Below are positions 1 to 64,000 of a stretch of 64,000 nt of DNA, one piece after another. This stretch comes from an uncultured virus (IMG/VR IMGVR_UViG_3300035181_001618) (lineage: Duplodnaviria; Heunggongvirae; Uroviricota; Caudoviricetes). Positions within the stretch are counted from its first letter, which is position 1; each line of letters opens with the position of its first letter. Location of the stretch: IMG/VR virus record IMGVR_UViG_3300035181_001618, positions 62,001 to 126,000 of that record; one strand, written 5' to 3'. The translations under genes were made by a program, and so were the position numbers. The notes under the pieces are model-generated. The model saw nothing but the letters and a program-made list of their open reading frames with translations, had not been told where the DNA came from and ran no database searches.

Positions 1-212
1 ATACCCGCTTACCATCGGCTCTGGCAATCAGCTCATCCTTTGGAAGCAAAGTCTCTATCAGCCTATAGGCTTAACAACAACACCCTACATCCTGTCATTT
101 GACACATCCGTAATGCAAATGCCCATGTCAGGCAACTCAACGGTTGATGAAGGCTTGGGATGCTGGATGCGCATCGTCGACTAGCATAAATAGCAACTAG
201 AGGATCTCTTAC

Positions 213-1670
213 ATGGCAATCATCAACTCCCCATCCACTGGCCAAGGCGCCGAAGTTAGCAGCTCTGGCGAGCTGTCAGTAGCCCTGACCAACAACTCAA
301 AGACTCGCATCTTCAGCGAGAACGATGACGGTACGATCCTGGGCACCGCGACGCTGCGTAGCCCTGAGACCTCGAATGACTATCGGCTGCGCATCGGCGT
401 GGACACGATGCTGTTCACCGAGACGTTCAACGCAACCGCGCAAAATACGTCCAACTGGTCATACACCTTCAACACACTGACAGCGTCTTTGCCAGGCGCA
501 GGCACGTTGAACTTCGGCACGGTTCAAGGCACGACCTCATCGCACGGCGCATACATGAAGACGTTCCAGTACTTCCCGGTGGTTGGCACCGCGCCGTTGT
601 CGCTGGAATTTACCCAAGGGCTCTTCACCGCAACGCTCGTAGCCAATGAGAACGTCATGTTCGGCCTGGGTAACCCAACAGCTGCCACGACGGAACCGAC
701 AGACGGTGCTTGGATTCGGATTACTACCGTGGGCATGGTCGGTGAAGTAAGGTTTAACGGCACGACGACGACGACGTCAGTTATGCGCTCCCTCGCACAG
801 CTCACGGTCAGTACGATGTTCAAGACAACGATCGTTGTCTCAGAGCACAGCGTATACTTCTGGTTGGATGACGTGCTAATCGGCACGTTGAATGTTCCAG
901 CGGGCAACGGACAGCCCTTCATCGCTGGCTCGCTACCTGTATTCATGATGAAGTACAACACCGGTACGGTCTCAAACACGAACACGTGGCGTGTCTCGGA
1001 CCTAACGGTGTCGCTGATGGACCTGGACACCAACCTGCCGTATGCTCATCAGCAAGCTCTTGCAGGCCTAATGGCCTACCAAGGTCAGAACGGTACGACT
1101 GTCGGTTCAACGCAAGCCACCGGCACGATTACTACCGGCTCGTCAACGAACCCAACAACGGCTGCCGGCTCGAACACCGCCGCCGCTTCGACGGGCTTGG
1201 GAGGCGTCACGGTCATCACGGCTGCTGCGGGCGCGAACACCGACTACATCGCAACAAGCTACCAGGTGCCAGCAGCGACGATCAACATTACGGGTCGTAA
1301 CTTGATCATCACCGGCGTTCGCATCTCGTCAATCAACACGGGCGCTGCTGTTGTAACCACGCCGACTACTCTTCAGTGGGCGATCGGCTATGGCCATACC
1401 GCCGTGTCGATGCAAACCGCTGAGACTGGTTCATTCGCCACAGGTACAACGAAGACGCCCCGCCGCATCTTCCTCGGTTTCCAGTCGGTACCTATCGCTG
1501 CTGTTATCGGCGCTGTCTATGCGCCGGACCTCGTCATGGACTTTCAGTCCGCGCCGATCGTTGTCCACCCGGGTGAATTCATCAACACCCACTTCAAGCA
1601 GCTTGTGGGTACGGCTACCGCATCCCAGTCGATCACGTCTATCGTGACATTCACCGGCTACTGGGTCTAA
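213..1670 (+). CDS. putative virion structural protein (Thr/Gly/Ala-rich, beta-rich)
   Basis: 485-aa ORF with TAAATA at 187-192 and GAGG upstream; composition typical of tail-associated proteins. Confidence 0.55.
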   Translation: MAIINSPSTGQGAEVSSSGELSVALTNNSKTRIFSENDDGTILGTATLRSPETSNDYRLRIGVDTMLFTETFNATAQNTSNWSYTFNTLTASLPGAGTLNFGTVQGTTSSHGAYMKTFQYFPVVGTAPLSLEFTQGLFTATLVANENVMFGLGNPTAATTEPTDGAWIRITTVGMVGEVRFNGTTTTTSVMRSLAQLTVSTMFKTTIVVSEHSVYFWLDDVLIGTLNVPAGNGQPFIAGSLPVFMMKYNTGTVSNTNTWRVSDLTVSLMDLDTNLPYAHQQALAGLMAYQGQNGTTVGSTQATGTITTGSSTNPTTAAGSNTAAASTGLGGVTVITAAAGANTDYIATSYQVPAATINITGRNLIITGVRISSINTGAAVVTTPTTLQWAIGYGHTAVSMQTAETGSFATGTTKTPRRIFLGFQSVPIAAVIGAVYAPDLVMDFQSAPIVVHPGEFINTHFKQLVGTATASQSITSIVTFTGYWV

Positions 1671-2473
1671 GCAAGCGAGCCGGCAAAGTCCGCCGGCACG
1701 TAGTGGAAAAAGGTTCCCAGTAGCCGGTGCATGTTTGCTGGGAGCTCGTTCCGCCAATGTGGGTCTCGGGTACCTGCATAGAACACAGCGTCGCCTACGT
1801 TGAGCTTGGCAGCATGCGGCACTCCGTTGACTTCGATGAAGAGCGGCCACTCCTTAGGGTCAGCGCTTGACGGGTCGACACCTAAGATGACGGACGCGTT
1901 GTAAACGCACTGCGGCCTGTCAGTGTGCCGCGGCAGCACGGTACCTGCCTCATATGCTGCTGTAAAGCTATAGCTGGTCTTGATGTCAGCGTCAAGCACG
2001 TAGAGTGCAAGCTTGAGCGTAGCCTCATGGACCAGTCGCATCAACGGCGAGTCATTGACCGATGTACGCTTGATGCCAGGCATGTCAGGCCAGCGCTCAT
2101 GGACTTCAGGTTGACGGTAGAAGTAGTCAGCTAGCTGAGCGCAGTAACCCGCAGGCACTATGCCTGGAACCTTGACATAGCCGTCAGCTTTAAGCTGGTC
2201 CTTGAGGTCCTCCCATCGCAGCTGTGGCACCTCGAGCAAACCCAGGACTGTTAGCCTGCGCATTAGCCGGTCATTATCGAGCCTATAGCCGGTCATCGAC
2301 AAGATCAAGCGCTCATCCACCTCGCGCGGTAGCCATGCCTGCAGGTAGTGCTCGTATACCCACATGAGCGGAAAGCGCATTGTCTTGAGCAGCTCGTCAT
2401 AGTCAACACGGTGCAGGCGCTCGCACGGGATAGGCTCGAGAATTGAACGTTGGATGATGTAGGTCTTAAGCAT
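1667..2473 (-). CDS. 2OG-Fe(II) oxygenase
   Basis: HTDRPQC (HxD), WPLFI, GDAVFY, HWR and FFHYV motifs typical of phage 2OG oxygenases. Confidence 0.85.
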   Translation of the reverse strand: MLKTYIIQRSILEPIPCERLHRVDYDELLKTMRFPLMWVYEHYLQAWLPREVDERLILSMTGYRLDNDRLMRRLTVLGLLEVPQLRWEDLKDQLKADGYVKVPGIVPAGYCAQLADYFYRQPEVHERWPDMPGIKRTSVNDSPLMRLVHEATLKLALYVLDADIKTSYSFTAAYEAGTVLPRHTDRPQCVYNASVILGVDPSSADPKEWPLFIEVNGVPHAAKLNVGDAVFYAGTRDPHWRNELPANMHRLLGTFFHYVPADFAGSLA

Positions 2474-2478
2474 GGAAG

Positions 2479-2509
2479 TATTTACAAAGCGGCTAATGCC
2501 GAATACAAT
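2479..2509. promoter_or_regulatory. overlapping divergent promoters: TAAATA (-) and sigma70-like TTTACA-N17-TACAAT (+)
   Basis: tatttacaaagcggctaatgccgaatacaat; ATG 5 nt downstream on - and 7 nt downstream on +. Confidence 0.6.
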
Positions 2510-2516
2510 CCAAGGT

Positions 2517-2855
2517 ATGAAGCGAAAGAAGCATCAGTTAACAAGCAAGCAACAGGCGCTGCATGACTCCAATGAACAGATGCTGGCTAAGTGGGCGAGC
2601 GTACCTAAGTTTGCGCGCACGCCGGCTCCAGTCAAAGTCGCGCCGGTCAAGGCTCCTGAGACTGTCATCCGGCAAACCCCGAAGCCCCAGAGCCTTGTCA
2701 CGCCTGGCGGAAGTACGGCGCTGAAGCCTGTGCCGGTCTACACCGGCAACAAGATGCTTGGCATTGCAACCATGCACAAGTCAAATGAAAGCCCCCCTAC
2801 GTCGGTCGCCAACCTATGCACCCTTGCTCACGCGAGCTTTGGGCTAGGCTCGTGA
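2517..2855 (+). CDS. conserved phage hypothetical protein
   Basis: YTGNKMLGIATMHKSN motif recalled from T4-like phage hypotheticals; start placed at the ATG after TACAAT. Confidence 0.6.
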   Translation: MKRKKHQLTSKQQALHDSNEQMLAKWASVPKFARTPAPVKVAPVKAPETVIRQTPKPQSLVTPGGSTALKPVPVYTGNKMLGIATMHKSNESPPTSVANLCTLAHASFGLGS

Positions 2856-2986
2856 CCAAGCGAGAGCCCAACGAGTATGTCATCGTGCATCACGTCACTG
2901 ACCTGCCCAACCACTTGCAGCTCGAAGTTGAGCGCAGGTCAACAACGCTCGGCATCTGGTTCGAGCGCATCATAATAACATCATGA
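2816..2986 (+). CDS. small hypothetical protein (56 aa)
   Basis: MHPCSRELWARLVTKREPNEY...IIITS; ATGA overlap with the next gene. Confidence 0.4.
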   Translation: MHPCSRELWARLVTKREPNEYVIVHHVTDLPNHLQLEVERRSTTLGIWFERIIITS

Positions 2987-3558
2987 CACAGACACTCTTC
3001 TTCACGTCCGACACCCACTTCGGACACGCCAACGTCATCAAGTACTCGAAGCGCCCTTTCGGTAACGTCAACGAGATGAACGAAGCGTTGATCGAAAAAT
3101 GGAATGCTCGGGTCAAGCCGAATGACATCGTTTGGCATCTGGGCGACTTTGCCTTCCTCCCAGCTGTCAAGGCTGAGAACATCCTGTGCCGGCTCAACGG
3201 CAAGAAGCGCTTGATCCTCGGCAACCACGACTCGGTCATCGAGGATAACAAGCAGCTGCACGCTTACTTCGAGCTGATCGAGAAGAAGCGCGTGATCAAC
3301 ATTCCTGACCAGGGCGTGGGCAAGTACAACCGTCAGCAGATCACGCTCAACCACACGCCTGAGCTGACCTGGGAGTCCGGCCACCACGGAGCCTGGATGC
3401 TGCACGGCCACTGTCATGGCACGACCATTCACCCCTGGGGCGGCAAGATCCAGGACATCGGCGTGGACGCGCCAGGCATGAACTATGCGCCCATCTCCTA
3501 TGAGGAGCTCAAGGCTCTAATGGCGCCCCGGGCTTTCTCAAAGCACCACGGGGACTGA
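2983..3558 (+). CDS. calcineurin-like metallophosphoesterase
   Basis: SDTHFGH, LGDF, GNHD and HGHCH motifs. Confidence 0.9.
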   Translation: MTQTLFFTSDTHFGHANVIKYSKRPFGNVNEMNEALIEKWNARVKPNDIVWHLGDFAFLPAVKAENILCRLNGKKRLILGNHDSVIEDNKQLHAYFELIEKKRVINIPDQGVGKYNRQQITLNHTPELTWESGHHGAWMLHGHCHGTTIHPWGGKIQDIGVDAPGMNYAPISYEELKALMAPRAFSKHHGD

Positions 3559-3606
3559 GATGACAGGCGTGAGCCCGTCTCGGGGGCGCCTCCGTTACAG
3601 AAGTGA

Positions 3607-3634
3607 TTTACACCAGCGCCTTCCTGGTGTACAA
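3607..3634 (+). promoter_or_regulatory. sigma70-like early promoter
   Basis: TTTACA followed by TACAAT at about 16-17 nt, then GGAGG and ATG 3661. Confidence 0.6.
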
Positions 3635-3660
3635 TCCGTACAATACTAACGGAGGCTGAC

Positions 3661-4716
3661 ATGGAAGTTTACGCTGTGGGCGGCTCAGTCCGTGACGAGC
3701 TGCTGGGCTTGACACCTTCGGACCATGACTACGTGGTCACCGGCGCCACCGAGGCCGAGATGTTGAAGCTCGGCTTTGAGAAGGTCGGCGCCGACTTTCC
3801 GGTGTTCTTGCACCCACAGAACGGCGACCAATGGGCGCTGGCTCGAATCGAACGCAAGGTGGCTGTTGGCTATCACGGCTTCGAGGTTGACGCCGCGCCC
3901 ACCGTCACGATTGAGGATGACCTGGCCCGCCGTGACTTGACCATCAACTCGATGGCCAAGCACACGAAGACAGGGGAGCTGGTTGACCCTTACAGTGGCA
4001 GGCGTGACCTACAAGTCAAGGTGTTGAGGCACACGAGCAAAGCCTTTTGCGAGGATCCGCTCCGTGTCCTGCGGCTGGCCCGCTTCGCTGGCAAGTTTCC
4101 GGACTTTGACATCGCCGTCGAAACTATCGAGCTGTGCGAGGACATGATCAAGCACGGCCAGCTGAACGAGCTGTCCCAAGAGCGGATCTGGGCTGAGCTG
4201 GTCAAAGCCTTGGAGACGCCGGACCCGATGCGTTTCTTCAGGGTGCTCTATGTCATGAAGGCCTTCGGCCGTGTCAAAGGCCTTGCTGCTTTACGCACGA
4301 TGGACGCCGACTTCACCCAAGCTTTGCTCAACAAGACTCGAGAGCCTGACTTAGTGCTGGCTTGGCTGATCAAGCATGGTGGTGCCGTCAACCGTATCAC
4401 CGAGGCCGCTGCACGCGGCCTGCCTGGCGGGACCGTCAAGGCCTTTGACGTGATCACTCGCAAATGGGATCGCTCAAATCCTGTCAGCCTGCTCGATGAC
4501 ATGCAGCAAACCGGAGCCACCCGTGGCCTGTGGGCGCAAGTGCGTCGAGCCATGGTGTTCACAGATCCTGTTGAGCTCGAGCTCCTGGAGCAAGGCGTTA
4601 AGGCAGTCAACGGCGTGCTGGCCGAGCCGTTCCTGGGCCTGCCTGGCAAGGAGATCGGCCTGGCTCTCAAGCATGCTCGCATCGAAGCCTTGACCAAGGT
4701 CTATCATCATGGCTGA
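3661..4716 (+). CDS. cca: class II tRNA nucleotidyltransferase (CCA-adding enzyme)
   Basis: VGGSVRD..LG...DHDYV, DFPVFL, ALAR.ERK, DLARRDLTINSMA, EDPLRVLRLARF and ERIWAE; no HD domain. Confidence 0.92.
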   Translation: MEVYAVGGSVRDELLGLTPSDHDYVVTGATEAEMLKLGFEKVGADFPVFLHPQNGDQWALARIERKVAVGYHGFEVDAAPTVTIEDDLARRDLTINSMAKHTKTGELVDPYSGRRDLQVKVLRHTSKAFCEDPLRVLRLARFAGKFPDFDIAVETIELCEDMIKHGQLNELSQERIWAELVKALETPDPMRFFRVLYVMKAFGRVKGLAALRTMDADFTQALLNKTREPDLVLAWLIKHGGAVNRITEAAARGLPGGTVKAFDVITRKWDRSNPVSLLDDMQQTGATRGLWAQVRRAMVFTDPVELELLEQGVKAVNGVLAEPFLGLPGKEIGLALKHARIEALTKVYHHG

Positions 4717-4882
4717 TGAGAAGGACGAGAACACCCTCGTCATCCCGATTCAAAGGCCGCGTGACCCGATCGCGCGTGACCTGCTAACGCCCAAGTACCG
4801 GCAGCGCATCCAACGGCAGCGCAAGGGTAAGGGCTCATTCGAACGCAAGAAGGCAATTCCAGATGACGACTCTCTCACCTGA
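4709..4882 (+). CDS. arfA: alternative ribosome-rescue factor A homolog (57 aa)
   Basis: own translation [57 protein letters not shown]; PxY/FRQR and KGKGS(Y/F)xRK match ArfA. Confidence 0.8.
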   Translation: MADEKDENTLVIPIQRPRDPIARDLLTPKYRQRIQRQRKGKGSFERKKAIPDDDSLT

Positions 4883-5242
4883 CTAGCTCAAGACCATCTT
4901 GAGCAGACCGGCTACTCAGAGGAGGTGCTTAAGCTAGCGCCTGATACCCAGCTCTCGAAGCTCAAAGCCGACGGTATGCTGGACAGCCTCGATGCGGTTG
5001 AGCTGGTCATGGCTGTCGAAGACGAGTTTCGTATCGAGCTCAGCGACGATGACATCGAGAATGTGAAGACCGTCGGCGACTACGTCAAGCTGATCAACGA
5101 GGCAATGGGTACGCTGCGGGAGCGGGGGTGCCGTACAACCAAGAGCACGGTCACTTTTACGACCGAGCTCACCTATCGGCAACACGAAAAGCTGCAAGCT
5201 AAAGGTGGTGAAGCATGGCTCAAGAAGACACTCAACAAGTGA
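4863..5242 (+). CDS. acyl carrier protein-like; N-terminus damaged, fused to an unrelated C-terminal extension
   Basis: [17 protein letters not shown]...TVGD ACP signature in frame 4925-5242; upstream ATG 4863 is followed by TAG and is out of frame. Confidence 0.7.
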
Positions 5243-5727
5243 GCTCGGATTCCTGGTGCGACTTCGGCATCGAGCAGGGCAGCGGCGTCCCGAAGGGTGA
5301 CAAGTTCAAGGAGCAGCTGCGCATGCTCCAAGCCAAGCATCATCCGATCAAGCAGGCTCCTCGGTTCACCCGTGTCGTAGGTCGCTACAACCTCCTCCGC
5401 AACGAGGACTCTGCAGCCTTAGCTGTCTCATTTGACGCGGGCGCTGGCCTCATGGCCATCTCTGTCACGGTCACCCCGGACAGCGAGGACGACTACGGCG
5501 GCTCTGACCCATTCGAAGCGATGAAGGTCATCGAGCGCGTAGGGAAGAGCTACTTCATCGACACTGGCGCGAAGAGCGTCAGAAGAAGGTTGACACCTTC
5601 TGGCGCAACGAAGTTAAGCTCCGGCAAGCTTACTACAAAGAACGTGCGGTCAAAGCTCAAGCTGCGGCCGCTCGTGCTTCGCTCGGCGCACCGTGCCTAC
5701 AACGACTACTTGGACTCTCTCGAATGA
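5215..5727 (+). CDS. hypothetical protein
   Basis: ORF tiles the operon with ATGA overlap into the Thg1 gene. Confidence 0.55.
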
Positions 5728-6551
5728 AAACAGACGCACTCGGTGACCGGGTCAAAGCCTACGAGGGCTTGGCTAATGAGCGCTCCTTCTTTCGTCCGGG
5801 AGTCTCGCTTGTCCAAGACTGGGAGTGGGTTGTCGCGCGCGTTGACGGCCGTACATTCAGCACCTTCACAAAGGGCATGCAGAAGCCCGTCGACTCCTGG
5901 ATCCTCGAAGCCATGATTCAGGCTACGGCCGGTACCTTCACAAAGATGCGGCCGCGCTTGGCCTATGTGCAGTCTGATGAAGCCACCTTCTGCTGGCATC
6001 GTGACAAGCTCGAGTTCAACATGCGTGAGCAGAAGAACGTGAGCCTGCTGTCGGCGACCTTCACTGGCCGATTCCTCGATACCCTGATGCGGACTGACCC
6101 GACTCGCTACTTGGAGCTCAACGAGCCGCCGGCCTTTGACTGCCGCATGTGGGAGGTGCCCACGGAGCTGGACGTGTTGGACGCTTTTACCTGGCGTGAG
6201 AAGGACGCGGTCAAGAACGCTGTGAGCACCGCAGCCCGTGTCGTTGCGCCTGAGCGTGAGCTGCATGGCATCAGCATGCAAGACCGTCGTGAGCTGCTCA
6301 AGGAGCGAGGCTTCGACTGGGAGAGCCTGCCACCTACCTACACTAACGGCGCCTACCTGCGGCATGTCTCCTTCCTCAAGCCGCTGGACGAGGAGGTTCG
6401 ACAGCGCATCCCTTTGGCCAAGCGTCCGGCCGCCGGCGAGCCTGTGACCAGGCATGAGGTCCGCGTTGATACTCAATGGCTCAGCATCCACCAGCTAGAC
6501 AACGTGGCCGAGTTCTTCAACGGTGGTGAGCCGAAATTGAGGCCACTCTAA
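5724..6551 (+). CDS. tRNA(His) guanylyltransferase Thg1-like 3'-5' polymerase
   Basis: LGDRVKAYE, ARVDGRTFSTFT, YVQSDE, AFDCR and WRExDAVKN motifs. Confidence 0.92.
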   Translation: MKTDALGDRVKAYEGLANERSFFRPGVSLVQDWEWVVARVDGRTFSTFTKGMQKPVDSWILEAMIQATAGTFTKMRPRLAYVQSDEATFCWHRDKLEFNMREQKNVSLLSATFTGRFLDTLMRTDPTRYLELNEPPAFDCRMWEVPTELDVLDAFTWREKDAVKNAVSTAARVVAPERELHGISMQDRRELLKERGFDWESLPPTYTNGAYLRHVSFLKPLDEEVRQRIPLAKRPAAGEPVTRHEVRVDTQWLSIHQLDNVAEFFNGGEPKLRPL

Positions 6552-6609
6552 GTGTTTACAACTTGCTCGATAGGGTGTACTATTATACCTATCGGCAAGT
6601 TGAATACTT

Positions 6610-7335
6610 ATGAACATGAAAGTTACCGGCAACCTCGTCTTCGAGCCTGACCGCGGCGCGGACTTCCGCAAGACCGGCAAGCTCAAGACCTTGATCCTGG
6701 ACCTCCCAGGGAAGAAGCACCGTGAGCTGGCTCGCTACTATGCCAAGCTCATAGAGCTTGAGCATGGCCCATGGTGCAACCTGCTTGAGCCAATGTTCGG
6801 CACCCACATCACGGTGGTCCGCGGCAACGGTGACCGCTTTGACGAAGAGCGGTGCAAGCAGGTTGTCAACAGCCAAATCACGGTCGAGCTCGACCCAACT
6901 ACCCTGCAACGCACACCATGGTCCGGCAAGAATCCCGCCTTCTGGTACATGAAGGTGGTGTCGCCTGAGCTGACTAACTTACGCAAGCTGCTGCAAGTCA
7001 AGCCGATCTTCAGCTATGACGCTCACTTGACCGTGGCACGCGAAAGCCTGGACTTCTACATGCACACCGAACCGCCTCGCTACCCTGTAGCTGTGGCGCT
7101 CGCTGCGGCTGAGCTCATCCCAGGCGTTGTGCGCAGTCGCAAGAAGGGCGAGGCTCGGCAAAGCGGCAATGAAGCCTTGAAGGATGAGCTCCTTCGCTTT
7201 GCACAACGCGCTCATCGTGACCCATTCTGCAACGGTGAAGCCTTGCAAGCGCTTGTGTATGAGCACGTCAAAGTTCCCACCGCCGACTGGCAGCGCGAGC
7301 TGCTCAACCTGTTCTGTTCAGTTAGGACATCATGA
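6610..7335 (+). CDS. 2H phosphoesterase family protein
   Basis: two HxT motifs (GTHITVV, DAHLTVA) about 75 aa apart; preceded by a TTTACA...TACTAT promoter-like sequence. Confidence 0.7.
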   Translation: MNMKVTGNLVFEPDRGADFRKTGKLKTLILDLPGKKHRELARYYAKLIELEHGPWCNLLEPMFGTHITVVRGNGDRFDEERCKQVVNSQITVELDPTTLQRTPWSGKNPAFWYMKVVSPELTNLRKLLQVKPIFSYDAHLTVARESLDFYMHTEPPRYPVAVALAAAELIPGVVRSRKKGEARQSGNEALKDELLRFAQRAHRDPFCNGEALQALVYEHVKVPTADWQRELLNLFCSVRTS

Positions 7336-7844
7336 AAAAATTCTTCACCGTCGAGGATGACCTGCTATCCGCACCTCGCGGCTTCATCATCCACGGCTGC
7401 AATGACAAGGGTGTCATGGGGTCAGGCGTCGCCGCCGGCGTGCGTAACCGCTACCCTGGCGCCTACGCCGTCTACAAGCAAACCGAGCAGCTGCTCGGTT
7501 TGAAGATCGGCACCTGCTCGTTCTATCAGCACAACCCAGAGCTGTTCATCGTCAACGCCGTCACCCAAACGCTGGGCGGCCCGAACCCGCTCGACATGCA
7601 GGGCTTGGCTGAATGCTTCAGCAAGACGCTGTATATGATGAGCATGCACGAGTACTGCAGCGGCATCTCCGCAGGCAGCCTGCCGCTGCTGTTCCCAATG
7701 ATCGGCGCCGGGCGGGCGGGCGGGGACTGGAATGAGATCAGCGATGTCATCGTCAAGGTCACTAGCTCCACCAGCTTGGCTTTGGCGGTCAACCGCCAGC
7801 TGATTCTGTACACGGTCAAGGCAGAGCCTGCCGACTGCCGTTAA
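7332..7844 (+). CDS. macrodomain ADP-ribose glycohydrolase
   Basis: DLL...IIHGCNDKGVMGSGVA and PMIGAGRAGGDW motifs. Confidence 0.88.
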   Translation: MKKFFTVEDDLLSAPRGFIIHGCNDKGVMGSGVAAGVRNRYPGAYAVYKQTEQLLGLKIGTCSFYQHNPELFIVNAVTQTLGGPNPLDMQGLAECFSKTLYMMSMHEYCSGISAGSLPLLFPMIGAGRAGGDWNEISDVIVKVTSSTSLALAVNRQLILYTVKAEPADCR

Positions 7845-7854
7845 AGGAGGTCAC

Positions 7855-8307
7855 ATGTTCGTGCTACCCATTGAAGGCCCACCTCATAGCGAGTCACCCA
7901 TTGCAGCAAAGCACAAGATCGAAGAGCTTGAGGCTCAGGTGCGCCTGCTGACTCGCCAGCTCGAGGACGCAAGGCTCGATTGCCTCGCAGCAAAGCGCGG
8001 CTTGGTGCTGGCTGTCAAGTGGCCGGCCAAGGTGTCATCGCCTGCGCGGACAATCTTTGTCCCGCCGAACGAGGAGCGCGAAGGCTTTGTTCGAGGCTGG
8101 AACTCGGCGCTCGAAGCATGTCGGCATGGCGTTCATGAAAGCTCCCGTGTCCAGTGGGTCAACGACTGCAATCGGACGATCATCGAAGGACTGCTCTTCT
8201 TGGCCAGCAACCCGCGGCCTACTGGAGGCCAGGAGCGGTTCAATGCTGAGCACCTACGGCAGCTTGCCGGTGAGTTGCAAGCCGTGGTGAAGCAGACGCT
8301 TCCTTGA
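7855..8307 (+). CDS. hypothetical protein
   Basis: AAGGAGG RBS, 150-aa ORF. Confidence 0.6.
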   Translation: MFVLPIEGPPHSESPIAAKHKIEELEAQVRLLTRQLEDARLDCLAAKRGLVLAVKWPAKVSSPARTIFVPPNEEREGFVRGWNSALEACRHGVHESSRVQWVNDCNRTIIEGLLFLASNPRPTGGQERFNAEHLRQLAGELQAVVKQTLP

Positions 8308-8319
8308 GGAGGTAAATAG

Positions 8320-8544
8320 GTGGCACAACCTAACCGTTGGGAACATATGACTCCAGAAGAAACCAAAGCCGCCCTGCGCAACTTCATCAACGCTACCATC
8401 AAGGGTGACCCTGAAGGCAACGCACAATCGATCATCAGCAACGTGCTACAGTCCAAGATGAAAGCCCGCATCATGGGCACGGCAGGGCCTGAGACCATCG
8501 ATACGGCCACGCCTGTTGTCGACGACACCGCCGGAGCTGAGTAA
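8320..8544 (+). CDS. small late protein, prohead-core-like
   Basis: TAAATA at 8313; helical FINATIKGD..A...SNVLQSK pattern resembles small T4-like core proteins. Confidence 0.45.
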   Translation: MAQPNRWEHMTPEETKAALRNFINATIKGDPEGNAQSIISNVLQSKMKARIMGTAGPETIDTATPVVDDTAGAE

Positions 8545-9065
8545 TGCTTGTAGCACTCGTGAAGAATGACAAGATCAAGCTGCTCGGCCAAGACGGCGTG
8601 CACGTGGTCAGCTCCTACACGAGCCTCAAGACCCAGCCCGCGGTGTATGTCAAGGAGCCGTTGCCTGACGGCTCTCGTGCCGCTTTCTTTGCAGACGTGG
8701 TTGAAATCAACGGCGTCAAGGTCCAGTATGACGAGAGCTCGAAGCTCCTCGAAGCGCTGGGCCCGCTGAAGCGCTCCTTTAACCTGCCACAGCCAGGCGA
8801 CACCGTTGTCTACACCTTGGTCGAGACCGACTATGACGAAGAACGGGTTGAGGCTGAGGTTAAGGACCTTCGCTTGCACGCACGAGGTAACGCGACCAAG
8901 TCGCTGCAGGTCAAGCTCGTCGGCTCAGACACGGCTCTCGAGCTGACTGATATCGTTGACATCAAGCGAAAAGTAGGCAATGACGTCTTCAACCGCGCCA
9001 AGTTCCAGCACACCTACGTCGACTACCTCAGCTACGGCTCGAGAGATTCGGACAAGCGCTCTTAA
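8544..9065 (+). CDS. hypothetical protein
   Basis: TAATG coupling to the previous gene. Confidence 0.6.
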   Translation: MLVALVKNDKIKLLGQDGVHVVSSYTSLKTQPAVYVKEPLPDGSRAAFFADVVEINGVKVQYDESSKLLEALGPLKRSFNLPQPGDTVVYTLVETDYDEERVEAEVKDLRLHARGNATKSLQVKLVGSDTALELTDIVDIKRKVGNDVFNRAKFQHTYVDYLSYGSRDSDKRS

Positions 9066-9288
9066 GCTTCAACAGCTGCTGATCGAAGACCCTGAATTGA
9101 ACACGAAGACGGTGTTGCTTTCGCTGCTAGCATTATGCCATCCCACTCGATTACGACTGACACTGGGAAATGCTTGTTAGCTCGTTGAGGCCGAAGGTAG
9201 ATATCATGCTTCGAGCCGTAGTAGCTGTGCAGATTGCTGCTTAAGCTTCAACCCAAATGCCTCGGGCAAGAAAAGCTGCATCGCGGCT

Positions 9289-9540
9289 TCAGGCGCTAAG
9301 CCTAAGATCCGGCTGTTTGTAGCATGATGACCAGACCTGGCCATGAAATGAGTGAGCGTTATGCCAAATGAGCTCGTCAACAAGGTTGGGCAGGGTGACA
9401 TGCATCCCACCCATGCTATTCATCTTAGCGTCAAGGTCAGCGCCGTACTCGTTGTCGATGATTAGCTGTTGAAGCTTCAGCGAATCTACACGAATGTCAT
9501 GGGCAGGCTTTGGCGCTTCGAGCAGGTGTCCTAGCTTCAT
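9289..9540 (-). CDS. MKLxxLxE/LKLQQ family protein (probably truncated)
   Basis: MKLGHLLE...SLKLQQLIID. Confidence 0.55.
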   Translation of the reverse strand: MKLGHLLEAPKPAHDIRVDSLKLQQLIIDNEYGADLDAKMNSMGGMHVTLPNLVDELIWHNAHSFHGQVWSSCYKQPDLRLSA

Positions 9541-10012
9541 CCGCGACCTCGCCGGCTGATCTTGCCTTCGATGTGCTTGATGACATCGGCTACGTCAGAC
9601 AGCTCGTCGCCGTCTTCATCGACAAAGCACTGGGTATCTTCATTCCACTTCATATGGAGCGACTTCTCGTCACGCTCGCCGTTGTAGACAACTTCAAGCG
9701 TGAGGACCCGATCGTTTAGAAACACGCTGGTCTCAGTCACGTCACGCACGTCACGCAAAGCCGTGCGAAGTCGCTACCGTCGCCGATGTACGACTCTGTG
9801 CCGTTGTGCTCCATCCCACTTCAGTCGGCTGGATGAATACCTTGCAGTTAAGGAAAGCATGCTTAATAGTGAGGGTGATGTACTCGTCCCTCCACCTCGC
9901 GCTCGCCTTTAGCTTGACATCGGCGTCATGCACGTGCTCGAGCACTAGCTGCTGAAACTTGAGCGACTCGCTTACGCAGGCTACCGTCTTCAAGCAAGGC
10001 TTGCAGCTTCAT
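9537..10012 (-). pseudogene. frameshifted MKLxxLxE/LKLQQ family gene
   Basis: ATG 10012 gives MKLQALLEDGSLRK; one extra base separates it from ESLKFQQLVLEH; a second break near 9755. Confidence 0.55.
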
Positions 10013-11535
10013 TCCTCTTCGACCTCGATGTCCGACGGTGGCAAGTCGGCCGCCCGTTGGTTATCGTCATTCGGTACGAGCACAGGGATGCCTGCGATCT
10101 TCAACAGGTTGCGACCGATCAAAGCGTCATACTTCATGTCAGCACGAGAGGTGACTGAGAACTCAACCTGGTTGTAGCGGACACCCCGCAGGATGATGTC
10201 AAGCTTGATCAACGGCCGAGTTGACTTACCGTGAGCGTTCCGGATCTTGACATGACGGTCAACCGACACGCGGTAGGTGATGCCGTCGCGCTTGAACTTG
10301 ACCCAGCCGCCAGTTTCACCCACGTCTTCGGCGTGCAGTGAACAGAACGCCGCACCGGTGTCCACTCGTGCATGCATGCCTTGGTCCGCAAGCCGGACGA
10401 TGACCAGCTGCTCAGTGTCGCCAAGCGGTTGGTCACCGTTGACATTCGGGGTTACTTGCACCGGCGCGTCATTGTGCGGCACGTCGAGGGAACCCTCAAT
10501 GCCGTTAGGAACCGCTGGTTCGATCTCAGGAGCGATCTTCGGCTCAGAGACGGGAATACCGTCGTATATGCCGTCGACCACCGCCGGTTCGCCTGAGCCC
10601 GGGACGAACGGAGCATCATGCTTGCCTGACAGCTTAACCAAGCCCTTGATCACAGCCTCAGGCAGGTTCTTGTCCTCCCAGTTCTTCTGGATGGCTTCGA
10701 GGCCTGGCGAGCCGTTGACTTCGAGCACGATTAGCTGGCCATTGTGCTGGATATAGTCGATCGCGCAGAAGCGGGCGCCAAACAGCTCAACGATCTTGCG
10801 AGCGAGCGCCAGCTCCTCCTCGTTAGGCTCGTACTTCTCAGTCTCGGAGCCCAAGTGCGAGTTGGTGCGAAACTCGTCCTTCTCCTTCGGCTGACCACGA
10901 CGGTTAGCCGCCAGCAGGTCATCGCCGATCATGATGATGCGAAGGGACTCCTTGTGCTCGATGAACTCCTGCAGCATCACCTCGGAGCCGCTGTTGGCGA
11001 GGAACGCCTGAGCGACTGAGACGAGGGAGGACTTCGAGTCGACCTTCATAACGCCGATGCCGTGCGTGCCGCGCAGCGTCTTGATGATCATCGGGAACTT
11101 CAGCTGACCGTCCTCCTCAACCTGCTTCAAGGTGAGGTCGAGCATGTCAAGCGAGCCGATGACTGTGCTGTACGGTGTCTGGATTCCGGCGGAGTTCAAG
11201 GCGACCTGCGAACCTAGCTTGTCATTACACAGACCCATGGCTTCGGGCGTGTTGACCATGTACGCGCCGTCGGCCACAAGCCGGTTAAGCACGTTCAGCT
11301 TGTACATGATGTGGTGCTCGTTAAGGCGCGGGATGCATGCAAACGGCGGCTTCAGCTCGGCCAGCTTGTCGTCATCCACCTTGTACATGACCTTGGACTT
11401 ACCCGTGGTCTCGACGATGAAGGTGTGGCGAATGTCGATGATAGTGCATTCATAGCCTAATTTTTCAGCTTCAGCTTTTAGCTGAACAGGGACAAAGTTT
11501 TTAGGCTCCGCCGTAAGAAGGTAAATAGGTAGCAT
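10009..11535 (-). CDS. rimK: RimK-type ATP-grasp ligase fused to a RimB-like retropepsin protease
   Basis: NDKL, PMIIKTLRGTHGIGV, LQEFI, FRTNSHLG, LEVNGSPG; C-terminal ARVDTGA..SLHA...R..MKY..LIGRNLL. Confidence 0.88.
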   Translation of the reverse strand: MLPIYLLTAEPKNFVPVQLKAEAEKLGYECTIIDIRHTFIVETTGKSKVMYKVDDDKLAELKPPFACIPRLNEHHIMYKLNVLNRLVADGAYMVNTPEAMGLCNDKLGSQVALNSAGIQTPYSTVIGSLDMLDLTLKQVEEDGQLKFPMIIKTLRGTHGIGVMKVDSKSSLVSVAQAFLANSGSEVMLQEFIEHKESLRIIMIGDDLLAANRRGQPKEKDEFRTNSHLGSETEKYEPNEEELALARKIVELFGARFCAIDYIQHNGQLIVLEVNGSPGLEAIQKNWEDKNLPEAVIKGLVKLSGKHDAPFVPGSGEPAVVDGIYDGIPVSEPKIAPEIEPAVPNGIEGSLDVPHNDAPVQVTPNVNGDQPLGDTEQLVIVRLADQGMHARVDTGAAFCSLHAEDVGETGGWVKFKRDGITYRVSVDRHVKIRNAHGKSTRPLIKLDIILRGVRYNQVEFSVTSRADMKYDALIGRNLLKIAGIPVLVPNDDNQRAADLPPSDIEVEEE

Positions 11536-12364
11536 GAATAACTTTCTATCAAACAAATATACTGCACTCTATAATAAGCTAGTCGATCGAGCTTTGAATA
11601 GAGAATCAATGACCCAATACGTTGAAAAACATCATATTCTTCCTAAAGCCTTAGGTGGCACCGATCTTAAGTCAAATATTGTCAAGTTAACAGCACGAGA
11701 ACATTTTATTTGTCACGTGTTACTTGTTAAAATGACTCAAGGCGATGACAAGCGAAGGATGGCGTTTGCTCTTTCTATGATGTGTAAATCAACGCTGAAA
11801 CATCAAAGATATTTACCAAGATCGAGCCGATGGTTTGAGTCCATCAGAGAACAGAGTGTTTTACTAAGAAGAGGTTTAAAACATAAGTCCCATTCTAGCG
11901 GCTGGAAGCAATCAGATGAGACAAAGAAGAAAATTTCATTAGCTCACAAAGGCAAAGTAATGACTATGCATACCAGAGAGCTGCTTTCTAAAGCTCATAC
12001 TGGTAAAACTCTGTCATCTGAACACAAAGCAGCAATAAAGAAGACAGCGCTAGCTACAGGATATTCTCATCCGAAGGAGCTCATTGATCAAATTGCTAAA
12101 GCCAATACGGGCCAAAAACGGTCTAATGAAACTAAGCAAAAACTACGAGAGTTTCGTGCTAAGCAAGTCATTGCTCTTAAAGAGTGGACGTTACAACGAC
12201 CTGACGGCGAATTTATCACGGTAACGAGGTTAAAAGAGTTTTGTCAGGTTAATAAGCTTGGTCTATCAAAACTGCTTCAAACACAGCAAACAAAAAAGCC
12301 AGTAGAAGTTGGCTATTCTGTTGGCTGGATGATCATAAGTACTAACGGTGGGCACAAGAGCTAG
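11534..12364 (+). mobile_element. free-standing HNH homing endonuclease with NUMOD3-like repeats
   Basis: EKHHILPK..GG..NIVKLTAREHFICH; SDETKKKISLAHKGK; AT-rich and antisense to the operon. Confidence 0.88.
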
Positions 12365-12681
12365 CCTTGCGGGCCGTAAGTGTAGGACTGTACTTCGGCC
12401 GCAATGTCAGCATCGTCTTGGCTGTTGTTAGAGCCAGTTACGGCGCGCCACTCATCCTCTCGGCTCTCATACACGTAGAGCTGCCAACCGTCATGCTCGA
12501 GAATCAGCTCCAGCTTAGGCTCCAAGCCCATAGTGAAGTAGGTGATGAACAGGCATAGCTTCCCGTTGTCATGCTTTCCAAGCTTGATGTCAAACTTGCC
12601 TTGAAGATGGTCAAGCAGATATTGCTGCAGCTTGAGCAGCCGCCCACGGCTAACGTCCTCGACCAGCTGAGCTAGCTTCAT
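12361..12681 (-). CDS. MKLxxLxE/LKLQQ family protein
   Basis: MKLAQLVED...LLKLQQYLLD. Confidence 0.65.
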   Translation of the reverse strand: MKLAQLVEDVSRGRLLKLQQYLLDHLQGKFDIKLGKHDNGKLCLFITYFTMGLEPKLELILEHDGWQLYVYESREDEWRAVTGSNNSQDDADIAAEVQSYTYGPQG

Positions 12682-12818
12682 TCGACGATGCCCTTGATGT
12701 ACTCAATCAGGCTTTCAGCCGTCGTGAACTTGTCGATCAGCTCTTGCTGGATTGTTAGCAGGAGGGTACGTGCTTCCCTTTCAGGTAGCTTCTCCTCTAA
12801 CAAGCCCGCGAGCTTCAC
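12678..12818 (-). CDS. minimal MKLxxLxE/LKLQQ family protein (46 aa)
   Basis: GTG start, MKLAGLLEEKLPEREARTLLLTIQQELIDKFTTAESLIEYIKGIVE; start/stop overlaps at both ends. Confidence 0.55.
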   Translation of the reverse strand: MKLAGLLEEKLPEREARTLLLTIQQELIDKFTTAESLIEYIKGIVE

Positions 12819-13627
12819 TTCAGCGCGCCTCGCTTGACCAGCTGCTCATACTCAGTCAGCGTGATCACGACGCACTTGGCGCCGGTCCACACCTCGCGGT
12901 TCTCAGGCAGGTTGTAGAGGGAGGTCAACGTGTGAAAGCCGTTGTCATCGGGGTCGAGCAGCTTGCTCAGCTGCAGAGCCAGGCTGCTGTCAAACATGTT
13001 GAACGCACGCCGCAGGTGCAAGCGGTCAATGGCCTTGATGTCGTCAGGCTTGAGCTTGTTGACCACGCTGCGAGCCTGGTCCAGCTTGTCGACAAGCTTC
13101 AAAAACTGGACAGCGCTCTCAGGCTCGCCCCACGGGCCAAAGTCCGGGTCCGCCTTCTTGACAACCTCATGCAGGCTCTTGAGCCAACCGCAAAGGGCTT
13201 CGTTGTCAACCTTCTCGACCTCGAGCTTGGCGTGAGCCTTCGTGAAGCTGCGGTAGAAGCTGGTGCCGCTGGTTGTGTGGACTCGTGCGCCGTCGAATGG
13301 GATCAGCAAGCAGACTTGACCGGTACCACGGCTCTCTGCAAGAGCCTTGCTGGTCCAGCCTCGAATAGCGTTCAAGCGTGAGGTCCAACCGCGCCACGAG
13401 CTAAGCATGCCCGTCAGCTCGTCGATAATGAACTTGGACTTGCGGGCTGAACGCGCGGGGTCAACGACGAAGAACGGGTCCTTAGTCTCGACCTTGGTGT
13501 AGATCGGTTGACGCTTGATAGCGTCATAGGCGTTGCGCGCTGGGCCACGGAGGAGCGTGACCAGCTCCTCTTCGTTCATGTCCGTCTTGATGCGCTTGAC
13601 GCTACCTGAAAGCTCAACTAGCTTCAT
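12815..13627 (-). CDS. hypothetical protein, probable internal head protein
   Basis: MKLVEL start, part of a late operon. Confidence 0.55.
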   Translation of the reverse strand: MKLVELSGSVKRIKTDMNEEELVTLLRGPARNAYDAIKRQPIYTKVETKDPFFVVDPARSARKSKFIIDELTGMLSSWRGWTSRLNAIRGWTSKALAESRGTGQVCLLIPFDGARVHTTSGTSFYRSFTKAHAKLEVEKVDNEALCGWLKSLHEVVKKADPDFGPWGEPESAVQFLKLVDKLDQARSVVNKLKPDDIKAIDRLHLRRAFNMFDSSLALQLSKLLDPDDNGFHTLTSLYNLPENREVWTGAKCVVITLTEYEQLVKRGALK

Positions 13628-14070
13628 TACTTGCTCAGCTTAGACAGTGGGTGGACCTTGATGCTGTTCTGCGGCACTCCAGCGTTAGCCTTGATCCGGT
13701 CTAGCATGCTTTCACGCACGCTAAGGTCAACCGTGGGCTCGACCATTGCAGGCACCGTTTGCGAAGCAGGTTCAGGAGCTAACGATGCTACAGGCTGTAC
13801 CATCGAAGTCTGGCCAGTAGCCTTGTCAGTGACAAGCTCAGCCGAGAGGTTGTCAAGCTCAGCTTTCATGATGCCGACCTCCTTCTCAAGCTGATCAACG
13901 ATTGCCGAGCGGTTCTCATGGCTGCTAACGATGTTGAACAGCGAGCGCAGGTGCGAGATCATCGTCACCCAGTAGCCCACGGCTCCGATCATCTCTTCGT
14001 GAGTGCCGGTAAACGGCGGTGTCACGAGAGCATGCATGCTCTCTTTTAGCTTATCAATGTCAGTGGTCAT
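13627..14070 (-). CDS. hypothetical late protein
   Basis: TAAATA at 14089-14094 and GGAG RBS. Confidence 0.6.
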   Translation of the reverse strand: MTTDIDKLKESMHALVTPPFTGTHEEMIGAVGYWVTMISHLRSLFNIVSSHENRSAIVDQLEKEVGIMKAELDNLSAELVTDKATGQTSMVQPVASLAPEPASQTVPAMVEPTVDLSVRESMLDRIKANAGVPQNSIKVHPLSKLSK

Positions 14071-14095
14071 GTGCAGCTCCAGATGGGCTATTTAG

Positions 14096-14773
14096 TTAGA
14101 TGGGCAGCTCAGCGTAGAACTTGTCAGTACGAGCGAGCAGGTCGAGAATCATCTGCTCGTCAAGCCGCTTCTTGAAGACGAGCGGAAGCTTGTTCTCGAC
14201 GCCCATCATGATGACGAGCTTCTCGATATTGGTGCCGTACATTTCATTGTGAGCCAAGGCGTAGAACGCTGTCTGGATCCAGTAGTCACCGATGTCAGAG
14301 GCGTCCTTGATTCGAGTCGAGGTCTTGTAGTCGACGATGCTGAGCTCGCCTTGGTGCTCAGCGACCATGTCACAGCGTCCCGCTACCTTGAAGGTGTTCG
14401 AGTAGAGGACCATCTCTTGACCTACCACAGCGCCCACTTTGGTCAGCTCGAGCTTCATGCTGTTGAAGACACGGACATGATCATCGGGGAACTCAGCCTT
14501 GCGGATGTCCTCGCCTCGTACGTGACGCTCCAACATGGTGTGGACGTTTGTACCCCTGTCCGTAGCCAGCTTTGACTTCCTAGCGGCCTCTGATTCGCCC
14601 ACACGTGCCTTCCAAGTGCCAAGCCAAGCCTTGGTCTCTTCAGTCGGCGTGTGACCTAGCACCGTAGTAATGCTAGGGTAGAGCCCGATCTCGCCTAGGT
14701 CGTAGAACCGCCGACCTAAGACTTGCTCGGTCTTGTAGTCCACGTAGTTGTAGCGGTTCAGGTCGAGGATCAT
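14096..14773 (-). CDS. PD-(D/E)XK (Cas4/RecB-like) exonuclease
   Basis: YPSITTVL, RGTNVH, AGRCD, IVDYKTS and Q..FY motifs. Confidence 0.85.
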   Translation of the reverse strand: MILDLNRYNYVDYKTEQVLGRRFYDLGEIGLYPSITTVLGHTPTEETKAWLGTWKARVGESEAARKSKLATDRGTNVHTMLERHVRGEDIRKAEFPDDHVRVFNSMKLELTKVGAVVGQEMVLYSNTFKVAGRCDMVAEHQGELSIVDYKTSTRIKDASDIGDYWIQTAFYALAHNEMYGTNIEKLVIMMGVENKLPLVFKKRLDEQMILDLLARTDKFYAELPI

Positions 14774-16581
14774 TCTTGGTCCGGCTTGTCGCTCTTGGCG
14801 TTGTCAGCGTCACCCTGCAGCACCTGACCGCCTGCATCGAGGAAGGCGGAGATGTCCGGCGGAGCCAGCTGGATCTTGGTGTCGGTGCCCATCAGCTTGA
14901 CTACAGCTGAGCTGCCGCGCGGCGAGAAGGTGGCAAACTTGCCTGAACCCAGCTGCACCGACATGGTCTGCTTGTTGTTGAGGGCCTTCATAGCGCGTTC
15001 GAGGCTCTCGCCCGCCAGCTCCAACGTGCCGCCTGGGAAGCTCATATGCAGCGCGTCACCTTCTGACTTAAAGGCGATGCCTGAGTCCGTTGCGTCGAGG
15101 TTGACGGGTGGCTTAGCAGGCTCGGGAGCTGCGGTCGCCTGCTCCTCCTCTTCGCTGGTCTCCTCGGCAGGCTCTTCAGCCGGCTCCTCATCCTTCTTCG
15201 GCTCGTCGAAGCTCATGTCAGCCTCAGACAGGTCAAGCTTATCAAGCTCGAGCTTGACGGCTTGCAGCAGGCGTTTAACATTGCTGCTCAGCGAGCCGAA
15301 CGAGCTCCGTGCTTCTAGCATCAGGCGCTTGAAGGCTTGCGACATGATGATGCGGTCAGCCATGGCAGCCTTCGGGTCATCGGCGACTCGTAACAGCGTA
15401 GCCAGCAGCTCGCCCATCTCAACGTAGGTGAACGCTTCTGTCACAAGCTGTGCGCCGGCAGCGTCAACGCTGTTTGCGACGAGGATCGCCTTTTCAAGCA
15501 GGTTGAGCTTGGTGCGCAAGCCGTTAGTCATGCGGCCCACAATGCGTGAGCTCGAACGGGCCACCAACGACTTGAACTGTTGGTTGGTCATGACCCGTTC
15601 GGCGTAGCTCTTGTCATTGGTGCCGTCGGCAAGCTTGAAGATGCCGCTGACCGCTTCCCAGTACATACCAGCCGTCGTGTCAGGGTTCAGCTCTTCTTTG
15701 ACTGGCTTCGGCGCAGGCTTGGAGGACTTGACAGGCTCCTTGAAGACAGGCTTCTTAGACGACGGTTCTACCGGCTCGTCCTTCGGCATGTGCTTGGCCA
15801 TCTGCTTCGGCGCCTTGTCGTGCACCTTCGGCTCTACATTCTCAGCAGGCGCGTCTTCGAGGTCCTTGTCATGCTTATTGCTGCGGTCATCGAGCGCTTG
15901 CTGCTTGATGAAGGTCTTCAGCGTGCTGCGCATGGTCGGCGTGTGGGCTAGCTCGAGGGCCGTGTCCTTGATGCCGCGGAGGATCGCGCTACGGTATGGG
16001 CTCTTGTCGAGCGCCAGCTCAGGAACGCCCAGGTGCAGGATCGCCTGATAGATCAGGTGCTGGTTGACCGTGGACAGCTGGTTGGCGATGCTGTGGTGGT
16101 TCGCTTCGGCCAGCAGGTCTGCCGTCAGCTCCTCGCCGTAGGAGAGCTCCTCGTTGGCTTGCTTCTCTTTAGCCTTGTTGTCCTTCGAGTAGACTTTCGA
16201 ATTCATGACTTCAGAGCCATCAGTCTCATCAGTTGCTTCAGGGTCAGCGTCCTCAGCGTCATCGCCTTCGGTGTCCTCTGAGTCTTCAGGCCACTCCACG
16301 TCGATGATCTCGATGTCCTTGGAGATCTCGTTCAAGGCCTCCTCGATGTCATCGATCTCGCCGAGCATAGCGGCCATCTCTTGCTGAAACTTGTCAGCGT
16401 CCTCAACCTTGACGTAGACTTTGACAATCTGACCGTCATCGGTTTCGAGGCCAAAAGCCACTGTGTCGACCTCATCTTTGGTCGCCGCATGCGTGATCTG
16501 GTTTTTGACATTGCGTTCAATGTCAGCGTCCTCATTGAGGAAGCCAAACTCGCCCATCAGTTGCTTGATCATGTCAGTCAT
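14770..16581 (-). CDS. acidic probable internal head/core protein
   Basis: many L/V-x-E sites (FLNE, LLAE, VKEE, LVTE, LMLE, LSE) and acidic linkers. Confidence 0.5.
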   Translation of the reverse strand: MTDMIKQLMGEFGFLNEDADIERNVKNQITHAATKDEVDTVAFGLETDDGQIVKVYVKVEDADKFQQEMAAMLGEIDDIEEALNEISKDIEIIDVEWPEDSEDTEGDDAEDADPEATDETDGSEVMNSKVYSKDNKAKEKQANEELSYGEELTADLLAEANHHSIANQLSTVNQHLIYQAILHLGVPELALDKSPYRSAILRGIKDTALELAHTPTMRSTLKTFIKQQALDDRSNKHDKDLEDAPAENVEPKVHDKAPKQMAKHMPKDEPVEPSSKKPVFKEPVKSSKPAPKPVKEELNPDTTAGMYWEAVSGIFKLADGTNDKSYAERVMTNQQFKSLVARSSSRIVGRMTNGLRTKLNLLEKAILVANSVDAAGAQLVTEAFTYVEMGELLATLLRVADDPKAAMADRIIMSQAFKRLMLEARSSFGSLSSNVKRLLQAVKLELDKLDLSEADMSFDEPKKDEEPAEEPAEETSEEEEQATAAPEPAKPPVNLDATDSGIAFKSEGDALHMSFPGGTLELAGESLERAMKALNNKQTMSVQLGSGKFATFSPRGSSAVVKLMGTDTKIQLAPPDISAFLDAGGQVLQGDADNAKSDKPDQE

Positions 16582-17470
16582 TGTCTGTCCTCTTCTTAAC
16601 CTTGAAGCCAGCAGGCGCCTTGAACCTGATGGCTTTGAACTTCCGCTTGCGCTTCTTGATCAGCTTGTCGGTAGCGTCGGCGCCCTTGGTGCCCTTTACT
16701 TGGGTACTGGACTTGTTTTGGTAGCCGTACTGGCTACCTGCATCAACACCCGCGGGCTTGATGATGTTGTTCGTGTTGCCGAAGATCGGCATGCTAGCGT
16801 TGCCAAAGCCTGAAACGCTCACAACCTCGCCATCCTCGTTGAGAGTGAGGCGGCATTCGCCGAGCCTACGGAAGGAGACAACTTTCATCGCGAGGGCTTT
16901 CAGGTCATTGAGCATCGTAGAGCCTGCCAGCTCCCGCATGCGTGCTAGCAGGTTTGACTTTGGGTCAGCCTGCATCAGGTAGAGGAATGAGTCGCCGACG
17001 GCTTTGCGCTTGCCTGCTTCGCTCAGCGAATCCCACTTTTGCATGGCGCGCACAACGTGGCCGTAGTAGGAGCTCTTAAGCTCGAAACGGTGGGCCATCA
17101 CGACTAGGGAGGCTGTAGTTTCGGCCCAATCGATGCTCTTCGGGTCGGTTAGCGGTACATGCATCACCTTCTGGATGCGCGAGTGCAGGATACGGCCTGA
17201 CTCCTTGGCGAGGAGGTCGGCGTGGCCGAACGCCATCAGCTTTTGCACCTGCGGGTCTGTTGGGTAGAACAGCACTCGCCCCCAAAAGTTGAGGTCGCTC
17301 ATGCCTGTCTCAAACTTGGTTAGCTTGCTGTGACCTGGGTCTCGCACAAGCTGCATCCCCTTCAAGTCATGCAAGCGTGCCATGAGCAAGGCAGCAAGGT
17401 AGTTAGCGAAGAACGCATTCTTGACCGTGTCCGAGTCAGCGCCGCGCAAGCGTTGCATCTGAGCTGTCAC
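16574..17470 (-). CDS. hypothetical protein, probable virion component
   Basis: 298-aa ORF coupled to both neighbours; basic C-terminus. Confidence 0.55.
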   Translation of the reverse strand: MTAQMQRLRGADSDTVKNAFFANYLAALLMARLHDLKGMQLVRDPGHSKLTKFETGMSDLNFWGRVLFYPTDPQVQKLMAFGHADLLAKESGRILHSRIQKVMHVPLTDPKSIDWAETTASLVVMAHRFELKSSYYGHVVRAMQKWDSLSEAGKRKAVGDSFLYLMQADPKSNLLARMRELAGSTMLNDLKALAMKVVSFRRLGECRLTLNEDGEVVSVSGFGNASMPIFGNTNNIIKPAGVDAGSQYGYQNKSSTQVKGTKGADATDKLIKKRKRKFKAIRFKAPAGFKVKKRTDND

Positions 17471-19122
17471 TCTTCCTCCCCTGGCTTCTGCTCGCCTTCA
17501 GCGCCTTCTTCCTCAGGCGCTTCAGCTTGCTCCTCTTCAGGAGGCAGGTCTTCGTCAGTAGGCTCGTCCTTGAGCTCGTCCTGCTCGTCATCAGGCGGCG
17601 GAGGCACGGCGACCTTTTGCGGGTTCTTCGGATACATCACGTCAAGGGCGTCCTTGAGGTAGAACTCGAAGAGGTCCGTAAAGCCGTTTGCTGACCTGAT
17701 GGCCCGCAGGCTTTGGTTGACGGTCATGAAGCCTTCAGCGAAGGTCATGAGCGTCCGGCGCCGAATCTCCGGGGTGTACTTGACTGTCTTGCCGGTCGGC
17801 AACTGAAGCTCGAGCTCGTCAACCGTGCTCTTGAACTCGTCCAACTCGTCTTCGAGCTCTGACATGCAATGAGTCATGACTGCGGCCATCTTGCGCTTGA
17901 TCGCCATGAAGTTGAGCGACTTAACGGTCTCTTGCAGCTTCTTCAGGGTCTCTTGGCGGGTGTCAGCCTTGAAGGGCTCGAGGGCTCGCTTAGCCTGGCC
18001 AGGCATCTCGAGGTCAGGGATGCTGAAGAGGCGCATGCACCGAACCTTGGCATCGCCGATGATGCCGCCGCGCGACTCGAGGGAGAGGTCCTCGTTTGAG
18101 GTCGTGATTCGGCCGACGATCCGGTTGCGCACTTGATAGAAGAACTTGTTGACGGCTGTGAAGTCGTCACGGTCTACGATCTTGAAGCGTTCGCTGGTCT
18201 CTTTGTCGGTGAAGATCAAGCCTTCGATACTCATGAAGCCTGCGTCATCGGACTTGCCGCTGCGCAGGCTAGGCTTCTGCTTTCGTACCAAGTTCTCAAG
18301 AAACTCGTTCTTGATCGGGATCATGTAGTCGGTGCGAATCTTCTCATTGAGAGCCTTGCGCACCTCGCCGAGCTTCTGTCCCTTGTCCTTGGTCACCTCA
18401 TAGTTGGTCATGTCGATGCCGATGTCTTCGGCGCCGCCGCAGGGCTGCTCGAGGAACTTCTCAAGCGAGTCGAGCATGTCCTTGTAGCGAACCTTGGCGA
18501 TCTCTTCAGGCGGCACAACGTCCGAGCGAGAGAACGACCACTTCATCGGGCGAGGAATCTTGACAAAGTTGATACCGTCGGTGGTGTCCGCTGCATCGAT
18601 ATTCGTGTTGACAACTTGGCCGTCAAGCGCTTCGGTCAAGCGCTTCGCCAGCGTATAGTCAAGCTTGTGCGTTGGGTCATCGCCTGGCACAGGCTCGAGG
18701 AAGGCGACATAGGACATGCCGCCACGGCCGTAGATGACCGTGTTAGGCTGATCGCCGTAGATGACCTCGCAGCTGATAGCCATACCAGGCTTGAGCACCT
18801 TCATGATGGTGTCTTTGGCTTCTTCGAGCGCCGCATGCGCCGTCTTGAAGCCGTCATATGCCGGGCGCTTCGGGAAGTCAGCGACCTTGTAGAACCGGTC
18901 GCCGCCCTTCTGCTCGCGCGAGGTATAGAACCGACCTTGCACATCAACACCTAAGACTAGGTTGGCGCCGTCTAGCTTTTGGACACAGCGAAGCTTCGGA
19001 AGCTCTTTAAGCATCCGAAGGAACGTCTCGATCGGCAGGTCCTCGAGGTGAGTGATGCCGTAAGCGTCCTCCTTGAGGAGGACCTTAGCGCGAGTTACGA
19101 GGGTCTTGAATGTATGTTTCAT
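17467..19122 (-). CDS. Rnl2-like covalent nucleotidyltransferase (RNA ligase fold)
   Basis: QKLDGAN (motif I), CEVIYG (III), IEGLIF (IV), RFKIV (V); late promoter upstream. Confidence 0.6.
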   Translation of the reverse strand: MKHTFKTLVTRAKVLLKEDAYGITHLEDLPIETFLRMLKELPKLRCVQKLDGANLVLGVDVQGRFYTSREQKGGDRFYKVADFPKRPAYDGFKTAHAALEEAKDTIMKVLKPGMAISCEVIYGDQPNTVIYGRGGMSYVAFLEPVPGDDPTHKLDYTLAKRLTEALDGQVVNTNIDAADTTDGINFVKIPRPMKWSFSRSDVVPPEEIAKVRYKDMLDSLEKFLEQPCGGAEDIGIDMTNYEVTKDKGQKLGEVRKALNEKIRTDYMIPIKNEFLENLVRKQKPSLRSGKSDDAGFMSIEGLIFTDKETSERFKIVDRDDFTAVNKFFYQVRNRIVGRITTSNEDLSLESRGGIIGDAKVRCMRLFSIPDLEMPGQAKRALEPFKADTRQETLKKLQETVKSLNFMAIKRKMAAVMTHCMSELEDELDEFKSTVDELELQLPTGKTVKYTPEIRRRTLMTFAEGFMTVNQSLRAIRSANGFTDLFEFYLKDALDVMYPKNPQKVAVPPPPDDEQDELKDEPTDEDLPPEEEQAEAPEEEGAEGEQKPGEEE

Positions 19123-19170
19123 GGCGGCTAGCGGCTATTTATTGGCCGAAAGCTTGCCATGCTGCAACGT

Positions 19171-19527
19171 TCAGGTCCCGCGCTTCCGGTTGATGCTCGG
19201 GCGCTTTACGGCGGGGCCAGGAATGGCCGGGTCATTGGCCGGCTGGGGTGGCTGCGGGACCGTGCCCGAGGCCACGGCTGCGGCTGCGGCCAACCGGTCG
19301 ACCTCCTCAGGGCTCAGAGCCGGCAGGTCCTTGATTAGGTCGCGGAACATGTTGCCCATACTAGCGAGAGCATGCTGTGACACGAGTAGCGCCTTTTTGT
19401 GGCCGCGGATAGTGTCCTCGGTCTCAAGATAGACCGTCAGGAGCTCGCGCATGTCCTGGTTGAGGGTTGAAACGGCGTATGTGTTGCCGTCGAGGTTGAA
19501 AGTGGTGATCTCGTCAAGCTTGGCCAT
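19171..19527 (-). CDS. hypothetical late protein
   Basis: TAAATA at 19555-19560, AGGAG RBS. Confidence 0.65.
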   Translation of the reverse strand: MAKLDEITTFNLDGNTYAVSTLNQDMRELLTVYLETEDTIRGHKKALLVSQHALASMGNMFRDLIKDLPALSPEEVDRLAAAAAVASGTVPQPPQPANDPAIPGPAVKRPSINRKRGT

Positions 19528-19557
19528 GTGGCTCTCCTATGGGGTATGAGGTAGTAT

Positions 19558-19713
19558 TTAGGTGCCGAAAATCAGCAACATGGAGCAAGTAAACAGGGCA
19601 AAGTAGCCCATGAATACTCGCTCCTTGCGTGTTTGATTAGTTAGCGCTGACGACAGCAGGGACAACCCTGAACTGAGACAGATGAGGGCAAACATGAAGT
19701 TAGCGACGTTCAT
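19558..19713 (-). CDS. small two-TM membrane protein (51 aa)
   Basis: MNVANFMFALICLSSGLSLL...VFMGYFALFTCSMLLIFGT; ATGA overlap with the helicase stop. Confidence 0.5.
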   Translation of the reverse strand: MNVANFMFALICLSSGLSLLSSALTNQTRKERVFMGYFALFTCSMLLIFGT

Positions 19714-21125
19714 ACTTTGAAGATGTCATCGAGGTTGCTAGGCAGGCCTAAGCCGTGCTTAGGAGTGGGCCGTGGAAGGCTTCCCAGCCCTGATGAGCCG
19801 GCGTCCTCCCAGGGCGGCGGTTCGCTAGCAGGTGAAGGAGCGGCCCCGCCAGGCTTCCTGAACTTGCTGAGCGAGTCAGCGAGCGTGACAGGCGGCTCGT
19901 CCTCCTCGAGGTTAGACAGCCGTAGGGAGACCGGGTCAAACTTCATGATGAAGTAACTACCCACGCCTGCTGATGACCGTGTCTTCAGCATCTTGAAGAC
20001 CATCTCGTTGCGCGCCTTCATCTGGGGGGTCTGGATGATTGCAACCAGGTTGTCGGTGGTGTTGATCTTCGAGATGCCGCCTGCGATGTGAGCTTGATTC
20101 AACTCATCGAGCGATTCGATCTGTTGCGCGCCACGGTTCAGCTGCGAAGCCGTGATCATCATGAGGTTGTTCTCATCGGCGATGGCGCGCAGCTCTTCAG
20201 CTACGTACTTGTCCTTGATGAACTGGTTCTCAACCGATACCTTCTCGTTGGAGGCCATCAGGTCAAGGTAGTCGACGACCACGAAGTCGGGGATTCGCTT
20301 GTGAATGAGCTCGTACTCCTTGAGGTAAGCCTTGAGGTGGTTAGCGTTGGTAGCTGACTCGGGCAGGCGCTTGATCATTAGCGTGCCTTGGGCCCGCTCT
20401 TGGGCCTTCCGCACCTGGATGCTGGTCTTCGTGATGTCGGTGAGGATCGCGCCTTGGCTGATGCCAGTGAACATCGAGTCGAAACGCTTCGACACCATCT
20501 CCTCGGACAGCTCGAGCGAGAAGTAGATGCCGTGCATCCCCTGCATCATTAGGTTGCGGGCGACGTTGGACATGGTCAACGACTTGCCCACACCTGACGG
20601 CGCCGCAAAGATGATCATGCCCTTCCGAGGCAGGCCGCCGCCAAGCGCTTCGTCGAGCCTACGGTACAGCGTAGGTACCGGCTTGCTTTGAGTCTGCAGC
20701 AGGTTGAGACGAGCCTCTGGGTCAGCGAAGTAGTCGGTGCCTAGGTTACGCTGCAGGCTGATGGTGATGGCGTCTCGAATGAGGCGCTCGATCTCAGCCA
20801 GCTTCTGGTCTTTCAGCAGGTCAACGCTGGCATAGATGGCGTGCTCAATCGCCTTGTCACGGCAAAAGGTCTCGAGCTCGGTCTCTGCGTACTTAGCCTC
20901 GCTCGGAATGCCCTGTACCGCAGGGAGGGTGAGGCCTTGCTCAGCATAAAGCTGCGCTTGTGACGGAAGGCCCTTGTATTGCTCATAGTAGGCCTTGATG
21001 AAGGTGACCGCGCTCTTCAGCGATGGGTCAAAGTACTTCGGGTCGATGATGTGGTTCGTGCGGGTGAACAGCGTCGAGTCGTTCACCAGGTAGCTGAGGA
21101 GCAAACGCTCCTTTTCAACGGTCAT
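19710..21125 (-). CDS. replicative DnaB/gp41-like helicase
   Basis: AAPSGVGKS, FSLEL, VVVDYLD and TASQLNR motifs. Confidence 0.93.
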   Translation of the reverse strand: MTVEKERLLLSYLVNDSTLFTRTNHIIDPKYFDPSLKSAVTFIKAYYEQYKGLPSQAQLYAEQGLTLPAVQGIPSEAKYAETELETFCRDKAIEHAIYASVDLLKDQKLAEIERLIRDAITISLQRNLGTDYFADPEARLNLLQTQSKPVPTLYRRLDEALGGGLPRKGMIIFAAPSGVGKSLTMSNVARNLMMQGMHGIYFSLELSEEMVSKRFDSMFTGISQGAILTDITKTSIQVRKAQERAQGTLMIKRLPESATNANHLKAYLKEYELIHKRIPDFVVVDYLDLMASNEKVSVENQFIKDKYVAEELRAIADENNLMMITASQLNRGAQQIESLDELNQAHIAGGISKINTTDNLVAIIQTPQMKARNEMVFKMLKTRSSAGVGSYFIMKFDPVSLRLSNLEEDEPPVTLADSLSKFRKPGGAAPSPASEPPPWEDAGSSGLGSLPRPTPKHGLGLPSNLDDIFKV

Positions 21126-22128
21126 GTTTCTGCTTTCGTTTTGGGTCTGTCCGGTCGCACTTCATGCGTAGTAGCACCTCTCCCGCAATGCCCGAGGCGT
21201 TAGTGGAGGCGAGGTGATTAAGCAGCCAAAGCCGCCCAAACCGCATTCTGCACCGGTTAGCGTCATCGAGCCCGTCGGGCATGACTGCTATGCTCCAGCC
21301 TTCTTTGAGGGCCGCGACGCCTAGGTCATACCCGACTTTGTTCTTGTCGGTGACGAACACTATCTTGCGGCCGTGGGAGGCCGCCTTCCGTAGCTCTTGA
21401 AACTTCCACTCGCTTGCGTGGCTGTCAGAGAGCGCCACCGCGGAGCCGATGCTTAACGCATCAAGCGCACCTTCAGTGACATACAGGTTACCTGACCCGG
21501 TCTGCAGCTCATCATAGTTGAAGATGAGCTTCTCCTTGTCGGAGGCCGGCGGGTTGTAGTACCGTGGATCCATTGTATCAATAAGCGCTCGCGCTTGCCA
21601 ATATATGAGCCTGTCACGGTGGTAATAGGGGATGATGACTCGCCCTGCAAGCTTTGGGCTATCGCTAACGAGGTAGCCGTAGGCCGCTGGGTCAAGCGCC
21701 CGCTCCTGCAGGTAGAGGCGAGCGATCTCACACCAAGGAGAGTCATCAGACATCACAGGTACCGCTCCGGGTGGCGCTTCGAAGGTCTTGGGCGGCGACC
21801 AGGTCGGCTTTGCTTGCTGGAGTGCTGCGGGTGAGAATCCCTGCCGCTCGATGAACGCTTTGCCGATAGCTTTGGAGAGCTCCTCCTCGGCGACGCCGAA
21901 GGACTGCAGCAGGTTGCGGAACTTCTCAGACGGAGTGCTGTAGGCGGTCGAGTCAAACTTGGTGTCGAGCCCACAGTTGAAGCAATGGTACCCGATGACG
22001 CCGCTCTCGAACTTGAAGCCGCCGCGAGTCTTGTAGTCATTGCAAGCCGCACAGATGCAAGGCTCAAACCCTTTCGGGGAGCGCTTGCCTAGCCGCACAT
22101 ATTGCCTGATAAGGGATTCCAACTCCAT
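21115..22128 (-). CDS. DNA primase (Zn finger plus TOPRIM)
   Basis: CxxC...YHCFNC, RVIIP, YWQAR, VTEGALDA, FVTD, DDAN. Confidence 0.88.
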   Translation of the reverse strand: MELESLIRQYVRLGKRSPKGFEPCICAACNDYKTRGGFKFESGVIGYHCFNCGLDTKFDSTAYSTPSEKFRNLLQSFGVAEEELSKAIGKAFIERQGFSPAALQQAKPTWSPPKTFEAPPGAVPVMSDDSPWCEIARLYLQERALDPAAYGYLVSDSPKLAGRVIIPYYHRDRLIYWQARALIDTMDPRYYNPPASDKEKLIFNYDELQTGSGNLYVTEGALDALSIGSAVALSDSHASEWKFQELRKAASHGRKIVFVTDKNKVGYDLGVAALKEGWSIAVMPDGLDDANRCRMRFGRLWLLNHLASTNASGIAGEVLLRMKCDRTDPKRKQKHDR

Positions 22129-22178
22129 CCGAGTATTGTATTCTTGGGCGGCCTACTTAGGCATTTTGTAAATATGAG

Positions 22179-22529
22179 ATGGAGCTACTACAGTCATTGC
22201 TTGAATCATCGTCTAAAGAACAGCTGCTAAAGCTTCAACAGCGGTTCATTGATGACGCGCCTGACAGCGTCAAGGTTAAGATCGTGCCGGTTGACAAGGC
22301 ATTCAAACACTGGGCTAGGTCAGACCATGATGAAGACGCTCAACGACGAGTAAGGGAGCTTGGCTTTGACGCGATTGTTCAAGTTCAACTTGGGCATCAC
22401 CTCAGAAGTTACTTACCCTTACGCGATAAATCGCTGTATAGCGTCTCAAACAGTCGTGTGGAGGTCGCTTCTTATGACGAAGCTCTGGCGCGGCTCATCG
22501 ACGGATCAACACCGATTAAGAGCTGGTAA
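22179..22529 (+). CDS. LKLQQ family protein
   Basis: LQSLLE...LLKLQQRFID; TAAATA 4 nt upstream. Confidence 0.65.
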   Translation: MELLQSLLESSSKEQLLKLQQRFIDDAPDSVKVKIVPVDKAFKHWARSDHDEDAQRRVRELGFDAIVQVQLGHHLRSYLPLRDKSLYSVSNSRVEVASYDEALARLIDGSTPIKSW

Positions 22530-22894
22530 TGAAGCTACAAGCATTGTTTGAGAACGAGCAGCGCCGCATCCTGTTGACGCTCCAGCAGAACATCATTGAT
22601 AGCCTTGACGACGTGACTGTAAAAATTACTAGGCTTTCCAGCATCGAAGCTGGCGCTCTTAACGCAGCACGCCATCGTATCAACCCTGTGTTCTTCGATG
22701 CGAATGCGGCTGTGCTGGCAATTAGCAAGCCAGCCGTCTCCTCAGCCTATGTTATGCTTTGGCCGTCAGCGCAGCCTGATCGAATGCTGTGCATTCGCAC
22801 AGGTAACGGCGATGTTCAGTGGCTGGCCGCAATCTACAAGCAGGACTCGGTGCTTGAATGGGTCATAGCTTGTATGCAGCAGCGGCTGTCATGA
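22529..22894 (+). CDS. MKLxxLxE/LKLQQ family protein
   Basis: MKLQALFE...LLTLQQNIID. Confidence 0.65.
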   Translation: MKLQALFENEQRRILLTLQQNIIDSLDDVTVKITRLSSIEAGALNAARHRINPVFFDANAAVLAISKPAVSSAYVMLWPSAQPDRMLCIRTGNGDVQWLAAIYKQDSVLEWVIACMQQRLS

Positions 22895-23393
22895 CCTTGC
22901 GGGTATAAGGATGTGTGGCAGCGTTGACCTGCTGTACGCCTCCTTCACCTAGGTTGTAAGCGGCGATCCCCTTTGCCGCATTCTTGTTGACTCCCATCAT
23001 TAGCAGGTACTTGCTTGTGACGCTAGCGTTGAACCGGTCATCTAAGATCAGCCGGGCCTTCAGTTCTTCATCGCTGCGGGTGTCAAAGTCGTTCCAGAGG
23101 TCGGAGAAGCGCTTCATGACGGCTTTTGCGGCGCCGATTGAGACTTGCCCAACGCCATAGAAGGTGCTGCTACCCTGCTTAACAACACGGTGCTTGCTCT
23201 CTCCAAGCTTGCTCTCAACCTTTAGCACGCCGACGACGTACTTTGGCTCCTTATGACCGTCAGCGGTCGCGACTTGCATTGTGTACTCAGCGAGAGTTTG
23301 ATCAGCCACAAGCGTGGCTGCAGGGCACTCGACATTGTCTGCGTGAGCGGTAAGGGCGAAGATTAGAGCAAAGAAGCATAGAAGCTGTTTCAT
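22863..23393 (-). CDS. SLT-type lytic transglycosylase with signal peptide
   Basis: signal peptide ending AHA-D; VES, YGVGQV and AAYNLG motifs. Confidence 0.85.
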   Translation of the reverse strand: MKQLLCFFALIFALTAHADNVECPAATLVADQTLAEYTMQVATADGHKEPKYVVGVLKVESKLGESKHRVVKQGSSTFYGVGQVSIGAAKAVMKRFSDLWNDFDTRSDEELKARLILDDRFNASVTSKYLLMMGVNKNAAKGIAAYNLGEGGVQQVNAATHPYTRKVMTAAAAYKL

Positions 23394-23695
23394 GATGATG
23401 TCTCCATGGTCAGTTTGCTAAGACGCCAAAGATGACTCCGCCGTGAAGCGAAGAGCTTTGAAGATTAGCTGATGAGCCAAGCTACATGCAGCACGTGCCG
23501 CAACTTGGGAAGAATGACAGAGGGGTGGCGCCCTCTGATCTGCTATGCCGATCCGGACGCGGCGCGTACCTAGGATCGCTATGTGCACAAGCCGTGAGCC
23601 GGACACCCGTCAGGTGCCTGAATCCTCCGCTCGAGTTCGAGCTGTGGAGGCGGCTCACCAAGCTTGCGCTTGTTTGCAGCCCGAAGGCTGCGGAC
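23394..23695 (-). ncRNA. candidate structured RNA or long structured 5' leader
   Basis: TAAATA at 23699-23704 followed by consecutive stems including cUUCGg and GCAA tetraloops and a three-way junction; no credible ORF. Confidence 0.6.
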
Positions 23696-23701
23696 CTGTA
23701 T

Positions 23702-24193
23702 TTACAGGTGACTGGTCGAGTCAACGACGCCGGATGTCGTGTCCGTGAATGCGGAGCCGACAACGACGTTGCCTTCAGGCCGGAGGTCGGCGTCGAAGAG
23801 CGAGCCGCCACCTTGACCCATCAGGGAGTCGATGTGACCTGCAGCCTTCTTGGTCCGGGTCATCTGGTGGAAGTAATCGAGGGCGTTCTTACCGTTCGAC
23901 AGGCGCTCTTGGCTGAGCAGGTCCCACAGCTCGTACTTGTCGGCGTGGCCCGACATCAGCACCTTCTTCAGGCGGCCGCGGTCAACTTGGTCGATCAGGC
24001 CGATGTCGATGTACGACAGCGAGCCGTTCGGCCACTCCTTGATGACAGCGACTTCGCGGAATTGACCGCTGTCGTTCACGTCAACGTAGAAGACGTGCTT
24101 GAGGCGCGTCGGATGCATGATGATCCCGCCCTTGTTGGCGTTCGGATCCTTAGCCGGTTCGGCTGTCTTCGTAACTTGCTTGTCGGTTGCCAT
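23702..24193 (-). CDS. conserved jumbo-phage hypothetical protein
   Basis: 163-aa ORF with two TAAATA motifs upstream (24234, 24248). Confidence 0.7.
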   Translation of the reverse strand: MATDKQVTKTAEPAKDPNANKGGIIMHPTRLKHVFYVDVNDSGQFREVAVIKEWPNGSLSYIDIGLIDQVDRGRLKKVLMSGHADKYELWDLLSQERLSNGKNALDYFHQMTRTKKAAGHIDSLMGQGGGSLFDADLRPEGNVVVGSAFTDTTSGVVDSTSHL

Positions 24194-24306
24194 GGTGTTC
24201 CCGTGTGATATGTGATCGAGCTATGCTCGATTTTATTTACCGCCCAATATTTATGCAAACACCGTGAGGATGATGTTTACGACTCGAGTTTTGGTAAATA
24301 TCCTCT

Positions 24307-24429
24307 TCACTCAAAATCCTCGTCTGTCCATGCCTCTCCCTCTCGCCGAGCAACAGCGAGCAGGAGGAAGAAGAACACAAGCCAGACAGGAAAGAGAACA
24401 GCTGACCAGGCTTTTCTAAGGATGCTCAT
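24307..24429 (-). CDS. small single-TM protein (40 aa)
   Basis: MSILRKAWSAVLFPVWLVFFFLLLAVARREGEAWTDEDFE; fills the gap after the exonuclease. Confidence 0.5.
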   Translation of the reverse strand: MSILRKAWSAVLFPVWLVFFFLLLAVARREGEAWTDEDFE

Positions 24430-24437
24430 GCTTGCCT

Positions 24438-25463
24438 TTAGAATGCGAGAAGGCCGTCACCTTCAGGCTCAGCCGGCTTCTCGACGAGAACCGTGTGAGC
24501 CTTAGGCTTGTCACCCTTGAGGTAGCGTTGGTTGTTCATGAACATGTCGATGAATTTGTTGGCCTCTTCGGCCACCTTGTTCAGCTTGTACTTGCCCAAG
24601 AACCGCAAGAAGTGAAAGTGCGAGTAAGAGGCGAGAGCCGCTGGATCTGACTGCATGATGACGCCTTTTAACAGCTTCAGCCTGATGTCATCGGGCTGCT
24701 TCGTTAGGTCCATGAGAACCTCGTTGTGCTTGTAGAGGTCGCCGACACGGTGCTCGGTTAAGTTCTCGTCCTTCCACGTAGCGTTCATGAAGTTCAGCCG
24801 TGTGTAATCGTCGCTGTAAGCCTCACGGATCTTCTTCTCAAAGACGCGTGGATACGCTGACGGCACGTTGTCGCCGCTGTCTCCGCGAACGCACTTAAGG
24901 AAGAGCCAGTAGTCGATGTCGGGCTCGTAGTCCTTGTCGCCTGGCTGGTTGCGCTCTTTGCCGTTGTCAGGGTTGACAAGCTTGACATTCGGCAGCTTGG
25001 TGAGCTGTGTGAAGTCCTTGTCTCCTGACACGATCGTGATGCGGTTCTCGGGCGAAGCGTTGATCTGACAGTAGGCGGCGATTACGTCATCACCTTCCAT
25101 ATCCTGCACGCTGATGCAGCAGATAGAGGTGTGCTCCTTCATCGTCTCCTTGAAGGCGTCGATGAGCTTGTAGAAGTGGGCCATCTCGGGGTCGGGAATC
25201 CGATTGGCCTTGTACTGCCGCCGGATCATCGTATGCTCCGCCGTGTACTTCTTCCGCCAGTTGCCGCCACCTTCAAAGCTGAAGACCAAGAAGTCCGGCT
25301 TGAACTTCTTGTACCACTTGTAGATGCTCATAATAGCTATGTGCATAGACAAGCCAACTAAGTCGTCTATGCTGGCGCTATAATTAGCTGGACCACCTTG
25401 ATGTTTTTGCATCGCGGCGACCCTGAAGAGGATGTTTGAAACGTCAATGACTAATGAATGCAT
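24438..25463 (-). CDS. 5'-3' exonuclease / T4 RNase H-like flap nuclease
   Basis: VIDVSN, YKANR, EGDDVIA, SGDKDFTQL and GDSGDNVP motifs. Confidence 0.9.
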   Translation of the reverse strand: MHSLVIDVSNILFRVAAMQKHQGGPANYSASIDDLVGLSMHIAIMSIYKWYKKFKPDFLVFSFEGGGNWRKKYTAEHTMIRRQYKANRIPDPEMAHFYKLIDAFKETMKEHTSICCISVQDMEGDDVIAAYCQINASPENRITIVSGDKDFTQLTKLPNVKLVNPDNGKERNQPGDKDYEPDIDYWLFLKCVRGDSGDNVPSAYPRVFEKKIREAYSDDYTRLNFMNATWKDENLTEHRVGDLYKHNEVLMDLTKQPDDIRLKLLKGVIMQSDPAALASYSHFHFLRFLGKYKLNKVAEEANKFIDMFMNNQRYLKGDKPKAHTVLVEKPAEPEGDGLLAF

Positions 25464-26103
25464 AAAAACCCTACCGTACGTCTACATGCTTACACATAAG
25501 CAGACAGGTCAATTCTATATTGGTTACCGAGAAGCTAACATTTTGCCAGCCGATCAAGACCTGCCACTATACAAGTCATCAAAGTATGTTAGAGGTCTAG
25601 GATTTGAAAACTTTGACTTGGGTAATTATTGCTGAGTTTTGGGCAGCAACTGATGCATATGATTTTGAACAACAGCTCATTCTAGAGCACCGCCGTGACA
25701 AGCTGATCATCAATCGTCATGTCATATTCAACGGCAGCTTAAGGTTTATGCCTAAACGCGGCGGCAGGGTTTTTCAACTATAACACGACAAAGACTTTCT
25801 AATGCTCTCAAAGGCCGAACCTTCTCGGAGGAACATAAGAAAAACATTGGTGCATCTAGTTCTGGTAGACGGCATACATTTCAAACCCGGCTTGCTATTA
25901 GCGTAACTCAGCTCGGAAGGAAACGTGATCCCATCACCGATGAAACTAGGCAACGAATGACAATCAGCCGTCGAACAAGAATTGAAGTTCCTAAACGTGG
26001 AACCGAATGCATCGTCGACGGAGTACATTACATCAGCGTTTCAGCAGCAGCCAAAGCGTTAGGATGGTCAAGAAAACGAATCCGTGACCATCTGCATGCT
26101 TAG
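25447..26103 (+). pseudogene. frameshifted GIY-YIG-type homing endonuclease
   Basis: PYVY...FYIG; frameshift near 25619; later SEEHKKNI and IVDGVHYISVSAAAKALG segments in other frames. Confidence 0.75.
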
Positions 26104-26327
26104 CTCTTGCTCGATGAGCCGTTGTAAGTCAGCGTGCGAACACCGATGACCATGACCCACGCGTCCAGGAAGGGCAGGTGGTGCCAAGCGGGCGGCAGGG
26201 TCATGAAGTAGTCAGGCGCCAGCGCGTTCCACGCGAGCCAAAACGGCAACGCTGCGAAGGCGCTCTGCACGAGCACGATGAGGATGATCGAAACGATCGA
26301 GCCGACAATGTCGATGAACTTATCCAC
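26100..26327 (-). CDS. small membrane protein
   Basis: hydrophobic 75-aa ORF. Confidence 0.55.
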   Translation of the reverse strand: MDKFIDIVGSIVSIILIVLVQSAFAALPFWLAWNALAPDYFMTLPPAWHHLPFLDAWVMVIGVRTLTYNGSSSKS

Positions 26328-26329
26328 GC

Positions 26330-26605
26330 TTAGCCCCTCGAGCCGCTGACGCCGACCATGGTTTCAGGCACAGGCTTGCCGACCGGCGTAATGTCGAAGT
26401 AGTACTCTTGCCCCTGCTTGAACATCGTTGCAGCAGGCTTGCTGTTGTCGATGGCGATCTGCATGTAGCCCGACGGGGTAGCGTCGGAGAACGCCTTGTT
26501 CTCGTTGTTGGGGTCATTGCTGTAGACAGCGTTGAAGTGGAAGACGGTCGAGCTGCCGAAGTTAGGCAGCACGGCTGAGCAGATGAACTTTGCACGTACG
26601 GTCAT
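26330..26605 (-). CDS. conserved phage hypothetical protein
   Basis: VRAKF...ENKAFSDATPSG pattern; AGGA RBS. Confidence 0.7.
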   Translation of the reverse strand: MTVRAKFICSAVLPNFGSSTVFHFNAVYSNDPNNENKAFSDATPSGYMQIAIDNSKPAATMFKQGQEYYFDITPVGKPVPETMVGVSGSRG

Positions 26606-26624
26606 GATGAGTCCTAAGTAAGAG

Positions 26625-27203
26625 TTAGCCACGCTTCCTGCGGGCGGCACGGCTGCGGATGTCCTTCTCGAACATCTTCAGCACGTCAGGGTCCATGCTG
26701 TCGAGGATAGCGGTCACGTCCTTCGAGGAAGGCTTCGTGTCCTTGCCTCCTTCGGCGCGAGCGAGCGCTTCAGGTGGGATCGGCGCGTTGTCCATGACCA
26801 GGTCATCGTCAACGTCACGAGCCGCATTGGCCGTCACGGTCGCCAGGTAGACACGCACAAGCTCGTCTTCGGTGGCGCCTTCAATGCCTGCATTTTGCAG
26901 CATGCGGATGAAGGCGTCATTCCACTCGAGCTTGATGCTTACCCGGCCGTCAGCCGTGATGTCACCATGCACAACGTCGAGGCGAGGAGCCTCACGCTCA
27001 TGGTTGTACCGACCAACCCAAAGGGTGACCACGTCGGCGTCGGTTTTGACGCCGTGGATCTGGTCCTTCAGCTCCTCGCGAAGACCCTGCACGAATGCGG
27101 CGTTGTAGTCCAACACCTGCAGGGTCTTGCCGTCATCGGTAGTCACCGACCAAGGGGCCTTAGTCAGGATGTACTTGTGGATGAACGCCTTCAGCCAGCT
27201 CAT
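26625..27203 (-). CDS. hypothetical protein
   Basis: coupled to the clamp gene; internal repeat (YNAAFV / WNDAFI). Confidence 0.65.
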   Translation of the reverse strand: MSWLKAFIHKYILTKAPWSVTTDDGKTLQVLDYNAAFVQGLREELKDQIHGVKTDADVVTLWVGRYNHEREAPRLDVVHGDITADGRVSIKLEWNDAFIRMLQNAGIEGATEDELVRVYLATVTANAARDVDDDLVMDNAPIPPEALARAEGGKDTKPSSKDVTAILDSMDPDVLKMFEKDIRSRAARRKRG

Positions 27204-27919
27204 GCTTGCGGCAGCGTGAAGAAGTTGTAGCCAGCGACGTCGACGAACAGCATGCCGCCCGAGCCGATCTTCAGCTTAACGTCATCGCCTGCGGTCTTGG
27301 CGGCTTCACGCAGCAGGGACAGCAGGGACTTGCTGGTGTACTTGAAGACGAAGCTGCCGGCCTTTTGACCGTTGACTGGCGATGCTGCCTTCTCGACCTC
27401 GAAGGTGTACACGTCCTTGGTCGAATCCACGAGCTCGATGGAGACCACGGAGCCGTCCTTGGAGGCGATGGTGATGCCGTCGGTCGCCATGGCCGAGTCG
27501 GCTTGAGCGATCAGCGGAATCTGCTTGACCGAGATGAGGACCTCATAAGCCGGCGTGTCGTTGATCGCCTTGGGGATCTTGACAGCGTCAGAGGCCGAGC
27601 AGCGGAACTGGGTCTTGGAGCGGCCGGCGGCCAGCTCGAGCATGCTGATGTCGGTGCCGGAGCCCGCGGTAGCCGTGATGCCGACGTTGCCCTGGGCTTT
27701 GGCCAAGTTGAGCCGATCCTTCAAGGCCTTGATGCGGCTGACGGCCAAGGTCTTGCCCTCGAGGTCGGGCACTTGCTGGTCGGTGACAACGCCGACGGTG
27801 CGCTTCTCGTCGATGGCGCGGATCTTGCCTGGCTCGACGATTACCTTTTCGATGCCGATGGTGTTCAGCGTGGTGAGGAGGTTATCAACTGACGCGATGG
27901 TTTGTGCTGAGAGTTTCAT
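27200..27919 (-). CDS. DNA sliding clamp, T4 gp45-like
   Basis: MKLSxxT N-terminus like gp45, about 240 aa, strongly biased codon use, close to the polymerase. Confidence 0.65.
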   Translation of the reverse strand: MKLSAQTIASVDNLLTTLNTIGIEKVIVEPGKIRAIDEKRTVGVVTDQQVPDLEGKTLAVSRIKALKDRLNLAKAQGNVGITATAGSGTDISMLELAAGRSKTQFRCSASDAVKIPKAINDTPAYEVLISVKQIPLIAQADSAMATDGITIASKDGSVVSIELVDSTKDVYTFEVEKAASPVNGQKAGSFVFKYTSKSLLSLLREAAKTAGDDVKLKIGSGGMLFVDVAGYNFFTLPQA

Positions 27920-27986
27920 ATGTGGATTATGTCGCGAAGATGTGCGAGCGGATTGATTGTATCTTATGCCTATCAGGGAGGCATAT

Positions 27987-28526
27987 TTACTGGGTGCTAA
28001 TCACCGTGGCTTCCAGGCCTACCGACGGCGAGAACGTGCCGGCTGCTTCGACAGCGATCTTGAGAGCGCGTTCAGCGGTCTGTGCGGTGAACACGCCGCC
28101 GATCTTGTTGTAAGTATGCATAGCGCCGTGAGCATATTCACAGCCTGAGCCGACGGCGCTGTAACCCAGCTTGCTGCGAAGCACGCTCCAGTCATCCTGC
28201 AGCTCCCACAGCTGGCCACGCAGGCCGATTAGCGCGTTGCCGCCCCTTTCATAGCCGCCGTCCTTGAGGGCCGCCCGCAGCTGGGGCACCATGACGGTGA
28301 TCAACCAACGGTAAACCTCATCATCATTGGCCGGGATAACCGGGTTGCCTAGCGCATGCTCGACCAGCTGACCAAACCGATAGCTGGTTGTGAAGCCAAA
28401 GACCAGCTCGCCTTTGGCGAAAACCTTGGGCTGCGTGTGCACGACCTTGTTGTTCCAACCGGTGCCTTGGATGTCACCAGCCAGGTAAACCTTGCCGTCT
28501 GCTTCAAGTCCTACTATGCATGTCAT
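27987..28526 (-). CDS. HslV/proteasome-beta-like Ntn hydrolase
   Basis: N-terminal (M)TCIVG, D..G, PKVF and AVGSG..YA motifs. Confidence 0.75.
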   Translation of the reverse strand: MTCIVGLEADGKVYLAGDIQGTGWNNKVVHTQPKVFAKGELVFGFTTSYRFGQLVEHALGNPVIPANDDEVYRWLITVMVPQLRAALKDGGYERGGNALIGLRGQLWELQDDWSVLRSKLGYSAVGSGCEYAHGAMHTYNKIGGVFTAQTAERALKIAVEAAGTFSPSVGLEATVISTQ

Positions 28527-28529
28527 GTG

Positions 28530-31500
28530 TTAAAAGTCCAGGAGGTTGTTGATGAGCTGAGATTGGTAGGTAGGGACCTCCCAGTTCATCGGGGTGAAGA
28601 TGAGTTCGAGCTTATTGTCCACGAGCTTTTGCTCCATTAGCTTTCGGTCTACCTGAAAATTGCGGGTAAACCAAAGGGGCAAGTCCTCAGTTTCTGAGGT
28701 AAAGGAGATGCTCTTGAAGCCGAAAGCGTTATCTAGGAGCCACAGGGTTTTGATCTTATCCCCTGACTTAATAGGGACCCCGTCTAGCACCTTAAAATGC
28801 TCCAGCATGTAGTTGTGGTTGACAGCGTTGCGGGCGTTTGGCGCAATCTTGACCTTACTCAAGCCGTTGCGTTCGAGCCTGTCCCACAGCGTCCACGCTT
28901 CGTCGAGGTTGTTGACCGAGGTGACCATCGCGATATCAAGCGGGTTGATCTGGTCAGTGACCGTAGTAGTGCCAAGCGAGTTCCGGAAGTCGATGACCAC
29001 CTTGTCGATCTCGCTCTTGGACCGTTCATTGAGCAGCTTCATCACCACGTCCGTCAGCATGTGACGGATGACGGTCGGCGTTGACGAGAGGCGGATGTCC
29101 GATCCCATGGTCTTCAGCTCGTCCTCGTCGCCCGGGTTGATGCGCTTGCCTTCCTTGTCGACGACCAGCATCATGTACTTCTTCTTGGCCTGAATCAGGC
29201 CGGTCCGGCACACGAGCTCACGGTTGGCCTTGATCAAAGTCTCGAAGCCTGGCTGACAGTTGAAACCTGAGACCATGAACGGCGGGAAGGCGTCATTGAT
29301 GTCATCAGCGATAGCGTTCGCTGCCTCAACCAGCACGTCAACGTCATCGATGCCCTTGACGATGCTCTCGTATGTGAAGTAGACCGAGTCGGTGTCGCCA
29401 TAGATGGGGCCGGCACCAGGCGTGATGATGATCGAGTATGCGTTTTGCCCCCAGCGCAAGTTATGCTTGCCGTCGGTCCCTGTCTTCGAGTCCTTTTTCG
29501 AGTGCGGGTCAAAGGTCTTCAGCATCAGCGGAGCTTGACCTGTAGGCGCCAGGCTCTTCGACACCGTGTTGATCATCGTGTTGGTGATCTGTCGACCGCT
29601 GTAGGTGACCGAGGCGCCGATGCGTGGGTCGCCGAAGCGGCAGTACTCATTCAGCATAGCGCCGTAGGTGGAGTTGAGCAGCACCTTGCGCACGCCTTGA
29701 AGCATGTCGTAGTAGCCTGCTAGGCGCTTCGCCTCGATGACCTCAGGGTCCTTCTCCGTCTTGCCTTCGGCGAGCAGCTTGTCAGCTAGCTTGCCGTACT
29801 TCTTCTTCTCAGCCTGCATCTCCTTCCGACCGAAGAACCAGGAGGTCAGCACCTCAGGGACCAGGCCTTGGCCGTTACCCTGATCGAGGATCGTGCCGTA
29901 AGCCGAGACCGCGCACTTGTTCTCCTTGCAGTAGTCGACGACGACATTGGCAGGCAGCGCGAGCACTTGCGGGTCATGATCGAACTTAACATCGAGCATG
30001 AAGTCCTTGAATGGGCTTTCAGGGTCGAGAGCCACGGCGGACCACACGCGCCAGCCGTACTCGTTGGCGTCATAGACCGCGTCATCTTGCGGCGTTGTGA
30101 TGTTCTCGGTTCGATTGCCGTAGCGGACATTGGTATCTGTCGCCCCGTTGCCGTCAAGGTCCTTGTAGTACGTCCAGACGGCACGGGTGGTGGTTGCGTT
30201 GCGGTGCACGACCACGTCAACCCGGTACTTCTTCGAAACGATGTGAGTGCTAACGCCTCTGGGCAGCTTGACCTCAACCCAGCCATTGTCGAGGTCCGAC
30301 GGGCCGATGATCTGCCCTACGAGCTTCTCGAGGGACAGGTTGAGCGAGCGAATGGTGCTTGGGTACAAGGAGTTGATGTCACAAGCGCCGATCCACCGGT
30401 AGAAGCCGACGTTCGGCGTGACCACGATAGCGCCTTCAACCGGGTCGCCTTCAGGGCGCACGTTGCGGTCATTGACGATGCGCTGCAGCGTGTTGTGCGC
30501 ATAGTTCATGATGGCCGTGTCGATCAGCTGCACCGAGCCGAAGACCGAGTCAAAGTTGACTGAGGCCATGTGCACCATCTGGTTAGCCAGCTCAATGTAG
30601 CGGAACTTCGCATCGAGCCTAACCAGCAGAGTCACGTCATGGATGTTGTAGGTGACGAACTTAACGAAGTCATTGTTGTACAGCTCAGCAAGCGTGCCGT
30701 CGAACTCAACCTTGTCCTCCTTCAGCTCCTCAAGCGACACGTTGCTCAGGGAGTAGGACTGACGCTTGGTCAGGTCAAACTTTTGGAAGAGACGGAGGTA
30801 GTCGAGGTGGACCCGGCTAATCAGGTCGATGACAGGGTCCTTCTCCTTCGAGTGCTTAAACCTTGCCTTCTCAGTCCACCGAGGACTCGGGCCACCTTCT
30901 AACGCTAGCCTATCAAGCACGTGCTTGCCCATGACAAGCTCGATCCGCTTGGCGATGTACGGGAGGTCATAGAACTCGGAGTTCCAGCCCGACAGCACGT
31001 CACAAGGTTGGAGGAAGTCGAGCATCAGCTCGAGCAGCTCAACCTCATTGGTGACCAGGATGACCTCGCTCAGCTCAGCAGGCAGCTTGTCATCTGGGCC
31101 CCAGCTCTTCGGCGGCACGGCGACCGTGCACATCCGGCCGTTGACGCACAGGGTGAAAGCGTTGATCGGCGCGTAGGGATTGGCAGGGCCCGCATAGCCA
31201 ATGTCTGGGTTATAGTCAACTTCGATGTCAAGGAGGCCGATAGTCAGCTCAGGTGCAGGCTTCGTCGAGTAGATATCCATTAGGATCCGCTCGAGCGGAT
31301 TGACATCGGACTCAAACAGCGTCAAGCGTCGAAGCTGAGCATCGGCAATAGCTTCGTCGAAGTCGCTCGATGACGAGCAGTTCACCTTCTTGAGGTGCAC
31401 GCCCGAAGTCGAGATGAACGGCCCTGCGTCATCTCGTCTGTAAAAATAATAGGGAGGATCGTAGAGCTTACGAACACGCTGCCCGCTGGCTAGCTTTTCC

Positions 31501-31553
31501 CAGACAAGCACCTTTGCTTGTCGTTTGTCATAATACGTGGAGACGAAGCTCAA
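28530..31553 (-). CDS. family B DNA polymerase
   Basis: DIE, GWNS..YD, YNIHDV, DINSLYPS, KVLLNSTYG, YGDTDS and KKKY motifs; TTG start. Confidence 0.96.
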   Translation of the reverse strand: MSFVSTYYDKRQAKVLVWEKLASGQRVRKLYDPPYYFYRRDDAGPFISTSGVHLKKVNCSSSSDFDEAIADAQLRRLTLFESDVNPLERILMDIYSTKPAPELTIGLLDIEVDYNPDIGYAGPANPYAPINAFTLCVNGRMCTVAVPPKSWGPDDKLPAELSEVILVTNEVELLELMLDFLQPCDVLSGWNSEFYDLPYIAKRIELVMGKHVLDRLALEGGPSPRWTEKARFKHSKEKDPVIDLISRVHLDYLRLFQKFDLTKRQSYSLSNVSLEELKEDKVEFDGTLAELYNNDFVKFVTYNIHDVTLLVRLDAKFRYIELANQMVHMASVNFDSVFGSVQLIDTAIMNYAHNTLQRIVNDRNVRPEGDPVEGAIVVTPNVGFYRWIGACDINSLYPSTIRSLNLSLEKLVGQIIGPSDLDNGWVEVKLPRGVSTHIVSKKYRVDVVVHRNATTTRAVWTYYKDLDGNGATDTNVRYGNRTENITTPQDDAVYDANEYGWRVWSAVALDPESPFKDFMLDVKFDHDPQVLALPANVVVDYCKENKCAVSAYGTILDQGNGQGLVPEVLTSWFFGRKEMQAEKKKYGKLADKLLAEGKTEKDPEVIEAKRLAGYYDMLQGVRKVLLNSTYGAMLNEYCRFGDPRIGASVTYSGRQITNTMINTVSKSLAPTGQAPLMLKTFDPHSKKDSKTGTDGKHNLRWGQNAYSIIITPGAGPIYGDTDSVYFTYESIVKGIDDVDVLVEAANAIADDINDAFPPFMVSGFNCQPGFETLIKANRELVCRTGLIQAKKKYMMLVVDKEGKRINPGDEDELKTMGSDIRLSSTPTVIRHMLTDVVMKLLNERSKSEIDKVVIDFRNSLGTTTVTDQINPLDIAMVTSVNNLDEAWTLWDRLERNGLSKVKIAPNARNAVNHNYMLEHFKVLDGVPIKSGDKIKTLWLLDNAFGFKSISFTSETEDLPLWFTRNFQVDRKLMEQKLVDNKLELIFTPMNWEVPTYQSQLINNLLDF

Positions 31554-31744
31554 GTATTCCCTTTCGTGATGACGCCTGTTTCATCGGCGTCGTAAGCGGC
31601 TTCAAACTCTGTCTTGCCGCTCCACTCAATAGGGGTGCCGTCCTCAAACATTCGGAAAACGTCACCCTTCTTGATTTCAATCATTCTAACACGGACCCAC
31701 AAAGAGTCCTCTTTTCTTTCGACGATTCTCAGCTCTTGGGTCAT
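31550..31744 (-). CDS. small hypothetical protein
   Basis: 64-aa ORF overlapping the polymerase start. Confidence 0.55.
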   Translation of the reverse strand: MTQELRIVERKEDSLWVRVRMIEIKKGDVFRMFEDGTPIEWSGKTEFEAAYDADETGVITKGNT

Positions 31745-31759
31745 GCTAAATCCAGAATG

Positions 31760-31786
31760 AAAAAAGCCGCTAATAAAAGCGGCCTT
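31760..31786 (-). terminator. intrinsic terminator
   Basis: GGCCGC-TTTTATTA-GCGGCT followed by a T run on the minus strand. Confidence 0.75.
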
Positions 31787-31801
31787 GAGGGGCGAGGGCA
31801 G

Positions 31802-31978
31802 TTAGTGGGCGTTTACGGCCATAACACCGCAAAAGATCACCTACCCGACGATCAGGAAGAAGACGCCCATTGCTCGGCCGTCTTCACCCTTCGCGTTCGA
31901 GTTCTTCATGTGCTCTAGGCCAACAAGCAGCCCAAAGCCAGCCAGAACGCTAAACAGCAAGTACAAGACGGCCGTCAT
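31802..31978 (-). pseudogene. small two-TM protein with an in-frame TAG
   Basis: MTAVLYLLF...GVFFLIVG*VIFCGVMAVNAH; TAG at 31841-31843 lies inside the second hydrophobic segment. Confidence 0.45.
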
Positions 31979-31981
31979 GGC

Positions 31982-32500
31982 TCAGTCCGCGACCTTGAAC
32001 CAGGCTTGGGGCACGGTCATGTAGGTCTTGTTGTCCTTGTCGAACTTCAAGACGCCCAGGGCATGCAGGCGGCCGGCGACCGAATAGGCTGTCCGACCGC
32101 ATGCAGCGCCGATCTGCTCGGGCGTGCCGCCGGTAGCGTAGGCCAGCAGCAGCGTCCGGTCACCGTCATTGTCCCAGCGATCATCGTGATGCTTGGGCTT
32201 GACTGAAACCTTGGTCTCGTGCTTTACATAGCTGGCAAGCGTCAGGGCAGTCGCCGTCTTGCCGGTCTTCAGGTCGCCGAGCTGGCCAACGATGGCCTTG
32301 ACGGTCCGACCGAGCTTCTTGGCCATGTCAGCCGGCGTCTCGTTTGCAACGATCAGCTTGGCAAAAGCCTTCAGGTCGGCGGGTGACCAGGCCTTGCGGG
32401 TCGAGCCTGCAGCGTAGTTGGCGCCGCCGTTGACGGCGGATGCTGGCTGCGGCTTGTTGCCGGTGGGGAAGGGCCATGCTCTAGGTGGGAGTGCGCTCAT
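31982..32500 (-). CDS. DNA-binding protein with two Myb/HTH-like repeats
   Basis: WSPADL...LGRTVKAI and WDNDGD...GRTAYSVAGRL. Confidence 0.6.
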   Translation of the reverse strand: MSALPPRAWPFPTGNKPQPASAVNGGANYAAGSTRKAWSPADLKAFAKLIVANETPADMAKKLGRTVKAIVGQLGDLKTGKTATALTLASYVKHETKVSVKPKHHDDRWDNDGDRTLLLAYATGGTPEQIGAACGRTAYSVAGRLHALGVLKFDKDNKTYMTVPQAWFKVAD

Positions 32501-32514
32501 GATGTGTGCTCCCC

Positions 32515-32820
32515 TTATTCCGAGGTGATGCCAAGGCCGACGGCCAGATCCTTGGCCTCTTCCAGCTTCTTGATCTTAGCGTCGATGCTGCCGTTATCCA
32601 GGCGCTCGCGCACCAGTTCGCCCAGCACTTGCGATGGGATGGCGAGAGCGGATTCGGCTTCGCCCTTGATGTCCTTGATCGCTTCGCGCTCGGACTTGAT
32701 CTTGCCCTCACAGAGGACGATCTCGTCGATGAAGCCGAGCAGCTGCTTCTTGGTCACTTCGTTGGCCATCACGCTGGCCAAGGAGAATTCGGGCTTCTTG
32801 CCTGTCAGGTCTTTTGTCAT
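32515..32820 (-). CDS. T4 DsbA/GapR-like dsDNA-binding protein
   Basis: helical FIDEI...IKDIKGEA pattern. Confidence 0.65.
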   Translation of the reverse strand: MTKDLTGKKPEFSLASVMANEVTKKQLLGFIDEIVLCEGKIKSEREAIKDIKGEAESALAIPSQVLGELVRERLDNGSIDAKIKKLEEAKDLAVGLGITSE

Positions 32821-32912
32821 TTATGAATGGTCTCGATGAAGCCGTAACGATACGGCAAGATGGATTCTATTCAAAATGCACCTAAACCGCATTTATTCAA
32901 ATGCAATTTGCC

Positions 32913-33413
32913 TTAGTGCACCACGGAGGAGTTGATGTCGATGTACATCTTGCCTTCAGGTACCTCGATGTAGTCCTCGAACTCATGGATGATGTAGCGA
33001 AAGATCATCGCGTGCTCATCATTGATGATCGGCGGCGCCTCTTCATCAAACTCTTCGGTCGTGTATGTCATTCGCACGACCTCGTCATCGCCCCAAGTGT
33101 CGAGGTAGTCGGTGAACTCTGGGTTCTCCTTCTTGAACTTTTCAAGGTCCTCGGCGGAATTCGAGTGCATCGGGTTGGTCTCGTTGATAGACGTGACCGC
33201 GTTTTTCGACTTGCTGATCTTCAGCAGCTCAACCTTGCGGTTAAGGTCGGTGTGGAGCGCCTCGAGGCAGGCAGCCGAATCATTGAAGAGACGGCTGTTG
33301 ACATTCAGCTCGGTGATGTCATCACCTGCGATGTCTACGATTGTACCTTTAAGGTGCTCGCGGATATGAGGATTTTCGAGGTTGATCTCGAAGCTGTAGT
33401 AGTAGTTACGCAC
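32913..33413 (-). CDS. hypothetical acidic protein
   Basis: TAAATA at 33441, GGAGG then GTG start. Confidence 0.6.
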   Translation of the reverse strand: MRNYYYSFEINLENPHIREHLKGTIVDIAGDDITELNVNSRLFNDSAACLEALHTDLNRKVELLKISKSKNAVTSINETNPMHSNSAEDLEKFKKENPEFTDYLDTWGDDEVVRMTYTTEEFDEEAPPIINDEHAMIFRYIIHEFEDYIEVPEGKMYIDINSSVVH

Positions 33414-33443
33414 TGTGGCCTCCTGCAAGCTGCTCGAGACTAT

Positions 33444-34637
33444 TTATGCGGGTCCGATGATGAAGGCTTTTTCGTTCCGCTCTACTAGCAGGTTGACAAT
33501 GTCTGCAGCCTGAGTGCTAACAGCGACCGCTGGCATCGCTGTCAACGCTAACGGTCGAGCTTGAGGCTGAAGCGTCGCTCCGTCAATGACTAGCTCCATA
33601 CTGCCGGTCTCTCCATTAACAGCAAAGCTCACAGAGAACCCTTCAGCCGTCAACGTTGTTGTGGGCACGGTGGCTGTCAGGCGCTTGTCTTCAAACGCAT
33701 AGGGTGCGCGGGCAAGCAGGAAGCTACCGGTGCTTGAGATGACGTAAGTGGTGCCGTTCTCATCAGCCGCTTCGAAGCGTACCAAGCCGTAGGTCCGGGT
33801 TCGATCAAGAGCGCCTAGGTCGATGCAATAGAGCGGAGTATGGGCGCCGACGCGTAACGTGTTGCCCCAAGCACCTGTGGACCGTGTAGCATCAAGCTGA
33901 GGCAGGATACTGAATGCAAGCTTGAGAGCTTGGTCCTCATTGAAGAACTGGGTCAGCGACTTGTAGACAAAGACTTCGATGAGAAGAGAAGGGCCTTCAA
34001 GCTGAGGAGAGAAGGTAATCGTGCCTGCCGCAGCCGAGTACAGCGTCGAGTCAAGCAGCGCGCCGTTGACAAGTACGCGCACGTTGCTGGTGCTGTCAAA
34101 AGTCAGGAGGTTTCGGTTGGCGGAGTCATCCTTGCCCTGCACATACACGCAGCTGTCAGTTCGGCTGTAGGTGTAGCGCTTGTACTCAAGAGCCGCCGGC
34201 GTCAGCTCGAAAAGCACGGCCTTTACTTCGAGCGCCGCAGGTTGTACGGCATCGCTAGCACAGCGAGCGAGCACGCGCTCGAAGCCTACCGAGTCGTTGA
34301 TGTAGAAGAGGCGCTGGGAGCCGCTAAGCTTTGACCTGACAAGCGAGAGAGTTAAGCCTCCACCGCTAAAGGATGCGAGGCTTACTTTGTCAAGGGGCTT
34401 CTCCGCGGCCGCGGCCACCCGGGCGGTGCCGCGCTTAACCCGATCGAGGAGGCCGATGACGGTTGGGGTGTTGACAGGCCTGAGGCCGAACCTAGTGCCT
34501 GCCAAGGATAGCTTGCCAGCGCACTGGTCGGTGATGACACAGCGTAAGGGGTCTGGCCGAGTTGGGTCCGCCAGCCGTTCAATGCTGCGATCGCACGTGT
34601 CACACGTGTACTTATAGATGCGGTTGTTGAGGGCCAT
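33444..34637 (-). CDS. late (probably virion) protein with N-terminal Cys motif
   Basis: CDTC...C....C; TAAATA 4 nt upstream. Confidence 0.55.
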   Translation of the reverse strand: MALNNRIYKYTCDTCDRSIERLADPTRPDPLRCVITDQCAGKLSLAGTRFGLRPVNTPTVIGLLDRVKRGTARVAAAAEKPLDKVSLASFSGGGLTLSLVRSKLSGSQRLFYINDSVGFERVLARCASDAVQPAALEVKAVLFELTPAALEYKRYTYSRTDSCVYVQGKDDSANRNLLTFDSTSNVRVLVNGALLDSTLYSAAAGTITFSPQLEGPSLLIEVFVYKSLTQFFNEDQALKLAFSILPQLDATRSTGAWGNTLRVGAHTPLYCIDLGALDRTRTYGLVRFEAADENGTTYVISSTGSFLLARAPYAFEDKRLTATVPTTTLTAEGFSVSFAVNGETGSMELVIDGATLQPQARPLALTAMPAVAVSTQAADIVNLLVERNEKAFIIGPA

Positions 34638-34693
34638 GACATATTTATCATAGCGCTAACTGCTATATACATAATAACTTCTAACGCATACTT

Positions 34694-35374
34694 ATGAACT
34701 ACAGCATCATCTATCAAAATTTGATCAAGCGAGGACAACAGCGTAAATCTTCAGACGTTGAAGGTGAGCGTCATCACATTGTACCAAGATGCATGGGTGG
34801 TAGTGATGCGAAAGTAAACTTGGTCAAGCTTCCTTACAGAGAGCATTTGTTCGCACATCGACTGTTGTGCCGCATTTATCCAATGCATCATGGATTAGCT
34901 CAAGCAGTAGCTCGCATTCAACGAAAGTATAAAGTGACTGGCAAGGAGCAATACAAATTATACGAAGCCGATCGCCGACGGGTGGCTGTGATGCTAAGCC
35001 TTGTTCACAAAGGTAAGACGTTATCAGACGAGCATAAGGCTCGTATCAGTCAATTTCATAAAGGTCGTAAGCAGCCTTCGCGTGCTGCGGAACATTCTCA
35101 AAAGCTTGGTGAAGCTCACAGAGGAATTCCATGTCCTCAACATGTCAAGGACGCAGTTGCTAGGGCAGCTACCGGTAGAATTAAGTCAGAAGAAGAGCGC
35201 GCTAAGATAAGCGCTGCTCAAAAAGGAAAAGTTGTGGCTCCAAATGCTCGCGCCCTCATGAGTGTTAGCTCAAAAGGGCGCGTATGGGTGCACAATGAAG
35301 AGAAAACTAAGCGCGTCAAACAAGATGAGCTAGAGCTGTATCTTGCTAATGGCTTCAGTTTAGGACGATGCTGA
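34694..35374 (+). mobile_element. free-standing HNH homing endonuclease with NUMOD3-like repeats
   Basis: ERHHIVPRCMGG..NLVKL..REHLFAHRLL; SDEHKARIS. Confidence 0.88.
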
Positions 35375-35950
35375 TACAGCAAGTCCTGTCAAGAAATAAT
35401 CTCGGATTTGCCTTAGAGATTCCAACGTGTAAATGATATCCTCTAAGGCATCATGTTTCCCGCGCGGCGGCAGGCCTACCGCGTCAAACAGATCATCGGA
35501 CTTGGTCATCCCCAACATGACCAAGCCAAAGGCGGCCGTGTCGAGCTTGATGGGGTCATACTTGAAAGCAAAGCCGATCGAGTCAAACAGCTGGTCAAGG
35601 AAAGCGATGTCAAAGTGCGGGCGGTGGCCGAGAACAACGACATTCTCGGTGCCCATGTACTTGTGGACCATCAGAGCTAGCTGCTCTGCGGCTTCGGCTT
35701 GCGTGACGCCGTGCTTGCTGAGGTAGTCACGAGTCAGGCCGTGGATTTTCTCAGCGGTGTCCTCCCACGCGTACTTCGGGTCATACTTGATCTCGCAGTA
35801 CAGCGTGTCAACAACAGTCAGCCGCTCGATGTCGAAGATCAGCGCGCCGAAGGAGACGCCTTGATGCCGTTCGGCATAGTGCGGGAGGGAGTACCCGGTG
35901 GTCTCGAAGTCAATCGCGAGCCCGAACTTGGGGATAGGATGTGATGCCAT
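35360..35950 (-). CDS. DEDDh 3'-5' exonuclease
   Basis: IDFETTG, GH..HFD and HDALED motifs. Confidence 0.88.
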   Translation of the reverse strand: MASHPIPKFGLAIDFETTGYSLPHYAERHQGVSFGALIFDIERLTVVDTLYCEIKYDPKYAWEDTAEKIHGLTRDYLSKHGVTQAEAAEQLALMVHKYMGTENVVVLGHRPHFDIAFLDQLFDSIGFAFKYDPIKLDTAAFGLVMLGMTKSDDLFDAVGLPPRGKHDALEDIIYTLESLRQIRDYFLTGLAVSASS

Positions 35951-35987
35951 AAAATTAGGAGGGGCGACCGAAGCCGCCCCGTAGAGG

Positions 35988-36257
35988 TTACCGAGCGCGG
36001 GGCGCCTGGTCGTCGTCAGCCCGAATGGTCTGCGCGAGCGCATTGCAAACATTGGCGACACGATCGAAGAGCTTGCCCGAAAGATACGGCGGGCAGCCTT
36101 CGAGCTCACGCACCGCATAGCAGAACTCAACTTCGAATTCATGCCGGCGGGTGCCGTGGCTGTTGTTCGCTCCAAGCCTTCCGATTAAGCGCGCAAACTT
36201 CTCGCGCAGTGACCGGAGAGCCTCATCTTGGTTGAACGTAGGTTGGGAGGACTGCAT
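35988..36257 (-). CDS. hypothetical protein
   Basis: 89-aa ORF downstream of a TG-TATAAT element and followed by a UUCG hairpin. Confidence 0.5.
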   Translation of the reverse strand: MQSSQPTFNQDEALRSLREKFARLIGRLGANNSHGTRRHEFEVEFCYAVRELEGCPPYLSGKLFDRVANVCNALAQTIRADDDQAPRAR

Positions 36258-36340
36258 GAAAGCCTAGGGTCAATATCTCAGAGTGATGAGCTCATCGTAT
36301 CAACGAGCACAAAATCATTATACACTATTTTGCCGCCGAC

Positions 36341-36919
36341 CTACAAATTGTCACCATGCCAAGCAATCATCGAGTTGTACTGACCAACTTTATTACACTT
36401 TGAACAGACGTACTTAGGTCGGTTTAAAGCCGCTTGCGCGTACTTTGGAGAATCTTTTGGAAGGCCTTTGCCGCCTGCACCTCCAGCGGCTGCTCGACGC
36501 GATCGCTCAACGGTGTATGCTTTGTCATCAAGACATGCTTTATATGAACTACAACGTCAGGAGATACCGAACCGTGGGTTGTCTGATCCTCGCAAAGCAT
36601 TGCGGCGCCGGCTTTCACGTGCTTCTTCGGATATTGGACCGGCACCGCCGCCGCGGCCACCTTTACACTGGTTCCATCCCATGAAGTTGTCAGGCCTGAG
36701 CTCTTCCTCTTTGGCATAGGCTTCTGCAGCTGTAGAATAGCTAAACAGTAGATGTATGCTCTCGGAAGTCAAGCCTAGGGCCCGAATAGCTTTGCCGATG
36801 ATTCGGTTACCACGTTGATGATCCTTGAAACGCTCGACGAGCTCTTGCTTAGTCACGCCAATATAGCCTCTTGTAAGGCTATTGTCTCGAGGATCAACAA
36901 TGTGGTAGACGTAGTACAT
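36341..36919 (-). pseudogene. GIY-YIG homing endonuclease with a premature TGA
   Basis: YVY...GYIGVT; TGA at 36557-36559; the same frame continues to RPKYVCSKCNKVG...WHGDN, a homing-endonuclease-type C-terminal Zn motif. Confidence 0.75.
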
Positions 36920-37674
36920 TAGCTAGAAGATAGCAAGCTTCCAGGACCCTTGATCAAACGGCCTGGGCCTTCAGTGACCCTTCGCGTCGGAGCTGCTGGA
37001 TCCAGCTCTAAGTAGTTGAGCATATCTTCGATTAGCGGATTTCGTACGGTAGCAGCGCCGCCGAAGTCAACGACGCTGATGTGCTCGTTGCGACCAACCA
37101 ATCGATCTGCTGCCCATTTAAGACCATTCGGCACCTTCAGGTCAGATTGAGCCGTATCACCAGTGATCACCATCTTCGAGTCATAGCCCAAGCGCGTCAA
37201 GAACATCATCATTTGCTCTTGAGTGCAGTTCTGCGCTTCGTCAAGCAGCACAAAGGACTCGTTGATTGACCGACCGCGCATGTACGCCAGCGGAATGATC
37301 TCAACTTGACCGTTGTTGAGGAGCTCCTTTGCCTTGGTCGGGCCCACATGGTCCTCGATCGCGTCGAGCAGCGGGAGGATGTACGGGTGGATCTTCTCAA
37401 GCATGTCGCCGGGGAGGTAGCCGATATCCTCCGTAGCAACGATCGGACGGGTCAGGATGATACGACGAACGTCACCTTCAAGCAGTGCTTTCAGGGCATA
37501 GTACGCAGCGATGTAGGTCTTACCCGTGCCAGCTTTGCCGAAGCAAAATGTCACCGTTGACTCCTGCAGCATATCAGCATAATGCTGCTGGGCCGAATTC
37601 TTCAGGGTCAGCTTGTTGACATAGGTGCCAGGCTTCTTGACGGTAGACTCATCGTTATAGCGTTTACGGCTCAT
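36919..37674 (-). CDS. phoH: PhoH-like ATPase
   Basis: GKAGTGKT, IGYLPG, YMRGRS, LDEAQN, TRLG and GD..QSD motifs. Confidence 0.95.
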   Translation of the reverse strand: MSRKRYNDESTVKKPGTYVNKLTLKNSAQQHYADMLQESTVTFCFGKAGTGKTYIAAYYALKALLEGDVRRIILTRPIVATEDIGYLPGDMLEKIHPYILPLLDAIEDHVGPTKAKELLNNGQVEIIPLAYMRGRSINESFVLLDEAQNCTQEQMMMFLTRLGYDSKMVITGDTAQSDLKVPNGLKWAADRLVGRNEHISVVDFGGAATVRNPLIEDMLNYLELDPAAPTRRVTEGPGRLIKGPGSLLSSS

Positions 37675-37730
37675 TGTTGTTGTTCCAAGGGTTTTGAGGT
37701 TAAGCGGCGGATGCCGTCTGGGATGGAAGT

Positions 37731-37770
37731 AAAAACGGCTCCGAAGGCGGGTTAAGCCTTAGGAGCCGTT
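37731..37770 (-). terminator. intrinsic terminator
   Basis: AACGGCTCC...GGAGCCGTT followed by TTT on the minus strand. Confidence 0.65.
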
Positions 37771-37794
37771 GAGGGAAATGACAGCAAAAGAGAA

Positions 37795-38181
37795 TTAGTC
37801 GTTAGCTTCGCGCTTTGTTGCCCACTGAATCCACAGCAGGGTTTCTTGAGTCGGGTTGACGTAGCTGTACAGGAGGTCTTGGTCCTTGATTTCCGCAAGC
37901 TCTAGCATCTTCTTCGCCAGCTCAACCTGCTCTTCAGGCTTCATGCCGCGCAGTTGCGCGAGCAGCTCGCCGGAAGTTGAGAGGAACGGGTCGTAGAAGT
38001 TGTTGGTCTTATACAAGTAGCCGTTCTTGAAGAACTCGATCAAGCGAGCCAGCACGATGAACTGCATGGTCTCACGAGCCTGGCCGCCCTTGATGATGTT
38101 TTGCAGTGACATGAGCACGTTCGGGTCTACACGACCTTCAGCGATCAAACGCTTGCCTTGGTACAGGTTGTTGAGCTTCAT
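37795..38181 (-). CDS. hypothetical late protein (MKL...IAE start)
   Basis: TAAATA at 38203. Confidence 0.6.
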   Translation of the reverse strand: MKLNNLYQGKRLIAEGRVDPNVLMSLQNIIKGGQARETMQFIVLARLIEFFKNGYLYKTNNFYDPFLSTSGELLAQLRGMKPEEQVELAKKMLELAEIKDQDLLYSYVNPTQETLLWIQWATKREAND

Positions 38182-38213
38182 TAGGTGGTTACCTTCTGAA
38201 GCTATTTACCACC

Positions 38214-38552
38214 CTAATTGATTTCAATCTGGAAAGAGAATTGATCCTGCTTCCATTCAAGCAGTTTTACGATGGCACCCTCTGCCATGGCAGAGCTGCG
38301 TCGATACTTCATTGAGCCGTACTGCTCATCGCCTTTACGAGGGCCATAGCATACGACTACGATGCAGTCATCAACGCGATCATAGATGGTGAGGATCAAG
38401 GTCTGAACAACCATTGGGTTTGAGTCCTCAAACTTGGCTTGGAAGCAAGCAACAGCCGGTATAGCCGATGCGAGCTTCATTTCATCATCAATCCCGATCT
38501 GCTGAAACTTCAAGAAGAGTTGACGGCACTCGCTCTTAAACCCACTCTTCAT
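38214..38552 (-). CDS. LKFQQ family protein
   Basis: LFLKFQQIGID. Confidence 0.5.
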   Translation of the reverse strand: MKSGFKSECRQLFLKFQQIGIDDEMKLASAIPAVACFQAKFEDSNPMVVQTLILTIYDRVDDCIVVVCYGPRKGDEQYGSMKYRRSSAMAEGAIVKLLEWKQDQFSFQIEIN

Positions 38553-39222
38553 AGCCTGCATCGATTAGCTCCTGCTCTAAGCGAAGAACACCTGCTCGAT
38601 TGCGTAACGCAACCTTCAGGCGGGGGATGAAGAAGTCCTTTAGCTCCTCAACCTGCTTCTCATCAAGGATCTCAGGCGCGCAGGTGAATGCGAGACTTTG
38701 GAGCTGAGGGAAGAACGCCAGTCTAGGCAAGCATGTGGGCTTTTCAAGGTAGCCCAAGTTGATAGTTTCTGCCGCGCTGCCCGCAGCGTGCTTGGGGTCA
38801 ACACGCTGGGCAAGCTGCTCATTGAGCACCAACGCAGAAACTCGACGAGGACAGCCGTTCCAGCTAGGGATAGCTGATGATGAGACGTTAATGAAGTCGA
38901 CGACTTCAGGAAATCCCTCAAAGGAGATGATGTCAGGGTTGGTCCAGACAGCGCCGCTGACAATCTTGAAGTTGACAGGGAGACGGTTGTAGGGCTTCAG
39001 GCGTTGAGGCAATGCCTGAGCGTTGACATTACCCGCTAATGAGACACGTCCATCATCACCAACTGTGTGATTGGTGTAGGTGAGGAAAAAGGGACTGCCG
39101 CTCTTAGCATCGAAGGCAAGCTGCTTCTCAACCCAAGCAGCAACTGCTGCTGGGTCTGAGAGGTTATCGACGGCCGCTATTAGCTCAACAGGCGGCGCAT
39201 CATGCGAGGACGGAAGGGGCAT
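38536..39222 (-). CDS. LRR-like repeat phage protein
   Basis: LPVNF..VSG, SFEGFPEVV and SWNGCPRRV repeats; C-terminal LRLEQELIDAG. Confidence 0.55.
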   Translation of the reverse strand: MPLPSSHDAPPVELIAAVDNLSDPAAVAAWVEKQLAFDAKSGSPFFLTYTNHTVGDDGRVSLAGNVNAQALPQRLKPYNRLPVNFKIVSGAVWTNPDIISFEGFPEVVDFINVSSSAIPSWNGCPRRVSALVLNEQLAQRVDPKHAAGSAAETINLGYLEKPTCLPRLAFFPQLQSLAFTCAPEILDEKQVEELKDFFIPRLKVALRNRAGVLRLEQELIDAGYEEWV

Positions 39223-39856
39223 CTGGTGGCGTTTCCCAGGGATCCCGAATGATATCACATAACCCTAGCTCCAACGCCTCTTGTGCGGTGATCCAGCGGT
39301 CTGTGGGCGACAGTAGAATGTCCTTAACTTGCTGCTCTGTCATCTTGGTCCGCTTGACGAAGTGGTCAACGAACCGCTTGTGCATGATGTCTTGAGTCTT
39401 GCGCATCGCGATGAAGTCATGGTACGTGCCCTCGACGCCTTCACTGAAGTGGTGCGTCATGATGAACGCGTTCCGTGACATGATCCGCTTACCTGGCGTG
39501 CCTGAGACAAACATCAAGGCGGCCATCGAGCAGATTGCACCGATGCCGACGGTCTGAATCTCCAAACGGCTTACTTCCATGGCATCGATAGCCGCAAAGC
39601 CCGCATGCACGTCGCCGCCGTATGAGTTGATCAGCAGAGACAAGGTCGTGTCCGTGCTAAAGACGAAGTTGGACTTGATCAAGAACTCGACCAGGTCTCG
39701 CGATGAATCTTGAGTCACGTCATCGAAGTACATGTATGTGGCGTAAGATGCCAGCGAGAACATGTCAATCGGCGACACGCATGCCATCGAAGCCAGGTCC
39801 GAAGTAGCGAGCTCCTCGGCCGCTGCTTTCTTCATTCGACGTTGGGAGATTTTCAT
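39200..39856 (-). CDS. clpP: ClpP-like serine protease
   Basis: INSYGG, GAICSMAA, MTHH and DRWITAQEALELGLCD motifs. Confidence 0.88.
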   Translation of the reverse strand: MKISQRRMKKAAAEELATSDLASMACVSPIDMFSLASYATYMYFDDVTQDSSRDLVEFLIKSNFVFSTDTTLSLLINSYGGDVHAGFAAIDAMEVSRLEIQTVGIGAICSMAALMFVSGTPGKRIMSRNAFIMTHHFSEGVEGTYHDFIAMRKTQDIMHKRFVDHFVKRTKMTEQQVKDILLSPTDRWITAQEALELGLCDIIRDPWETPPDAPSVLA

Positions 39857-39877
39857 TTAAGCTCGTTGATTGATGGG

Positions 39878-40477
39878 TTACCTGTCAACCGAGAGGAAGA
39901 TTGTATCATGGTCTCGCACCTTTGATCCGATCTTTCCGTGCTCGATTGTAATATGGTAGAGCAATGTCTCGTGCTCTACGCCCTTCTCAAGGGCGGTGAG
40001 GCAAAGCCTCACAGAGCGTGCGTCACGCTTGACGCAGAAGTCGGTTCGAGCCTGGCCCGACTTCTCATGGATGAACACCTCGGACCACGTGTCGATGACG
40101 GTCTTGAACGTGTCAGCTGCAGCGTCAAACAGCTTTTCGCGCGCCACTGCACGGTCAGCGTCGCTCAGCAACAGCGGTAGCTTAACTGTTGGGCTTACCT
40201 GCTTGACTCGGCCTGTTTCAGCCGTAGTATAGAGCTTGGTAGAAACATCGCTGACAGCAATGTCAGTCAACGCTTTAGGGTTCTTGAAGACAGCATCCTC
40301 AGCTTGCGCCTTGTCTACAGAGAGCTTGAGCGACCGGGTGGCTTGCTTCCAGGCCCTTAGCAGCTCCCGCTGCAAGTCCTTGGTCACGTGATGCTTGACG
40401 TTATCGAAGCGATGAAGGGCAAGCACACTGCGCGCCTTCAAGCCTTCGGTGATGATAAAAGTTGCTAAGCCGCTCAC
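39878..40477 (-). CDS. hypothetical late protein
   Basis: GTG start 5 nt after TAAATA. Confidence 0.6.
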   Translation of the reverse strand: MSGLATFIITEGLKARSVLALHRFDNVKHHVTKDLQRELLRAWKQATRSLKLSVDKAQAEDAVFKNPKALTDIAVSDVSTKLYTTAETGRVKQVSPTVKLPLLLSDADRAVAREKLFDAAADTFKTVIDTWSEVFIHEKSGQARTDFCVKRDARSVRLCLTALEKGVEHETLLYHITIEHGKIGSKVRDHDTIFLSVDR

Positions 40478-40836
40478 TCAGCTATTTATGCGGACCAGGA
40501 ATGTTTGCTTCATTGATGTATCGAAGCACGTCCTCTGGCGTAGTTGAGGTGTACTCGACCGCGTAATCCTTGTCAACGTCGTCGACGTGAGCCATGGGTG
40601 CACCTTTACTTGGTACATGTGCCCATAGTGCACAAAGATCAGCGCCCACAGAGGCTTATTGTTGACAGTCTTGAGCTTGACATCACCTGATGTCCGTGAA
40701 GAAGGCATCTTCTATACAAAGGATCATAGTAAGGAGATCGCTATTCACACATGTGATGCTGCGTTGGGACATGCAAAGGACATGTAGCGACAACTCAGTT
40801 TTGCACAGATTCCTCCGCAATCCTAAATAGCCTCAT

Positions 40837-41466
40837 ATGACATATCGTTCGCCTTTCATCATCCAGCAAGGCTTCCTCACACCTGAAGAAGTAGCACGTA
40901 TCGCCGACCAAACACGAGTCGTCGAGCCAGACAAGGACTCAGAAGGGCGGCCTCTACCTATGGCTCGTGCCCATAAGGCGTCGGAGGACCTGATCTACAA
41001 CAAGTTCAAGCCGCTGATTCCGCTCATCGAAGAGCACTACGACATCAAGCACAAGGCCACCGAGACCATTCAGTTCCAGCAGTTTCCGACCTCAAATGCG
41101 AAGCTGGCAGAAGCCCCGCACTGTGACAACGCGGTTTACAAGCGGAAGAAGTGGGCACGAGTTTCAGGCCGTGACCTCTCCTGCATCATCTGGTTGAAAG
41201 ACTACCAGGACACCCCTCCCTTCAACCTCAAGCAGCACGTCTACGGCGGGAAGCTTGAGTTCCCCGTCTATAACTTTAGCTTCCAGCCTCAGGCTGGCAC
41301 GCTTGTCATCTTCCCCTCTTGCGAGCGGTTCATCCAAGCCACGACCTCAGTGCTCGTCGGCGAGCTGCAGCTCGCAAAGTTCTACGTGCACTCGCAAGGC
41401 CTTTGGCTTTACAACCCGGCTAACTTCCCAGGCGACTTCAGAAGTTGGTTCAACGACGTGGTCTGA
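40837..41466 (+). CDS. 2OG-Fe(II) oxygenase-like protein with divergent active site
   Basis: PHCDN, YGGKLEFP, P.AG..VIFPS; distal His position reads Gln. Confidence 0.7.
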   Translation: MTYRSPFIIQQGFLTPEEVARIADQTRVVEPDKDSEGRPLPMARAHKASEDLIYNKFKPLIPLIEEHYDIKHKATETIQFQQFPTSNAKLAEAPHCDNAVYKRKKWARVSGRDLSCIIWLKDYQDTPPFNLKQHVYGGKLEFPVYNFSFQPQAGTLVIFPSCERFIQATTSVLVGELQLAKFYVHSQGLWLYNPANFPGDFRSWFNDVV

Positions 41467-41638
41467 CCTATGCTAGGCTTCAACGTAACACCCGAAGGCG
41501 GTATATCCTTAAGCGGGGCTTCAACTTCTACCCAACAGCCGAGTGGGGTACTTCCCGCGGCTTCAGGTTCTCCCTGGGTAAGAAGCTCATCTTCGTGCGT
41601 TGGAGCGTCAAGCTAAGCAAGCTTATCGTGAGGTTCGG

Positions 41639-42073
41639 ATGAAGCTGGCTGAAATCTTATCCAAGGCTGACTTGCTAAAGGCTCAACAGGACTTCATCGA
41701 CACGTTTCCGGATGGCTGGAGCTTCAAGATCACAAATGATGGTAAGCTTGAAGCATCGGTAGAGGATGATACCACTCCGATGTATGCCACAGAGGATGAG
41801 ATCGGGCTGCCTGATCAAAGCGTCAAGTCAGCACCTCGAGCTCGAGCTGAAATTGAGGCCGACTACAAGAAACGGAAGATTGACGTCAAGGTTACCGGCG
41901 GCAAGGTGGTGCGCGGATATCTTGAGGACGCGCAGCTTGAGTTCCCCTCTTATACTGCCGCATTCGAGTACTACGTGCGAGACTACGGCGGCGACTATGC
42001 CTGGAACCAATACGGTAACTCATTCGTAGCCGATGATATCTGGGCTCGCATTAATGAGCTGACCGCATCATGA
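41639..42073 (+). CDS. MKL/LKxQQ family protein
   Basis: MKLAEIL...LLKAQQDFIDTFPD. Confidence 0.65.
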   Translation: MKLAEILSKADLLKAQQDFIDTFPDGWSFKITNDGKLEASVEDDTTPMYATEDEIGLPDQSVKSAPRARAEIEADYKKRKIDVKVTGGKVVRGYLEDAQLEFPSYTAAFEYYVRDYGGDYAWNQYGNSFVADDIWARINELTAS

Positions 42074-42537
42074 AGCTCGATCGCCTGACAAGAAGCGACT
42101 GCTCAAGATGCAGCAAGACTTCATCGACACGTTCCCTGACGACTGGGACTTCAAGCTCCAGAGCGACGGTGGCCTGAAGGTCACAAAGGCCAATGACGGT
42201 CCTTGCTACCAACTAGACAAGATCTTCTACAACCCTTACAACACGCGCATCTCCCAAGACGAGTGGGAGGAGGTCATTCGGAAACGTTTTGAAGAGGTCA
42301 TGGAACAGCATGACCTTCCAGCCATCGATGTGACCTTTGAAAATGTCCACCCTGCCATCACTATCTGCGAGGCCAATGTTCAGTATAAGTCATATGCTGA
42401 TGCATTTTATGTAGCAATTCTCGAAGAAGGTAGTTGGGACGCCTGGGGGTAATGAGCCTGGGGATTTCGGTGCTGATAACATCTTGGAATTCATCGAGCG
42501 ACAAATCAAAAACGGAAACATCAAACATGACAATTGA
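42070..42537 (+). pseudogene. tandem paralog of the previous gene with two frameshifts
   Basis: MKL at 42070 is out of frame with LLKMQQDFIDTFPD; a G5 run at 42445-42449 splits off a C-terminal NEPGDFGADNIL that matches the paralog's GNSFVADDI. Confidence 0.6.
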
Positions 42538-43111
42538 CCTCTTTGAACAAGCACTCAGCCGCGCCATGCTCTATGAGGTAGGCGGCTTCTGGAACCTCGA
42601 GACGCCGGGTGTGCGAGAAGGCCTGATCAAGACCCAAGCCCAACGTAAGGCCGTAGGCTATACGAATGACCCGGATGACCACGGCGGTGAGACCAAGTTC
42701 GGCGTTGCTAAGGCGGCCAACCCAGACCTCAACATCGCAGCGCTAGACTGGGAAGGCGCTAAGCGTGTCTACATGAAGCGCTACTGGCTGCCAGGCGACT
42801 GTCAAGACATGCCTAAGCTGGTAGCCCTAATGCACTTTGACGGGTGCGTCAACCACGGCGTTGGGCGGGCCGCAACCATGCTGCAAAAGGCTGTCGGCGC
42901 TACGCCAGACGGTGACATTGGGCCAGCCACCCTCAACAAGGTCAAGGCGCTCGACCAGCTGGTCGTCTGCAACAAGATCGCTGAAGCTCGTACCGCTTTC
43001 TATCGGTCAATTGTAGAGCACAACCCTGTGCAAGCGAAGTATTTGAACGGTTGGCTGCGCCGGATTAATGAAACTCTACAGTACGTCAAGATTCAAGCAT
43101 CAAAGGGATAA
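42527..43111 (+). CDS. GH108 endolysin with PG-binding domain
   Basis: EVGG...NDPDDHGGETKFGV, FD..VNHG, DG.IGP.T and YLNGWLRR motifs. Confidence 0.9.
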   Translation: MTIDLFEQALSRAMLYEVGGFWNLETPGVREGLIKTQAQRKAVGYTNDPDDHGGETKFGVAKAANPDLNIAALDWEGAKRVYMKRYWLPGDCQDMPKLVALMHFDGCVNHGVGRAATMLQKAVGATPDGDIGPATLNKVKALDQLVVCNKIAEARTAFYRSIVEHNPVQAKYLNGWLRRINETLQYVKIQASKG

Positions 43112-43116
43112 AATAT

Positions 43117-43692
43117 ATGACCACCGTCAAGCACCCGCTAAGCGCAGGCATCCTGCACCCACTACAAGTCAATCGGTTTCGTGCTGTCTTCAAGACCCCC
43201 GAAGGTGAAGCATTGCCGTACGGTGACCCGTTGACCGCTCAGCTAGTTCGTACGTCTGAGTTTGGCCTCTACAAAGGCATTGCGGTGGTCATTGAAGAGG
43301 ACATCACCGGCCATGCGGGTCGTGCGGTGCAACAGCTTACCAAGCTGTCTAACTTCACGCTCGACATTGAGTACTTAGACGGCAATAACACAGTGATCAA
43401 GACCGCATCCTTCATCGGCTGTAAGGTTAGCAACACGCTGTATAGCGGCCTAGACTATGCAGGTGGGAAAAGCTCAGTTGGCGAGGTACTTCGCCTCTCT
43501 GTGCCGCGCTGGGAGGGTAAGAAGTTTGACGAGCTGGCAGCTGAGCATCCTACAGCTGCCACGCTGATCGCCTTTCTCAAGGGAGCACAGCTTGAAGTGA
43601 TCGCCGATCGTGACGGCAAGCGTGGCATCGCAGAGGTCACTTTGACTATCAACTACGGCGACTTGGCTGTCACTTGGGCCGATCTCGGCTAA
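43117..43692 (+). CDS. tail-tube (gp19)-like paralog
   Basis: GILHP...NRFR, IEYLDG and LDY motifs. Confidence 0.5.
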   Translation: MTTVKHPLSAGILHPLQVNRFRAVFKTPEGEALPYGDPLTAQLVRTSEFGLYKGIAVVIEEDITGHAGRAVQQLTKLSNFTLDIEYLDGNNTVIKTASFIGCKVSNTLYSGLDYAGGKSSVGEVLRLSVPRWEGKKFDELAAEHPTAATLIAFLKGAQLEVIADRDGKRGIAEVTLTINYGDLAVTWADLG

Positions 43693-43703
43693 ATATTGAC
43701 ATC

Positions 43704-44069
43704 ATGTTTCAGCTGCTTGAATCGCTCTTAGAATTTCTCGACTCGAAGGGTGGTGTCCCTACCGAGCAAGACCTGACGAACGTCAGGGCTTACAAGGACC
43801 TGGTCAGCACGTGGCCAAAGCTCGAGAAGCAGCTGAAGCTTGCTTGGAACGGCGATGCACGTGAGATGAGCCGGGACGGCCACAAGACAGCCGAAGGCGA
43901 GAACGTCTACATCTTCCCAAAGTTGCTGAAGGTCTCCAGCCTTGAGAAGTATGACCCCGACTTTAAGCTGACGATGCCAGCGAAGCGGTGCATCGCTGAG
44001 CTGTTCACGCTCTTCTGCGATAAGTTCAAGATCGCCAACCGGCGCAACACGAACTGGATGGAGCGTTAA
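43704..44069 (+). CDS. hypothetical late protein
   Basis: TAAATA at 43690; MFQLLESLLE. Confidence 0.55.
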   Translation: MFQLLESLLEFLDSKGGVPTEQDLTNVRAYKDLVSTWPKLEKQLKLAWNGDAREMSRDGHKTAEGENVYIFPKLLKVSSLEKYDPDFKLTMPAKRCIAELFTLFCDKFKIANRRNTNWMER

Positions 44070-44377
44070 GGCTTCTTAGCCTTGTTGGCCTCTTCGGCTT
44101 CCTTCACCTGCTTGACATACAGCTCGGCGATTCGCCGCAACTGAGACTCAAGCAGCACCGCCCGCATCTCTGAGTCAAACATCCACCGCGCTACAGCCCG
44201 GTCATCCTTGCGTAGCTCATCGGCCGTAAGCGCAGGGACAGGGGCAGGAACGGTCAGCAGCTCTTGCGGAATTGGCGTGACTACGCGCTCGATGCGCACC
44301 ATCACAGGTTGCTCAGGCTTGGGCGTGCAGCAACCTGTCAACGCGAGCAGGAGGACTAATGTCAGGGCTCTCATCAC
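44066..44377 (-). CDS. o-spanin (lipoprotein)
   Basis: lipobox LTGC, Pro-rich, directly downstream of the i-spanin. Confidence 0.75.
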   Translation of the reverse strand: MMRALTLVLLLALTGCCTPKPEQPVMVRIERVVTPIPQELLTVPAPVPALTADELRKDDRAVARWMFDSEMRAVLLESQLRRIAELYVKQVKEAEEANKAKKP

Positions 44378-44781
44378 TTCGCTCCTTGGTCACGTGCTTG
44401 CTGGATCGCCGTCACCGCGTCGACGATGTTCGGTGGCACAGGCGAGGCCTGCTTGGTAGCGATGCGCTTGCGGGCGTCCGCAAGGCCAGCCTTAGCGACT
44501 GACAAGTCAGTCTTGACGCCTTCAAGGGCTTTGATGGCTAATGCTTGATCAGCCTGCAGCTTTGCCAGCTCAGCCAAGTTTGAGTCATTGACCGCCATCG
44601 CTGTCTGAAGACTTAGCTTCAACGTGGCATTGTCAGCCTGCACGCGCTGAACGATGGCTACCTCGTCATCGAGCTTGCTTTGAAGGCTGTGCACCTTGAA
44701 CCAGACGCCACCGCTAATTAAAGCCGCAATTAGTCCGAAGAGCACAAATCGGTTGCCGAGAAGGGAGAGGAGGAAAGGCAT
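44374..44781 (-). CDS. i-spanin
   Basis: N-terminal TM segment plus coiled coil. Confidence 0.75.
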   Translation of the reverse strand: MPFLLSLLGNRFVLFGLIAALISGGVWFKVHSLQSKLDDEVAIVQRVQADNATLKLSLQTAMAVNDSNLAELAKLQADQALAIKALEGVKTDLSVAKAGLADARKRIATKQASPVPPNIVDAVTAIQQARDQGAK

Positions 44782-44830
44782 ATATGTATGTGTTAAGAGC
44801 CGCCTGTCAGTGACAGGCGGTGATGCGAGC

Positions 44831-45190
44831 TTACTCGCCGTCCTTCTTCGTGGCAGCGCGGGACTCTTCACGAGCACCCTTGATCTCGTCAGAGATCTTA
44901 GCGTCCGAGTTGAAGCCAGCATCGATTGCGAAGCCTGTAACAAAGCCTGTGTACAGGGTTGCCCAGAAGCTCATGTCAGCGTTGACGATGTCGCCTGCAA
45001 GGGCTCCGATCATCGCGAAGAGGAAGACGATGACCGTGTAAAGGGTAGCTGCCAGGTTTTCCTTGCCGTACCAGTCAAACAAGCCGACGTCGGTCTCCTT
45101 GCGTAGGTACTTCTTCAGATAGTGGGCGAAGCCGCCAAACATGCCACAGGCAATGAAGGCGATTTGATTGGTGTAAGGTGTGATATCCAT
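44831..45190 (-). CDS. putative holin
   Basis: three hydrophobic segments, charged tail, upstream of the spanins, TAAATA promoter. Confidence 0.6.
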   Translation of the reverse strand: MDITPYTNQIAFIACGMFGGFAHYLKKYLRKETDVGLFDWYGKENLAATLYTVIVFLFAMIGALAGDIVNADMSFWATLYTGFVTGFAIDAGFNSDAKISDEIKGAREESRAATKKDGE

Positions 45191-45194
45191 GCCG

Positions 45195-45617
45195 CTATTT
45201 AGCTGAAAGCGGCTTCTTTGTACGATACCAGCCTAGGGTTCTGCCGCTGGCTTGAGCCGCCGCGATCATGGCGTCATTGGTGACATGCACGCCTGAGTAG
45301 AGCGCTGCCGCACCCTTGCGAATTGCTTGCTGCTCAACGAAGTGGATGAGCTGCTTGTAGATGCCTTGTTTGCGGTGCTCTTCAGCCACCGCAGAGAACA
45401 GCACCCACGCCGCACGCTTAGGAGGGTCATAGCTCCAGACCGACGCGCCGATCACCTGGTCACCCAACAGCGCATAGGCTACCAGAGAACCGTTCGTGAA
45501 CGGCAAGTCATAGTCTGCGTGGCCTGCCTTGACGAGAGCGAGGTACTCCTCGAGCACGAAGACGAAGGCCTTCGAATGCGCAAGCGAGTCCTCGCTGACA
45601 ACTTTAAGGAGCTGCAT
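45195..45617 (-). CDS. GNAT N-acyltransferase
   Basis: AVAEEHRKQGI and N..M motifs. Confidence 0.8.
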   Translation of the reverse strand: MQLLKVVSEDSLAHSKAFVFVLEEYLALVKAGHADYDLPFTNGSLVAYALLGDQVIGASVWSYDPPKRAAWVLFSAVAEEHRKQGIYKQLIHFVEQQAIRKGAAALYSGVHVTNDAMIAAAQASGRTLGWYRTKKPLSAK

Positions 45618-46587
45618 AGAGCCTTGCCTCGCCGCTCTTAAGGCCTTCGATGAAGGTCTCGAGCGTCACGATGATCTTCTGGTCTAGCGGCTTGAACTGA
45701 CGCGTCACGATGTTCATCAAGGCTTGCCCCTCTGACACCAGGTCATTAGCGTTCTCAAAGCCTGTATATTTCATCGCTTGCACCAGCTCAGGGAACTGCT
45801 CGACATACATGCATGGCTTGATGAAGTAGCTAAAGCAGGTCCATGATTGGGCGATGCCAGGCTTGATCGAGTCAAATGACGAGTAGACAGCTTGATGAGC
45901 CAACCGCAAACCCTTGACAGCCGGGTGGTCAAGGTAAGAGAGGATCAATTCAGGCGAGTACATGAAGAACTTCGTGCAGCCCTCGATCCCGTACTTGATC
46001 AGGTGCTGTTGAATCGGCGTAGGGCCGAAGGAGGTAACAATCGGGTCACCTTCTAAGCTCGAACCCTTTGACAGGACCATGTCGCCGCCAGCCATGATGA
46101 AGGCGTGGGTGTCCTTGAATAGCTCGATCAAGTAAAGCTGGGCTAGCACTCGAGCATTGGTCAAGCAGTGCTCAGCGGCAAGCTGTTGGCCTCGCCCGTC
46201 ATAGAACTTTTGCAGGTCTAGGTCAATCAGCAATGGCTTGAGGTCAAACTTTCGACAGAACTCAAATGCTTGCTTGATGTCATGCTCGTTACGGATCCCA
46301 CCCTTCGGACCCCGTATGTGCATGATGACCGGCTCAAACAGAATCTTGCGGTCCAGAAGCGAGAGGCAAACCGCTTGCGAGTCCCCGCCGCCGCTCAAGC
46401 CCACACGAATAGGCTTGGTGAATTGGTTAGCAAGGTCCTCTACGGTGTTACCGCACTCTTCGCGAAACGACCTGACCTCACGAGTGACACCCGCTACCTC
46501 AACGGCGAACTTACCGTCGACGATTGGGTCATTGTGCCACTGGCCATTCCACCCCCACTTGTAGTGGTTATCCTTGCTGTATTGCAT
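45604..46587 (-). CDS. asparagine-synthetase-like PP-loop (ANH) enzyme
   Basis: SFREEC, GLSGGGDS and KYTGFE motifs. Confidence 0.65.
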   Translation of the reverse strand: MQYSKDNHYKWGWNGQWHNDPIVDGKFAVEVAGVTREVRSFREECGNTVEDLANQFTKPIRVGLSGGGDSQAVCLSLLDRKILFEPVIMHIRGPKGGIRNEHDIKQAFEFCRKFDLKPLLIDLDLQKFYDGRGQQLAAEHCLTNARVLAQLYLIELFKDTHAFIMAGGDMVLSKGSSLEGDPIVTSFGPTPIQQHLIKYGIEGCTKFFMYSPELILSYLDHPAVKGLRLAHQAVYSSFDSIKPGIAQSWTCFSYFIKPCMYVEQFPELVQAMKYTGFENANDLVSEGQALMNIVTRQFKPLDQKIIVTLETFIEGLKSGEARLYAAP

Positions 46588-47098
46588 GCTTCTTCCAGTA
46601 GCTGTGACGCTTGCTGCCTGGCGTCCACGGCAGCTTAACGTTAAAGTTGTATGCAACCCACGAAACAAAGGTGTTGCAGTTGTTGGCAAAGAGGTGAAAC
46701 CCCGTAGTTACCTTTGGGTAGTCATTGACTACGTCGAGCACGTCTAACAGCGCCGCGTCGCGTACGGTAGCCAGCAGCCTAGGCTTGTGGCCAAACCAGC
46801 GTTGGCCGGCATGCCTGTCAGAGGCGAGCACTACCTGCTCAAGAGGTGCGACTGGCCGCCGAATGTATGACCTAAATGAGACCTCTTGGTAGTCTAGCGT
46901 CTCAGCGCTGCTTACTTCAAAGACTGTATGCACGCCGTTTCGCACATAAGCCACATATGAATGCTGTCCACCCAGTCTTCCCTTCAAGCCAAACGTGCGC
47001 GCACGCATGAAGTGCAAGCCGTCAGGCAGCTCCAGCTCGATGTTCACAGCTTGGTCTTGCCAGCGGCCGAAGAGCGTGTCATGGAGAAGGGCTATCAT
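46568..47098 (-). CDS. permuted papain-like (NlpC/P60-type) peptidase/acyltransferase
   Basis: HSYV followed by NNCNTFVSW (His before Cys). Confidence 0.6.
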   Translation of the reverse strand: MIALLHDTLFGRWQDQAVNIELELPDGLHFMRARTFGLKGRLGGQHSYVAYVRNGVHTVFEVSSAETLDYQEVSFRSYIRRPVAPLEQVVLASDRHAGQRWFGHKPRLLATVRDAALLDVLDVVNDYPKVTTGFHLFANNCNTFVSWVAYNFNVKLPWTPGSKRHSYWKKHAIQQG

Positions 47099-47933
47099 GA
47101 GGAGACATCTTGTAGTAGTTGACGTGCTGCCTATCATAAGCCGCCTGCCAGCTTCCACGGTCGGTGTCCCAGTCACCCGTCGGTACAGGGTCATGGATGA
47201 AGTGCCCGTGACGGTCCTCACCCTGCACCCACAATGTCGACTCGGGTGCGAAGTTAGCAATCGGCTTAACATGGCCCGCGGCGAAGATCATACCGCACGC
47301 CAGGCGCGGCTCTGAGCTTGTGTTCGACGACGAGCCATGAACTATGTAAGGCGAATGCATCGTAATGTGGCCTGCTGGCACCTCCGCTGACATGAGGCGC
47401 CGCGGGCGCTTGCCAGTCTCAGGCTCAACAGCCGTCTGACCGCGCATCAGGAGGTTCGACTCGCTCCGCACGTCATGGTGCTCAAGCTGCTTCTTATCCT
47501 TGTGCGAGCGTAGCCGGTACCTGATCGCGCCGCTCTCGCAGGTCACGTCGTTGAACGCCAGCCAGACCGTGACCGCATCCTTCGGCGCGAAGTTCCAGTA
47601 GGTTGCGTCTTGGTGGTAGGACACGATCTTGCCGTCATTGGGCTCCTTGACCCAGAACAGGGTGTCCCAGCAGTGGAAGTCATCGCCCAGCACCGCCCCG
47701 ACATAGTGCCTAATCGCCGCTGACTTGACAATCTCAGCCATCCACGGGAAGAGCACCTGGCTCTTGCAGCGGTAGTCGGAGGCCATCAAATTGCGGTCAG
47801 AGATCTCAGCAAGCAGGTGCTGACGGTAGACCGCAACCTGCTCATCCGTGAAGACGCGCAGCGGCCAAACAGCTCCGATCTCGTCAAACTCTCGCTTAAC
47901 AGCTTCTGGGTTCAGGAGGTAGAGGTCGGTCAT
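47079..47933 (-). CDS. PhyH-family 2OG-Fe(II) dioxygenase
   Basis: K.P, HQDATYW, TVWLA and HGS..N....R motifs. Confidence 0.88.
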   Translation of the reverse strand: MTDLYLLNPEAVKREFDEIGAVWPLRVFTDEQVAVYRQHLLAEISDRNLMASDYRCKSQVLFPWMAEIVKSAAIRHYVGAVLGDDFHCWDTLFWVKEPNDGKIVSYHQDATYWNFAPKDAVTVWLAFNDVTCESGAIRYRLRSHKDKKQLEHHDVRSESNLLMRGQTAVEPETGKRPRRLMSAEVPAGHITMHSPYIVHGSSSNTSSEPRLACGMIFAAGHVKPIANFAPESTLWVQGEDRHGHFIHDPVPTGDWDTDRGSWQAAYDRQHVNYYKMSPHDSPSP

Positions 47934-48715
47934 TGTCGAATTGCTCGGATCCACAGCATTGATGGGTCAAACTCATACCACCGCTTCGTGCCGAAGTCAG
48001 GATTGCTGGCGTCGCCGTGATGGTTGTTGTGCAAGGCTTGCCCCCAAGTGATGAGGCTTAACAGCGGGCGGTTGACCGAGAAGTCCTTGGTCTGATAGTT
48101 ACGGTACGTGCCGATGCCGCCCGTGTGACCGAGCACATTGACAGCGGCCTCTTGGTGGATAGCCCAGACCTGAGCGAGCGTCAAAGCCAATAACGGGACC
48201 GGCGAAGCGATGAGCCAAAGCAGGGCGAAGAAGGCCCACGTGCCCCAGAGAACTGAGTGGTAGTAGGTCACCTGCCACTGCCATGTAGGCTCACGGAGGA
48301 AGTCAATGCCTGAACGCAACGAGACCTTGTTGACGATGTCCTTGTCAAAGGCATAGCCTTGGTACGCGGTCCACAGGCTATGAGCGTGCGGCGAGTGGAG
48401 GTCCTTCTCGGTGTCGGAGTAGCGGTGATGGACGCCCCGATGGAGCGCAACCCAGAACAGCGCATGGCCATGACAAGCAAGCAAGCCGAAGAACAGCATC
48501 GCCTGCTCCCACGCCTTGCTGGTCTTGAACGACCGATGTGAGAAGAAGCGGTGCAAGCCGACAGCTACACCCAAGCCGCTAATCAAGCAGTAGAAGCCGA
48601 ACGTCATAAGCAAAGTTGACGCTGGCAAGCCATAGCGCCACAGCAAGGCTACCGCAATCACGTGAGGCGGCAGCCAAACTTTCCAAAAGTGCGAGCTCGT
48701 AAGCATATCCCTCAT
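47930..48715 (-). CDS. membrane delta-9-like desaturase
   Basis: His boxes HRFFSH, HRGVHH and HNNHH. Confidence 0.9.
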   Translation of the reverse strand: MRDMLTSSHFWKVWLPPHVIAVALLWRYGLPASTLLMTFGFYCLISGLGVAVGLHRFFSHRSFKTSKAWEQAMLFFGLLACHGHALFWVALHRGVHHRYSDTEKDLHSPHAHSLWTAYQGYAFDKDIVNKVSLRSGIDFLREPTWQWQVTYYHSVLWGTWAFFALLWLIASPVPLLALTLAQVWAIHQEAAVNVLGHTGGIGTYRNYQTKDFSVNRPLLSLITWGQALHNNHHGDASNPDFGTKRWYEFDPSMLWIRAIRQ

Positions 48716-49632
48716 TCTGCTACCTCTATGTTCTCTAGCTCCGCCCAGACCTCCTTGATCGGGCGAGAGAAGTCATCCATCCAGATTGTACCGTACCGCT
48801 CTTGACATAGCATTTTCCAACGCTGATTGATCGGCACGACTACGTCAAGCATGTTTTCAAAGCCAGTATACTTTTGCCGAGCTTCGAGCGTCGGGAACGC
48901 CCCTTGATAGTACTTGACCTTGAGCATCTCTGAGCTCCAGATCTGCGGCCGCCACATGTTAGCCACCAGGAGCTGCATGGTCGGCGTCCTGATGAAGGCA
49001 TTGGTCAGGTTTGTGTCGATCCACCCGTTCGGCTTCGAGTTAATGCCGTAATAGGTCAGGAACTTGGTCACTGAATAGTGGCGCTCGCTGTAGTACAGGT
49101 TCCACACGCGCTCGGGACCGCTGTCATCAGCGACCAGGCCTGGCTCGTCATAGCAATGGATGAACACGCGGTCAGGCGAGTTCAGGTCCAGCATCATCTT
49201 CAGCTGCCCGGTGTAAGCGAGCTCGGTGGTTTGACAGTTGGCCGCAATCTCGAACTGCTCGTCGCTGCCGTACCAGCTCTTGAGGTCGAAGAAGTGCTCA
49301 TACGGCGTGACGTCCCGACGAGCGCACCAACGCCTAGCCCAGTAGAGGTCATGATTGTTTGCGCCGTTATTCATGATCGTCGGCGTAAACTTGACTCCAG
49401 CGGTCCACAGGCTCTCACAGATCCACTCGCTGTCAAGGCCGCCGCTGAAGAGGACCATCAGCTCCTTGTCAGGATATGTAGCAGCGAGGTCCTTCGCTGC
49501 GGCCAAGGACTCTTGTCTCAACGACATCGGCGGGCGAGTCGGGCGCTCGAACCAGACCTGGTAGCACTGCTCATTGTTGGTGCGCGGAATGTCGGCTACG
49601 CCGTCATACCCTTTGTAGATGCGTGATGTCAT
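48712..49632 (-). CDS. asparagine-synthetase-like PP-loop (ANH) enzyme
   Basis: SLRQES, LFSGGLDSE and RQKYTGFE motifs. Confidence 0.65.
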   Translation of the reverse strand: MTSRIYKGYDGVADIPRTNNEQCYQVWFERPTRPPMSLRQESLAAAKDLAATYPDKELMVLFSGGLDSEWICESLWTAGVKFTPTIMNNGANNHDLYWARRWCARRDVTPYEHFFDLKSWYGSDEQFEIAANCQTTELAYTGQLKMMLDLNSPDRVFIHCYDEPGLVADDSGPERVWNLYYSERHYSVTKFLTYYGINSKPNGWIDTNLTNAFIRTPTMQLLVANMWRPQIWSSEMLKVKYYQGAFPTLEARQKYTGFENMLDVVVPINQRWKMLCQERYGTIWMDDFSRPIKEVWAELENIEVAE

Positions 49633-50401
49633 GGCTGATATGCTTTATGAGATGGTAGCCTGGGTCACAAGCTTGAGGCGTGTCAACAGCAAAGTTAGCG
49701 GAGCCTGGAAAGGCGTGGTGGGTGTTGTGGAGGGTTTGCCCCCAAGTCAGCCACGCAAGCCACCGAATGTTCCGGCTATTGTCCTTGGTCAGGTGGTCAG
49801 CCTTGCCGAATCGCCTGTCATGACAGAAGCTGTTGATGATCGCCTCTTGATGGATACTTATCATCCCCGCGATAGCGGCTCCCGCTGCAATAGCACGAGT
49901 CGGTTCGAAACAGGCTAGGATGGCGAGCAAAGCCCACCAGCTCCACAGCAAGGTCGTGTACCGGCGATGTGCAAGTTTGCACCACTTGTCTTTGATTAGG
50001 TCGCTCGCAAGCGACATGGACACGTCAGTAGGCTTGATCGAGAAGATCCAGCCCATGTATGCGTGCCAGAACCCTTTTGTCGGCGTGTGGATGTCAGGTA
50101 GCTTGTCTGAGTTTGGGTGATGCAACCGATGTAAAGCGACCCAGAAGATGACAGAGCCTTGGCCCGCCAGCGAGCCGCCGATAAGCATGACATAGCGCCA
50201 GAACGCGTTCGTGGTAAACGCTCGATGCGTGAAGTATCGGTGAAACCCGACGCTCACGCCTAAGCCTGAGAACCACAGATTGAGGGCCAAGAAGGAAGCG
50301 AGAAGTCCCCAAGACATGCTATGAACGGCATAAAATAGACCGGCAAGGCCTACAGCGTGCGCGGGTAGGTGTATCCTAGTGACGTGCGGATTAGGCGACA
50401 T
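49604..50401 (-). CDS. membrane delta-9-like desaturase
   Basis: His boxes HRYFTH, HRLHH and HNTHH. Confidence 0.9.
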   Translation of the reverse strand: MSPNPHVTRIHLPAHAVGLAGLFYAVHSMSWGLLASFLALNLWFSGLGVSVGFHRYFTHRAFTTNAFWRYVMLIGGSLAGQGSVIFWVALHRLHHPNSDKLPDIHTPTKGFWHAYMGWIFSIKPTDVSMSLASDLIKDKWCKLAHRRYTTLLWSWWALLAILACFEPTRAIAAGAAIAGMISIHQEAIINSFCHDRRFGKADHLTKDNSRNIRWLAWLTWGQTLHNTHHAFPGSANFAVDTPQACDPGYHLIKHISHDITHLQRV

Positions 50402-50909
50402 AGGAACGGCGGATTAGCAGCGGGATGGCAAGCACAGTCTCATGCATGACATGCTCCCAGAGGATCGGGTCAGCTACCTTCTTGTACGGCTCGACCGCGC
50501 ATACGTCCTCGATGGTGTACTTGCGCAAGTCCTCCGTGCCGTCTCGCCAGAAGGACCGGTAGGCTCGTGCCCACTTCGCAGGGAAAGCGTAGTAGAACTT
50601 CGTGACGTTTAAAGATTCATAAAATTTCAAGCACTCCGACAAGCACTCTCTTAGCTCTTTGGGGTCACCGTCAGAGACCATCAAGTCGAGCACCCAGAAG
50701 TCAACGTGCGCGTAGGCGCAGATGAAGGCTGTCAACCGGTCACCGTCAAACTTGCCTACAGCGTAGTGCGGTGCATGCTGGTAACGGGCGTGCACGCTGA
50801 GCAGTGGAGCTGTCGTGATTGCGGTCACCGCAGCGCCGGCGTGAGTTGTCTTAGTGGCGCGCAGCTTACGCATGGCTCGCCAGTCAGAAGGTAGCAGCTG
50901 TCTAAGCAC
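50391..50909 (-). CDS. GNAT-fold-like protein
   Basis: GTG start, LRQL..SD N-terminus and VGKFDGDRLTAF strand. Confidence 0.45.
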   Translation of the reverse strand: MLRQLLPSDWRAMRKLRATKTTHAGAAVTAITTAPLLSVHARYQHAPHYAVGKFDGDRLTAFICAYAHVDFWVLDLMVSDGDPKELRECLSECLKFYESLNVTKFYYAFPAKWARAYRSFWRDGTEDLRKYTIEDVCAVEPYKKVADPILWEHVMHETVLAIPLLIRRSYVA

Positions 50910-51336
50910 GTGTGTAGACCGCTCCGTTGAACCGAGGGGCGACACGAGAGAAGACCGTGCGGTAGACAGGGTGGTCAATCATCATGCCAGGGGTAACAGA
51001 CAGCACGTGAGTCCAACCCGCCGGCGGCTCAACGCCTTCCTTCAAGAAGATTTGCGTGGGCAGAGCGAGCTTGTCAGCGACCAGGTCAAGGTGCGCGATG
51101 CTGCCGAACCAGTGATGAATGTAGGCTCCGCCCTTCTCATGCATGATCGTATAGAGCGCCGCGGCTACAGTCATGTCAGTCCCTGTGTCGGTAACCTCAT
51201 AGATGCCGGTCGTGTCGGTCGGGGTCAGGAAGTACTGTGTCAGCTGAGTGTGCGTCGCGAGCAGTGGATCATGCTGCATCAGGTACCGTTGGATTCGGCG
51301 ATGGTCAAGACGAGTGAGGGTTTTGGCTTCGTACAT
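50902..51336 (-). CDS. hypothetical protein, possibly GNAT-like
   Basis: 144-aa ORF coupled on both sides. Confidence 0.5.
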   Translation of the reverse strand: MYEAKTLTRLDHRRIQRYLMQHDPLLATHTQLTQYFLTPTDTTGIYEVTDTGTDMTVAAALYTIMHEKGGAYIHHWFGSIAHLDLVADKLALPTQIFLKEGVEPPAGWTHVLSVTPGMMIDHPVYRTVFSRVAPRFNGAVYTRA

Positions 51337-51339
51337 AGC

Positions 51340-52047
51340 TTAGAATGGGTGAATGACGGTCTTCATCTTGAGCATATTTAGCTCAACAAAGCTCCCCACG
51401 TATCGACTGTGGTTGAGGGCTACCAGCTGGAGCAAAGCTGTAATGAGCCAGGCTACCTGCAAGTTGTGAAACGCCAGCGGCAGGCTGTAGTTAGCCGTGT
51501 CAAGGTAGCTCTCGTTGAGACGAACGAATGTGCGTACGTTTAGTTTCGTCCAGGGAAAGCACATTGGGCCAAGCCAGAGCCTCATACGATTGCAGATGAC
51601 CGGCAGATACGTCTTGCCCGGCATGTCAGGGAGGTCAAGGTAAGAGTCAGCGAAGACCAACGTAAGCTTGGCGTCATCAGCCGGATACATCCCGTTCTCT
51701 TCGAGGCCGTCAGCTACCAGCTGACCGACGCTGTTCTTAGTCAGGTCGATGAAATTGTACGTGACGTGCTTGAGCTGTTCTTGCACGTCGGCCCAGGCGG
51801 CCCCGTGGAGCTCCCAGCCTGCCATGCTCGGATGTGGGTCAAAGGCAAGAAAGCCTCGAGCGTTGTACGCTTCGAGCAGCTCCATCTCGTCATCGTCGAG
51901 GTCAGTAACGTCAATGCCGACTACCAAGCGGTCGAGGAACTTTTGCCTGTCAAGCGGCTCAACATGCTTGACGTTTTCGCTTACGAGCAAAGCCTCGCCG
52001 ACACCTGTGCTTTTCAAGAGCCACTGAGGCTTCAATTTGATGATCAT
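51340..52047 (-). CDS. TOMM/cyanobactin cyclodehydratase N-terminal region (RRE plus E1-like), stand-alone
   Basis: KP.W...LLVSE, Y..RGFL, GW..HG, L...LEENG, LTLVFADSYL and YLPV....LWLGP occur in the same order as in TruD/PatD as I recall them. Confidence 0.7.
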   Translation of the reverse strand: MIIKLKPQWLLKSTGVGEALLVSENVKHVEPLDRQKFLDRLVVGIDVTDLDDDEMELLEAYNARGFLAFDPHPSMAGWELHGAAWADVQEQLKHVTYNFIDLTKNSVGQLVADGLEENGMYPADDAKLTLVFADSYLDLPDMPGKTYLPVICNRMRLWLGPMCFPWTKLNVRTFVRLNESYLDTANYSLPLAFHNLQVAWLITALLQLVALNHSRYVGSFVELNMLKMKTVIHPF

Positions 52048-52060
52048 ATGCTATGTGATG

Positions 52061-52087
52061 AAAGAGGGGCCGAATTCGGCCCATCTT
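52061..52087 (-). terminator. hairpin / putative terminator after the fibre gene
   Basis: GGGCCGAATTCGGCCC followed by CTCTTT on the minus strand. Confidence 0.5.
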
Positions 52088-52089
52088 GT

Positions 52090-53661
52090 TTACTCAAACG
52101 AGCCAGAACCGTTGACGTAACCGTCGATACCCTGGTTGTACATGGTAGAGGTGATAGTAGCCGTGGTCCATGCGTGATGATCATTGCCGTTAGTAACGGC
52201 AAAGTCGTGAGCGTTACCGCACATGTAGAAGTACATGGTGATAGTTCCTGCTGAATTCATCGTTGCCGTGATGATGTTAGCGCGACCTGAGTAGCTGATC
52301 GGATACAGGTGACCCGTTACGGATGCATCTGCATGTACCGGAATCGAGTTGTTGCCCGTGCCTGGATCGTAGTCATATGCAATGCCACCGTCAGTACCGA
52401 AATGCACGGTTCCGTTAGGAGCGAGCGTGACGGTGTCACCTGTGTAGAGGTTTTGGATATTGACAGTGTTAACACCCGATGCCAAGCTGATCCTAGCAGC
52501 TTCGCCGTAGAACGTGCTTTGGTAGTAGGCATTGATGTGGACCACGCCGCCCGGAACGCCAGACACGCTAACGCTCGCTGACCGTGGTTGCAGGAGCGAG
52601 AGCGCGTTAAGCGTCAGCGTGCCAGTTCCTGTTGTCGCGTACGTGAAGTCTACAACGCCAACGCCGCTCGAGTTCATCGAGACCGTAGTAGCTGTAATGC
52701 CTGACGGACCGCTCAAGCCAGAGCCAGGAGCCAGGTTGACGTTGACAGGCAAGCTCGTAGCGTTCGGCGTGCCCGTGAAGGTCAGGTGGAAGACCACGTT
52801 TGTGCCAAGCGTGGTCGAAGTCGGCGTAGCAGACATAGCCGTGAAGCCTGTCAACGTAGGTGCCGGGCTTGGAACTGGAGTTCCTGGCGACGGAGTCGGC
52901 GTTGGCGTGCCCTTGCCTGGTGGGCTTGGAGACGGGGTAGGCGTCGGTGTCGGCGTTGGGCTAGGCGCCGGAGCGTTGACTGTGATGTTGGCCGATTGGG
53001 TTGCGCCCACGGTCATGTTGGTGCCGCTATTGACAACGGCCTGCACGGTCTTGACGCCCGCTGCTGAGCTGCCAATTGTGTACGTGATGTGGCCGACACC
53101 GCTCGAGATGATCAGTGATTGCGAGACCGAACCACCAAACGTTCCGGTTAAGCCGCCCGTTGTGTTGTTGAGCGTGATGCCGGTCGTGACTGACTGGTCA
53201 ACCGCAGACGTGAAGGTCAGGGTCAGGGTCGAGCTAGAGCCGGTGGTAACGCTCGACGGCGCGAACGAAGCACCAGAGAAGATGATGGCCGGCGACGGGC
53301 CTGGAGTCGGGGTAGGCGTAGGCGATGGGCCCGGAGTCGGGGTAGGCGATGGCGACGGCGACGGACCGGCTGTCGGGTGAGGCCACACTACAACCCAGTT
53401 GCCGCTGATTGTGTAGAGCAGCATCTGATTGTCAGTGCTGTTGTACCAAAGCTGACCGGTGGTCGGGTGCGGCGGAGCGCTTGAGCTGGCAAAGTGCTCA
53501 AGCAGCCTGATCAGGTTCTCCTGCACGCGCTCACCCCAGTTCGGCGCTGCTTTGCCTGTCAAGGCTAAGGACGTGGATGAGGTATCAATGCTGCCTGCTG
53601 GCAGCGTAAACGGAGTCTTTAACGAGTCATTAGACCAGTTAAGCGTGTAGTTGAATGTCAT
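52090..53661 (-). CDS. tail-fibre/baseplate appendage protein with (SP/TP)n linkers
   Basis: WGE..QENL..LLEHFA..P..P..GQLWY N-terminal motif; two Pro-rich linkers; Ig-like segments. Confidence 0.7.
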   Translation of the reverse strand: MTFNYTLNWSNDSLKTPFTLPAGSIDTSSTSLALTGKAAPNWGERVQENLIRLLEHFASSSAPPHPTTGQLWYNSTDNQMLLYTISGNWVVVWPHPTAGPSPSPSPTPTPGPSPTPTPTPGPSPAIIFSGASFAPSSVTTGSSSTLTLTFTSAVDQSVTTGITLNNTTGGLTGTFGGSVSQSLIISSGVGHITYTIGSSAAGVKTVQAVVNSGTNMTVGATQSANITVNAPAPSPTPTPTPTPSPSPPGKGTPTPTPSPGTPVPSPAPTLTGFTAMSATPTSTTLGTNVVFHLTFTGTPNATSLPVNVNLAPGSGLSGPSGITATTVSMNSSGVGVVDFTYATTGTGTLTLNALSLLQPRSASVSVSGVPGGVVHINAYYQSTFYGEAARISLASGVNTVNIQNLYTGDTVTLAPNGTVHFGTDGGIAYDYDPGTGNNSIPVHADASVTGHLYPISYSGRANIITATMNSAGTITMYFYMCGNAHDFAVTNGNDHHAWTTATITSTMYNQGIDGYVNGSGSFE

Positions 53662-53723
53662 GTTGTCTCCGATGCCGGCTCATCGAGCGCCCACAACATT
53701 CCGGTCTTGCCGTTGCGAACGGC

Positions 53724-54362
53724 TTATTTAACGCTGAACCAACCGACTACGGAGTAGCGCTTACCCTTAGTCAAGGGCGTGACCTCATGCAGGAAGCGGA
53801 TGTCGGATGGGAAGAGGACCATGCCTCCCGTAGCAGGGTGCAGCTTGACAATCGAGCCATCGCTGTGATGCACCGAATGCAGCACTAGGTCGCCGCCTTC
53901 ATAGTCCTCATTGAGGTACATGATGCAGGTCAGCTGCCGATGCGGCGAGGTGTACCTGAAGACGCCTTTTGCGTCGTAGTATGCGTTGTCTGTATGAGCG
54001 AGAAAGTGCCCTTTGTCAACGTCAGCGTATGACAAGAACTGAAGAGGCTCTGAGAGGAACGCCGGCTTACCAAGCAGCGCGGTCGTGTGATGGGTGACAG
54101 CCGCTGTCATGCGCTGAGCGACCTGGGCATAAAGCTCAGGCTCAAGCTGCATGGCTTTTGAGGACCGATGGTAGGTGTCAACCACCTGCTTGTGAAGCGT
54201 CACTTCACTGTCATACACGCCCGAAGCTTGAGGGTTGCTCAAGCTTGCAATCACGCGCTGGCAAAACTCGCCGTCGAGGGTGACGGCGGTAATCACAGGT
54301 GGGTGGAACTGTGGCACGAAGTTCGCGCCGTACGGCTCTAACGAGCGGTAGTCGACGTACAT
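53724..54362 (-). CDS. prolyl-4-hydroxylase-like 2OG-Fe(II) oxygenase
   Basis: HTD, YLNEDYEGG, FPS and HEVTP..KGKRY motifs. Confidence 0.88.
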   Translation of the reverse strand: MYVDYRSLEPYGANFVPQFHPPVITAVTLDGEFCQRVIASLSNPQASGVYDSEVTLHKQVVDTYHRSSKAMQLEPELYAQVAQRMTAAVTHHTTALLGKPAFLSEPLQFLSYADVDKGHFLAHTDNAYYDAKGVFRYTSPHRQLTCIMYLNEDYEGGDLVLHSVHHSDGSIVKLHPATGGMVLFPSDIRFLHEVTPLTKGKRYSVVGWFSVK

Positions 54363-54583
54363 TAGCGACGCGTTGCTGTGGTCAGTGACCTGATCTCGCC
54401 GTTGAGAGCTTTTGGTTCGATCAGCGCGTTGCCTAAGTCATACTCTTCAAGAATCATAGCAGGCACAACCTCAAAGACAAATGTGCCCCGATTGCCATTG
54501 CGCACGATGTTCTGCAGCTTGTAGCCCTTAACCTTCAGGTAAGCGGCGAGAATGATGTCTACTGTAGAGAAATTATTTTGCAT
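54362..54583 (-). CDS. small DUF5659-like protein
   Basis: F.T.D..LAAYL...G...FVF pattern. Confidence 0.55.
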   Translation of the reverse strand: MQNNFSTVDIILAAYLKVKGYKLQNIVRNGNRGTFVFEVVPAMILEEYDLGNALIEPKALNGEIRSLTTATRR

Positions 54584-55220
54584 GATGCTTTTCCCACCTC
54601 AGCTTTGCGCTTTCGCGCATTCTTTGTCGCGTCTCTTCTGACGCGCTAGAACCGGCATTCCATGCAGGAACGCCTGTTCTCTTTCCTTTGTTAGCCGGCT
54701 CTTTGCCTAATCGAGCTTTACTGATATTTGCTTTATGCTCTTCAGTAAATGTACGCGATGATCCAACTCTGTTGCCCATCATGAGTTGCCTCAAGATCGG
54801 ATCTTGCCAAACAGCTTTAAGCTTCTCTGACCTTTTAGCTTTATTGGCTGGGTCGAGATTTGCAGATTGGAGCCCTGCTAGAATTTTATTCCGATACTGA
54901 TCATCTTGCCAACGTATCAGCATCTGATCACGCGTAATGTTTGCATGCTGTCTACGCAGCCAACCATAAGCTTTATTTGAAGCAAATGATCGCGTGATGC
55001 TCATCATATGAGCAGCGTGAATCAACTTTGTAGATGGATGAATCTTAGCCAGCAAGATATGAGCTAAAAAATGCTCTTCTGGCGTTAACGCAGCAATGTT
55101 GGAAGCATCATCGAGCCCGCCCATACATGACGGAACAATATGATGACGTTCTACATACCCTTCAATTGACCGAGATTTTGCTCGATCGATGAGGCTCTGA
55201 TATATGCGTTTGTAATCCAC
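54573..55220 (-). mobile_element. free-standing HNH homing endonuclease
   Basis: ERHHIVP.CMGG..N...LTPEEHFLAH.LL; TEEHKANIS; SEETRQRM. Confidence 0.88.
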
Positions 55221-55272
55221 GTCATATTTATGAGAGCACTGGTCACTTGAGGGGTATTCTCAATGAAACTTG

Positions 55273-55797
55273 TCAGTAATCATTGATGAACTTGGCCGCA
55301 TCCTCCGTTGACTTAAACGACTTGCGCTTGTCAGCATAGCGAATCACGATCTTGCCAAGCTCCCACGAGCATTCAAGATGATCACCGAATTCGATGATCA
55401 AGGTAAGCGCCTTCAAGGTGATCAAGGCAGGCAAAGCTACCGAAGACGCAACCCTGAGCTTTAAGCTATAGCCTCTACCGTCAAAGGCTGATGCGAGTGA
55501 AGTCAAGACGGCAAGCTTAAGCATCCAGTCAACGTCGGCTTGGTCATTGACGCTGTTGGTGTAAAATTCACCATGCTTGATCGGATCAGGCAGCTTGAGC
55601 GTGTTGTTGTGCACCGTAAACAAGAGGTACGTGTCAACGCACGGATGCTTGAGCTGGAGCCGCATCTCTTTATCATAGCGGCCATGCTTGATTTTTACAT
55701 CGAGGTCCGGGACCTCATCGCTCTCGACGATTAGCTGTTGAAGCTTCAATGTCCACTTACGAATTTGCGTGTGGTCAATGGCTTCGGCTATTGTCAT
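55273..55797 (-). CDS. LKLQQ family protein
   Basis: TLKLQQLIVE. Confidence 0.6.
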   Translation of the reverse strand: MTIAEAIDHTQIRKWTLKLQQLIVESDEVPDLDVKIKHGRYDKEMRLQLKHPCVDTYLLFTVHNNTLKLPDPIKHGEFYTNSVNDQADVDWMLKLAVLTSLASAFDGRGYSLKLRVASSVALPALITLKALTLIIEFGDHLECSWELGKIVIRYADKRKSFKSTEDAAKFINDY

Positions 55798-56363
55798 GCA
55801 GCAGAGACAGTGATGGTGTAGGTGATGAGCCAGGCGCGGTTCGCTGTCTTCTCGATCGGGTTGAAAACCAGGTGAGACAGCAGGAGGCCGTCTGCAGATT
55901 TTAACCCAATTTCGTCAAAGGTGAACGAGCTTTCAGGGTCGGTTGTGAGATTATCTGCTACGGCTTGCCCTAACGGCTCGAGAGCGGACAGCTGAGCGGT
56001 TACTACAACGAGCGAAGTCAGCGCAGGAGCCGGCGATGGTAGCGCTTGCACCGAGTTGCTGGTCGGAGTGCCTGAAGTCAGGTCATCGACTTGGACCGCA
56101 TAGGTCTGGTTGTACAAGGAAGCGCCTGAGCCGATGATGTTCGGTGACTTGTACACCAGCGAGCTGCTTGTGTTATAGAACGTGCCGCCGTTGCCAAAGG
56201 CTAGCTCGAACACGTAGCCGTTGTCCTCGCGGGCCAAGGCACGTGCAACGATCAGAGCCATGTTCTGTGGATGGATGGCGTTCTGCTTCTTGACAACCAA
56301 GTTACCTTGGTCATCATGGATCATCACCGTGCCGATGAAGTTGAGGTGTGCGTTAGTGTCCAT
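55794..56363 (-). CDS. virion structural (baseplate/tail) protein
   Basis: NAIH...FDEIGL...LLSHLVF.P.EK pattern; TAAATA promoter. Confidence 0.65.
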   Translation of the reverse strand: MDTNAHLNFIGTVMIHDDQGNLVVKKQNAIHPQNMALIVARALAREDNGYVFELAFGNGGTFYNTSSSLVYKSPNIIGSGASLYNQTYAVQVDDLTSGTPTSNSVQALPSPAPALTSLVVVTAQLSALEPLGQAVADNLTTDPESSFTFDEIGLKSADGLLLSHLVFNPIEKTANRAWLITYTITVSAA

Positions 56364-56372
56364 AGGAGCTAT

Positions 56373-56803
56373 TTAAGGTGCTACAGTCTTGTAGGGGTGG
56401 CTGGGAGCGAGCTCTGCAGGCCCCACTGCCAAGCAAGGTAGCCTTCAAGCTTCCTGCGTGCTACGTCGTTAAGGGCCGCGTTTAGAACATAGCCGCTTCG
56501 GCGTAATCCCCTAAAGCGCTCGCGCTAGATTCGTAACTGTTGCGTTGCTGTGACAGAGCGACCGTATCCTGACGAGTCTGAGATCAGCACAGATTGGAAA
56601 TTCAAGCTTGCTGTGTTAAACTTGAAATCGCTCGTGGTTAATGCGACATTGCCTATAACTGATTCAGGTGCGAGGGCATTAGGCCCAGGTCGTTGCCGTA
56701 TCTGCGCCGTTTGCGTGAAGCAATAGAAGCACTTGGCTATAGAACGGGTCTCCGTTCAGCGCTTGGCGCCCTAAAGCCGAAGAGAGCAGTGCTGTAAGAG
56801 CAT
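56373..56803 (-). pseudogene. decayed ConA/LamG-like tail-associated gene(s)
   Basis: fragments GDPFYSQVLLLLHANG, GNVALTTSDFKFNTASL, RKLEGYLAWQWGLQSSL and HPYKTVAP in different frames. Confidence 0.65.
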
Positions 56804-56804
56804 A

Positions 56805-57962
<1,158 letters not shown>

Positions 57963-57965
57963 GAG

Positions 57966-59741
57966 TTATTCCAAGATGCGGATGTCGCCTAGCTCCGTCT
58001 CGCGGTTGTCGCCTGTTTCGGTGATCAAGTACACATACGGCGCAGCAGGAGCTGTAGCCCCGCCTGCAGTGATTGTGTAGCCAGAATACACTTCGGTGTC
58101 ATAGATCGTCGTGGTCGAACCGCTCGAACCTGCCATCTGAATGATGTTAAGCCGTTCGCGCATGCCAAGTTGCAGCCGAGGGTTAAGCTGCTTAGCTTGC
58201 TCGATGCGAAGCTCAACAAACGTGCCTTGCGGAGGCACGTCAAAGAGCTGGAAGATGTACTGTGGCTGACCGTTAATTTCACGCTGTTTCAGCTCACCCA
58301 CCGCAATGAACTGCACAGGAGCGTGCAGCGGTGGCAGCGGGTCATACGGCTGACCCAGCTTTGTCTTGATAGCAGGGTCTGGCCAGATGTCAGCTTCGTC
58401 AGCAGGTCGGTCATACTCTTCGTCGTCATACAGCGACATGTCGAAGGCGACATAGCTGCCTACGCCATGAGTTAGGTAGTACTCGACCCAAGGGGCCCGA
58501 AGCGTAAAGCTAATGTAGCCGTTTGAGTACGGCTCGTTGACATACACGTACTCGATCGGGCCTACTGTAGGTGTTTGACGTTGAACAGCAAGGGTGAACA
58601 AGTTGGCGGCTGTCAGCTTCCATGACATGCCGTCGGGCGCGGCGGATGAAACAACAAGCTCCTGCAAGATCGCTTTACGAACACCTAGCTCCGACGTGTG
58701 GAAGCTAACCGCACGGCGACCGGGCGCAGCGTTTGAGACCGTGAGGGTAAAGTAGTCGGGGTTGCTGCCTTCATAGATGAACGGCGCCGCTTTCGCGATG
58801 TACATGCGGTCGGCGTTCATCAAGTTGATGTCGATCTTCGCCGACGAGCTTGGATGCTGCCCAGCGAGGAACTGGATGTAGTTTCGATCCGGACCTGTTA
58901 CCCATTCAGCGTTGTTCCCAAAGTCCTTGGGGATGTTGTTTACGCGTACATGAGCGGCATTGTGCCATGGCACAGCATAGCGCCCTGTGTTGCTGACAGC
59001 CCAAACTTCAAAGCCCTGCTTATAGATGTAGGCTGTTGCGACCGACGCGTCCGAGAATGGCAGCAGAGTACCGTTGACTGGGAAGAAGCCTTGACTATAA
59101 GTGCCTGAGATGGTCACGTTGAACGTGCCGCCCTGTGCATCGATGACGGTTGTTGGGCCGTTCGCCATCCTAAGCTCAACCGCTCCGAGCGGGATGCCGG
59201 TGACTGTTGCATAGCCTGTGGCGATTCCACCTGTTACGGTAGCTGTATACGTGCTAGCTGTTGCGCTCGTAACCGTCACATTGAGCGATGTCAAGGCTAA
59301 GCGAACCGGGATGAAGTCAGCACCTGACTGGTGCGAGCTTGACGCTTGGCCCGCCCATGGGTAGCCCGCGTTAGGAACGCCGTCACCGTTCGTGTCTGTC
59401 AAATTTGACAAGGCTTGGTCATCGCCTAATGGTGACTGACCGTAATTGAGCGAGTCAGTGACGCTGAAGCGCGGCATGACTGTCGGCGGCACTACAAAAG
59501 TCTGGCTTTCGCTTGTGCCGTCAGAGACCAGTGAAAGCGACGGGATGTCCCGAGCGGTCCACACGTTTTGGTGGTGAACTGTGTGATGCGGCTGGCTGTC
59601 AACAAGGGTCAGGTCAAGCGAATCGCTGAAGCTGAGCTCGGATGTAAAGCCGAGCAGCTTCGTGTGGTACGGCTTGATGTCGAGAATGTACTTGACAAGC
59701 GAGCTGACCCGCTTGTCAAGGCTGTTGTTGCTGATCGCCAT
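57966..59741 (-). CDS. baseplate/virion structural protein
   Basis: YILDIKPYHTK motif. Confidence 0.65.
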   Translation of the reverse strand: MAISNNSLDKRVSSLVKYILDIKPYHTKLLGFTSELSFSDSLDLTLVDSQPHHTVHHQNVWTARDIPSLSLVSDGTSESQTFVVPPTVMPRFSVTDSLNYGQSPLGDDQALSNLTDTNGDGVPNAGYPWAGQASSSHQSGADFIPVRLALTSLNVTVTSATASTYTATVTGGIATGYATVTGIPLGAVELRMANGPTTVIDAQGGTFNVTISGTYSQGFFPVNGTLLPFSDASVATAYIYKQGFEVWAVSNTGRYAVPWHNAAHVRVNNIPKDFGNNAEWVTGPDRNYIQFLAGQHPSSSAKIDINLMNADRMYIAKAAPFIYEGSNPDYFTLTVSNAAPGRRAVSFHTSELGVRKAILQELVVSSAAPDGMSWKLTAANLFTLAVQRQTPTVGPIEYVYVNEPYSNGYISFTLRAPWVEYYLTHGVGSYVAFDMSLYDDEEYDRPADEADIWPDPAIKTKLGQPYDPLPPLHAPVQFIAVGELKQREINGQPQYIFQLFDVPPQGTFVELRIEQAKQLNPRLQLGMRERLNIIQMAGSSGSTTTIYDTEVYSGYTITAGGATAPAAPYVYLITETGDNRETELGDIRILE

Positions 59742-59742
59742 G

Positions 59743-62700
59743 TTATCCTTCGACCACTACCGTGCGCACTTCGTCAAGCGTGATGAACGAGGTCTTGATG
59801 ATGTCTGCTAGCTCATATGAAGCCGACAGCGCATCTTCGAGCACCTCGAAGAACAGCTCATTGACGTTGCGCGTGTCCGCATAGTTCCAGAGGCTCGCCA
59901 TGAACTCCCGAATCGCGGTAGGTGTCGCTAAGTATGTATCCAGCATTGCGGAGTCATACCCAAAGAAGCTCACCGGTGACAGCTTGAACGAGCTGGTGAC
60001 CACGTCGTAGGTTACAACCTGCGTGTTAAGCAGGGCACCCTTGACGGTAGCAACAGCCGCGGCGCTGTCAGACAGCACTTGACCTTGCTTGAGGCCGATG
60101 CGCGACGTGGTGCCATTGCGCGAGTCGTACTCAGAGTACAACGCAAACGGCAGCATCTGGCCTGTAGCCGTTTGACCGCACATCGTGTCAACAAGCTTGT
60201 CCCAGAGATCCTTGGGGATTCGAGTTGGCTGGTTCCGACGAATGAGCTTCCACTCGGTGTGGGTCGGGCGCAAGGACATGTCGCGGTCATCGTCGCGCAT
60301 CGAGCCGTTCTCGGTGATCCGCAGCTTATACTGGTTGTCCTTCCGAACGAAGCGGGTCATGTTGACCACAGACAACAGCGCGTAACGGTTAGGGCGACCG
60401 TCAAGCTGGTTGAACCGCTTCATGACTTGAGGCACAGCGTAAGGACCTGGATGTTGAGCAAGTTGTTGAGCCGCCAGTTTAACGCTAAGCTTCTTACCTG
60501 CCGCAGCGGTCTCCTTGTTCTTGACCCAGTAGAAGTAGCTAGTCTTGCTGACACGGCCAAACTCGTTGCGTTCTTCAAGCTTTGAGTGCGGGGTGTCGAG
60601 CTTGTACTCGGTCAGCTTAGCAGGATCTACCGCGGTGCCTTCAAGCTGGAGCTTCAGCTCGTCACCTGTCGGCACCTTGAACGGCAGCTCGAACCGCAGC
60701 TTTGAGCCTTGGTCAATGTTCGACCGGCTAGGGTAGTACCCGTTAAGGCCCTTTGCTATCTGGTAGCCTCGCACTTGACGGACGCCGTTGATGTAAAATG
60801 CGAGACGCGCCGAGTCAGCGGCAGTCACGTTCAGGCTCAGGCTTTCAAGCACCTGCAAGTGCGTCTGTTCTCCCACGAAGTAGGTAGCTGTTGCGACCGT
60901 TGAGGTCAGACGCTTCCACGGGCTCCAGCGCTCGTCATAGGCTCGCACAGGCTGTGGGCTGTTTAGCTCGTCCTGAATGTCCGTCTTGATGTCATTGAGC
61001 TCAGTGCCAACGGCTGTGTAGTCGCCGACCATTGCGGCCCACGAGCCGAACGAATCGTCAAGGTCATCGGCTCCTAGGGTGTAGGTGGGCATGCTCCACG
61101 AGACCCAGCCGGTTGGGCCTGGGATTAGCGAGCCGTTAAGCGTTGTCACCTGCGGCTCGATGAGAACCCGAGCGGCAACTTGCTGACGAACAACGATGTC
61201 GTGAGCTGAATTGCCAAACTCAATGCCGACACGCGCAGCACGTTGCTCTTGCGTCAGCGTTCCTAAGCCGCCCCAGGCCTCGCTGTGACTGTACTTGGTC
61301 TTAGCCGTCAGCTTGATGCCGAGCAAGTCAAGGTTTAGCTCGACCAGCGTGGCTGACTTAGGCGGCGTGTCATCGACCAGCACGCGCTGAGTTTGACCGC
61401 TTGCAAACGTGACACGCACGTATGTTAGCGACCCAACCTGCTCATAGTCGATGACCACAGCGCCGTGAGGCAGAGAGGTTGAGGTCTCATAGATCTCAAA
61501 CTTGAAGTCCGTGAAGCTGGCTGTGGCGGCATATGTTGGCGAGCCAAGGGCGTTGGACGCTCCCGCAAGCTGGCTCACATCGCCGGTCAGCACTTCAATG
61601 CAGCCGTACGGCTTGAGCATCGTATTACGAGAGCCGTTGGTGTAGGTCATGCCGGCGATGCGCTCCAGCGCGCTAAACGCCGGCATCGCGCCGTCAAGAG
61701 CCAGCACGCTGTCTCCGAAGACTTCGAGCGTTGTGGTCTGCCGCTTCAGCGGAGCCTTAGGCGAAACCTGTGGGTTCTTTGAGTAGAGCCACACGACCGG
61801 GCGTTGATGCCAAGTGCGAGTCCTGCTAAGGTAGTTCTTGACCGCTAGCTCGCCTGTGCCTGTGTAAGACAGGGGTGGCACGTCGGACTCGATCCACTCA
61901 AACACGTCAATGCTCGCCCAGTCAGCAAGCGAACCCCACTGTGTCAGCCGGTCATTGTGGCTTGGGTAGAGCGCCACGTCGGAGTAGTTCATCCAGCCAG
62001 CGTTGGCGGTGTTCCACCAGACCTTGCCTACCTGCTCTCGACCCCAAGTACGAGAGCCGTCGGCTGTCAACGCCTTGTACTTGAGAGAGGTGACATTGTA
62101 GCGAGCAGGGTCATGACCTGCGGCGTAATCAACGGTTGCGTATGCCTGTGGGCTGTGAACGCCGCGAGCCGGGTCCCACCAGATGACATTGTTGTTGATC
62201 GGCGTGTCACGGCCGCCGTCATCACGATACAGCTGGCTCGGTGAGAATCTTGCTAGCGGAGGACCATAGGCGATGATCAGCAGCGGCCTGTTGAACAGCG
62301 CCGTGTCGGTGATCACTAGCTGGCCAGAGTTCACGCGATTGAACTTAGCGGTGCTATACTCAGGTGGGTTAGTGCCTGTGACATAATCGCCCGTTTCGCG
62401 GTAGACCTTCGAGCCGCTCTTCATGTAGGACGTGATGTCCAAGACCGGGGTCTGGTACACGTTTGCGCCGCTCGTTACGCCGATGTCTACGATCTCAAAT
62501 GCGTCAGCCAGCACCTCTCGGCCGTCAGCATCGCGCACAGTTAGCAGCTCAGAGCCGGTGACCTGCACCTGCATGGTTGCAACGATTTGCGCCTTCAGGT
62601 AGCTGATGGAGCCCAAGTCGCTAAAACTGTTCCAACGATCCTCATCGTCAGGCTTAATGATGATGCAGCCACGCGGATCGAGCAGGTCCATGTTAACAAT

Positions 62701-64000
62701 CTGCTCATGCGAGTACAGCGTGAACATGTCAAACGGGATCTGGTCGTAGATCGTCATGTCATAGCCGCCGATGGCAGCGAGCTCGTTGACATAGGCCAGC
62801 TCGTCGGCTTCGAGCAGCAGGTAGTTAGCGCGCTCGCTCACCATGTCATTGGTCCGAACATTCAGCTCGACCTTAACGGCGCGGCGCAGGTCACCGTACT
62901 CAGAGACCTTGTACGCCCAAAGCTCGTCGATCAGAGCCGAACGGAACAGCGAAGAGTTGACGAAGGAGCTGACGGCACGGTTGGTGCCCTTGCTCTTCAG
63001 CATGCCCCGCCAGAACTGCAGCTGCGTCGGCAGGGTGGTGCCAAGGTCTGAGTGATAGTCTTTGCGGTCAAAGCTGACCAGCGAGCTTGCACGGTCAAAC
63101 AGCTCTTCGCTCTTCAGCGCGCCGATGTCATAGAGGTTACCCAGCTGTTGAACGGAGCCCTCCATGTTGGTGCGCATCTTATTGCCCACCAAGTACTTGC
63201 CCCCATAGACCGGACGGCCTGTAGGCGTGGCTTGCTTGAAGCCTTCAAAGAACAGGCGCGAGACATGCTGATTGAGGAACGGCTCGTTAAGAAGCACGTC
63301 GCCGACCACATTTTCAAACACGATCACGTGCTCGAACACACTTGTCGCTACCATAGCGCCGGCCAACGGCACGTCGCTGGTGACCGATGCGTTGCCGTCA
63401 TCACGGAAGACGCGGAACGAACCCTTCGGAGCGCGTTGGCCGTCAACCGTGTACAAGCCTGGGATCAGGTTCTGCGCGCCTGGCTTAGACAGGTCAGAGA
63501 TATAGCCGTACTTAGCCTTGAACCAGAAGCGGCGCTCAAACGGCGCGAGCACAAAGGCCATGCCGTTGGTCGGACTGTTGAACTGTGCGTCAATCAGCTG
63601 TTCAACCAGGAGCTGCCAGCCGATCAAGCGGCCGTTTGTCGGGTCGATGACCGGGTCCTGCTCGTCATTGAAGACATAGCCGAGCTCAGCCAGCCGGTCA
63701 GCTACGCCGAAGATGAACGTGGTCAGAGCTTGCAGCCCCTTAACCATGAACGGGCCATAAACGGTACGAAGTGTGGTACGTTGGGTATAACGCTTCCACT
63801 CATCCAGGCTTCCCTTGCCTCCTAGAGCATAGAAGGTCTCGTAGGTAGCCGAGTCATACTCGTACCACTGTAGAGCCGGATGCTTCGGGTTGGTCAGGTC
63901 AACGCGGTAGACCCAGTCATCACCGCGAGAGCCCGTAGGGAGTTTTGCAGGGACGATCCGACCGTTGACGATCTGCGTGCTGCCTGCTTGCAGCAGGGTA
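59743..64000 (-). CDS. large baseplate-wedge-like protein (5' end outside the window)
   Basis: frame open to the window edge (more than 1400 aa); FWRGMLKSKGT, ELWAYK..YG, VGKVWW, YFYWVKN and KTS motifs. Confidence 0.75.
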   Translation of the reverse strand, partial: TLLQAGSTQIVNGRIVPAKLPTGSRGDDWVYRVDLTNPKHPALQWYEYDSATYETFYALGGKGSLDEWKRYTQRTTLRTVYGPFMVKGLQALTTFIFGVADRLAELGYVFNDEQDPVIDPTNGRLIGWQLLVEQLIDAQFNSPTNGMAFVLAPFERRFWFKAKYGYISDLSKPGAQNLIPGLYTVDGQRAPKGSFRVFRDDGNASVTSDVPLAGAMVATSVFEHVIVFENVVGDVLLNEPFLNQHVSRLFFEGFKQATPTGRPVYGGKYLVGNKMRTNMEGSVQQLGNLYDIGALKSEELFDRASSLVSFDRKDYHSDLGTTLPTQLQFWRGMLKSKGTNRAVSSFVNSSLFRSALIDELWAYKVSEYGDLRRAVKVELNVRTNDMVSERANYLLLEADELAYVNELAAIGGYDMTIYDQIPFDMFTLYSHEQIVNMDLLDPRGCIIIKPDDEDRWNSFSDLGSISYLKAQIVATMQVQVTGSELLTVRDADGREVLADAFEIVDIGVTSGANVYQTPVLDITSYMKSGSKVYRETGDYVTGTNPPEYSTAKFNRVNSGQLVITDTALFNRPLLIIAYGPPLARFSPSQLYRDDGGRDTPINNNVIWWDPARGVHSPQAYATVDYAAGHDPARYNVTSLKYKALTADGSRTWGREQVGKVWWNTANAGWMNYSDVALYPSHNDRLTQWGSLADWASIDVFEWIESDVPPLSYTGTGELAVKNYLSRTRTWHQRPVVWLYSKNPQVSPKAPLKRQTTTLEVFGDSVLALDGAMPAFSALERIAGMTYTNGSRNTMLKPYGCIEVLTGDVSQLAGASNALGSPTYAATASFTDFKFEIYETSTSLPHGAVVIDYEQVGSLTYVRVTFASGQTQRVLVDDTPPKSATLVELNLDLLGIKLTAKTKYSHSEAWGGLGTLTQEQRAARVGIEFGNSAHDIVVRQQVAARVLIEPQVTTLNGSLIPGPTGWVSWSMPTYTLGADDLDDSFGSWAAMVGDYTAVGTELNDIKTDIQDELNSPQPVRAYDERWSPWKRLTSTVATATYFVGEQTHLQVLESLSLNVTAADSARLAFYINGVRQVRGYQIAKGLNGYYPSRSNIDQGSKLRFELPFKVPTGDELKLQLEGTAVDPAKLTEYKLDTPHSKLEERNEFGRVSKTSYFYWVKNKETAAAGKKLSVKLAAQQLAQHPGPYAVPQVMKRFNQLDGRPNRYALLSVVNMTRFVRKDNQYKLRITENGSMRDDDRDMSLRPTHTEWKLIRRNQPTRIPKDLWDKLVDTMCGQTATGQMLPFALYSEYDSRNGTTSRIGLKQGQVLSDSAAAVATVKGALLNTQVVTYDVVTSSFKLSPVSFFGYDSAMLDTYLATPTAIREFMASLWNYADTRNVNELFFEVLEDALSASYELADIIKTSFITLDEVRTVVVEG

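Follow-up and report, generated by a model that had tools for sequence, protein, structure and literature searches.

What is the long, strongly folded spacer that separates two genes of an uncultured giant (jumbo) phage: a leader, an RNA in its own right, the remnant of a gene, or a DNA site? The spacer is 308 nt long and lies on the minus strand between p163 and a gene for an SLT-like protein, within the window analysed here (64,000 nucleotides, positions 62,001 to 126,000 of IMG/VR record IMGVR_UViG_3300035181_001618). The source record comprises 133,943 bp and is 37%-complete. The features to which the text refers are as follows; z-scores of sub-domains in this list are inflated, because the boundaries of the sub-domains were picked after folding.

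23702-24193, minus strand: p163 gene (163 aa), taken from the list of open reading frames and conserved across the jumbo-phage clade
23699-23704, minus strand: TAAATA box, a putative late promoter of T4 type
23676-23691, minus strand: hairpin H1, GCAGCC-UUCG-GGCUGC (-10.6 kcal/mol, z -4.44)
23583-23672, minus strand: Y-shaped domain (Y-domain) of 90 nt (-52.3 kcal/mol, z -5.81; 56% of the ensemble is in the MFE structure)
23659-23672, minus strand: local hairpin CAAGC-GCAA-GCUUG, competing with the outer half of the Y-domain stem
23594-23658, minus strand: Y-domain core, a stem GUGAGCCG/CGGCUCAC closing two hairpins (-36.2 kcal/mol, z -4.57)
23549-23578, minus strand: hairpin CGAUCC/GGAUCG, inner GC-rich stem (z -1.89, 7 of 200 shuffles as good; weak alone)
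23542-23547 and 23578-23583, minus strand: GCTATG direct repeats flanking the preceding hairpin
23518-23537, minus strand: hairpin CAGAGGG-CGCCAC-CCCUCUG, followed by UCAUUCUUCC (z -3.51)
23477-23508, minus strand: long hairpin CCAAG.../...CUUGG, CCAAGUUGCGGCA...UGUAGCUUGG (z -2.45, 2 of 200 shuffles as good)
23417-23469, minus strand: extended leader hairpin, absent from the earlier note on this DNA (-16.7 kcal/mol, z -3.40)
23401-23405, minus strand: Shine-Dalgarno (SD) sequence GGAGA, 7 nt before the ATG
22863-23393, minus strand: SLT-like gene (176 aa), with its ATG at 23391-23393

Fold of the spacer

The minus strand of 23394-23704 (311 nt, referred to below as the gap) folded with a minimum free energy of -133.6 kcal/mol (z -4.71), which was equalled by 0 of 100 shuffles, while its complement reached -119.9 kcal/mol (z -1.79) and was equalled by 5 of 100. 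After correction for GC content, the MFE residual of the gap was -2.65 SD, lower than in any of 205 tiles of 311 nt along this strand (lowest tile -2.56), although five of these tiles were lower in raw MFE. Energy density was -0.43 kcal/mol/nt, compared with -0.38 or weaker in 15 other ORF-free gaps, of which both strands were folded. The gap is the most stably folded gap of the window, and its fold is a strand-specific structure of RNA type, beyond chance. Its GC content of 0.58 is like that of coding DNA and above that of many other folded ORF-free gaps (0.44-0.61).

All hairpins listed in the earlier note, together with GGAGA, were recovered at the minus-strand positions given there. H1 starts 10 nt past the stop codon of p163 and 7 nt past the TAAATA box; it consists of six pairs, with 0 T within the next 8 nt, and is by position the counterpart of an intrinsic terminator found in relatives, but without the U tract. 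The closing stem of the Y-domain, 17 bp with a bulge of 2 nt, bears two hairpins. Within it, the sequence CAAGC-GCAA-GCUUG is present as previously noted, but not as the hairpin envisaged: in both the MFE and the centroid fold it is supplanted by a longer helix GCGCAAGCU/GGCUUGUGC, an extension of the stem that closes the three-way junction.

About 45 nt downstream of the Y-domain, the hairpin at 23518-23537 is terminator-like, albeit without a clean U run. In the extended hairpin at 23417-23469, outer helices GCUAA/UUAGC and UCAAAG/CUUUGG enclose an inner hairpin CUUCGCU-UCAC-GGCGGAG (23436-23453), followed by UCAUCUUUGG. Both 23518-23537 and 23436-23453 passed a loose terminator scan (tails TCATTCTTCC and TCATCTTTGG), which found 6 such sites in 3.6 kb vs 3.7 expected.

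The same folds bear on whether the gap acts at the DNA level, be it as a cluster of palindromes bound by proteins, an origin of replication or a site of recombination. Many 6-bp palindromes occur in the gap (AAGCTT, CTCGAG, CCTAGG, CACGTG, TCCGGA, GGCGCC and CCATGG), and genes for an exonuclease, a primase and a helicase adjoin it. However, the superiority of the gene-strand fold over its complement points to RNA with G-U pairs rather than to symmetric DNA sites; there were no iterons past two short two-copy repeats and no AT-rich unwinding stretch, and cumulative GC skew turns elsewhere, near 10-18 kb. We regard a DNA-level element as highly improbable.

Conservation and coding potential

The comparison with Rfam suggested in the earlier note was carried out with cmscan over 22800-24300 (E up to 10) and returned six weak matches, all far under the gathering threshold and none inside 23394-23704. 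At the gathering threshold, Rfam gave 0 matches in the whole window, and ARAGORN found 0 tRNA or tmRNA. The 311 nt had no blastn match among phage records, matched only themselves in their own 133,943-bp record, so that the gap is single-copy there, and recovered just three identical copies when compared with 86 loci at E 0.1. The spacer is known only from this phage and one identical contig. The runs listed as containing the stretch were four DNA metagenome runs from four studies, all of them possible sources, with no RNA run among them; contigs from these runs showed 0 differences in the gap, and hence no population variants, while other contigs matched just the conserved core of p163.

Searches by structure gave a similar picture. 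An exact two-part pattern had 0 matches in bacterial genomes. A looser stem pattern picked out 25 loci in viral contigs; with R2, a covariance model of the Y-domain, only the identical contig reached 116 bits, and the rest scored no more than 21.2 bits. R2 found no further copy in 79 related loci, the rest of the window or the rest of the record, nor any in the phage records of four relatives or in RsoM2USA.

These searches weigh on the idea of a stand-alone non-coding RNA, in which the Y-domain, with or without the later hairpins, would be a processed RNA, a 3'-UTR-derived sRNA, a ribozyme or a protein-binding RNA. The domain is sharply defined (-52.3 kcal/mol, z -5.81, 56% of the ensemble in the MFE structure), contains loops of UUCG and GNRA type, owes its strand specificity to G-U pairs, and is followed about 45 nt downstream by a terminator-like hairpin. 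Against this, no Rfam family matched even at E 10, no second copy occurred in the record, the 79 loci, the four phage records or RsoM2USA, and the exact two-part pattern was absent from the bacterial genomes searched; TAAATA is the only promoter candidate, a clean U-tract terminator is missing, and the z-scores are inflated by boundaries chosen after folding. Such an RNA is in our judgement rather unlikely. Decidedly doubtful is the more specific proposal that the Y-domain and neighbouring hairpins form a new phage structured RNA, either a stable product of processing or a riboregulator that binds a protein or ligand and times a secreted cell-wall-cutting enzyme encoded at the head of the replication operon, with the GCAA hairpin and the long closing stem as the two states of a switch.

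The earlier note had named a conserved ORF as an explanation that would displace an RNA; tblastx, Pfam, HMMER, word-indexed search and tblastn detected none in the gap. The same searches address the possibility that the spacer is the fossil of a gene or cassette that once occupied a plastic slot, its hairpins being incidental or secondarily kept. In favour of this are the differing inserted genes in the slot of relatives, the gene-like GC content and the presence of homing endonuclease genes elsewhere in the window. However, tblastx of the gap gave a best E of 0.34 against the 86 loci and a best non-self E of 0.043 against the 134-kb record, the latter with stop codons and in a non-coding frame. 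Pfam at E 10 found 0 families in three sense-strand frames, word-indexed searches of three frames gave nothing at E 1, and tblastn of three frames had no match in 50,697 phage records. HMMER, run with the longest frame (23421-23609 only) against 1.84 billion proteins, returned two repeat-protein artefacts (one ankyrin-repeat and one tandem-repeat protein). When proteins from the gaps of relatives were compared with the 311 nt (22 queries), the best E was 0.002. The Atlas recognition score (1229) is what non-protein sequence typically gives, and decayed coding DNA is not expected to fold at z -4.7 on a single strand. We consider this origin quite unlikely.

The junction in related phages

Relatives of p163, which had no match in Pfam, PHROG or PDB, were present in 8 viral and 75 metagenome loci, and the gene order exonuclease, 163-aa protein, SLT-like protein, primase, helicase was kept in about 80 related loci. 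A p163-SLT spacer of 118-661 nt was found in 39/39 related loci holding both genes, amounting to 34 distinct spacers. A collection of spacers upstream of SLT-like genes, as the earlier note had proposed, yielded neither sequence nor structure in common with the window spacer.

Relatives' spacers had features of their own. In 22/34, a hairpin with 9 or more bp was followed by a T-rich tail (at least 4 T); TATAAT occurred at -140..-30 in 19/34 (vs 3.0 expected) and TGnTAnAAT in 12/34 (vs 0.57 expected), and in 11/34 TAAATA lay no more than 25 nt past the p163 stop. The leader at this junction is 60-110 nt in relatives. The slot is also variable in content: in RsoM2USA it holds an AAA_5 ATPase and a 635-aa ORF, and unrelated small ORFs lie in it in L006, L014, L024, L034/L041/L042, L058, L063 and L066. 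Across the jumbo-phage clade, the junction marks the boundary of a transcription unit and accommodates genes that are swapped. In a term search, the RsoM2USA paper (PMC8504454) had no mention of promoter, terminator or transglycosylase.

A separate observation concerned eight related loci that share a conserved leader: GAUGAUCUC..AAG and CUUAAGGGAGUC form a helix that spans a variable hairpin and covers the SD. RNAalifold on a MAFFT alignment of the eight leaders found no consensus structure; the structure was then supplied by hand, and the covariance model of the eight leaders is referred to as R1. In the model-fitted alignment 80.5% of cells were paired, compared with 69.4% in shuffles and 32-55% in slid controls, 9/16 pairs had changes on both sides, and the covariation score of 0.406 (0.249 shuffled) was reached by 0/500 shuffles; since the structure was drawn from the same eight sequences, the test leans toward structure. 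The SD-covering leader of the SLT-like gene in eight phages thus has some covariation support.

The model of this leader did not match the window. With the eight leaders, nhmmer gave no window match at E 10; an unfiltered cmsearch of 23300-23800 with R1 scored no higher than 1.9 bits (E 3.4) on the sense strand, within coding sequence, and R1 recovered only its 8 training sequences in 331 kb. The hairpin at 23417-23469, alike by eye, was considered as a diverged form of the relatives' leader and rejected, as both nhmmer and R1 failed on it.

Promoter candidates

The box TAAATA is present at 23699-23704 on the minus strand, as had been noted earlier. Its TAA, the first three bases, doubles as the p163 stop codon, and the box forms the centre of a 7-nt inverted repeat, ACCTGTA/TACAGGT (23694-23709). 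In the window TAAATA occurs 25 times, vs 6.7 ± 2.5 expected (3.7-fold enriched). The earlier remark that most other sites lie near starts also held, with an ORF of at least 60 aa starting within 40 nt downstream at 19 of the 24. The sole TAAATA of the gap marks its 5' end, 305 nt from the SLT-like ATG.

A T4-type late promoter is a TATAAATA box read by a gp55-like sigma; here it is TAAATA that is enriched near gene starts. According to the part of the source used here, an ATAAATA box has been predicted as a late promoter in the related jumbo phages CBB and GAP32 (PMC5259590), and T4 late start sites are described, in the section consulted, as lying about one helical turn past the TATA box (PMC2988020). 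On motif and position, it is plausible that TAAATA serves as the late promoter of a spacer transcript. A sigma-70 -10 box was not found in the gap: there was no TATAAT, TAnAAT or TGnTAnAAT at -140..-30 and no minus-strand match in a consensus scan.

TAAATA boxes also occur 4-8 nt ahead of start codons that have no ribosome-binding site, an arrangement which suggests near-leaderless late messages.

Downstream gene and ribosome binding site

The earlier note described the downstream product as a secreted lytic transglycosylase. An SLT-type fold and a signal-peptide-like N-terminus (MKQLLCFFALIFALTAHA/DN) agree with this, but the Pfam SLT score (PF01464, E 0.0085, 16.1 bits) is under the gathering cut-off of 21.3. 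Pfam SLT matched 2/7 members of the SLT-like set at E up to 1, and there was no PHROGs match. The protein is without a linker of about 29 residues found in six aligned relatives. Its AF2 model (pLDDT 88.4) had MltC, Slt70, Slt and MltE at Foldseek ranks 1-9 (probability 0.99-1.00, TM 0.42-0.58), with E between 6e-3 and 3e-2 and none at or below 1e-3. Residue E60, the presumed catalytic Glu, was invariant in 29/29 sequences, and ES / GxxQ / AYNxG are what we take to be SLT motifs. The model points to an SLT/goose-lysozyme-type fold, albeit with weak statistics.

Mean unpaired probability of GGAGA was 0.33-0.38, compared with a median of 0.25 in 25 other window genes, 68% of which had a value of 0.38 or less. 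The tight translational timing assumed in the earlier note is thus unsupported, the SD being no more occluded than in those 25 genes. This bears directly on the reading of the spacer as a cis-regulatory leader setting the time at which a secreted, holin-independent lytic enzyme is translated, in the manner of the T4 e, soc, 49 and I-TevI leaders. T4 lysozyme is controlled so, as far as the excerpted source describes it (PMC3014915); eight related loci have a conserved SD-covering helix whose covariation was matched by 0/500 shuffles, and the window protein has a signal-peptide-like N-terminus. However, the window SD is no less accessible than in the 25 other genes, R1 fails on the window (best same-strand score 1.9 bits), and no late box lies in a hairpin arm beside the SD, the only TAAATA being 305 nt upstream. 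The eight-leader structure was, moreover, derived from the sequences used to test it. In relatives, the gene follows sigma-70-type boxes in a replication cluster; there it heads the primase-helicase cluster, preceded by a terminator and a sigma-70-type -10 box, and so looks early or middle rather than like a late lysis enzyme in need of tight timing. A timing leader is, in our estimate, fairly unlikely.

Interpretation of the spacer

The reading we favour, and to which we give about an even chance, is that the gap is structured non-coding mRNA: an intercistronic spacer and 5' leader, formed by degeneration and expansion of a terminator-promoter junction, and not a separate RNA gene. At this junction the relatives usually have a stop codon, often TAAATA, a strong intrinsic terminator, a sigma-70-type -10 box and a leader. 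In the window phage the cassette would have decayed, with its first CUUCGG-type hairpin losing the U tract and no sigma-70 box left, while about 200 nt of lineage-specific GC-rich hairpins may have accumulated within it. Transcripts coming from p163, or begun at TAAATA some 6-8 nt upstream of H1, would continue through the spacer to the SLT-like gene. Stable hairpins in the spacer could block exonucleases and RNase E and so work as segmental mRNA stabilisers, the two whose tails are U-rich might be weak attenuators that reduce read-through, and translation would proceed from an ordinary, not specially hidden, GGAGA. Transcription of the gap, the point where its transcript would start and the presumed roles of the hairpins are all inferred from sequence and predicted folds. 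A counterpoint to the favoured reading is that the Y-domain (z -5.8, one dominant fold) is far more ordered than a stabiliser requires, and it could have a specific function.

Of the earlier suggestion of a novel ncRNA or cis-regulatory leader, what stands is a stable, strand-specific, non-coding structure outside Rfam; the timing based on the SD does not. If true, the favoured reading would add one more case of phage gene junctions becoming long folded RNA, and would show a terminator-promoter cassette decaying into a read-through leader, which would help the annotation of giant phages and would be unsurprising. The by-products, namely TAAATA near starts and the SD-covering leader, may be worth more than the reading of the spacer itself.

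Relation to known phage systems

Structured RNA of about 100-200 nt running from a late promoter to lysis or late genes, or long imperfect intercistronic stems, are known from the lambda late leader (6S RNA, from PR' to tR') and from the RNase III processing hairpins of T7, which the window spacer resembles in layout only. CUUCGG hairpins reportedly occur in T4 intercistronic regions. H1 is likewise a C(UUCG)G hairpin after a stop codon, and the terminators of L006, L058 and L066 have the same loop; it differs in being only one of seven or more hairpins.

In the portion of the source used here, early transcripts of T4 gene e hide the ribosome binding site, and the late promoter lies within the 5' arm of the hairpin that covers the SD (PMC3014915). 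Compared with T4 e, soc, 49 and I-TevI to the extent that they are covered there, the locus shares a structured leader, a gene for a cell-wall-degrading enzyme and a phage with late boxes of TATAAATA type. The SD-covering helix, however, is found in eight related loci and not in the window, where the only TAAATA lies 305 nt upstream and pairing of the SD is unremarkable.

The other system to be compared is the PeSL (promoter-early stem-loop) cassette, which consists, in the passages drawn on, of a stop codon, an AT-rich tract, a sigma-70 promoter, a terminator stem-loop and an SD, with copies clustered in plastic regions (Arbiol et al. 2010, PMC2839356). By the same passages, PeSL cassettes were defined in the T4-type phages RB49/phi1, outside the jumbo-phage clade studied here (PMC2839356). 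Unlike a PeSL so described, the window spacer is without a sigma-70 box and a U-tract terminator, extends over 308 nt, contains at least seven hairpins where a PeSL has one, and is single-copy rather than a repeated motif. Since it has neither canonical terminator nor sigma-70 box, descent from a PeSL-like cassette is argued by position only. As far as those passages go, the likeness holds for relatives, whose spacers carry a stem-loop that would act as terminator or attenuator, a promoter and an SD at a gene-swapping junction, and it extends to the window in H1, a stable stem-loop that closely follows the stop codon of p163.

Structure and distribution of the spacer

The stretch between the p163 and SLT-like genes (23394-23704, minus strand; 308 nt, or 311 nt with the p163 stop codon) is a spacer whose structure is real but which is an orphan. 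The parent viral record is 133,943 bp long with a completeness of 37% (CheckV), and the family-B DNA polymerase has its nearest relative in Ralstonia jumbo phage RsoM2USA (42% identity); the enzymes of Xanthomonas, Sinorhizobium, Agrobacterium and CBB-type jumbo phages come next. The genes around the spacer, in order, are:

24438-25463, minus strand: 5'-3' exonuclease
23702-24193, minus strand: p163, a conserved 163-aa protein with no assigned function, upstream of the spacer
22863-23393, minus strand: SLT-like protein of 176 aa, downstream of the spacer
beyond the SLT-like gene, plus strand: two small ORFs
past these ORFs, minus strand: primase, then DnaB-type helicase

Between the exonuclease gene and its neighbour (25432-26103, plus strand), a lower-GC stretch holds a series of short ORFs, possibly a decayed homing endonuclease; the series opens with YVYMLTHKQTGQFYIGY, which we take to be a GIY-YIG-like motif.

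The hairpins that the earlier note had described were all found on the minus strand, at the coordinates it gave. The p163 stop codon falls within the TAAATA box, on which a 7-nt inverted repeat is centred. In competition with the small GCAA hairpin, a longer helix makes the three-way junction a Y-shaped domain of 90 nt, and one folding element had been absent from the note's list:

23583-23672, minus strand: Y-shaped domain (-52.3 kcal/mol, z -5.81, a single fold taking 56% of the ensemble; individual z-scores are flattering, since sub-element boundaries were picked after folding)
23417-23469, minus strand: extended hairpin

The whole spacer folded at -133.6 kcal/mol on the sense strand (z -4.71), compared with a z-score of only -1.79 for the antisense strand. 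Its lead in GC-corrected stability was narrow (-2.65 SD versus -2.56 for the most stable of 205 equally long tiled windows), and energy per nucleotide was -0.43 kcal/mol versus -0.38 or weaker in 15 other ORF-free gaps. Among the other gaps in the window just one, of 120 nt at 37675-37794, had a z-score in the same range (z -5.6 on the minus and -3.7 on the plus strand; 25 shuffles per strand). At 23391-23408 (minus strand), a mini-ORF of five codons (AUG GAG ACA UCA UCA UGA) includes the GGAGA site and overlaps the SLT-like start with its stop (AUGA); it is probably not translated, because no Shine-Dalgarno sequence precedes its start.

No Rfam family matched the spacer, even at E 10, and neither a tRNA nor a tmRNA was detected in it. 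Compared in six frames with 86 related loci and with the whole record, it gave no credible coding signal, and Pfam yielded no family at E 10 for any of the three sense-strand frames. The longest frame, searched exhaustively with HMMER against 1.84 billion proteins, matched two repeat-protein artefacts and nothing else; word-indexed searches, tblastn against phages and an Atlas look-up were all blank.

The 311-nt sequence was present here and in one other IMG/VR contig only, identical letter for letter, and in four metagenome runs (none of them RNA) with zero differences. After the identical contig, the next relatives share only 39-57% p163 identity. A covariance model of the Y-shaped domain had no match in relatives, the rest of the record or five related phage records, and two pattern scans of public collections yielded no true copy.

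TAAATA boxes

The window contains TAAATA 25 times, versus 6.7 expected, and, in agreement with the earlier note, 19 of the other 24 sites have an ORF beginning within 40 nt; two of the genes so preceded are homing endonucleases (phrog_655). For CBB and GAP32, a similar box, ATAAATA, has been predicted to be a late promoter (PMC5259590). Taken together, this enrichment, the proximity to ORF starts and the CBB/GAP32 prediction make it reasonable to regard the spacer's box as a putative late promoter, as the note had done, although the site is an outlier, 305 nt from the start codon.

About ten boxes lie just 4-8 nt ahead of the ATG or GTG of ORFs of 60 aa or more, and the intervening bases contain no Shine-Dalgarno sequence; were they late boxes of the T4 type, they would yield leaderless or almost leaderless messages:

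2479-2484, minus strand
11522-11527, plus strand
22169-22174, plus strand
34642-34647, minus strand
40483-40488, minus strand
40824-40829, plus strand
43690-43695, plus strand
45196-45201, minus strand
55225-55230, minus strand
56370-56375, minus strand

The p163 start region (24194-24260, minus strand) carries two boxes at distances of 40 and 54 nt from the start, a sigma-70-like TTTGCA-N18-TAAAAT and, directly after the proximal box, a 7-bp hairpin (AUCGAGC-AUA-GCUCGAU); the boxes at 27984 and 53725 likewise have hairpins downstream.

The junction in related jumbo phages

The order exonuclease-p163-SLT-primase-helicase is conserved among relatives, and the p163-SLT spacer is always at least 118 nt long (34 distinct spacers from 39 loci, 118-661 nt). 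In 22 of the 34, the stop codon is followed closely by a hairpin with a stem of 9 bp or more and a T-rich tail. An exact TATAAT lies 30-140 nt upstream of the SLT start in 19/34 (3.0 expected), and the extended TGnTAnAAT occurs in 12/34 (0.57 expected). Small ORFs unrelated to one another occupy the longer spacers, and in RsoM2USA the slot contains two complete genes. An odd arrangement, with TAAATA no more than 25 nt 3' of the p163 stop codon and just before a strong intrinsic terminator, was seen in 11/34 (for example L033, L047, L055 and L084).

By these sequence features, the SLT-like gene is in most relatives a predicted operon head, under a host-type promoter and grouped with replication genes. 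This layout is a poor fit to the late lysis enzyme that had been proposed. The protein itself scored under the Pfam SLT cut-off; the top structural matches of an AlphaFold model built from 29 homologues (pLDDT 88.4) were nevertheless MltC, Slt70, Slt and MltE, and one glutamate is invariant in the homologue alignment. As claimed, its N-terminus resembles a cleavable signal peptide, and the segment ends in an AHA/DN cleavage-type motif. Six aligned relatives (protein alignment A2) have a hydrophobic N-terminus and then a linker of ~29 residues before the catalytic domain, which the window protein lacks.

A leader shared by eight loci

Eight related loci have a common leader before the SLT-like gene (covariance model R1), in which conserved GAUGAUCUC..AAG, the predicted anti-SD strand, pairs with CUUAAGGGAGUC; the pairing encloses a hairpin of phage-specific stem sequence and covers the ribosome-binding site:

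L006: 3913-3973
L012: 3116-3184
L014: 3445-3525
L018: 1862-1928
L024: 3246-3299
L030: 777-842
L031: 3010-3071
L043: 475-545

With the alignment fitted to the pairing, paired cells reached 80.5% versus 69.4% in shuffles and 9 of 16 pairs changed on both sides; slid controls were 32-55% paired. Support for the predicted pairing is moderate. In L043 the 5' motif is duplicated, with a second copy near position 1281. The last hairpin of the window's spacer looks similar by eye, but both nhmmer and the covariance model fail to recognise it.

Interpretation

In the window's spacer the TAAATA box is retained, as is a hairpin of CUUCGG type, without a U tract, where relatives have a terminator; the spacer has no sigma-70 box and carries ~200 nt of extra GC-rich hairpins. 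Messenger-RNA architecture at a plastic gene junction is the most likely explanation, and we give an even chance to the spacer being a junction that has degenerated and expanded and through which transcription continues. Its hairpins may act as mRNA stabilisers or weak attenuators. More exciting readings gained no support and are less probable.

Tight translational timing, which the earlier note had expected of the downstream gene, is not borne out, as the GGAGA site is just as open as those of other genes in the window and no late box sits in an inhibitory hairpin. The T4 gene e mechanism (PMC3014915) requires its late box within such a hairpin, an arrangement with no counterpart in the window's spacer. 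In layout, the p163-SLT spacers of the relatives correspond to the promoter-early stem-loop cassettes, which mark plastic junctions in T4-type phages (PMC2839356).

Follow-up and report, generated by a model that had tools for sequence, protein, structure and literature searches.

A mobile ten-gene cassette of a large uncultured phage with candidate enzymes for peptide-directed acyl and amide tailoring

What does a phage gain from a closely packed run of genes that combines a peptide-recognition protein with PP-loop ATPases, membrane desaturases and acyltransferase-like proteins, and on what substrate would such a set act? The genes are located in a window of 64,000 nucleotides (positions 62,001 to 126,000 of IMG/VR record IMGVR_UViG_3300035181_001618) from a large uncultured phage. 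The record, a jumbo-phage fragment of 133,943 bp with a completeness of 37% (CheckV), carries the phage hallmarks DNA polymerase B, primase, helicase, prohead protease, collagen-like tail fibre and endolysin. Positions 45195-52047 are filled by ten co-directional minus-strand open reading frames (g1 to g10; coordinates are those of the longest ORF unless a shorter start is given), each overlapping or abutting its neighbour; the original prediction spoke of nine genes while listing ten, and ten is the correct count. With homologue-backed starts, neighbours overlap by 4-29 nt or are spaced by 3 nt, a GTG at 50909 giving g3 an 8-nt overlap with g2 and a probable ATG at 47933 giving g7 an ATGA overlap with g6. 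The sole real gap is the 42 nt from the stop of an upstream fibre gene (52090) to the ATG of g1 (52047), and it contains a perfect 6-bp GC hairpin (GGGCCGAATTCGGCCC, 52067-52082, minus strand), whose role as a terminator is uncertain since the tail after it is poor in T. The downstream boundary is a probable lysis cassette (44066-45190, minus strand), in which holin-like, i-spanin-like and o-spanin-like genes are labelled from three hydrophobic helices, a transmembrane helix with a coiled coil, and an LTGC lipobox; an endolysin gene (42434-43111, phrog_315) is also present. The position between fibre and lysis genes suggests late expression.

In order to judge whether these genes belong together, their distribution is informative. 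A second phage record, G001, has all ten genes and a P4H-like oxygenase gene in the same order as here, at 29-62% identity, and yet outside the cassette G001 and this record (177 kb and 134 kb) share only seven ORF pairs at E<=1e-4, which argues for one mobile pathway. Two further loci, L083 and L084, contain the core (oxygenase, g1, PP-loop, g2, g3 and desaturase) in a different gene order. Together with the tight, overlapping packing, this conservation is the reason to regard the cassette as a single pathway, and the co-occurrence in relatives on which the original prediction hinged is thus found. The oxygenase, a P4H-type 2OG-Fe(II) enzyme (53724-54362, minus strand; Pfam 2OG-FeII_Oxy_3, 69 bits; phrog_61), is probably part of the cassette as well, as its homologue directly adjoins g1 in L004/G001, L083 and L084. 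The G001 cassette contains additional FabG-like, LpxO/OlsC-like, ScoE-like and lipid-type B12-rSAM genes, and G001 also adds a class-III aminotransferase gene.

The peptide theme of the cassette derives from g1 (51340-52047, minus strand), a protein of 235 aa in which an RRE (peptide-recognition) domain precedes an E1-like one. Pfam gave no match for it, but its family profile matches MusD (2e-6) and TruD (4e-4) in the PDB, and its AF2 model (pLDDT 93.2) finds LynD and TruD by Foldseek (E 1e-14, TMq 0.67-0.70) as well as MccB and PaaA (E 4e-10 to 1e-6, TMq 0.47-0.53). The best Foldseek matches, LynD, TruD, MccB, McbB, PaaA and MusD, are all RiPP enzymes, while the Atlas structural neighbours are weak (TM 0.25-0.40) and mostly RRE-bearing families. 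The RRE-E1-like assignment made in the original prediction is therefore well founded. Inspection of the sequence revealed no Gly-rich nucleotide-binding loop in g1, which is probably a non-catalytic docking scaffold, and the protein is rare, with 31 relatives among 1.84 billion representatives in an exhaustive search. Its predicted partner is the PP-loop enzyme g5: three complex predictions gave ipSAE values of 0.76, 0.76 and 0.75, compared to 0.01 for the best of three controls, with a partner pLDDT of at least 90 and at least 97% of contacts agreeing between runs. The pass mark was met by 116 of 157 solved complexes and by 2 of 215 mismatched pairs, counts that apply only roughly to g1-g5 because own alignments were used. 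The predicted interface covers family-invariant positions (P217, L222 and N225 of g5; Q91 and the G160-P161 region of g1), and in L083 the g1 and PP-loop genes overlap.

The assignment of g5 (48712-49632, minus strand) as a PP-loop ATPase, Asn-synthetase/QueC-like by predicted structure, relies on its SGGLDS motif and its Atlas neighbours, which comprise viral clusters labelled 'Asn synthase domain' (TM 0.77-0.81) and Asn_synthase clusters of cellular origin (0.59-0.64). It has no Pfam match, and its relatives (n=17) have no conserved Cys, which makes a sulfur-inserting Fe-S role unlikely. A second PP-loop ATPase, g9 (45604-46587, minus strand; longest ORF to 46689), carries an SGGGDS motif, shows sub-threshold matches to NAD_synthase (16.7 bits; cut-off 21) and nadE (19.4 bits, likewise below cut-off), and has an orthologue in G001 (38% identity, E 2e-72). 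It is about 22-28% identical to g5-type proteins and has the KYTGFE motif in common with g5. Motifs and structural neighbours thus support g5 and g9 as paralogous, Asn-synthetase-like ATPases, both being synthetase-only proteins of about 300 aa in which no PF00733 match was found. In asparagine synthetase, NAD synthetase and QueC, a carboxylate is adenylated and an amide is then formed.

The acyl theme rests on several further genes. Both g4 (49604-50401, minus strand; FA_desaturase 44.3 bits, cut-off 29.7; His boxes HRYFTHR, HRLHH and HNTHH) and g6 (47930-48715, minus strand; FA_desaturase 38.2 bits) are membrane di-iron desaturases of the stearoyl-CoA desaturase (SCD) type with intact His boxes, those of g6 being in register with SCD1 4ymk (E 1e-6). 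The g7 protein (47079-47954, minus strand, with the probable start noted above) is a PhyH-family Fe(II)/2OG oxygenase (PhyH 75.1 bits; PDB 6zyk, 2e-15; further matches to MysH, SnoK and human PhyH), and g10 (45195-45617, minus strand; Acetyltransf_1 41 bits; phrog_1249 acetyltransferase) is a GNAT acyl/acetyltransferase with an orthologue in G001 (40% identity). The desaturase, PhyH, PP-loop and g10 GNAT calls of the original prediction are all sustained by these data, while its other two GNAT-like candidates fare differently. The 172-aa g3 protein (50391-50909, minus strand; longest ORF to 50978), whose homology with the G001 and L083 proteins reaches the GTG start, has no Pfam match and is possibly GNAT-like, its four PDB profile matches being weak (E 0.02-0.23) and all N-acetyltransferases, and its hhalign comparison to the g10 family giving E 0.01; 21 ORFs of the wider loci are related to it. 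For g2 (50902-51336, minus strand), a 144-aa core protein with orthologues in G001 and L083 and a highly conserved C-terminal motif (VTPGxMxDHPxYxxVFSRVxPRFxGxVY), the GNAT-like label is not supported: searches of Pfam, NCBIfam and the PDB gave no match, and hhalign to the GNAT family gave E 0.028. The 176-aa g8 protein (46568-47098, minus strand; longest ORF to 47272) has H46, H57 and C141 (NCNTF) invariant in four of four sequences, an H..H..C arrangement that we take to be a permuted papain/LRAT-like motif. Its match to DUF3750, a family classed as papain-like in the accessible part of PMC10318531, falls just short of the Pfam cut-off (24.4 versus 25 bits), and PDB sequence searches gave no match, so that the earlier permuted papain-like (LRAT/NlpC-P60-like) call is supported by motif only.

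We tentatively favour, at somewhat short of an even chance, a horizontally mobile, peptide-directed acyl/amide tailoring pathway, in which a peptide or protein is probably furnished with a modified fatty group. A leader-like stretch of the substrate would be held by g1 and presented to g5, which may adenylate a carboxylate and form an amide in the manner of asparagine synthetase, NAD synthetase and QueC, with g9 making a second amide. Acyl-ACP, acyl-CoA or host phospholipid would supply the acyl group, to be transferred by the GNAT-fold protein g10, probably also by g3, and by the LRAT-like Cys/His/His protein g8. At the inner membrane, the two SCD-type desaturases and the PhyH and P4H-type oxygenases may next introduce double bonds or hydroxyl groups into the acyl chain or the peptide, which should yield a peptide or protein with an unsaturated or hydroxylated acyl-amide group. 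In agreement with the absence of a precursor noted earlier, neither the window nor G001 or L083 has a conserved small ORF or a conserved candidate substrate within the cassette or next to it, and a 41-aa ORF at 51959-52084 is absent from G001. The earlier acyl/amide idea agrees with the g1-g5 complex prediction and with the additional lipid-type enzymes in G001, and together with the fold calls and the co-occurrence it constitutes the part of the original prediction that survives; the lasso analogy, if taken as membership, g2 as GNAT-like and the fibre as best substrate are not supported.

The main alternative, possible if less probable, is that the product is an amide-linked unsaturated or hydroxylated lipid (an aminolipid or N-acyl amine), carrier-bound on ACP, made from CoA esters, or free, and that g1 is an adaptor no longer binding a ribosomal peptide. 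PP-loop and desaturase genes are neighbours (median gap 0.9 kb) in 34 of 56 dereplicated viral loci, such modules are widespread without any g1, and an ACP-like ORF is detectable in 8 of 93 scanned loci of the wider family, which points to carrier-bound small-molecule chemistry. The missing precursor and the FabG-like, LpxO/OlsC-like, ScoE-like and aminotransferase genes of G001 are consistent with this, as are ACP-like proteins in G001 (56.5 bits, outside the cassette) and in the window (4925-5242, PP-binding 31.7 bits). However, the latter lies 40 kb from the cassette and covers only profile positions 29-67 of 67, no ACP gene was found within the cassette in the three lineages seen, and the nearest structural relatives of g1 all work on ribosomal peptides.

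Acylation or hydroxylation of the adjacent Ser/Thr/Pro-rich fibre or another virion protein, put forward in the original prediction, is unlikely. The fibre-like virion protein (fib523, 523 aa; 52090-53661, minus strand) is encoded between the oxygenase and g1 in this phage, matches phrog_15511 (3e-12) and phrog_14394 'virion structural protein' (9e-6) at its N-terminus, and has three [ST]P-rich linkers (residues 98-124, 230-248 and 251-268). The P4H-type oxygenase of the cassette would suit such a substrate, and the two phages in which the region upstream of g1 can be seen both encode virion-type proteins with Pro-rich repeats at most 4 kb from g1 on that side, as [ST]P linkers in this phage and as (VGTP)n tails in G001. 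Yet Pro-rich repeats are found in other proteins of both genomes, the GC hairpin separates fibre and g1, and no fib523 homologue lies beside the G001 cassette, so that the idea is left unsupported. Moreover, the N-terminal homologues of fib523 are fibres of the relative L060 that lack Pro-rich linkers, and there the fibre/lysis junction carries a different PP-loop module, which suggests that this position may be a hot spot for accessory genes.

A chance adjacency of unrelated auxiliary genes, such as desaturases that serve host membrane fluidity in the manner of cyanophages, has a precedent in the stand-alone viral lipid desaturases described in the accessible part of PMC5776448, but is very unlikely and already disfavoured given eleven collinear genes in two otherwise nearly unrelated phages, overlapping reading frames and the predicted g1-g5 complex. 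Least likely of all is a canonical lasso or azol(in)e/TOMM RiPP system whose precursor and missing enzymes are encoded in genome regions outside the record; the g1 fold, the Asn-synthetase-like fold neighbours of g5 and the fact that only 37% of the genome is in hand could be cited for it. A system of this kind was rejected, as there is no YcaO in the 134-kb record and no full-length cyclase, transglutaminase-type protease or conserved precursor; the G001 nitroreductase is NfsA-like rather than SagB-like, and desaturases belong, to our knowledge, to neither class.

Compared to known systems, g1 resembles the docking parts of azol(in)e RiPP enzymes (LynD, TruD, MusD and the microcin B17 synthetase component McbB), in which the same two domains, N-terminal RRE then E1-like, are found, and it is like them also in its missing Gly-rich loop. 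It differs in being free-standing and phage-encoded, and a PP-loop ATPase rather than YcaO is predicted to be its partner. MccB (microcin C7) and PaaA (pantocin A) are adenylating RRE and E1-like enzymes, and PaaA acts alongside a 2OG oxygenase; g1 has their fold and a 2OG oxygenase gene adjoins it in relatives, whereas it lacks an ATP-binding motif, and the region upstream of it has no conserved gene for a heptapeptide-type or 30-aa precursor. The lasso-peptide synthetase consists of a B1 RRE, a B2 Cys protease and a C Asn-synthetase-like cyclase, and the RRE, the putative ATP-dependent amide-forming PP-loop enzymes and the Cys/His protein g8 of the cassette parallel these three in outline: the RRE of g1 is joined to an E1-like domain and is not of the PqqD type, both PP-loop proteins are short and gave no PF00733 match, g8 is permuted papain/LRAT-like instead of transglutaminase-type, a precursor is missing, and lasso systems are not known to include desaturases or GNATs. 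The wider phage modules of PP-loop, GNAT-like, desaturase and sometimes ACP genes, of which no description was found in the literature searched, have paralogous PP-loop enzymes, g3-like proteins, SCD-type desaturases and tight arrays in common with the cassette, while g1 and g2 occur only in this rare sub-family and the present cassette lacks ACP. Cyanophage lipid desaturases have reportedly been described as single auxiliary genes. They are likewise phage-encoded membrane fatty-acid desaturases, as far as the accessible part of that study goes (PMC5776448), whereas here two paralogues lie inside a ten-gene operon together with putative amide ligases and a peptide-recognition protein.

Ten minus-strand ORFs fill the interval 45195-52047 (numbered from g1, at 51340-52047, to g10, at 45195-45617), and with starts supported by homologues they overlap or abut; the GTG start of g3 at 50909 gives an 8-nt overlap with the stop of g2. 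The sole real gap is the 42 nt between the start of g1 and the stop of the gene for a 523-aa fibre-like protein (fib523, 52090-53661, minus strand). It contains a perfect GC hairpin (52067-52082), which is notable by position only, and terminator-like structures were overall not above chance in the scan (15 found vs 10.2 ± 4.1 expected). A P4H-type 2OG-Fe(II) oxygenase (53724-54362, minus strand) is encoded beyond the fibre gene. Directly downstream of g10 follows a probable lysis cassette (44066-45190, minus strand), with a holin-like protein with three transmembrane helices, an i-spanin-like protein (transmembrane helix plus coiled coil) and an o-spanin-like lipoprotein (LTGC lipobox), on the strand opposite to the endolysin (42434-43111, plus strand, phrog_315).

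The original prediction of a dedicated pathway implied that these genes would co-occur in relatives, and they do recur, in a second phage record (G001) and in two metagenome contigs (L083 and L084). In G001 (176,943 bp, rated 72% complete) the oxygenase and g1-g10 are found in the same order as in the window, spread over about 22 kb, at identities of 29% for the oxygenase and 42, 40, 52, 57, 53, 62, 51, 39, 38 and 40% for g1 to g10, respectively. About 17 further genes are interleaved there: several for Asp/Arg-hydroxylases (LpxO/OlsC-like), others for SDR/FabG-like proteins, one each of TauD/ScoE-like and B12-radical-SAM type, and single genes for a class-III aminotransferase, an NfsA-like nitroreductase and an additional GNAT. 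Outside the cassette, the two records have only 7 ORF pairs in common when every ORF from 30 aa upward is compared at E≤1e-4. The core in L083 and L084 has a different order (oxygenase, g1, PP-loop gene, g2, g3, desaturase), and there g1 and the PP-loop gene overlap; scans of metagenomes and GTDB yielded only these two contigs plus distant PP-loop relatives, and loci L003 and L096 are the same phage in another record (99-100% identity). The collinearity in G001 against so little else shared, together with the reordered core in L083 and L084, indicates one mobile functional unit, and the cassette is a real, coherent and mobile phage pathway. Three G001 proteins (83265-84158, 93855-94247 and 95905-96414) carry long C-terminal (VGTP[P])n repeat tails; the genes for two of them are close neighbours of the cassette on its upstream side, where a tail-collar fibre gene is also found.

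The carrier of the cassette is known from a 133,943-bp IMG/VR record with an estimated completeness of 37% (CheckV), of which the window covers bases 62001-126000. Its family-B DNA polymerase has the Ralstonia jumbo phage RsoM2USA as top tblastn match (42%), and the window also encodes a primase, a DnaB-like helicase, PhoH, a prohead protease, a collagen-like tail fibre and a very large virion protein. This polymerase, replication and virion gene content identifies the record as a piece of a large uncultured tailed phage, for which neither a nucleotide search nor tblastn with g5 gave a match in the GenBank phage collection. G+C is even throughout the window (0.50-0.59), and the stretch is found intact, with no joints, in four DNA sequencing runs from sediment and microbial mat. 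These may be the very samples from which the record came and do not count as independent support; none of the runs listed as containing the stretch is an RNA run. Elsewhere in the window, a 515-aa protein (10009-11556, minus strand) joins a RimK-like ATP-grasp domain to a domain that is putatively an ATP-dependent zinc protease, and a tRNA nucleotidyltransferase (3661-4716, plus strand) and a Thg1-like tRNA-His guanylyltransferase (5724-6551, plus strand) lie close to each other, apparently as a phage gene set for repairing or maturing tRNAs. Three homing-endonuclease-like genes, one HNH-type and two NUMOD3-bearing, are present (54573-55220, minus strand; 11534-12364 and 34694-35374, plus strand), the first of them between structural genes and the P4H-type oxygenase. 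A 73-aa ORF (54362-54583, minus strand) has a 72-aa counterpart in the IMG/VR relative L060, there directly upstream of a fibre gene. Outside the cassette there is one more 2OG-Fe(II) oxygenase-like gene (40837-41466, plus strand), with a weaker match (2OG-FeII_Oxy_3, E 1.3e-3).

Within the cassette, Pfam matches above cut-off comprise two fatty-acid desaturases of the SCD type (FA_desaturase, PF00487; g4 44.3 bits and g6 38.2 bits, cut-off 29.7), PhyH (g7) and GNAT (g10; Acetyltransf_1, 41 bits vs a cut-off of 20.7). Matches just under cut-off are DUF3750 for g8 (24.4 vs 25) and NAD_synthase for g9 (16.7 vs 21), and g1, g2, g3 and g5 have no Pfam match. NCBIfam and PHROGs contribute little to the annotation, and PADLOC matched none of the ten proteins, so that nothing points to a known defence system. 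The g6 protein aligns to stearoyl-CoA desaturase 1 (SCD1) with the three His boxes in register, and the same boxes are found in g4. The nearest PDB relatives of g7 are 6zyk, MysH, SnoK and PhyH; a literature search on 6ZYK, the best match, gave no relevant paper. The only cassette member clearly assigned to the GNATs is g10. The family profile of g3 has four weak matches in the PDB, every one an N-acetyltransferase (E 0.02-0.23), and aligns to the g10 family at E 0.01 (hhalign), and on these profile similarities g3 is possibly GNAT-like. Most of the folds first proposed for the cassette (RRE-E1, desaturases, PhyH, PP-loop, GNAT for g10) are borne out; a GNAT assignment for g2, whose profile has no match in the PDB, is not supported, and g2 is left without a family. 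In g8, H46, H57 and C141 (NCNTF) are invariant in 4/4 sequences, an arrangement that may resemble the H-box/NC motif of LRAT/PLAAT proteins and makes g8 a candidate permuted papain-like (LRAT/NlpC-P60-like) enzyme. The g8 profile has no sequence match in the PDB; its near-threshold family, DUF3750, is placed among papain-like families in the part of the source available (PMC10318531).

The first gene of the cassette encodes a rare protein. Exhaustive HMMER searching of 1.84 billion cluster representatives gave only 31 relatives of g1, a word-indexed protein search returned only itself and one relative at 85%, and a search for related loci with a narrower alignment found only two contigs, both known already. 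In the PDB, a profile of 27 sequences matches MusD (2e-6) and TruD (4e-4), in each case over the N-terminal part, and an AlphaFold2 model based on the same alignment has a pLDDT of 93.2 (with 3 sequences only the pLDDT was 45, and that model was not used). Foldseek places LynD and TruD first (E 1e-14, TMq 0.67-0.70), then MccB, McbB, PaaA and MusD, with MoeB and ThiF only after these RiPP enzymes; the RRE/E1-like identity proposed for g1 is thereby confirmed. The ESM Atlas neighbours of the Atlas's own poorer g1 model are weak and mostly RRE-bearing families, and the single match in BFVD at E≤0.001 is a ThiF-like protein of crAss001. After the first Rossmann strand g1 reads IDLTKNSVG, with one Gly conserved there in the family alignment; by inspection of the alignment, with no superposition, it does not have the Gly-rich nucleotide loop of the adenylating E1-like enzymes (MccB/PaaA/ThiF/MoeB). 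This suggests that g1 serves as a non-catalytic docking scaffold, comparable to the E1-like portions of LynD and McbB.

The two PP-loop enzymes, g5 (306 aa) and g9 (about 327 aa), are distant paralogues (22-28% identity to one another's orthologues) with the P-loops SGGLDS and SGGGDS, respectively, and a common C-terminal KYTGFE motif. These P-loop motifs place them among the PP-loop ATP pyrophosphatases, the fold of g5 being backed by its Atlas structural neighbours: viral clusters tagged 'Asn synthase domain' or QueC, at TM 0.77-0.81, and, at TM 0.59-0.64, Asn_synthase clusters from cellular organisms. By sequence, the g5 profile has no match in the PDB, the Pfam and NCBIfam matches of g9 are under cut-off, and neither protein matches PF00733 at E≤0.1. 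Among the 17 g5 relatives from a word-indexed search, S63, G64, G65, D67 and S68 are invariant and no Cys is. The chemistry of g5 and g9 would be carboxylate adenylation followed by amide formation. When g5 and g1 were co-folded, each with its own alignment, three runs gave ipSAE values of 0.76, 0.76 and 0.75 (best of 3 controls, 0.01), with partner pLDDT of at least 90 and at least 97% of contacts agreeing between runs. The pass mark, reached by 116/157 solved complexes and 2/215 mismatched pairs, is rough here since custom alignments were used. The predicted interface involves residues 216-230, 240-244 and 293-296 of g5 and the E1-like domain of g1 (87-95, 127-128, 146, 162-166 and 209-218), and includes family-invariant residues. 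We know of no solved complex of an E1-like with a PP-loop protein, and it therefore seems unlikely that the result derives from a memorised structure. The modelling supports binding of g1 to g5, and this predicted pair of RRE/E1-like scaffold and PP-loop ATPase is the most novel element of the cassette.

Relatives of g5 were found in 181 viral stretches, of which the best 80 loci were taken; ORF clustering detected the PP-loop ORF in 79/80 and a desaturase in 50/80. After dereplication at 90% PP-loop identity a desaturase is present in 34/56 groups (raw count), at a median gap of 0.9 kb. In these wider islands the PP-loop and desaturase genes occur as multiple paralogues, accompanied by Rieske, radical-SAM, Asp/Arg-hydroxylase, GNAT, TctC and ATP-grasp genes; g1 and g2 were not found in them, g3-like proteins account for 21 ORFs, and ACP-like ORFs were detected in 8/93 loci. 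Single 20-kb loci (e.g. L024, L050, L021 and L018) hold up to 5 PP-loop or up to 6 desaturase paralogues, and a triad of PP-loop protein, ~180-aa protein and desaturase and a pair of TctC and a 390-aa protein are recurrent.

As a tentative reading, the PP-loop (Asn-synthetase-like) ATPase might, in this phage lineage, replace YcaO as the ATP-dependent catalytic partner of the RRE/E1-like protein. The pair would then be a peptide maturase of a new, leader-guided class which, working alongside membrane desaturases and acyl transfer of the GNAT/LRAT type, would yield a ribosomal lipopeptide or a lipidated virion or host protein during infection. An alternative reading is a small-molecule product assembled on a carrier, and not a peptide: both phages encode an ACP-like protein outside the cassette, and the extra genes of G001 are of lipid-pathway type, which keeps this alternative alive. 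The ACP-like ORF of the window (4925-5242, plus strand, DSLD motif) scores 31.7 bits against the PP-binding profile but matches just its C-terminal half (positions 29-67 of 67), and has a short N-terminus and a C-terminal extension of ~40 aa; it is the sole PP-binding match in the record, with none inside the cassette, and its homologue in G001 (29922-30254) is a full ACP. As regards a peptide, no conserved small ORF was found in or beside the cassette. A 41-aa basic ORF (51959-52084, minus strand), which begins inside the hairpin and overlaps the start of g1 out of frame, was rejected as precursor, having no conservation in G001, and is probably spurious; nothing in the window corresponds to a 101-aa ORF of the G001 locus (9578-9883 of L004).

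The proposal that the adjacent fibre is the substrate is not supported, as fib523 has no homologue adjoining the cassette in G001. Points against dismissing it outright are the P4H-type oxygenase, which adjoins g1 in three lineages (in the window the fibre gene stands between), Pro-rich repeat proteins encoded just upstream of g1 in 2/2 phages with visible context, and the lack of Pro-rich linkers in the L060 fibres; Pro-rich repeats are present elsewhere in both genomes too. The cassette is flanked by fibre and lysis genes in both phages (in G001 the lysis side is a Peptidase_M15_4 gene), but L060 (a 389,331-bp contig), in which homologues of fib523 and a lysis cassette are likewise encoded (6508-17406), carries between its two fibre genes a different module of PP-loop, TctC and two 'c2' genes, so that the junction may be a mere hot spot for accessory genes.

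For the peptide-maturase reading, we know of no phage-encoded leader-guided peptide modification joined with lipid-tailoring enzymes, and our literature search found none, nor any description of an RRE/E1-like protein with a PP-loop enzyme or Asn synthetase, nor any account of a phage PP-loop and desaturase combination. If the g1-g5 pair is real, the enzymes that RRE/E1-like scaffolds can recruit would extend past YcaO, and the phage PP-loop/desaturase islands, a large family yet to be characterised, would become accessible to testing. It could also expose a new route by which phages alter peptides, virion proteins or the envelope of the host chemically.

Among known systems, an analogy with E1 plus PP-loop thiolation of the TtuA/TtuB/TtuC type was rejected because g5 has no conserved Cys and g1 no ATP loop. 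Thiotemplated JamABC-like acyl-desaturation cassettes have a dedicated ACP and acyl-ACP ligase by the desaturase, unlike the arrangement seen here. The analogy with lasso-peptide synthetases drawn in the original prediction is not supported: these have a full-length Asn-synthetase-B-like cyclase (PF00733), absent from the cassette, a B2 protein which is a transglutaminase-like Cys protease, whereas g8 matches DUF3750 only, and an adjacent precursor gene, whereas the cassette has no conserved small ORF. Of the TOMM/cyanobactin machinery, the RRE-bearing E1-like docking protein is present as g1 (LynD/TruD E 1e-14; MusD 2e-6), but a YcaO cyclodehydratase (PF02624) has no match among the ten ORFs or in the 133,943-bp record (a 37% fragment), and no SagB/McbC-type FMN dehydrogenase occurs in the window cassette; the nitroreductase of G001 best matches an NfsA-type NADPH nitroreductase (8e-44). 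With no YcaO, SagB-type dehydrogenase, PF00733 cyclase or precursor, the cassette thus belongs to neither the TOMM/cyanobactin nor the lasso systems. The nearest published viral case, as far as the available part of the source goes, is that of cyanophage lipid desaturases (PMC5776448). The cassette has enzymes in common with the phage PP-loop/desaturase islands, and is partly like RiPP maturation machinery in pairing leader-type recognition with an ATP-dependent enzyme.
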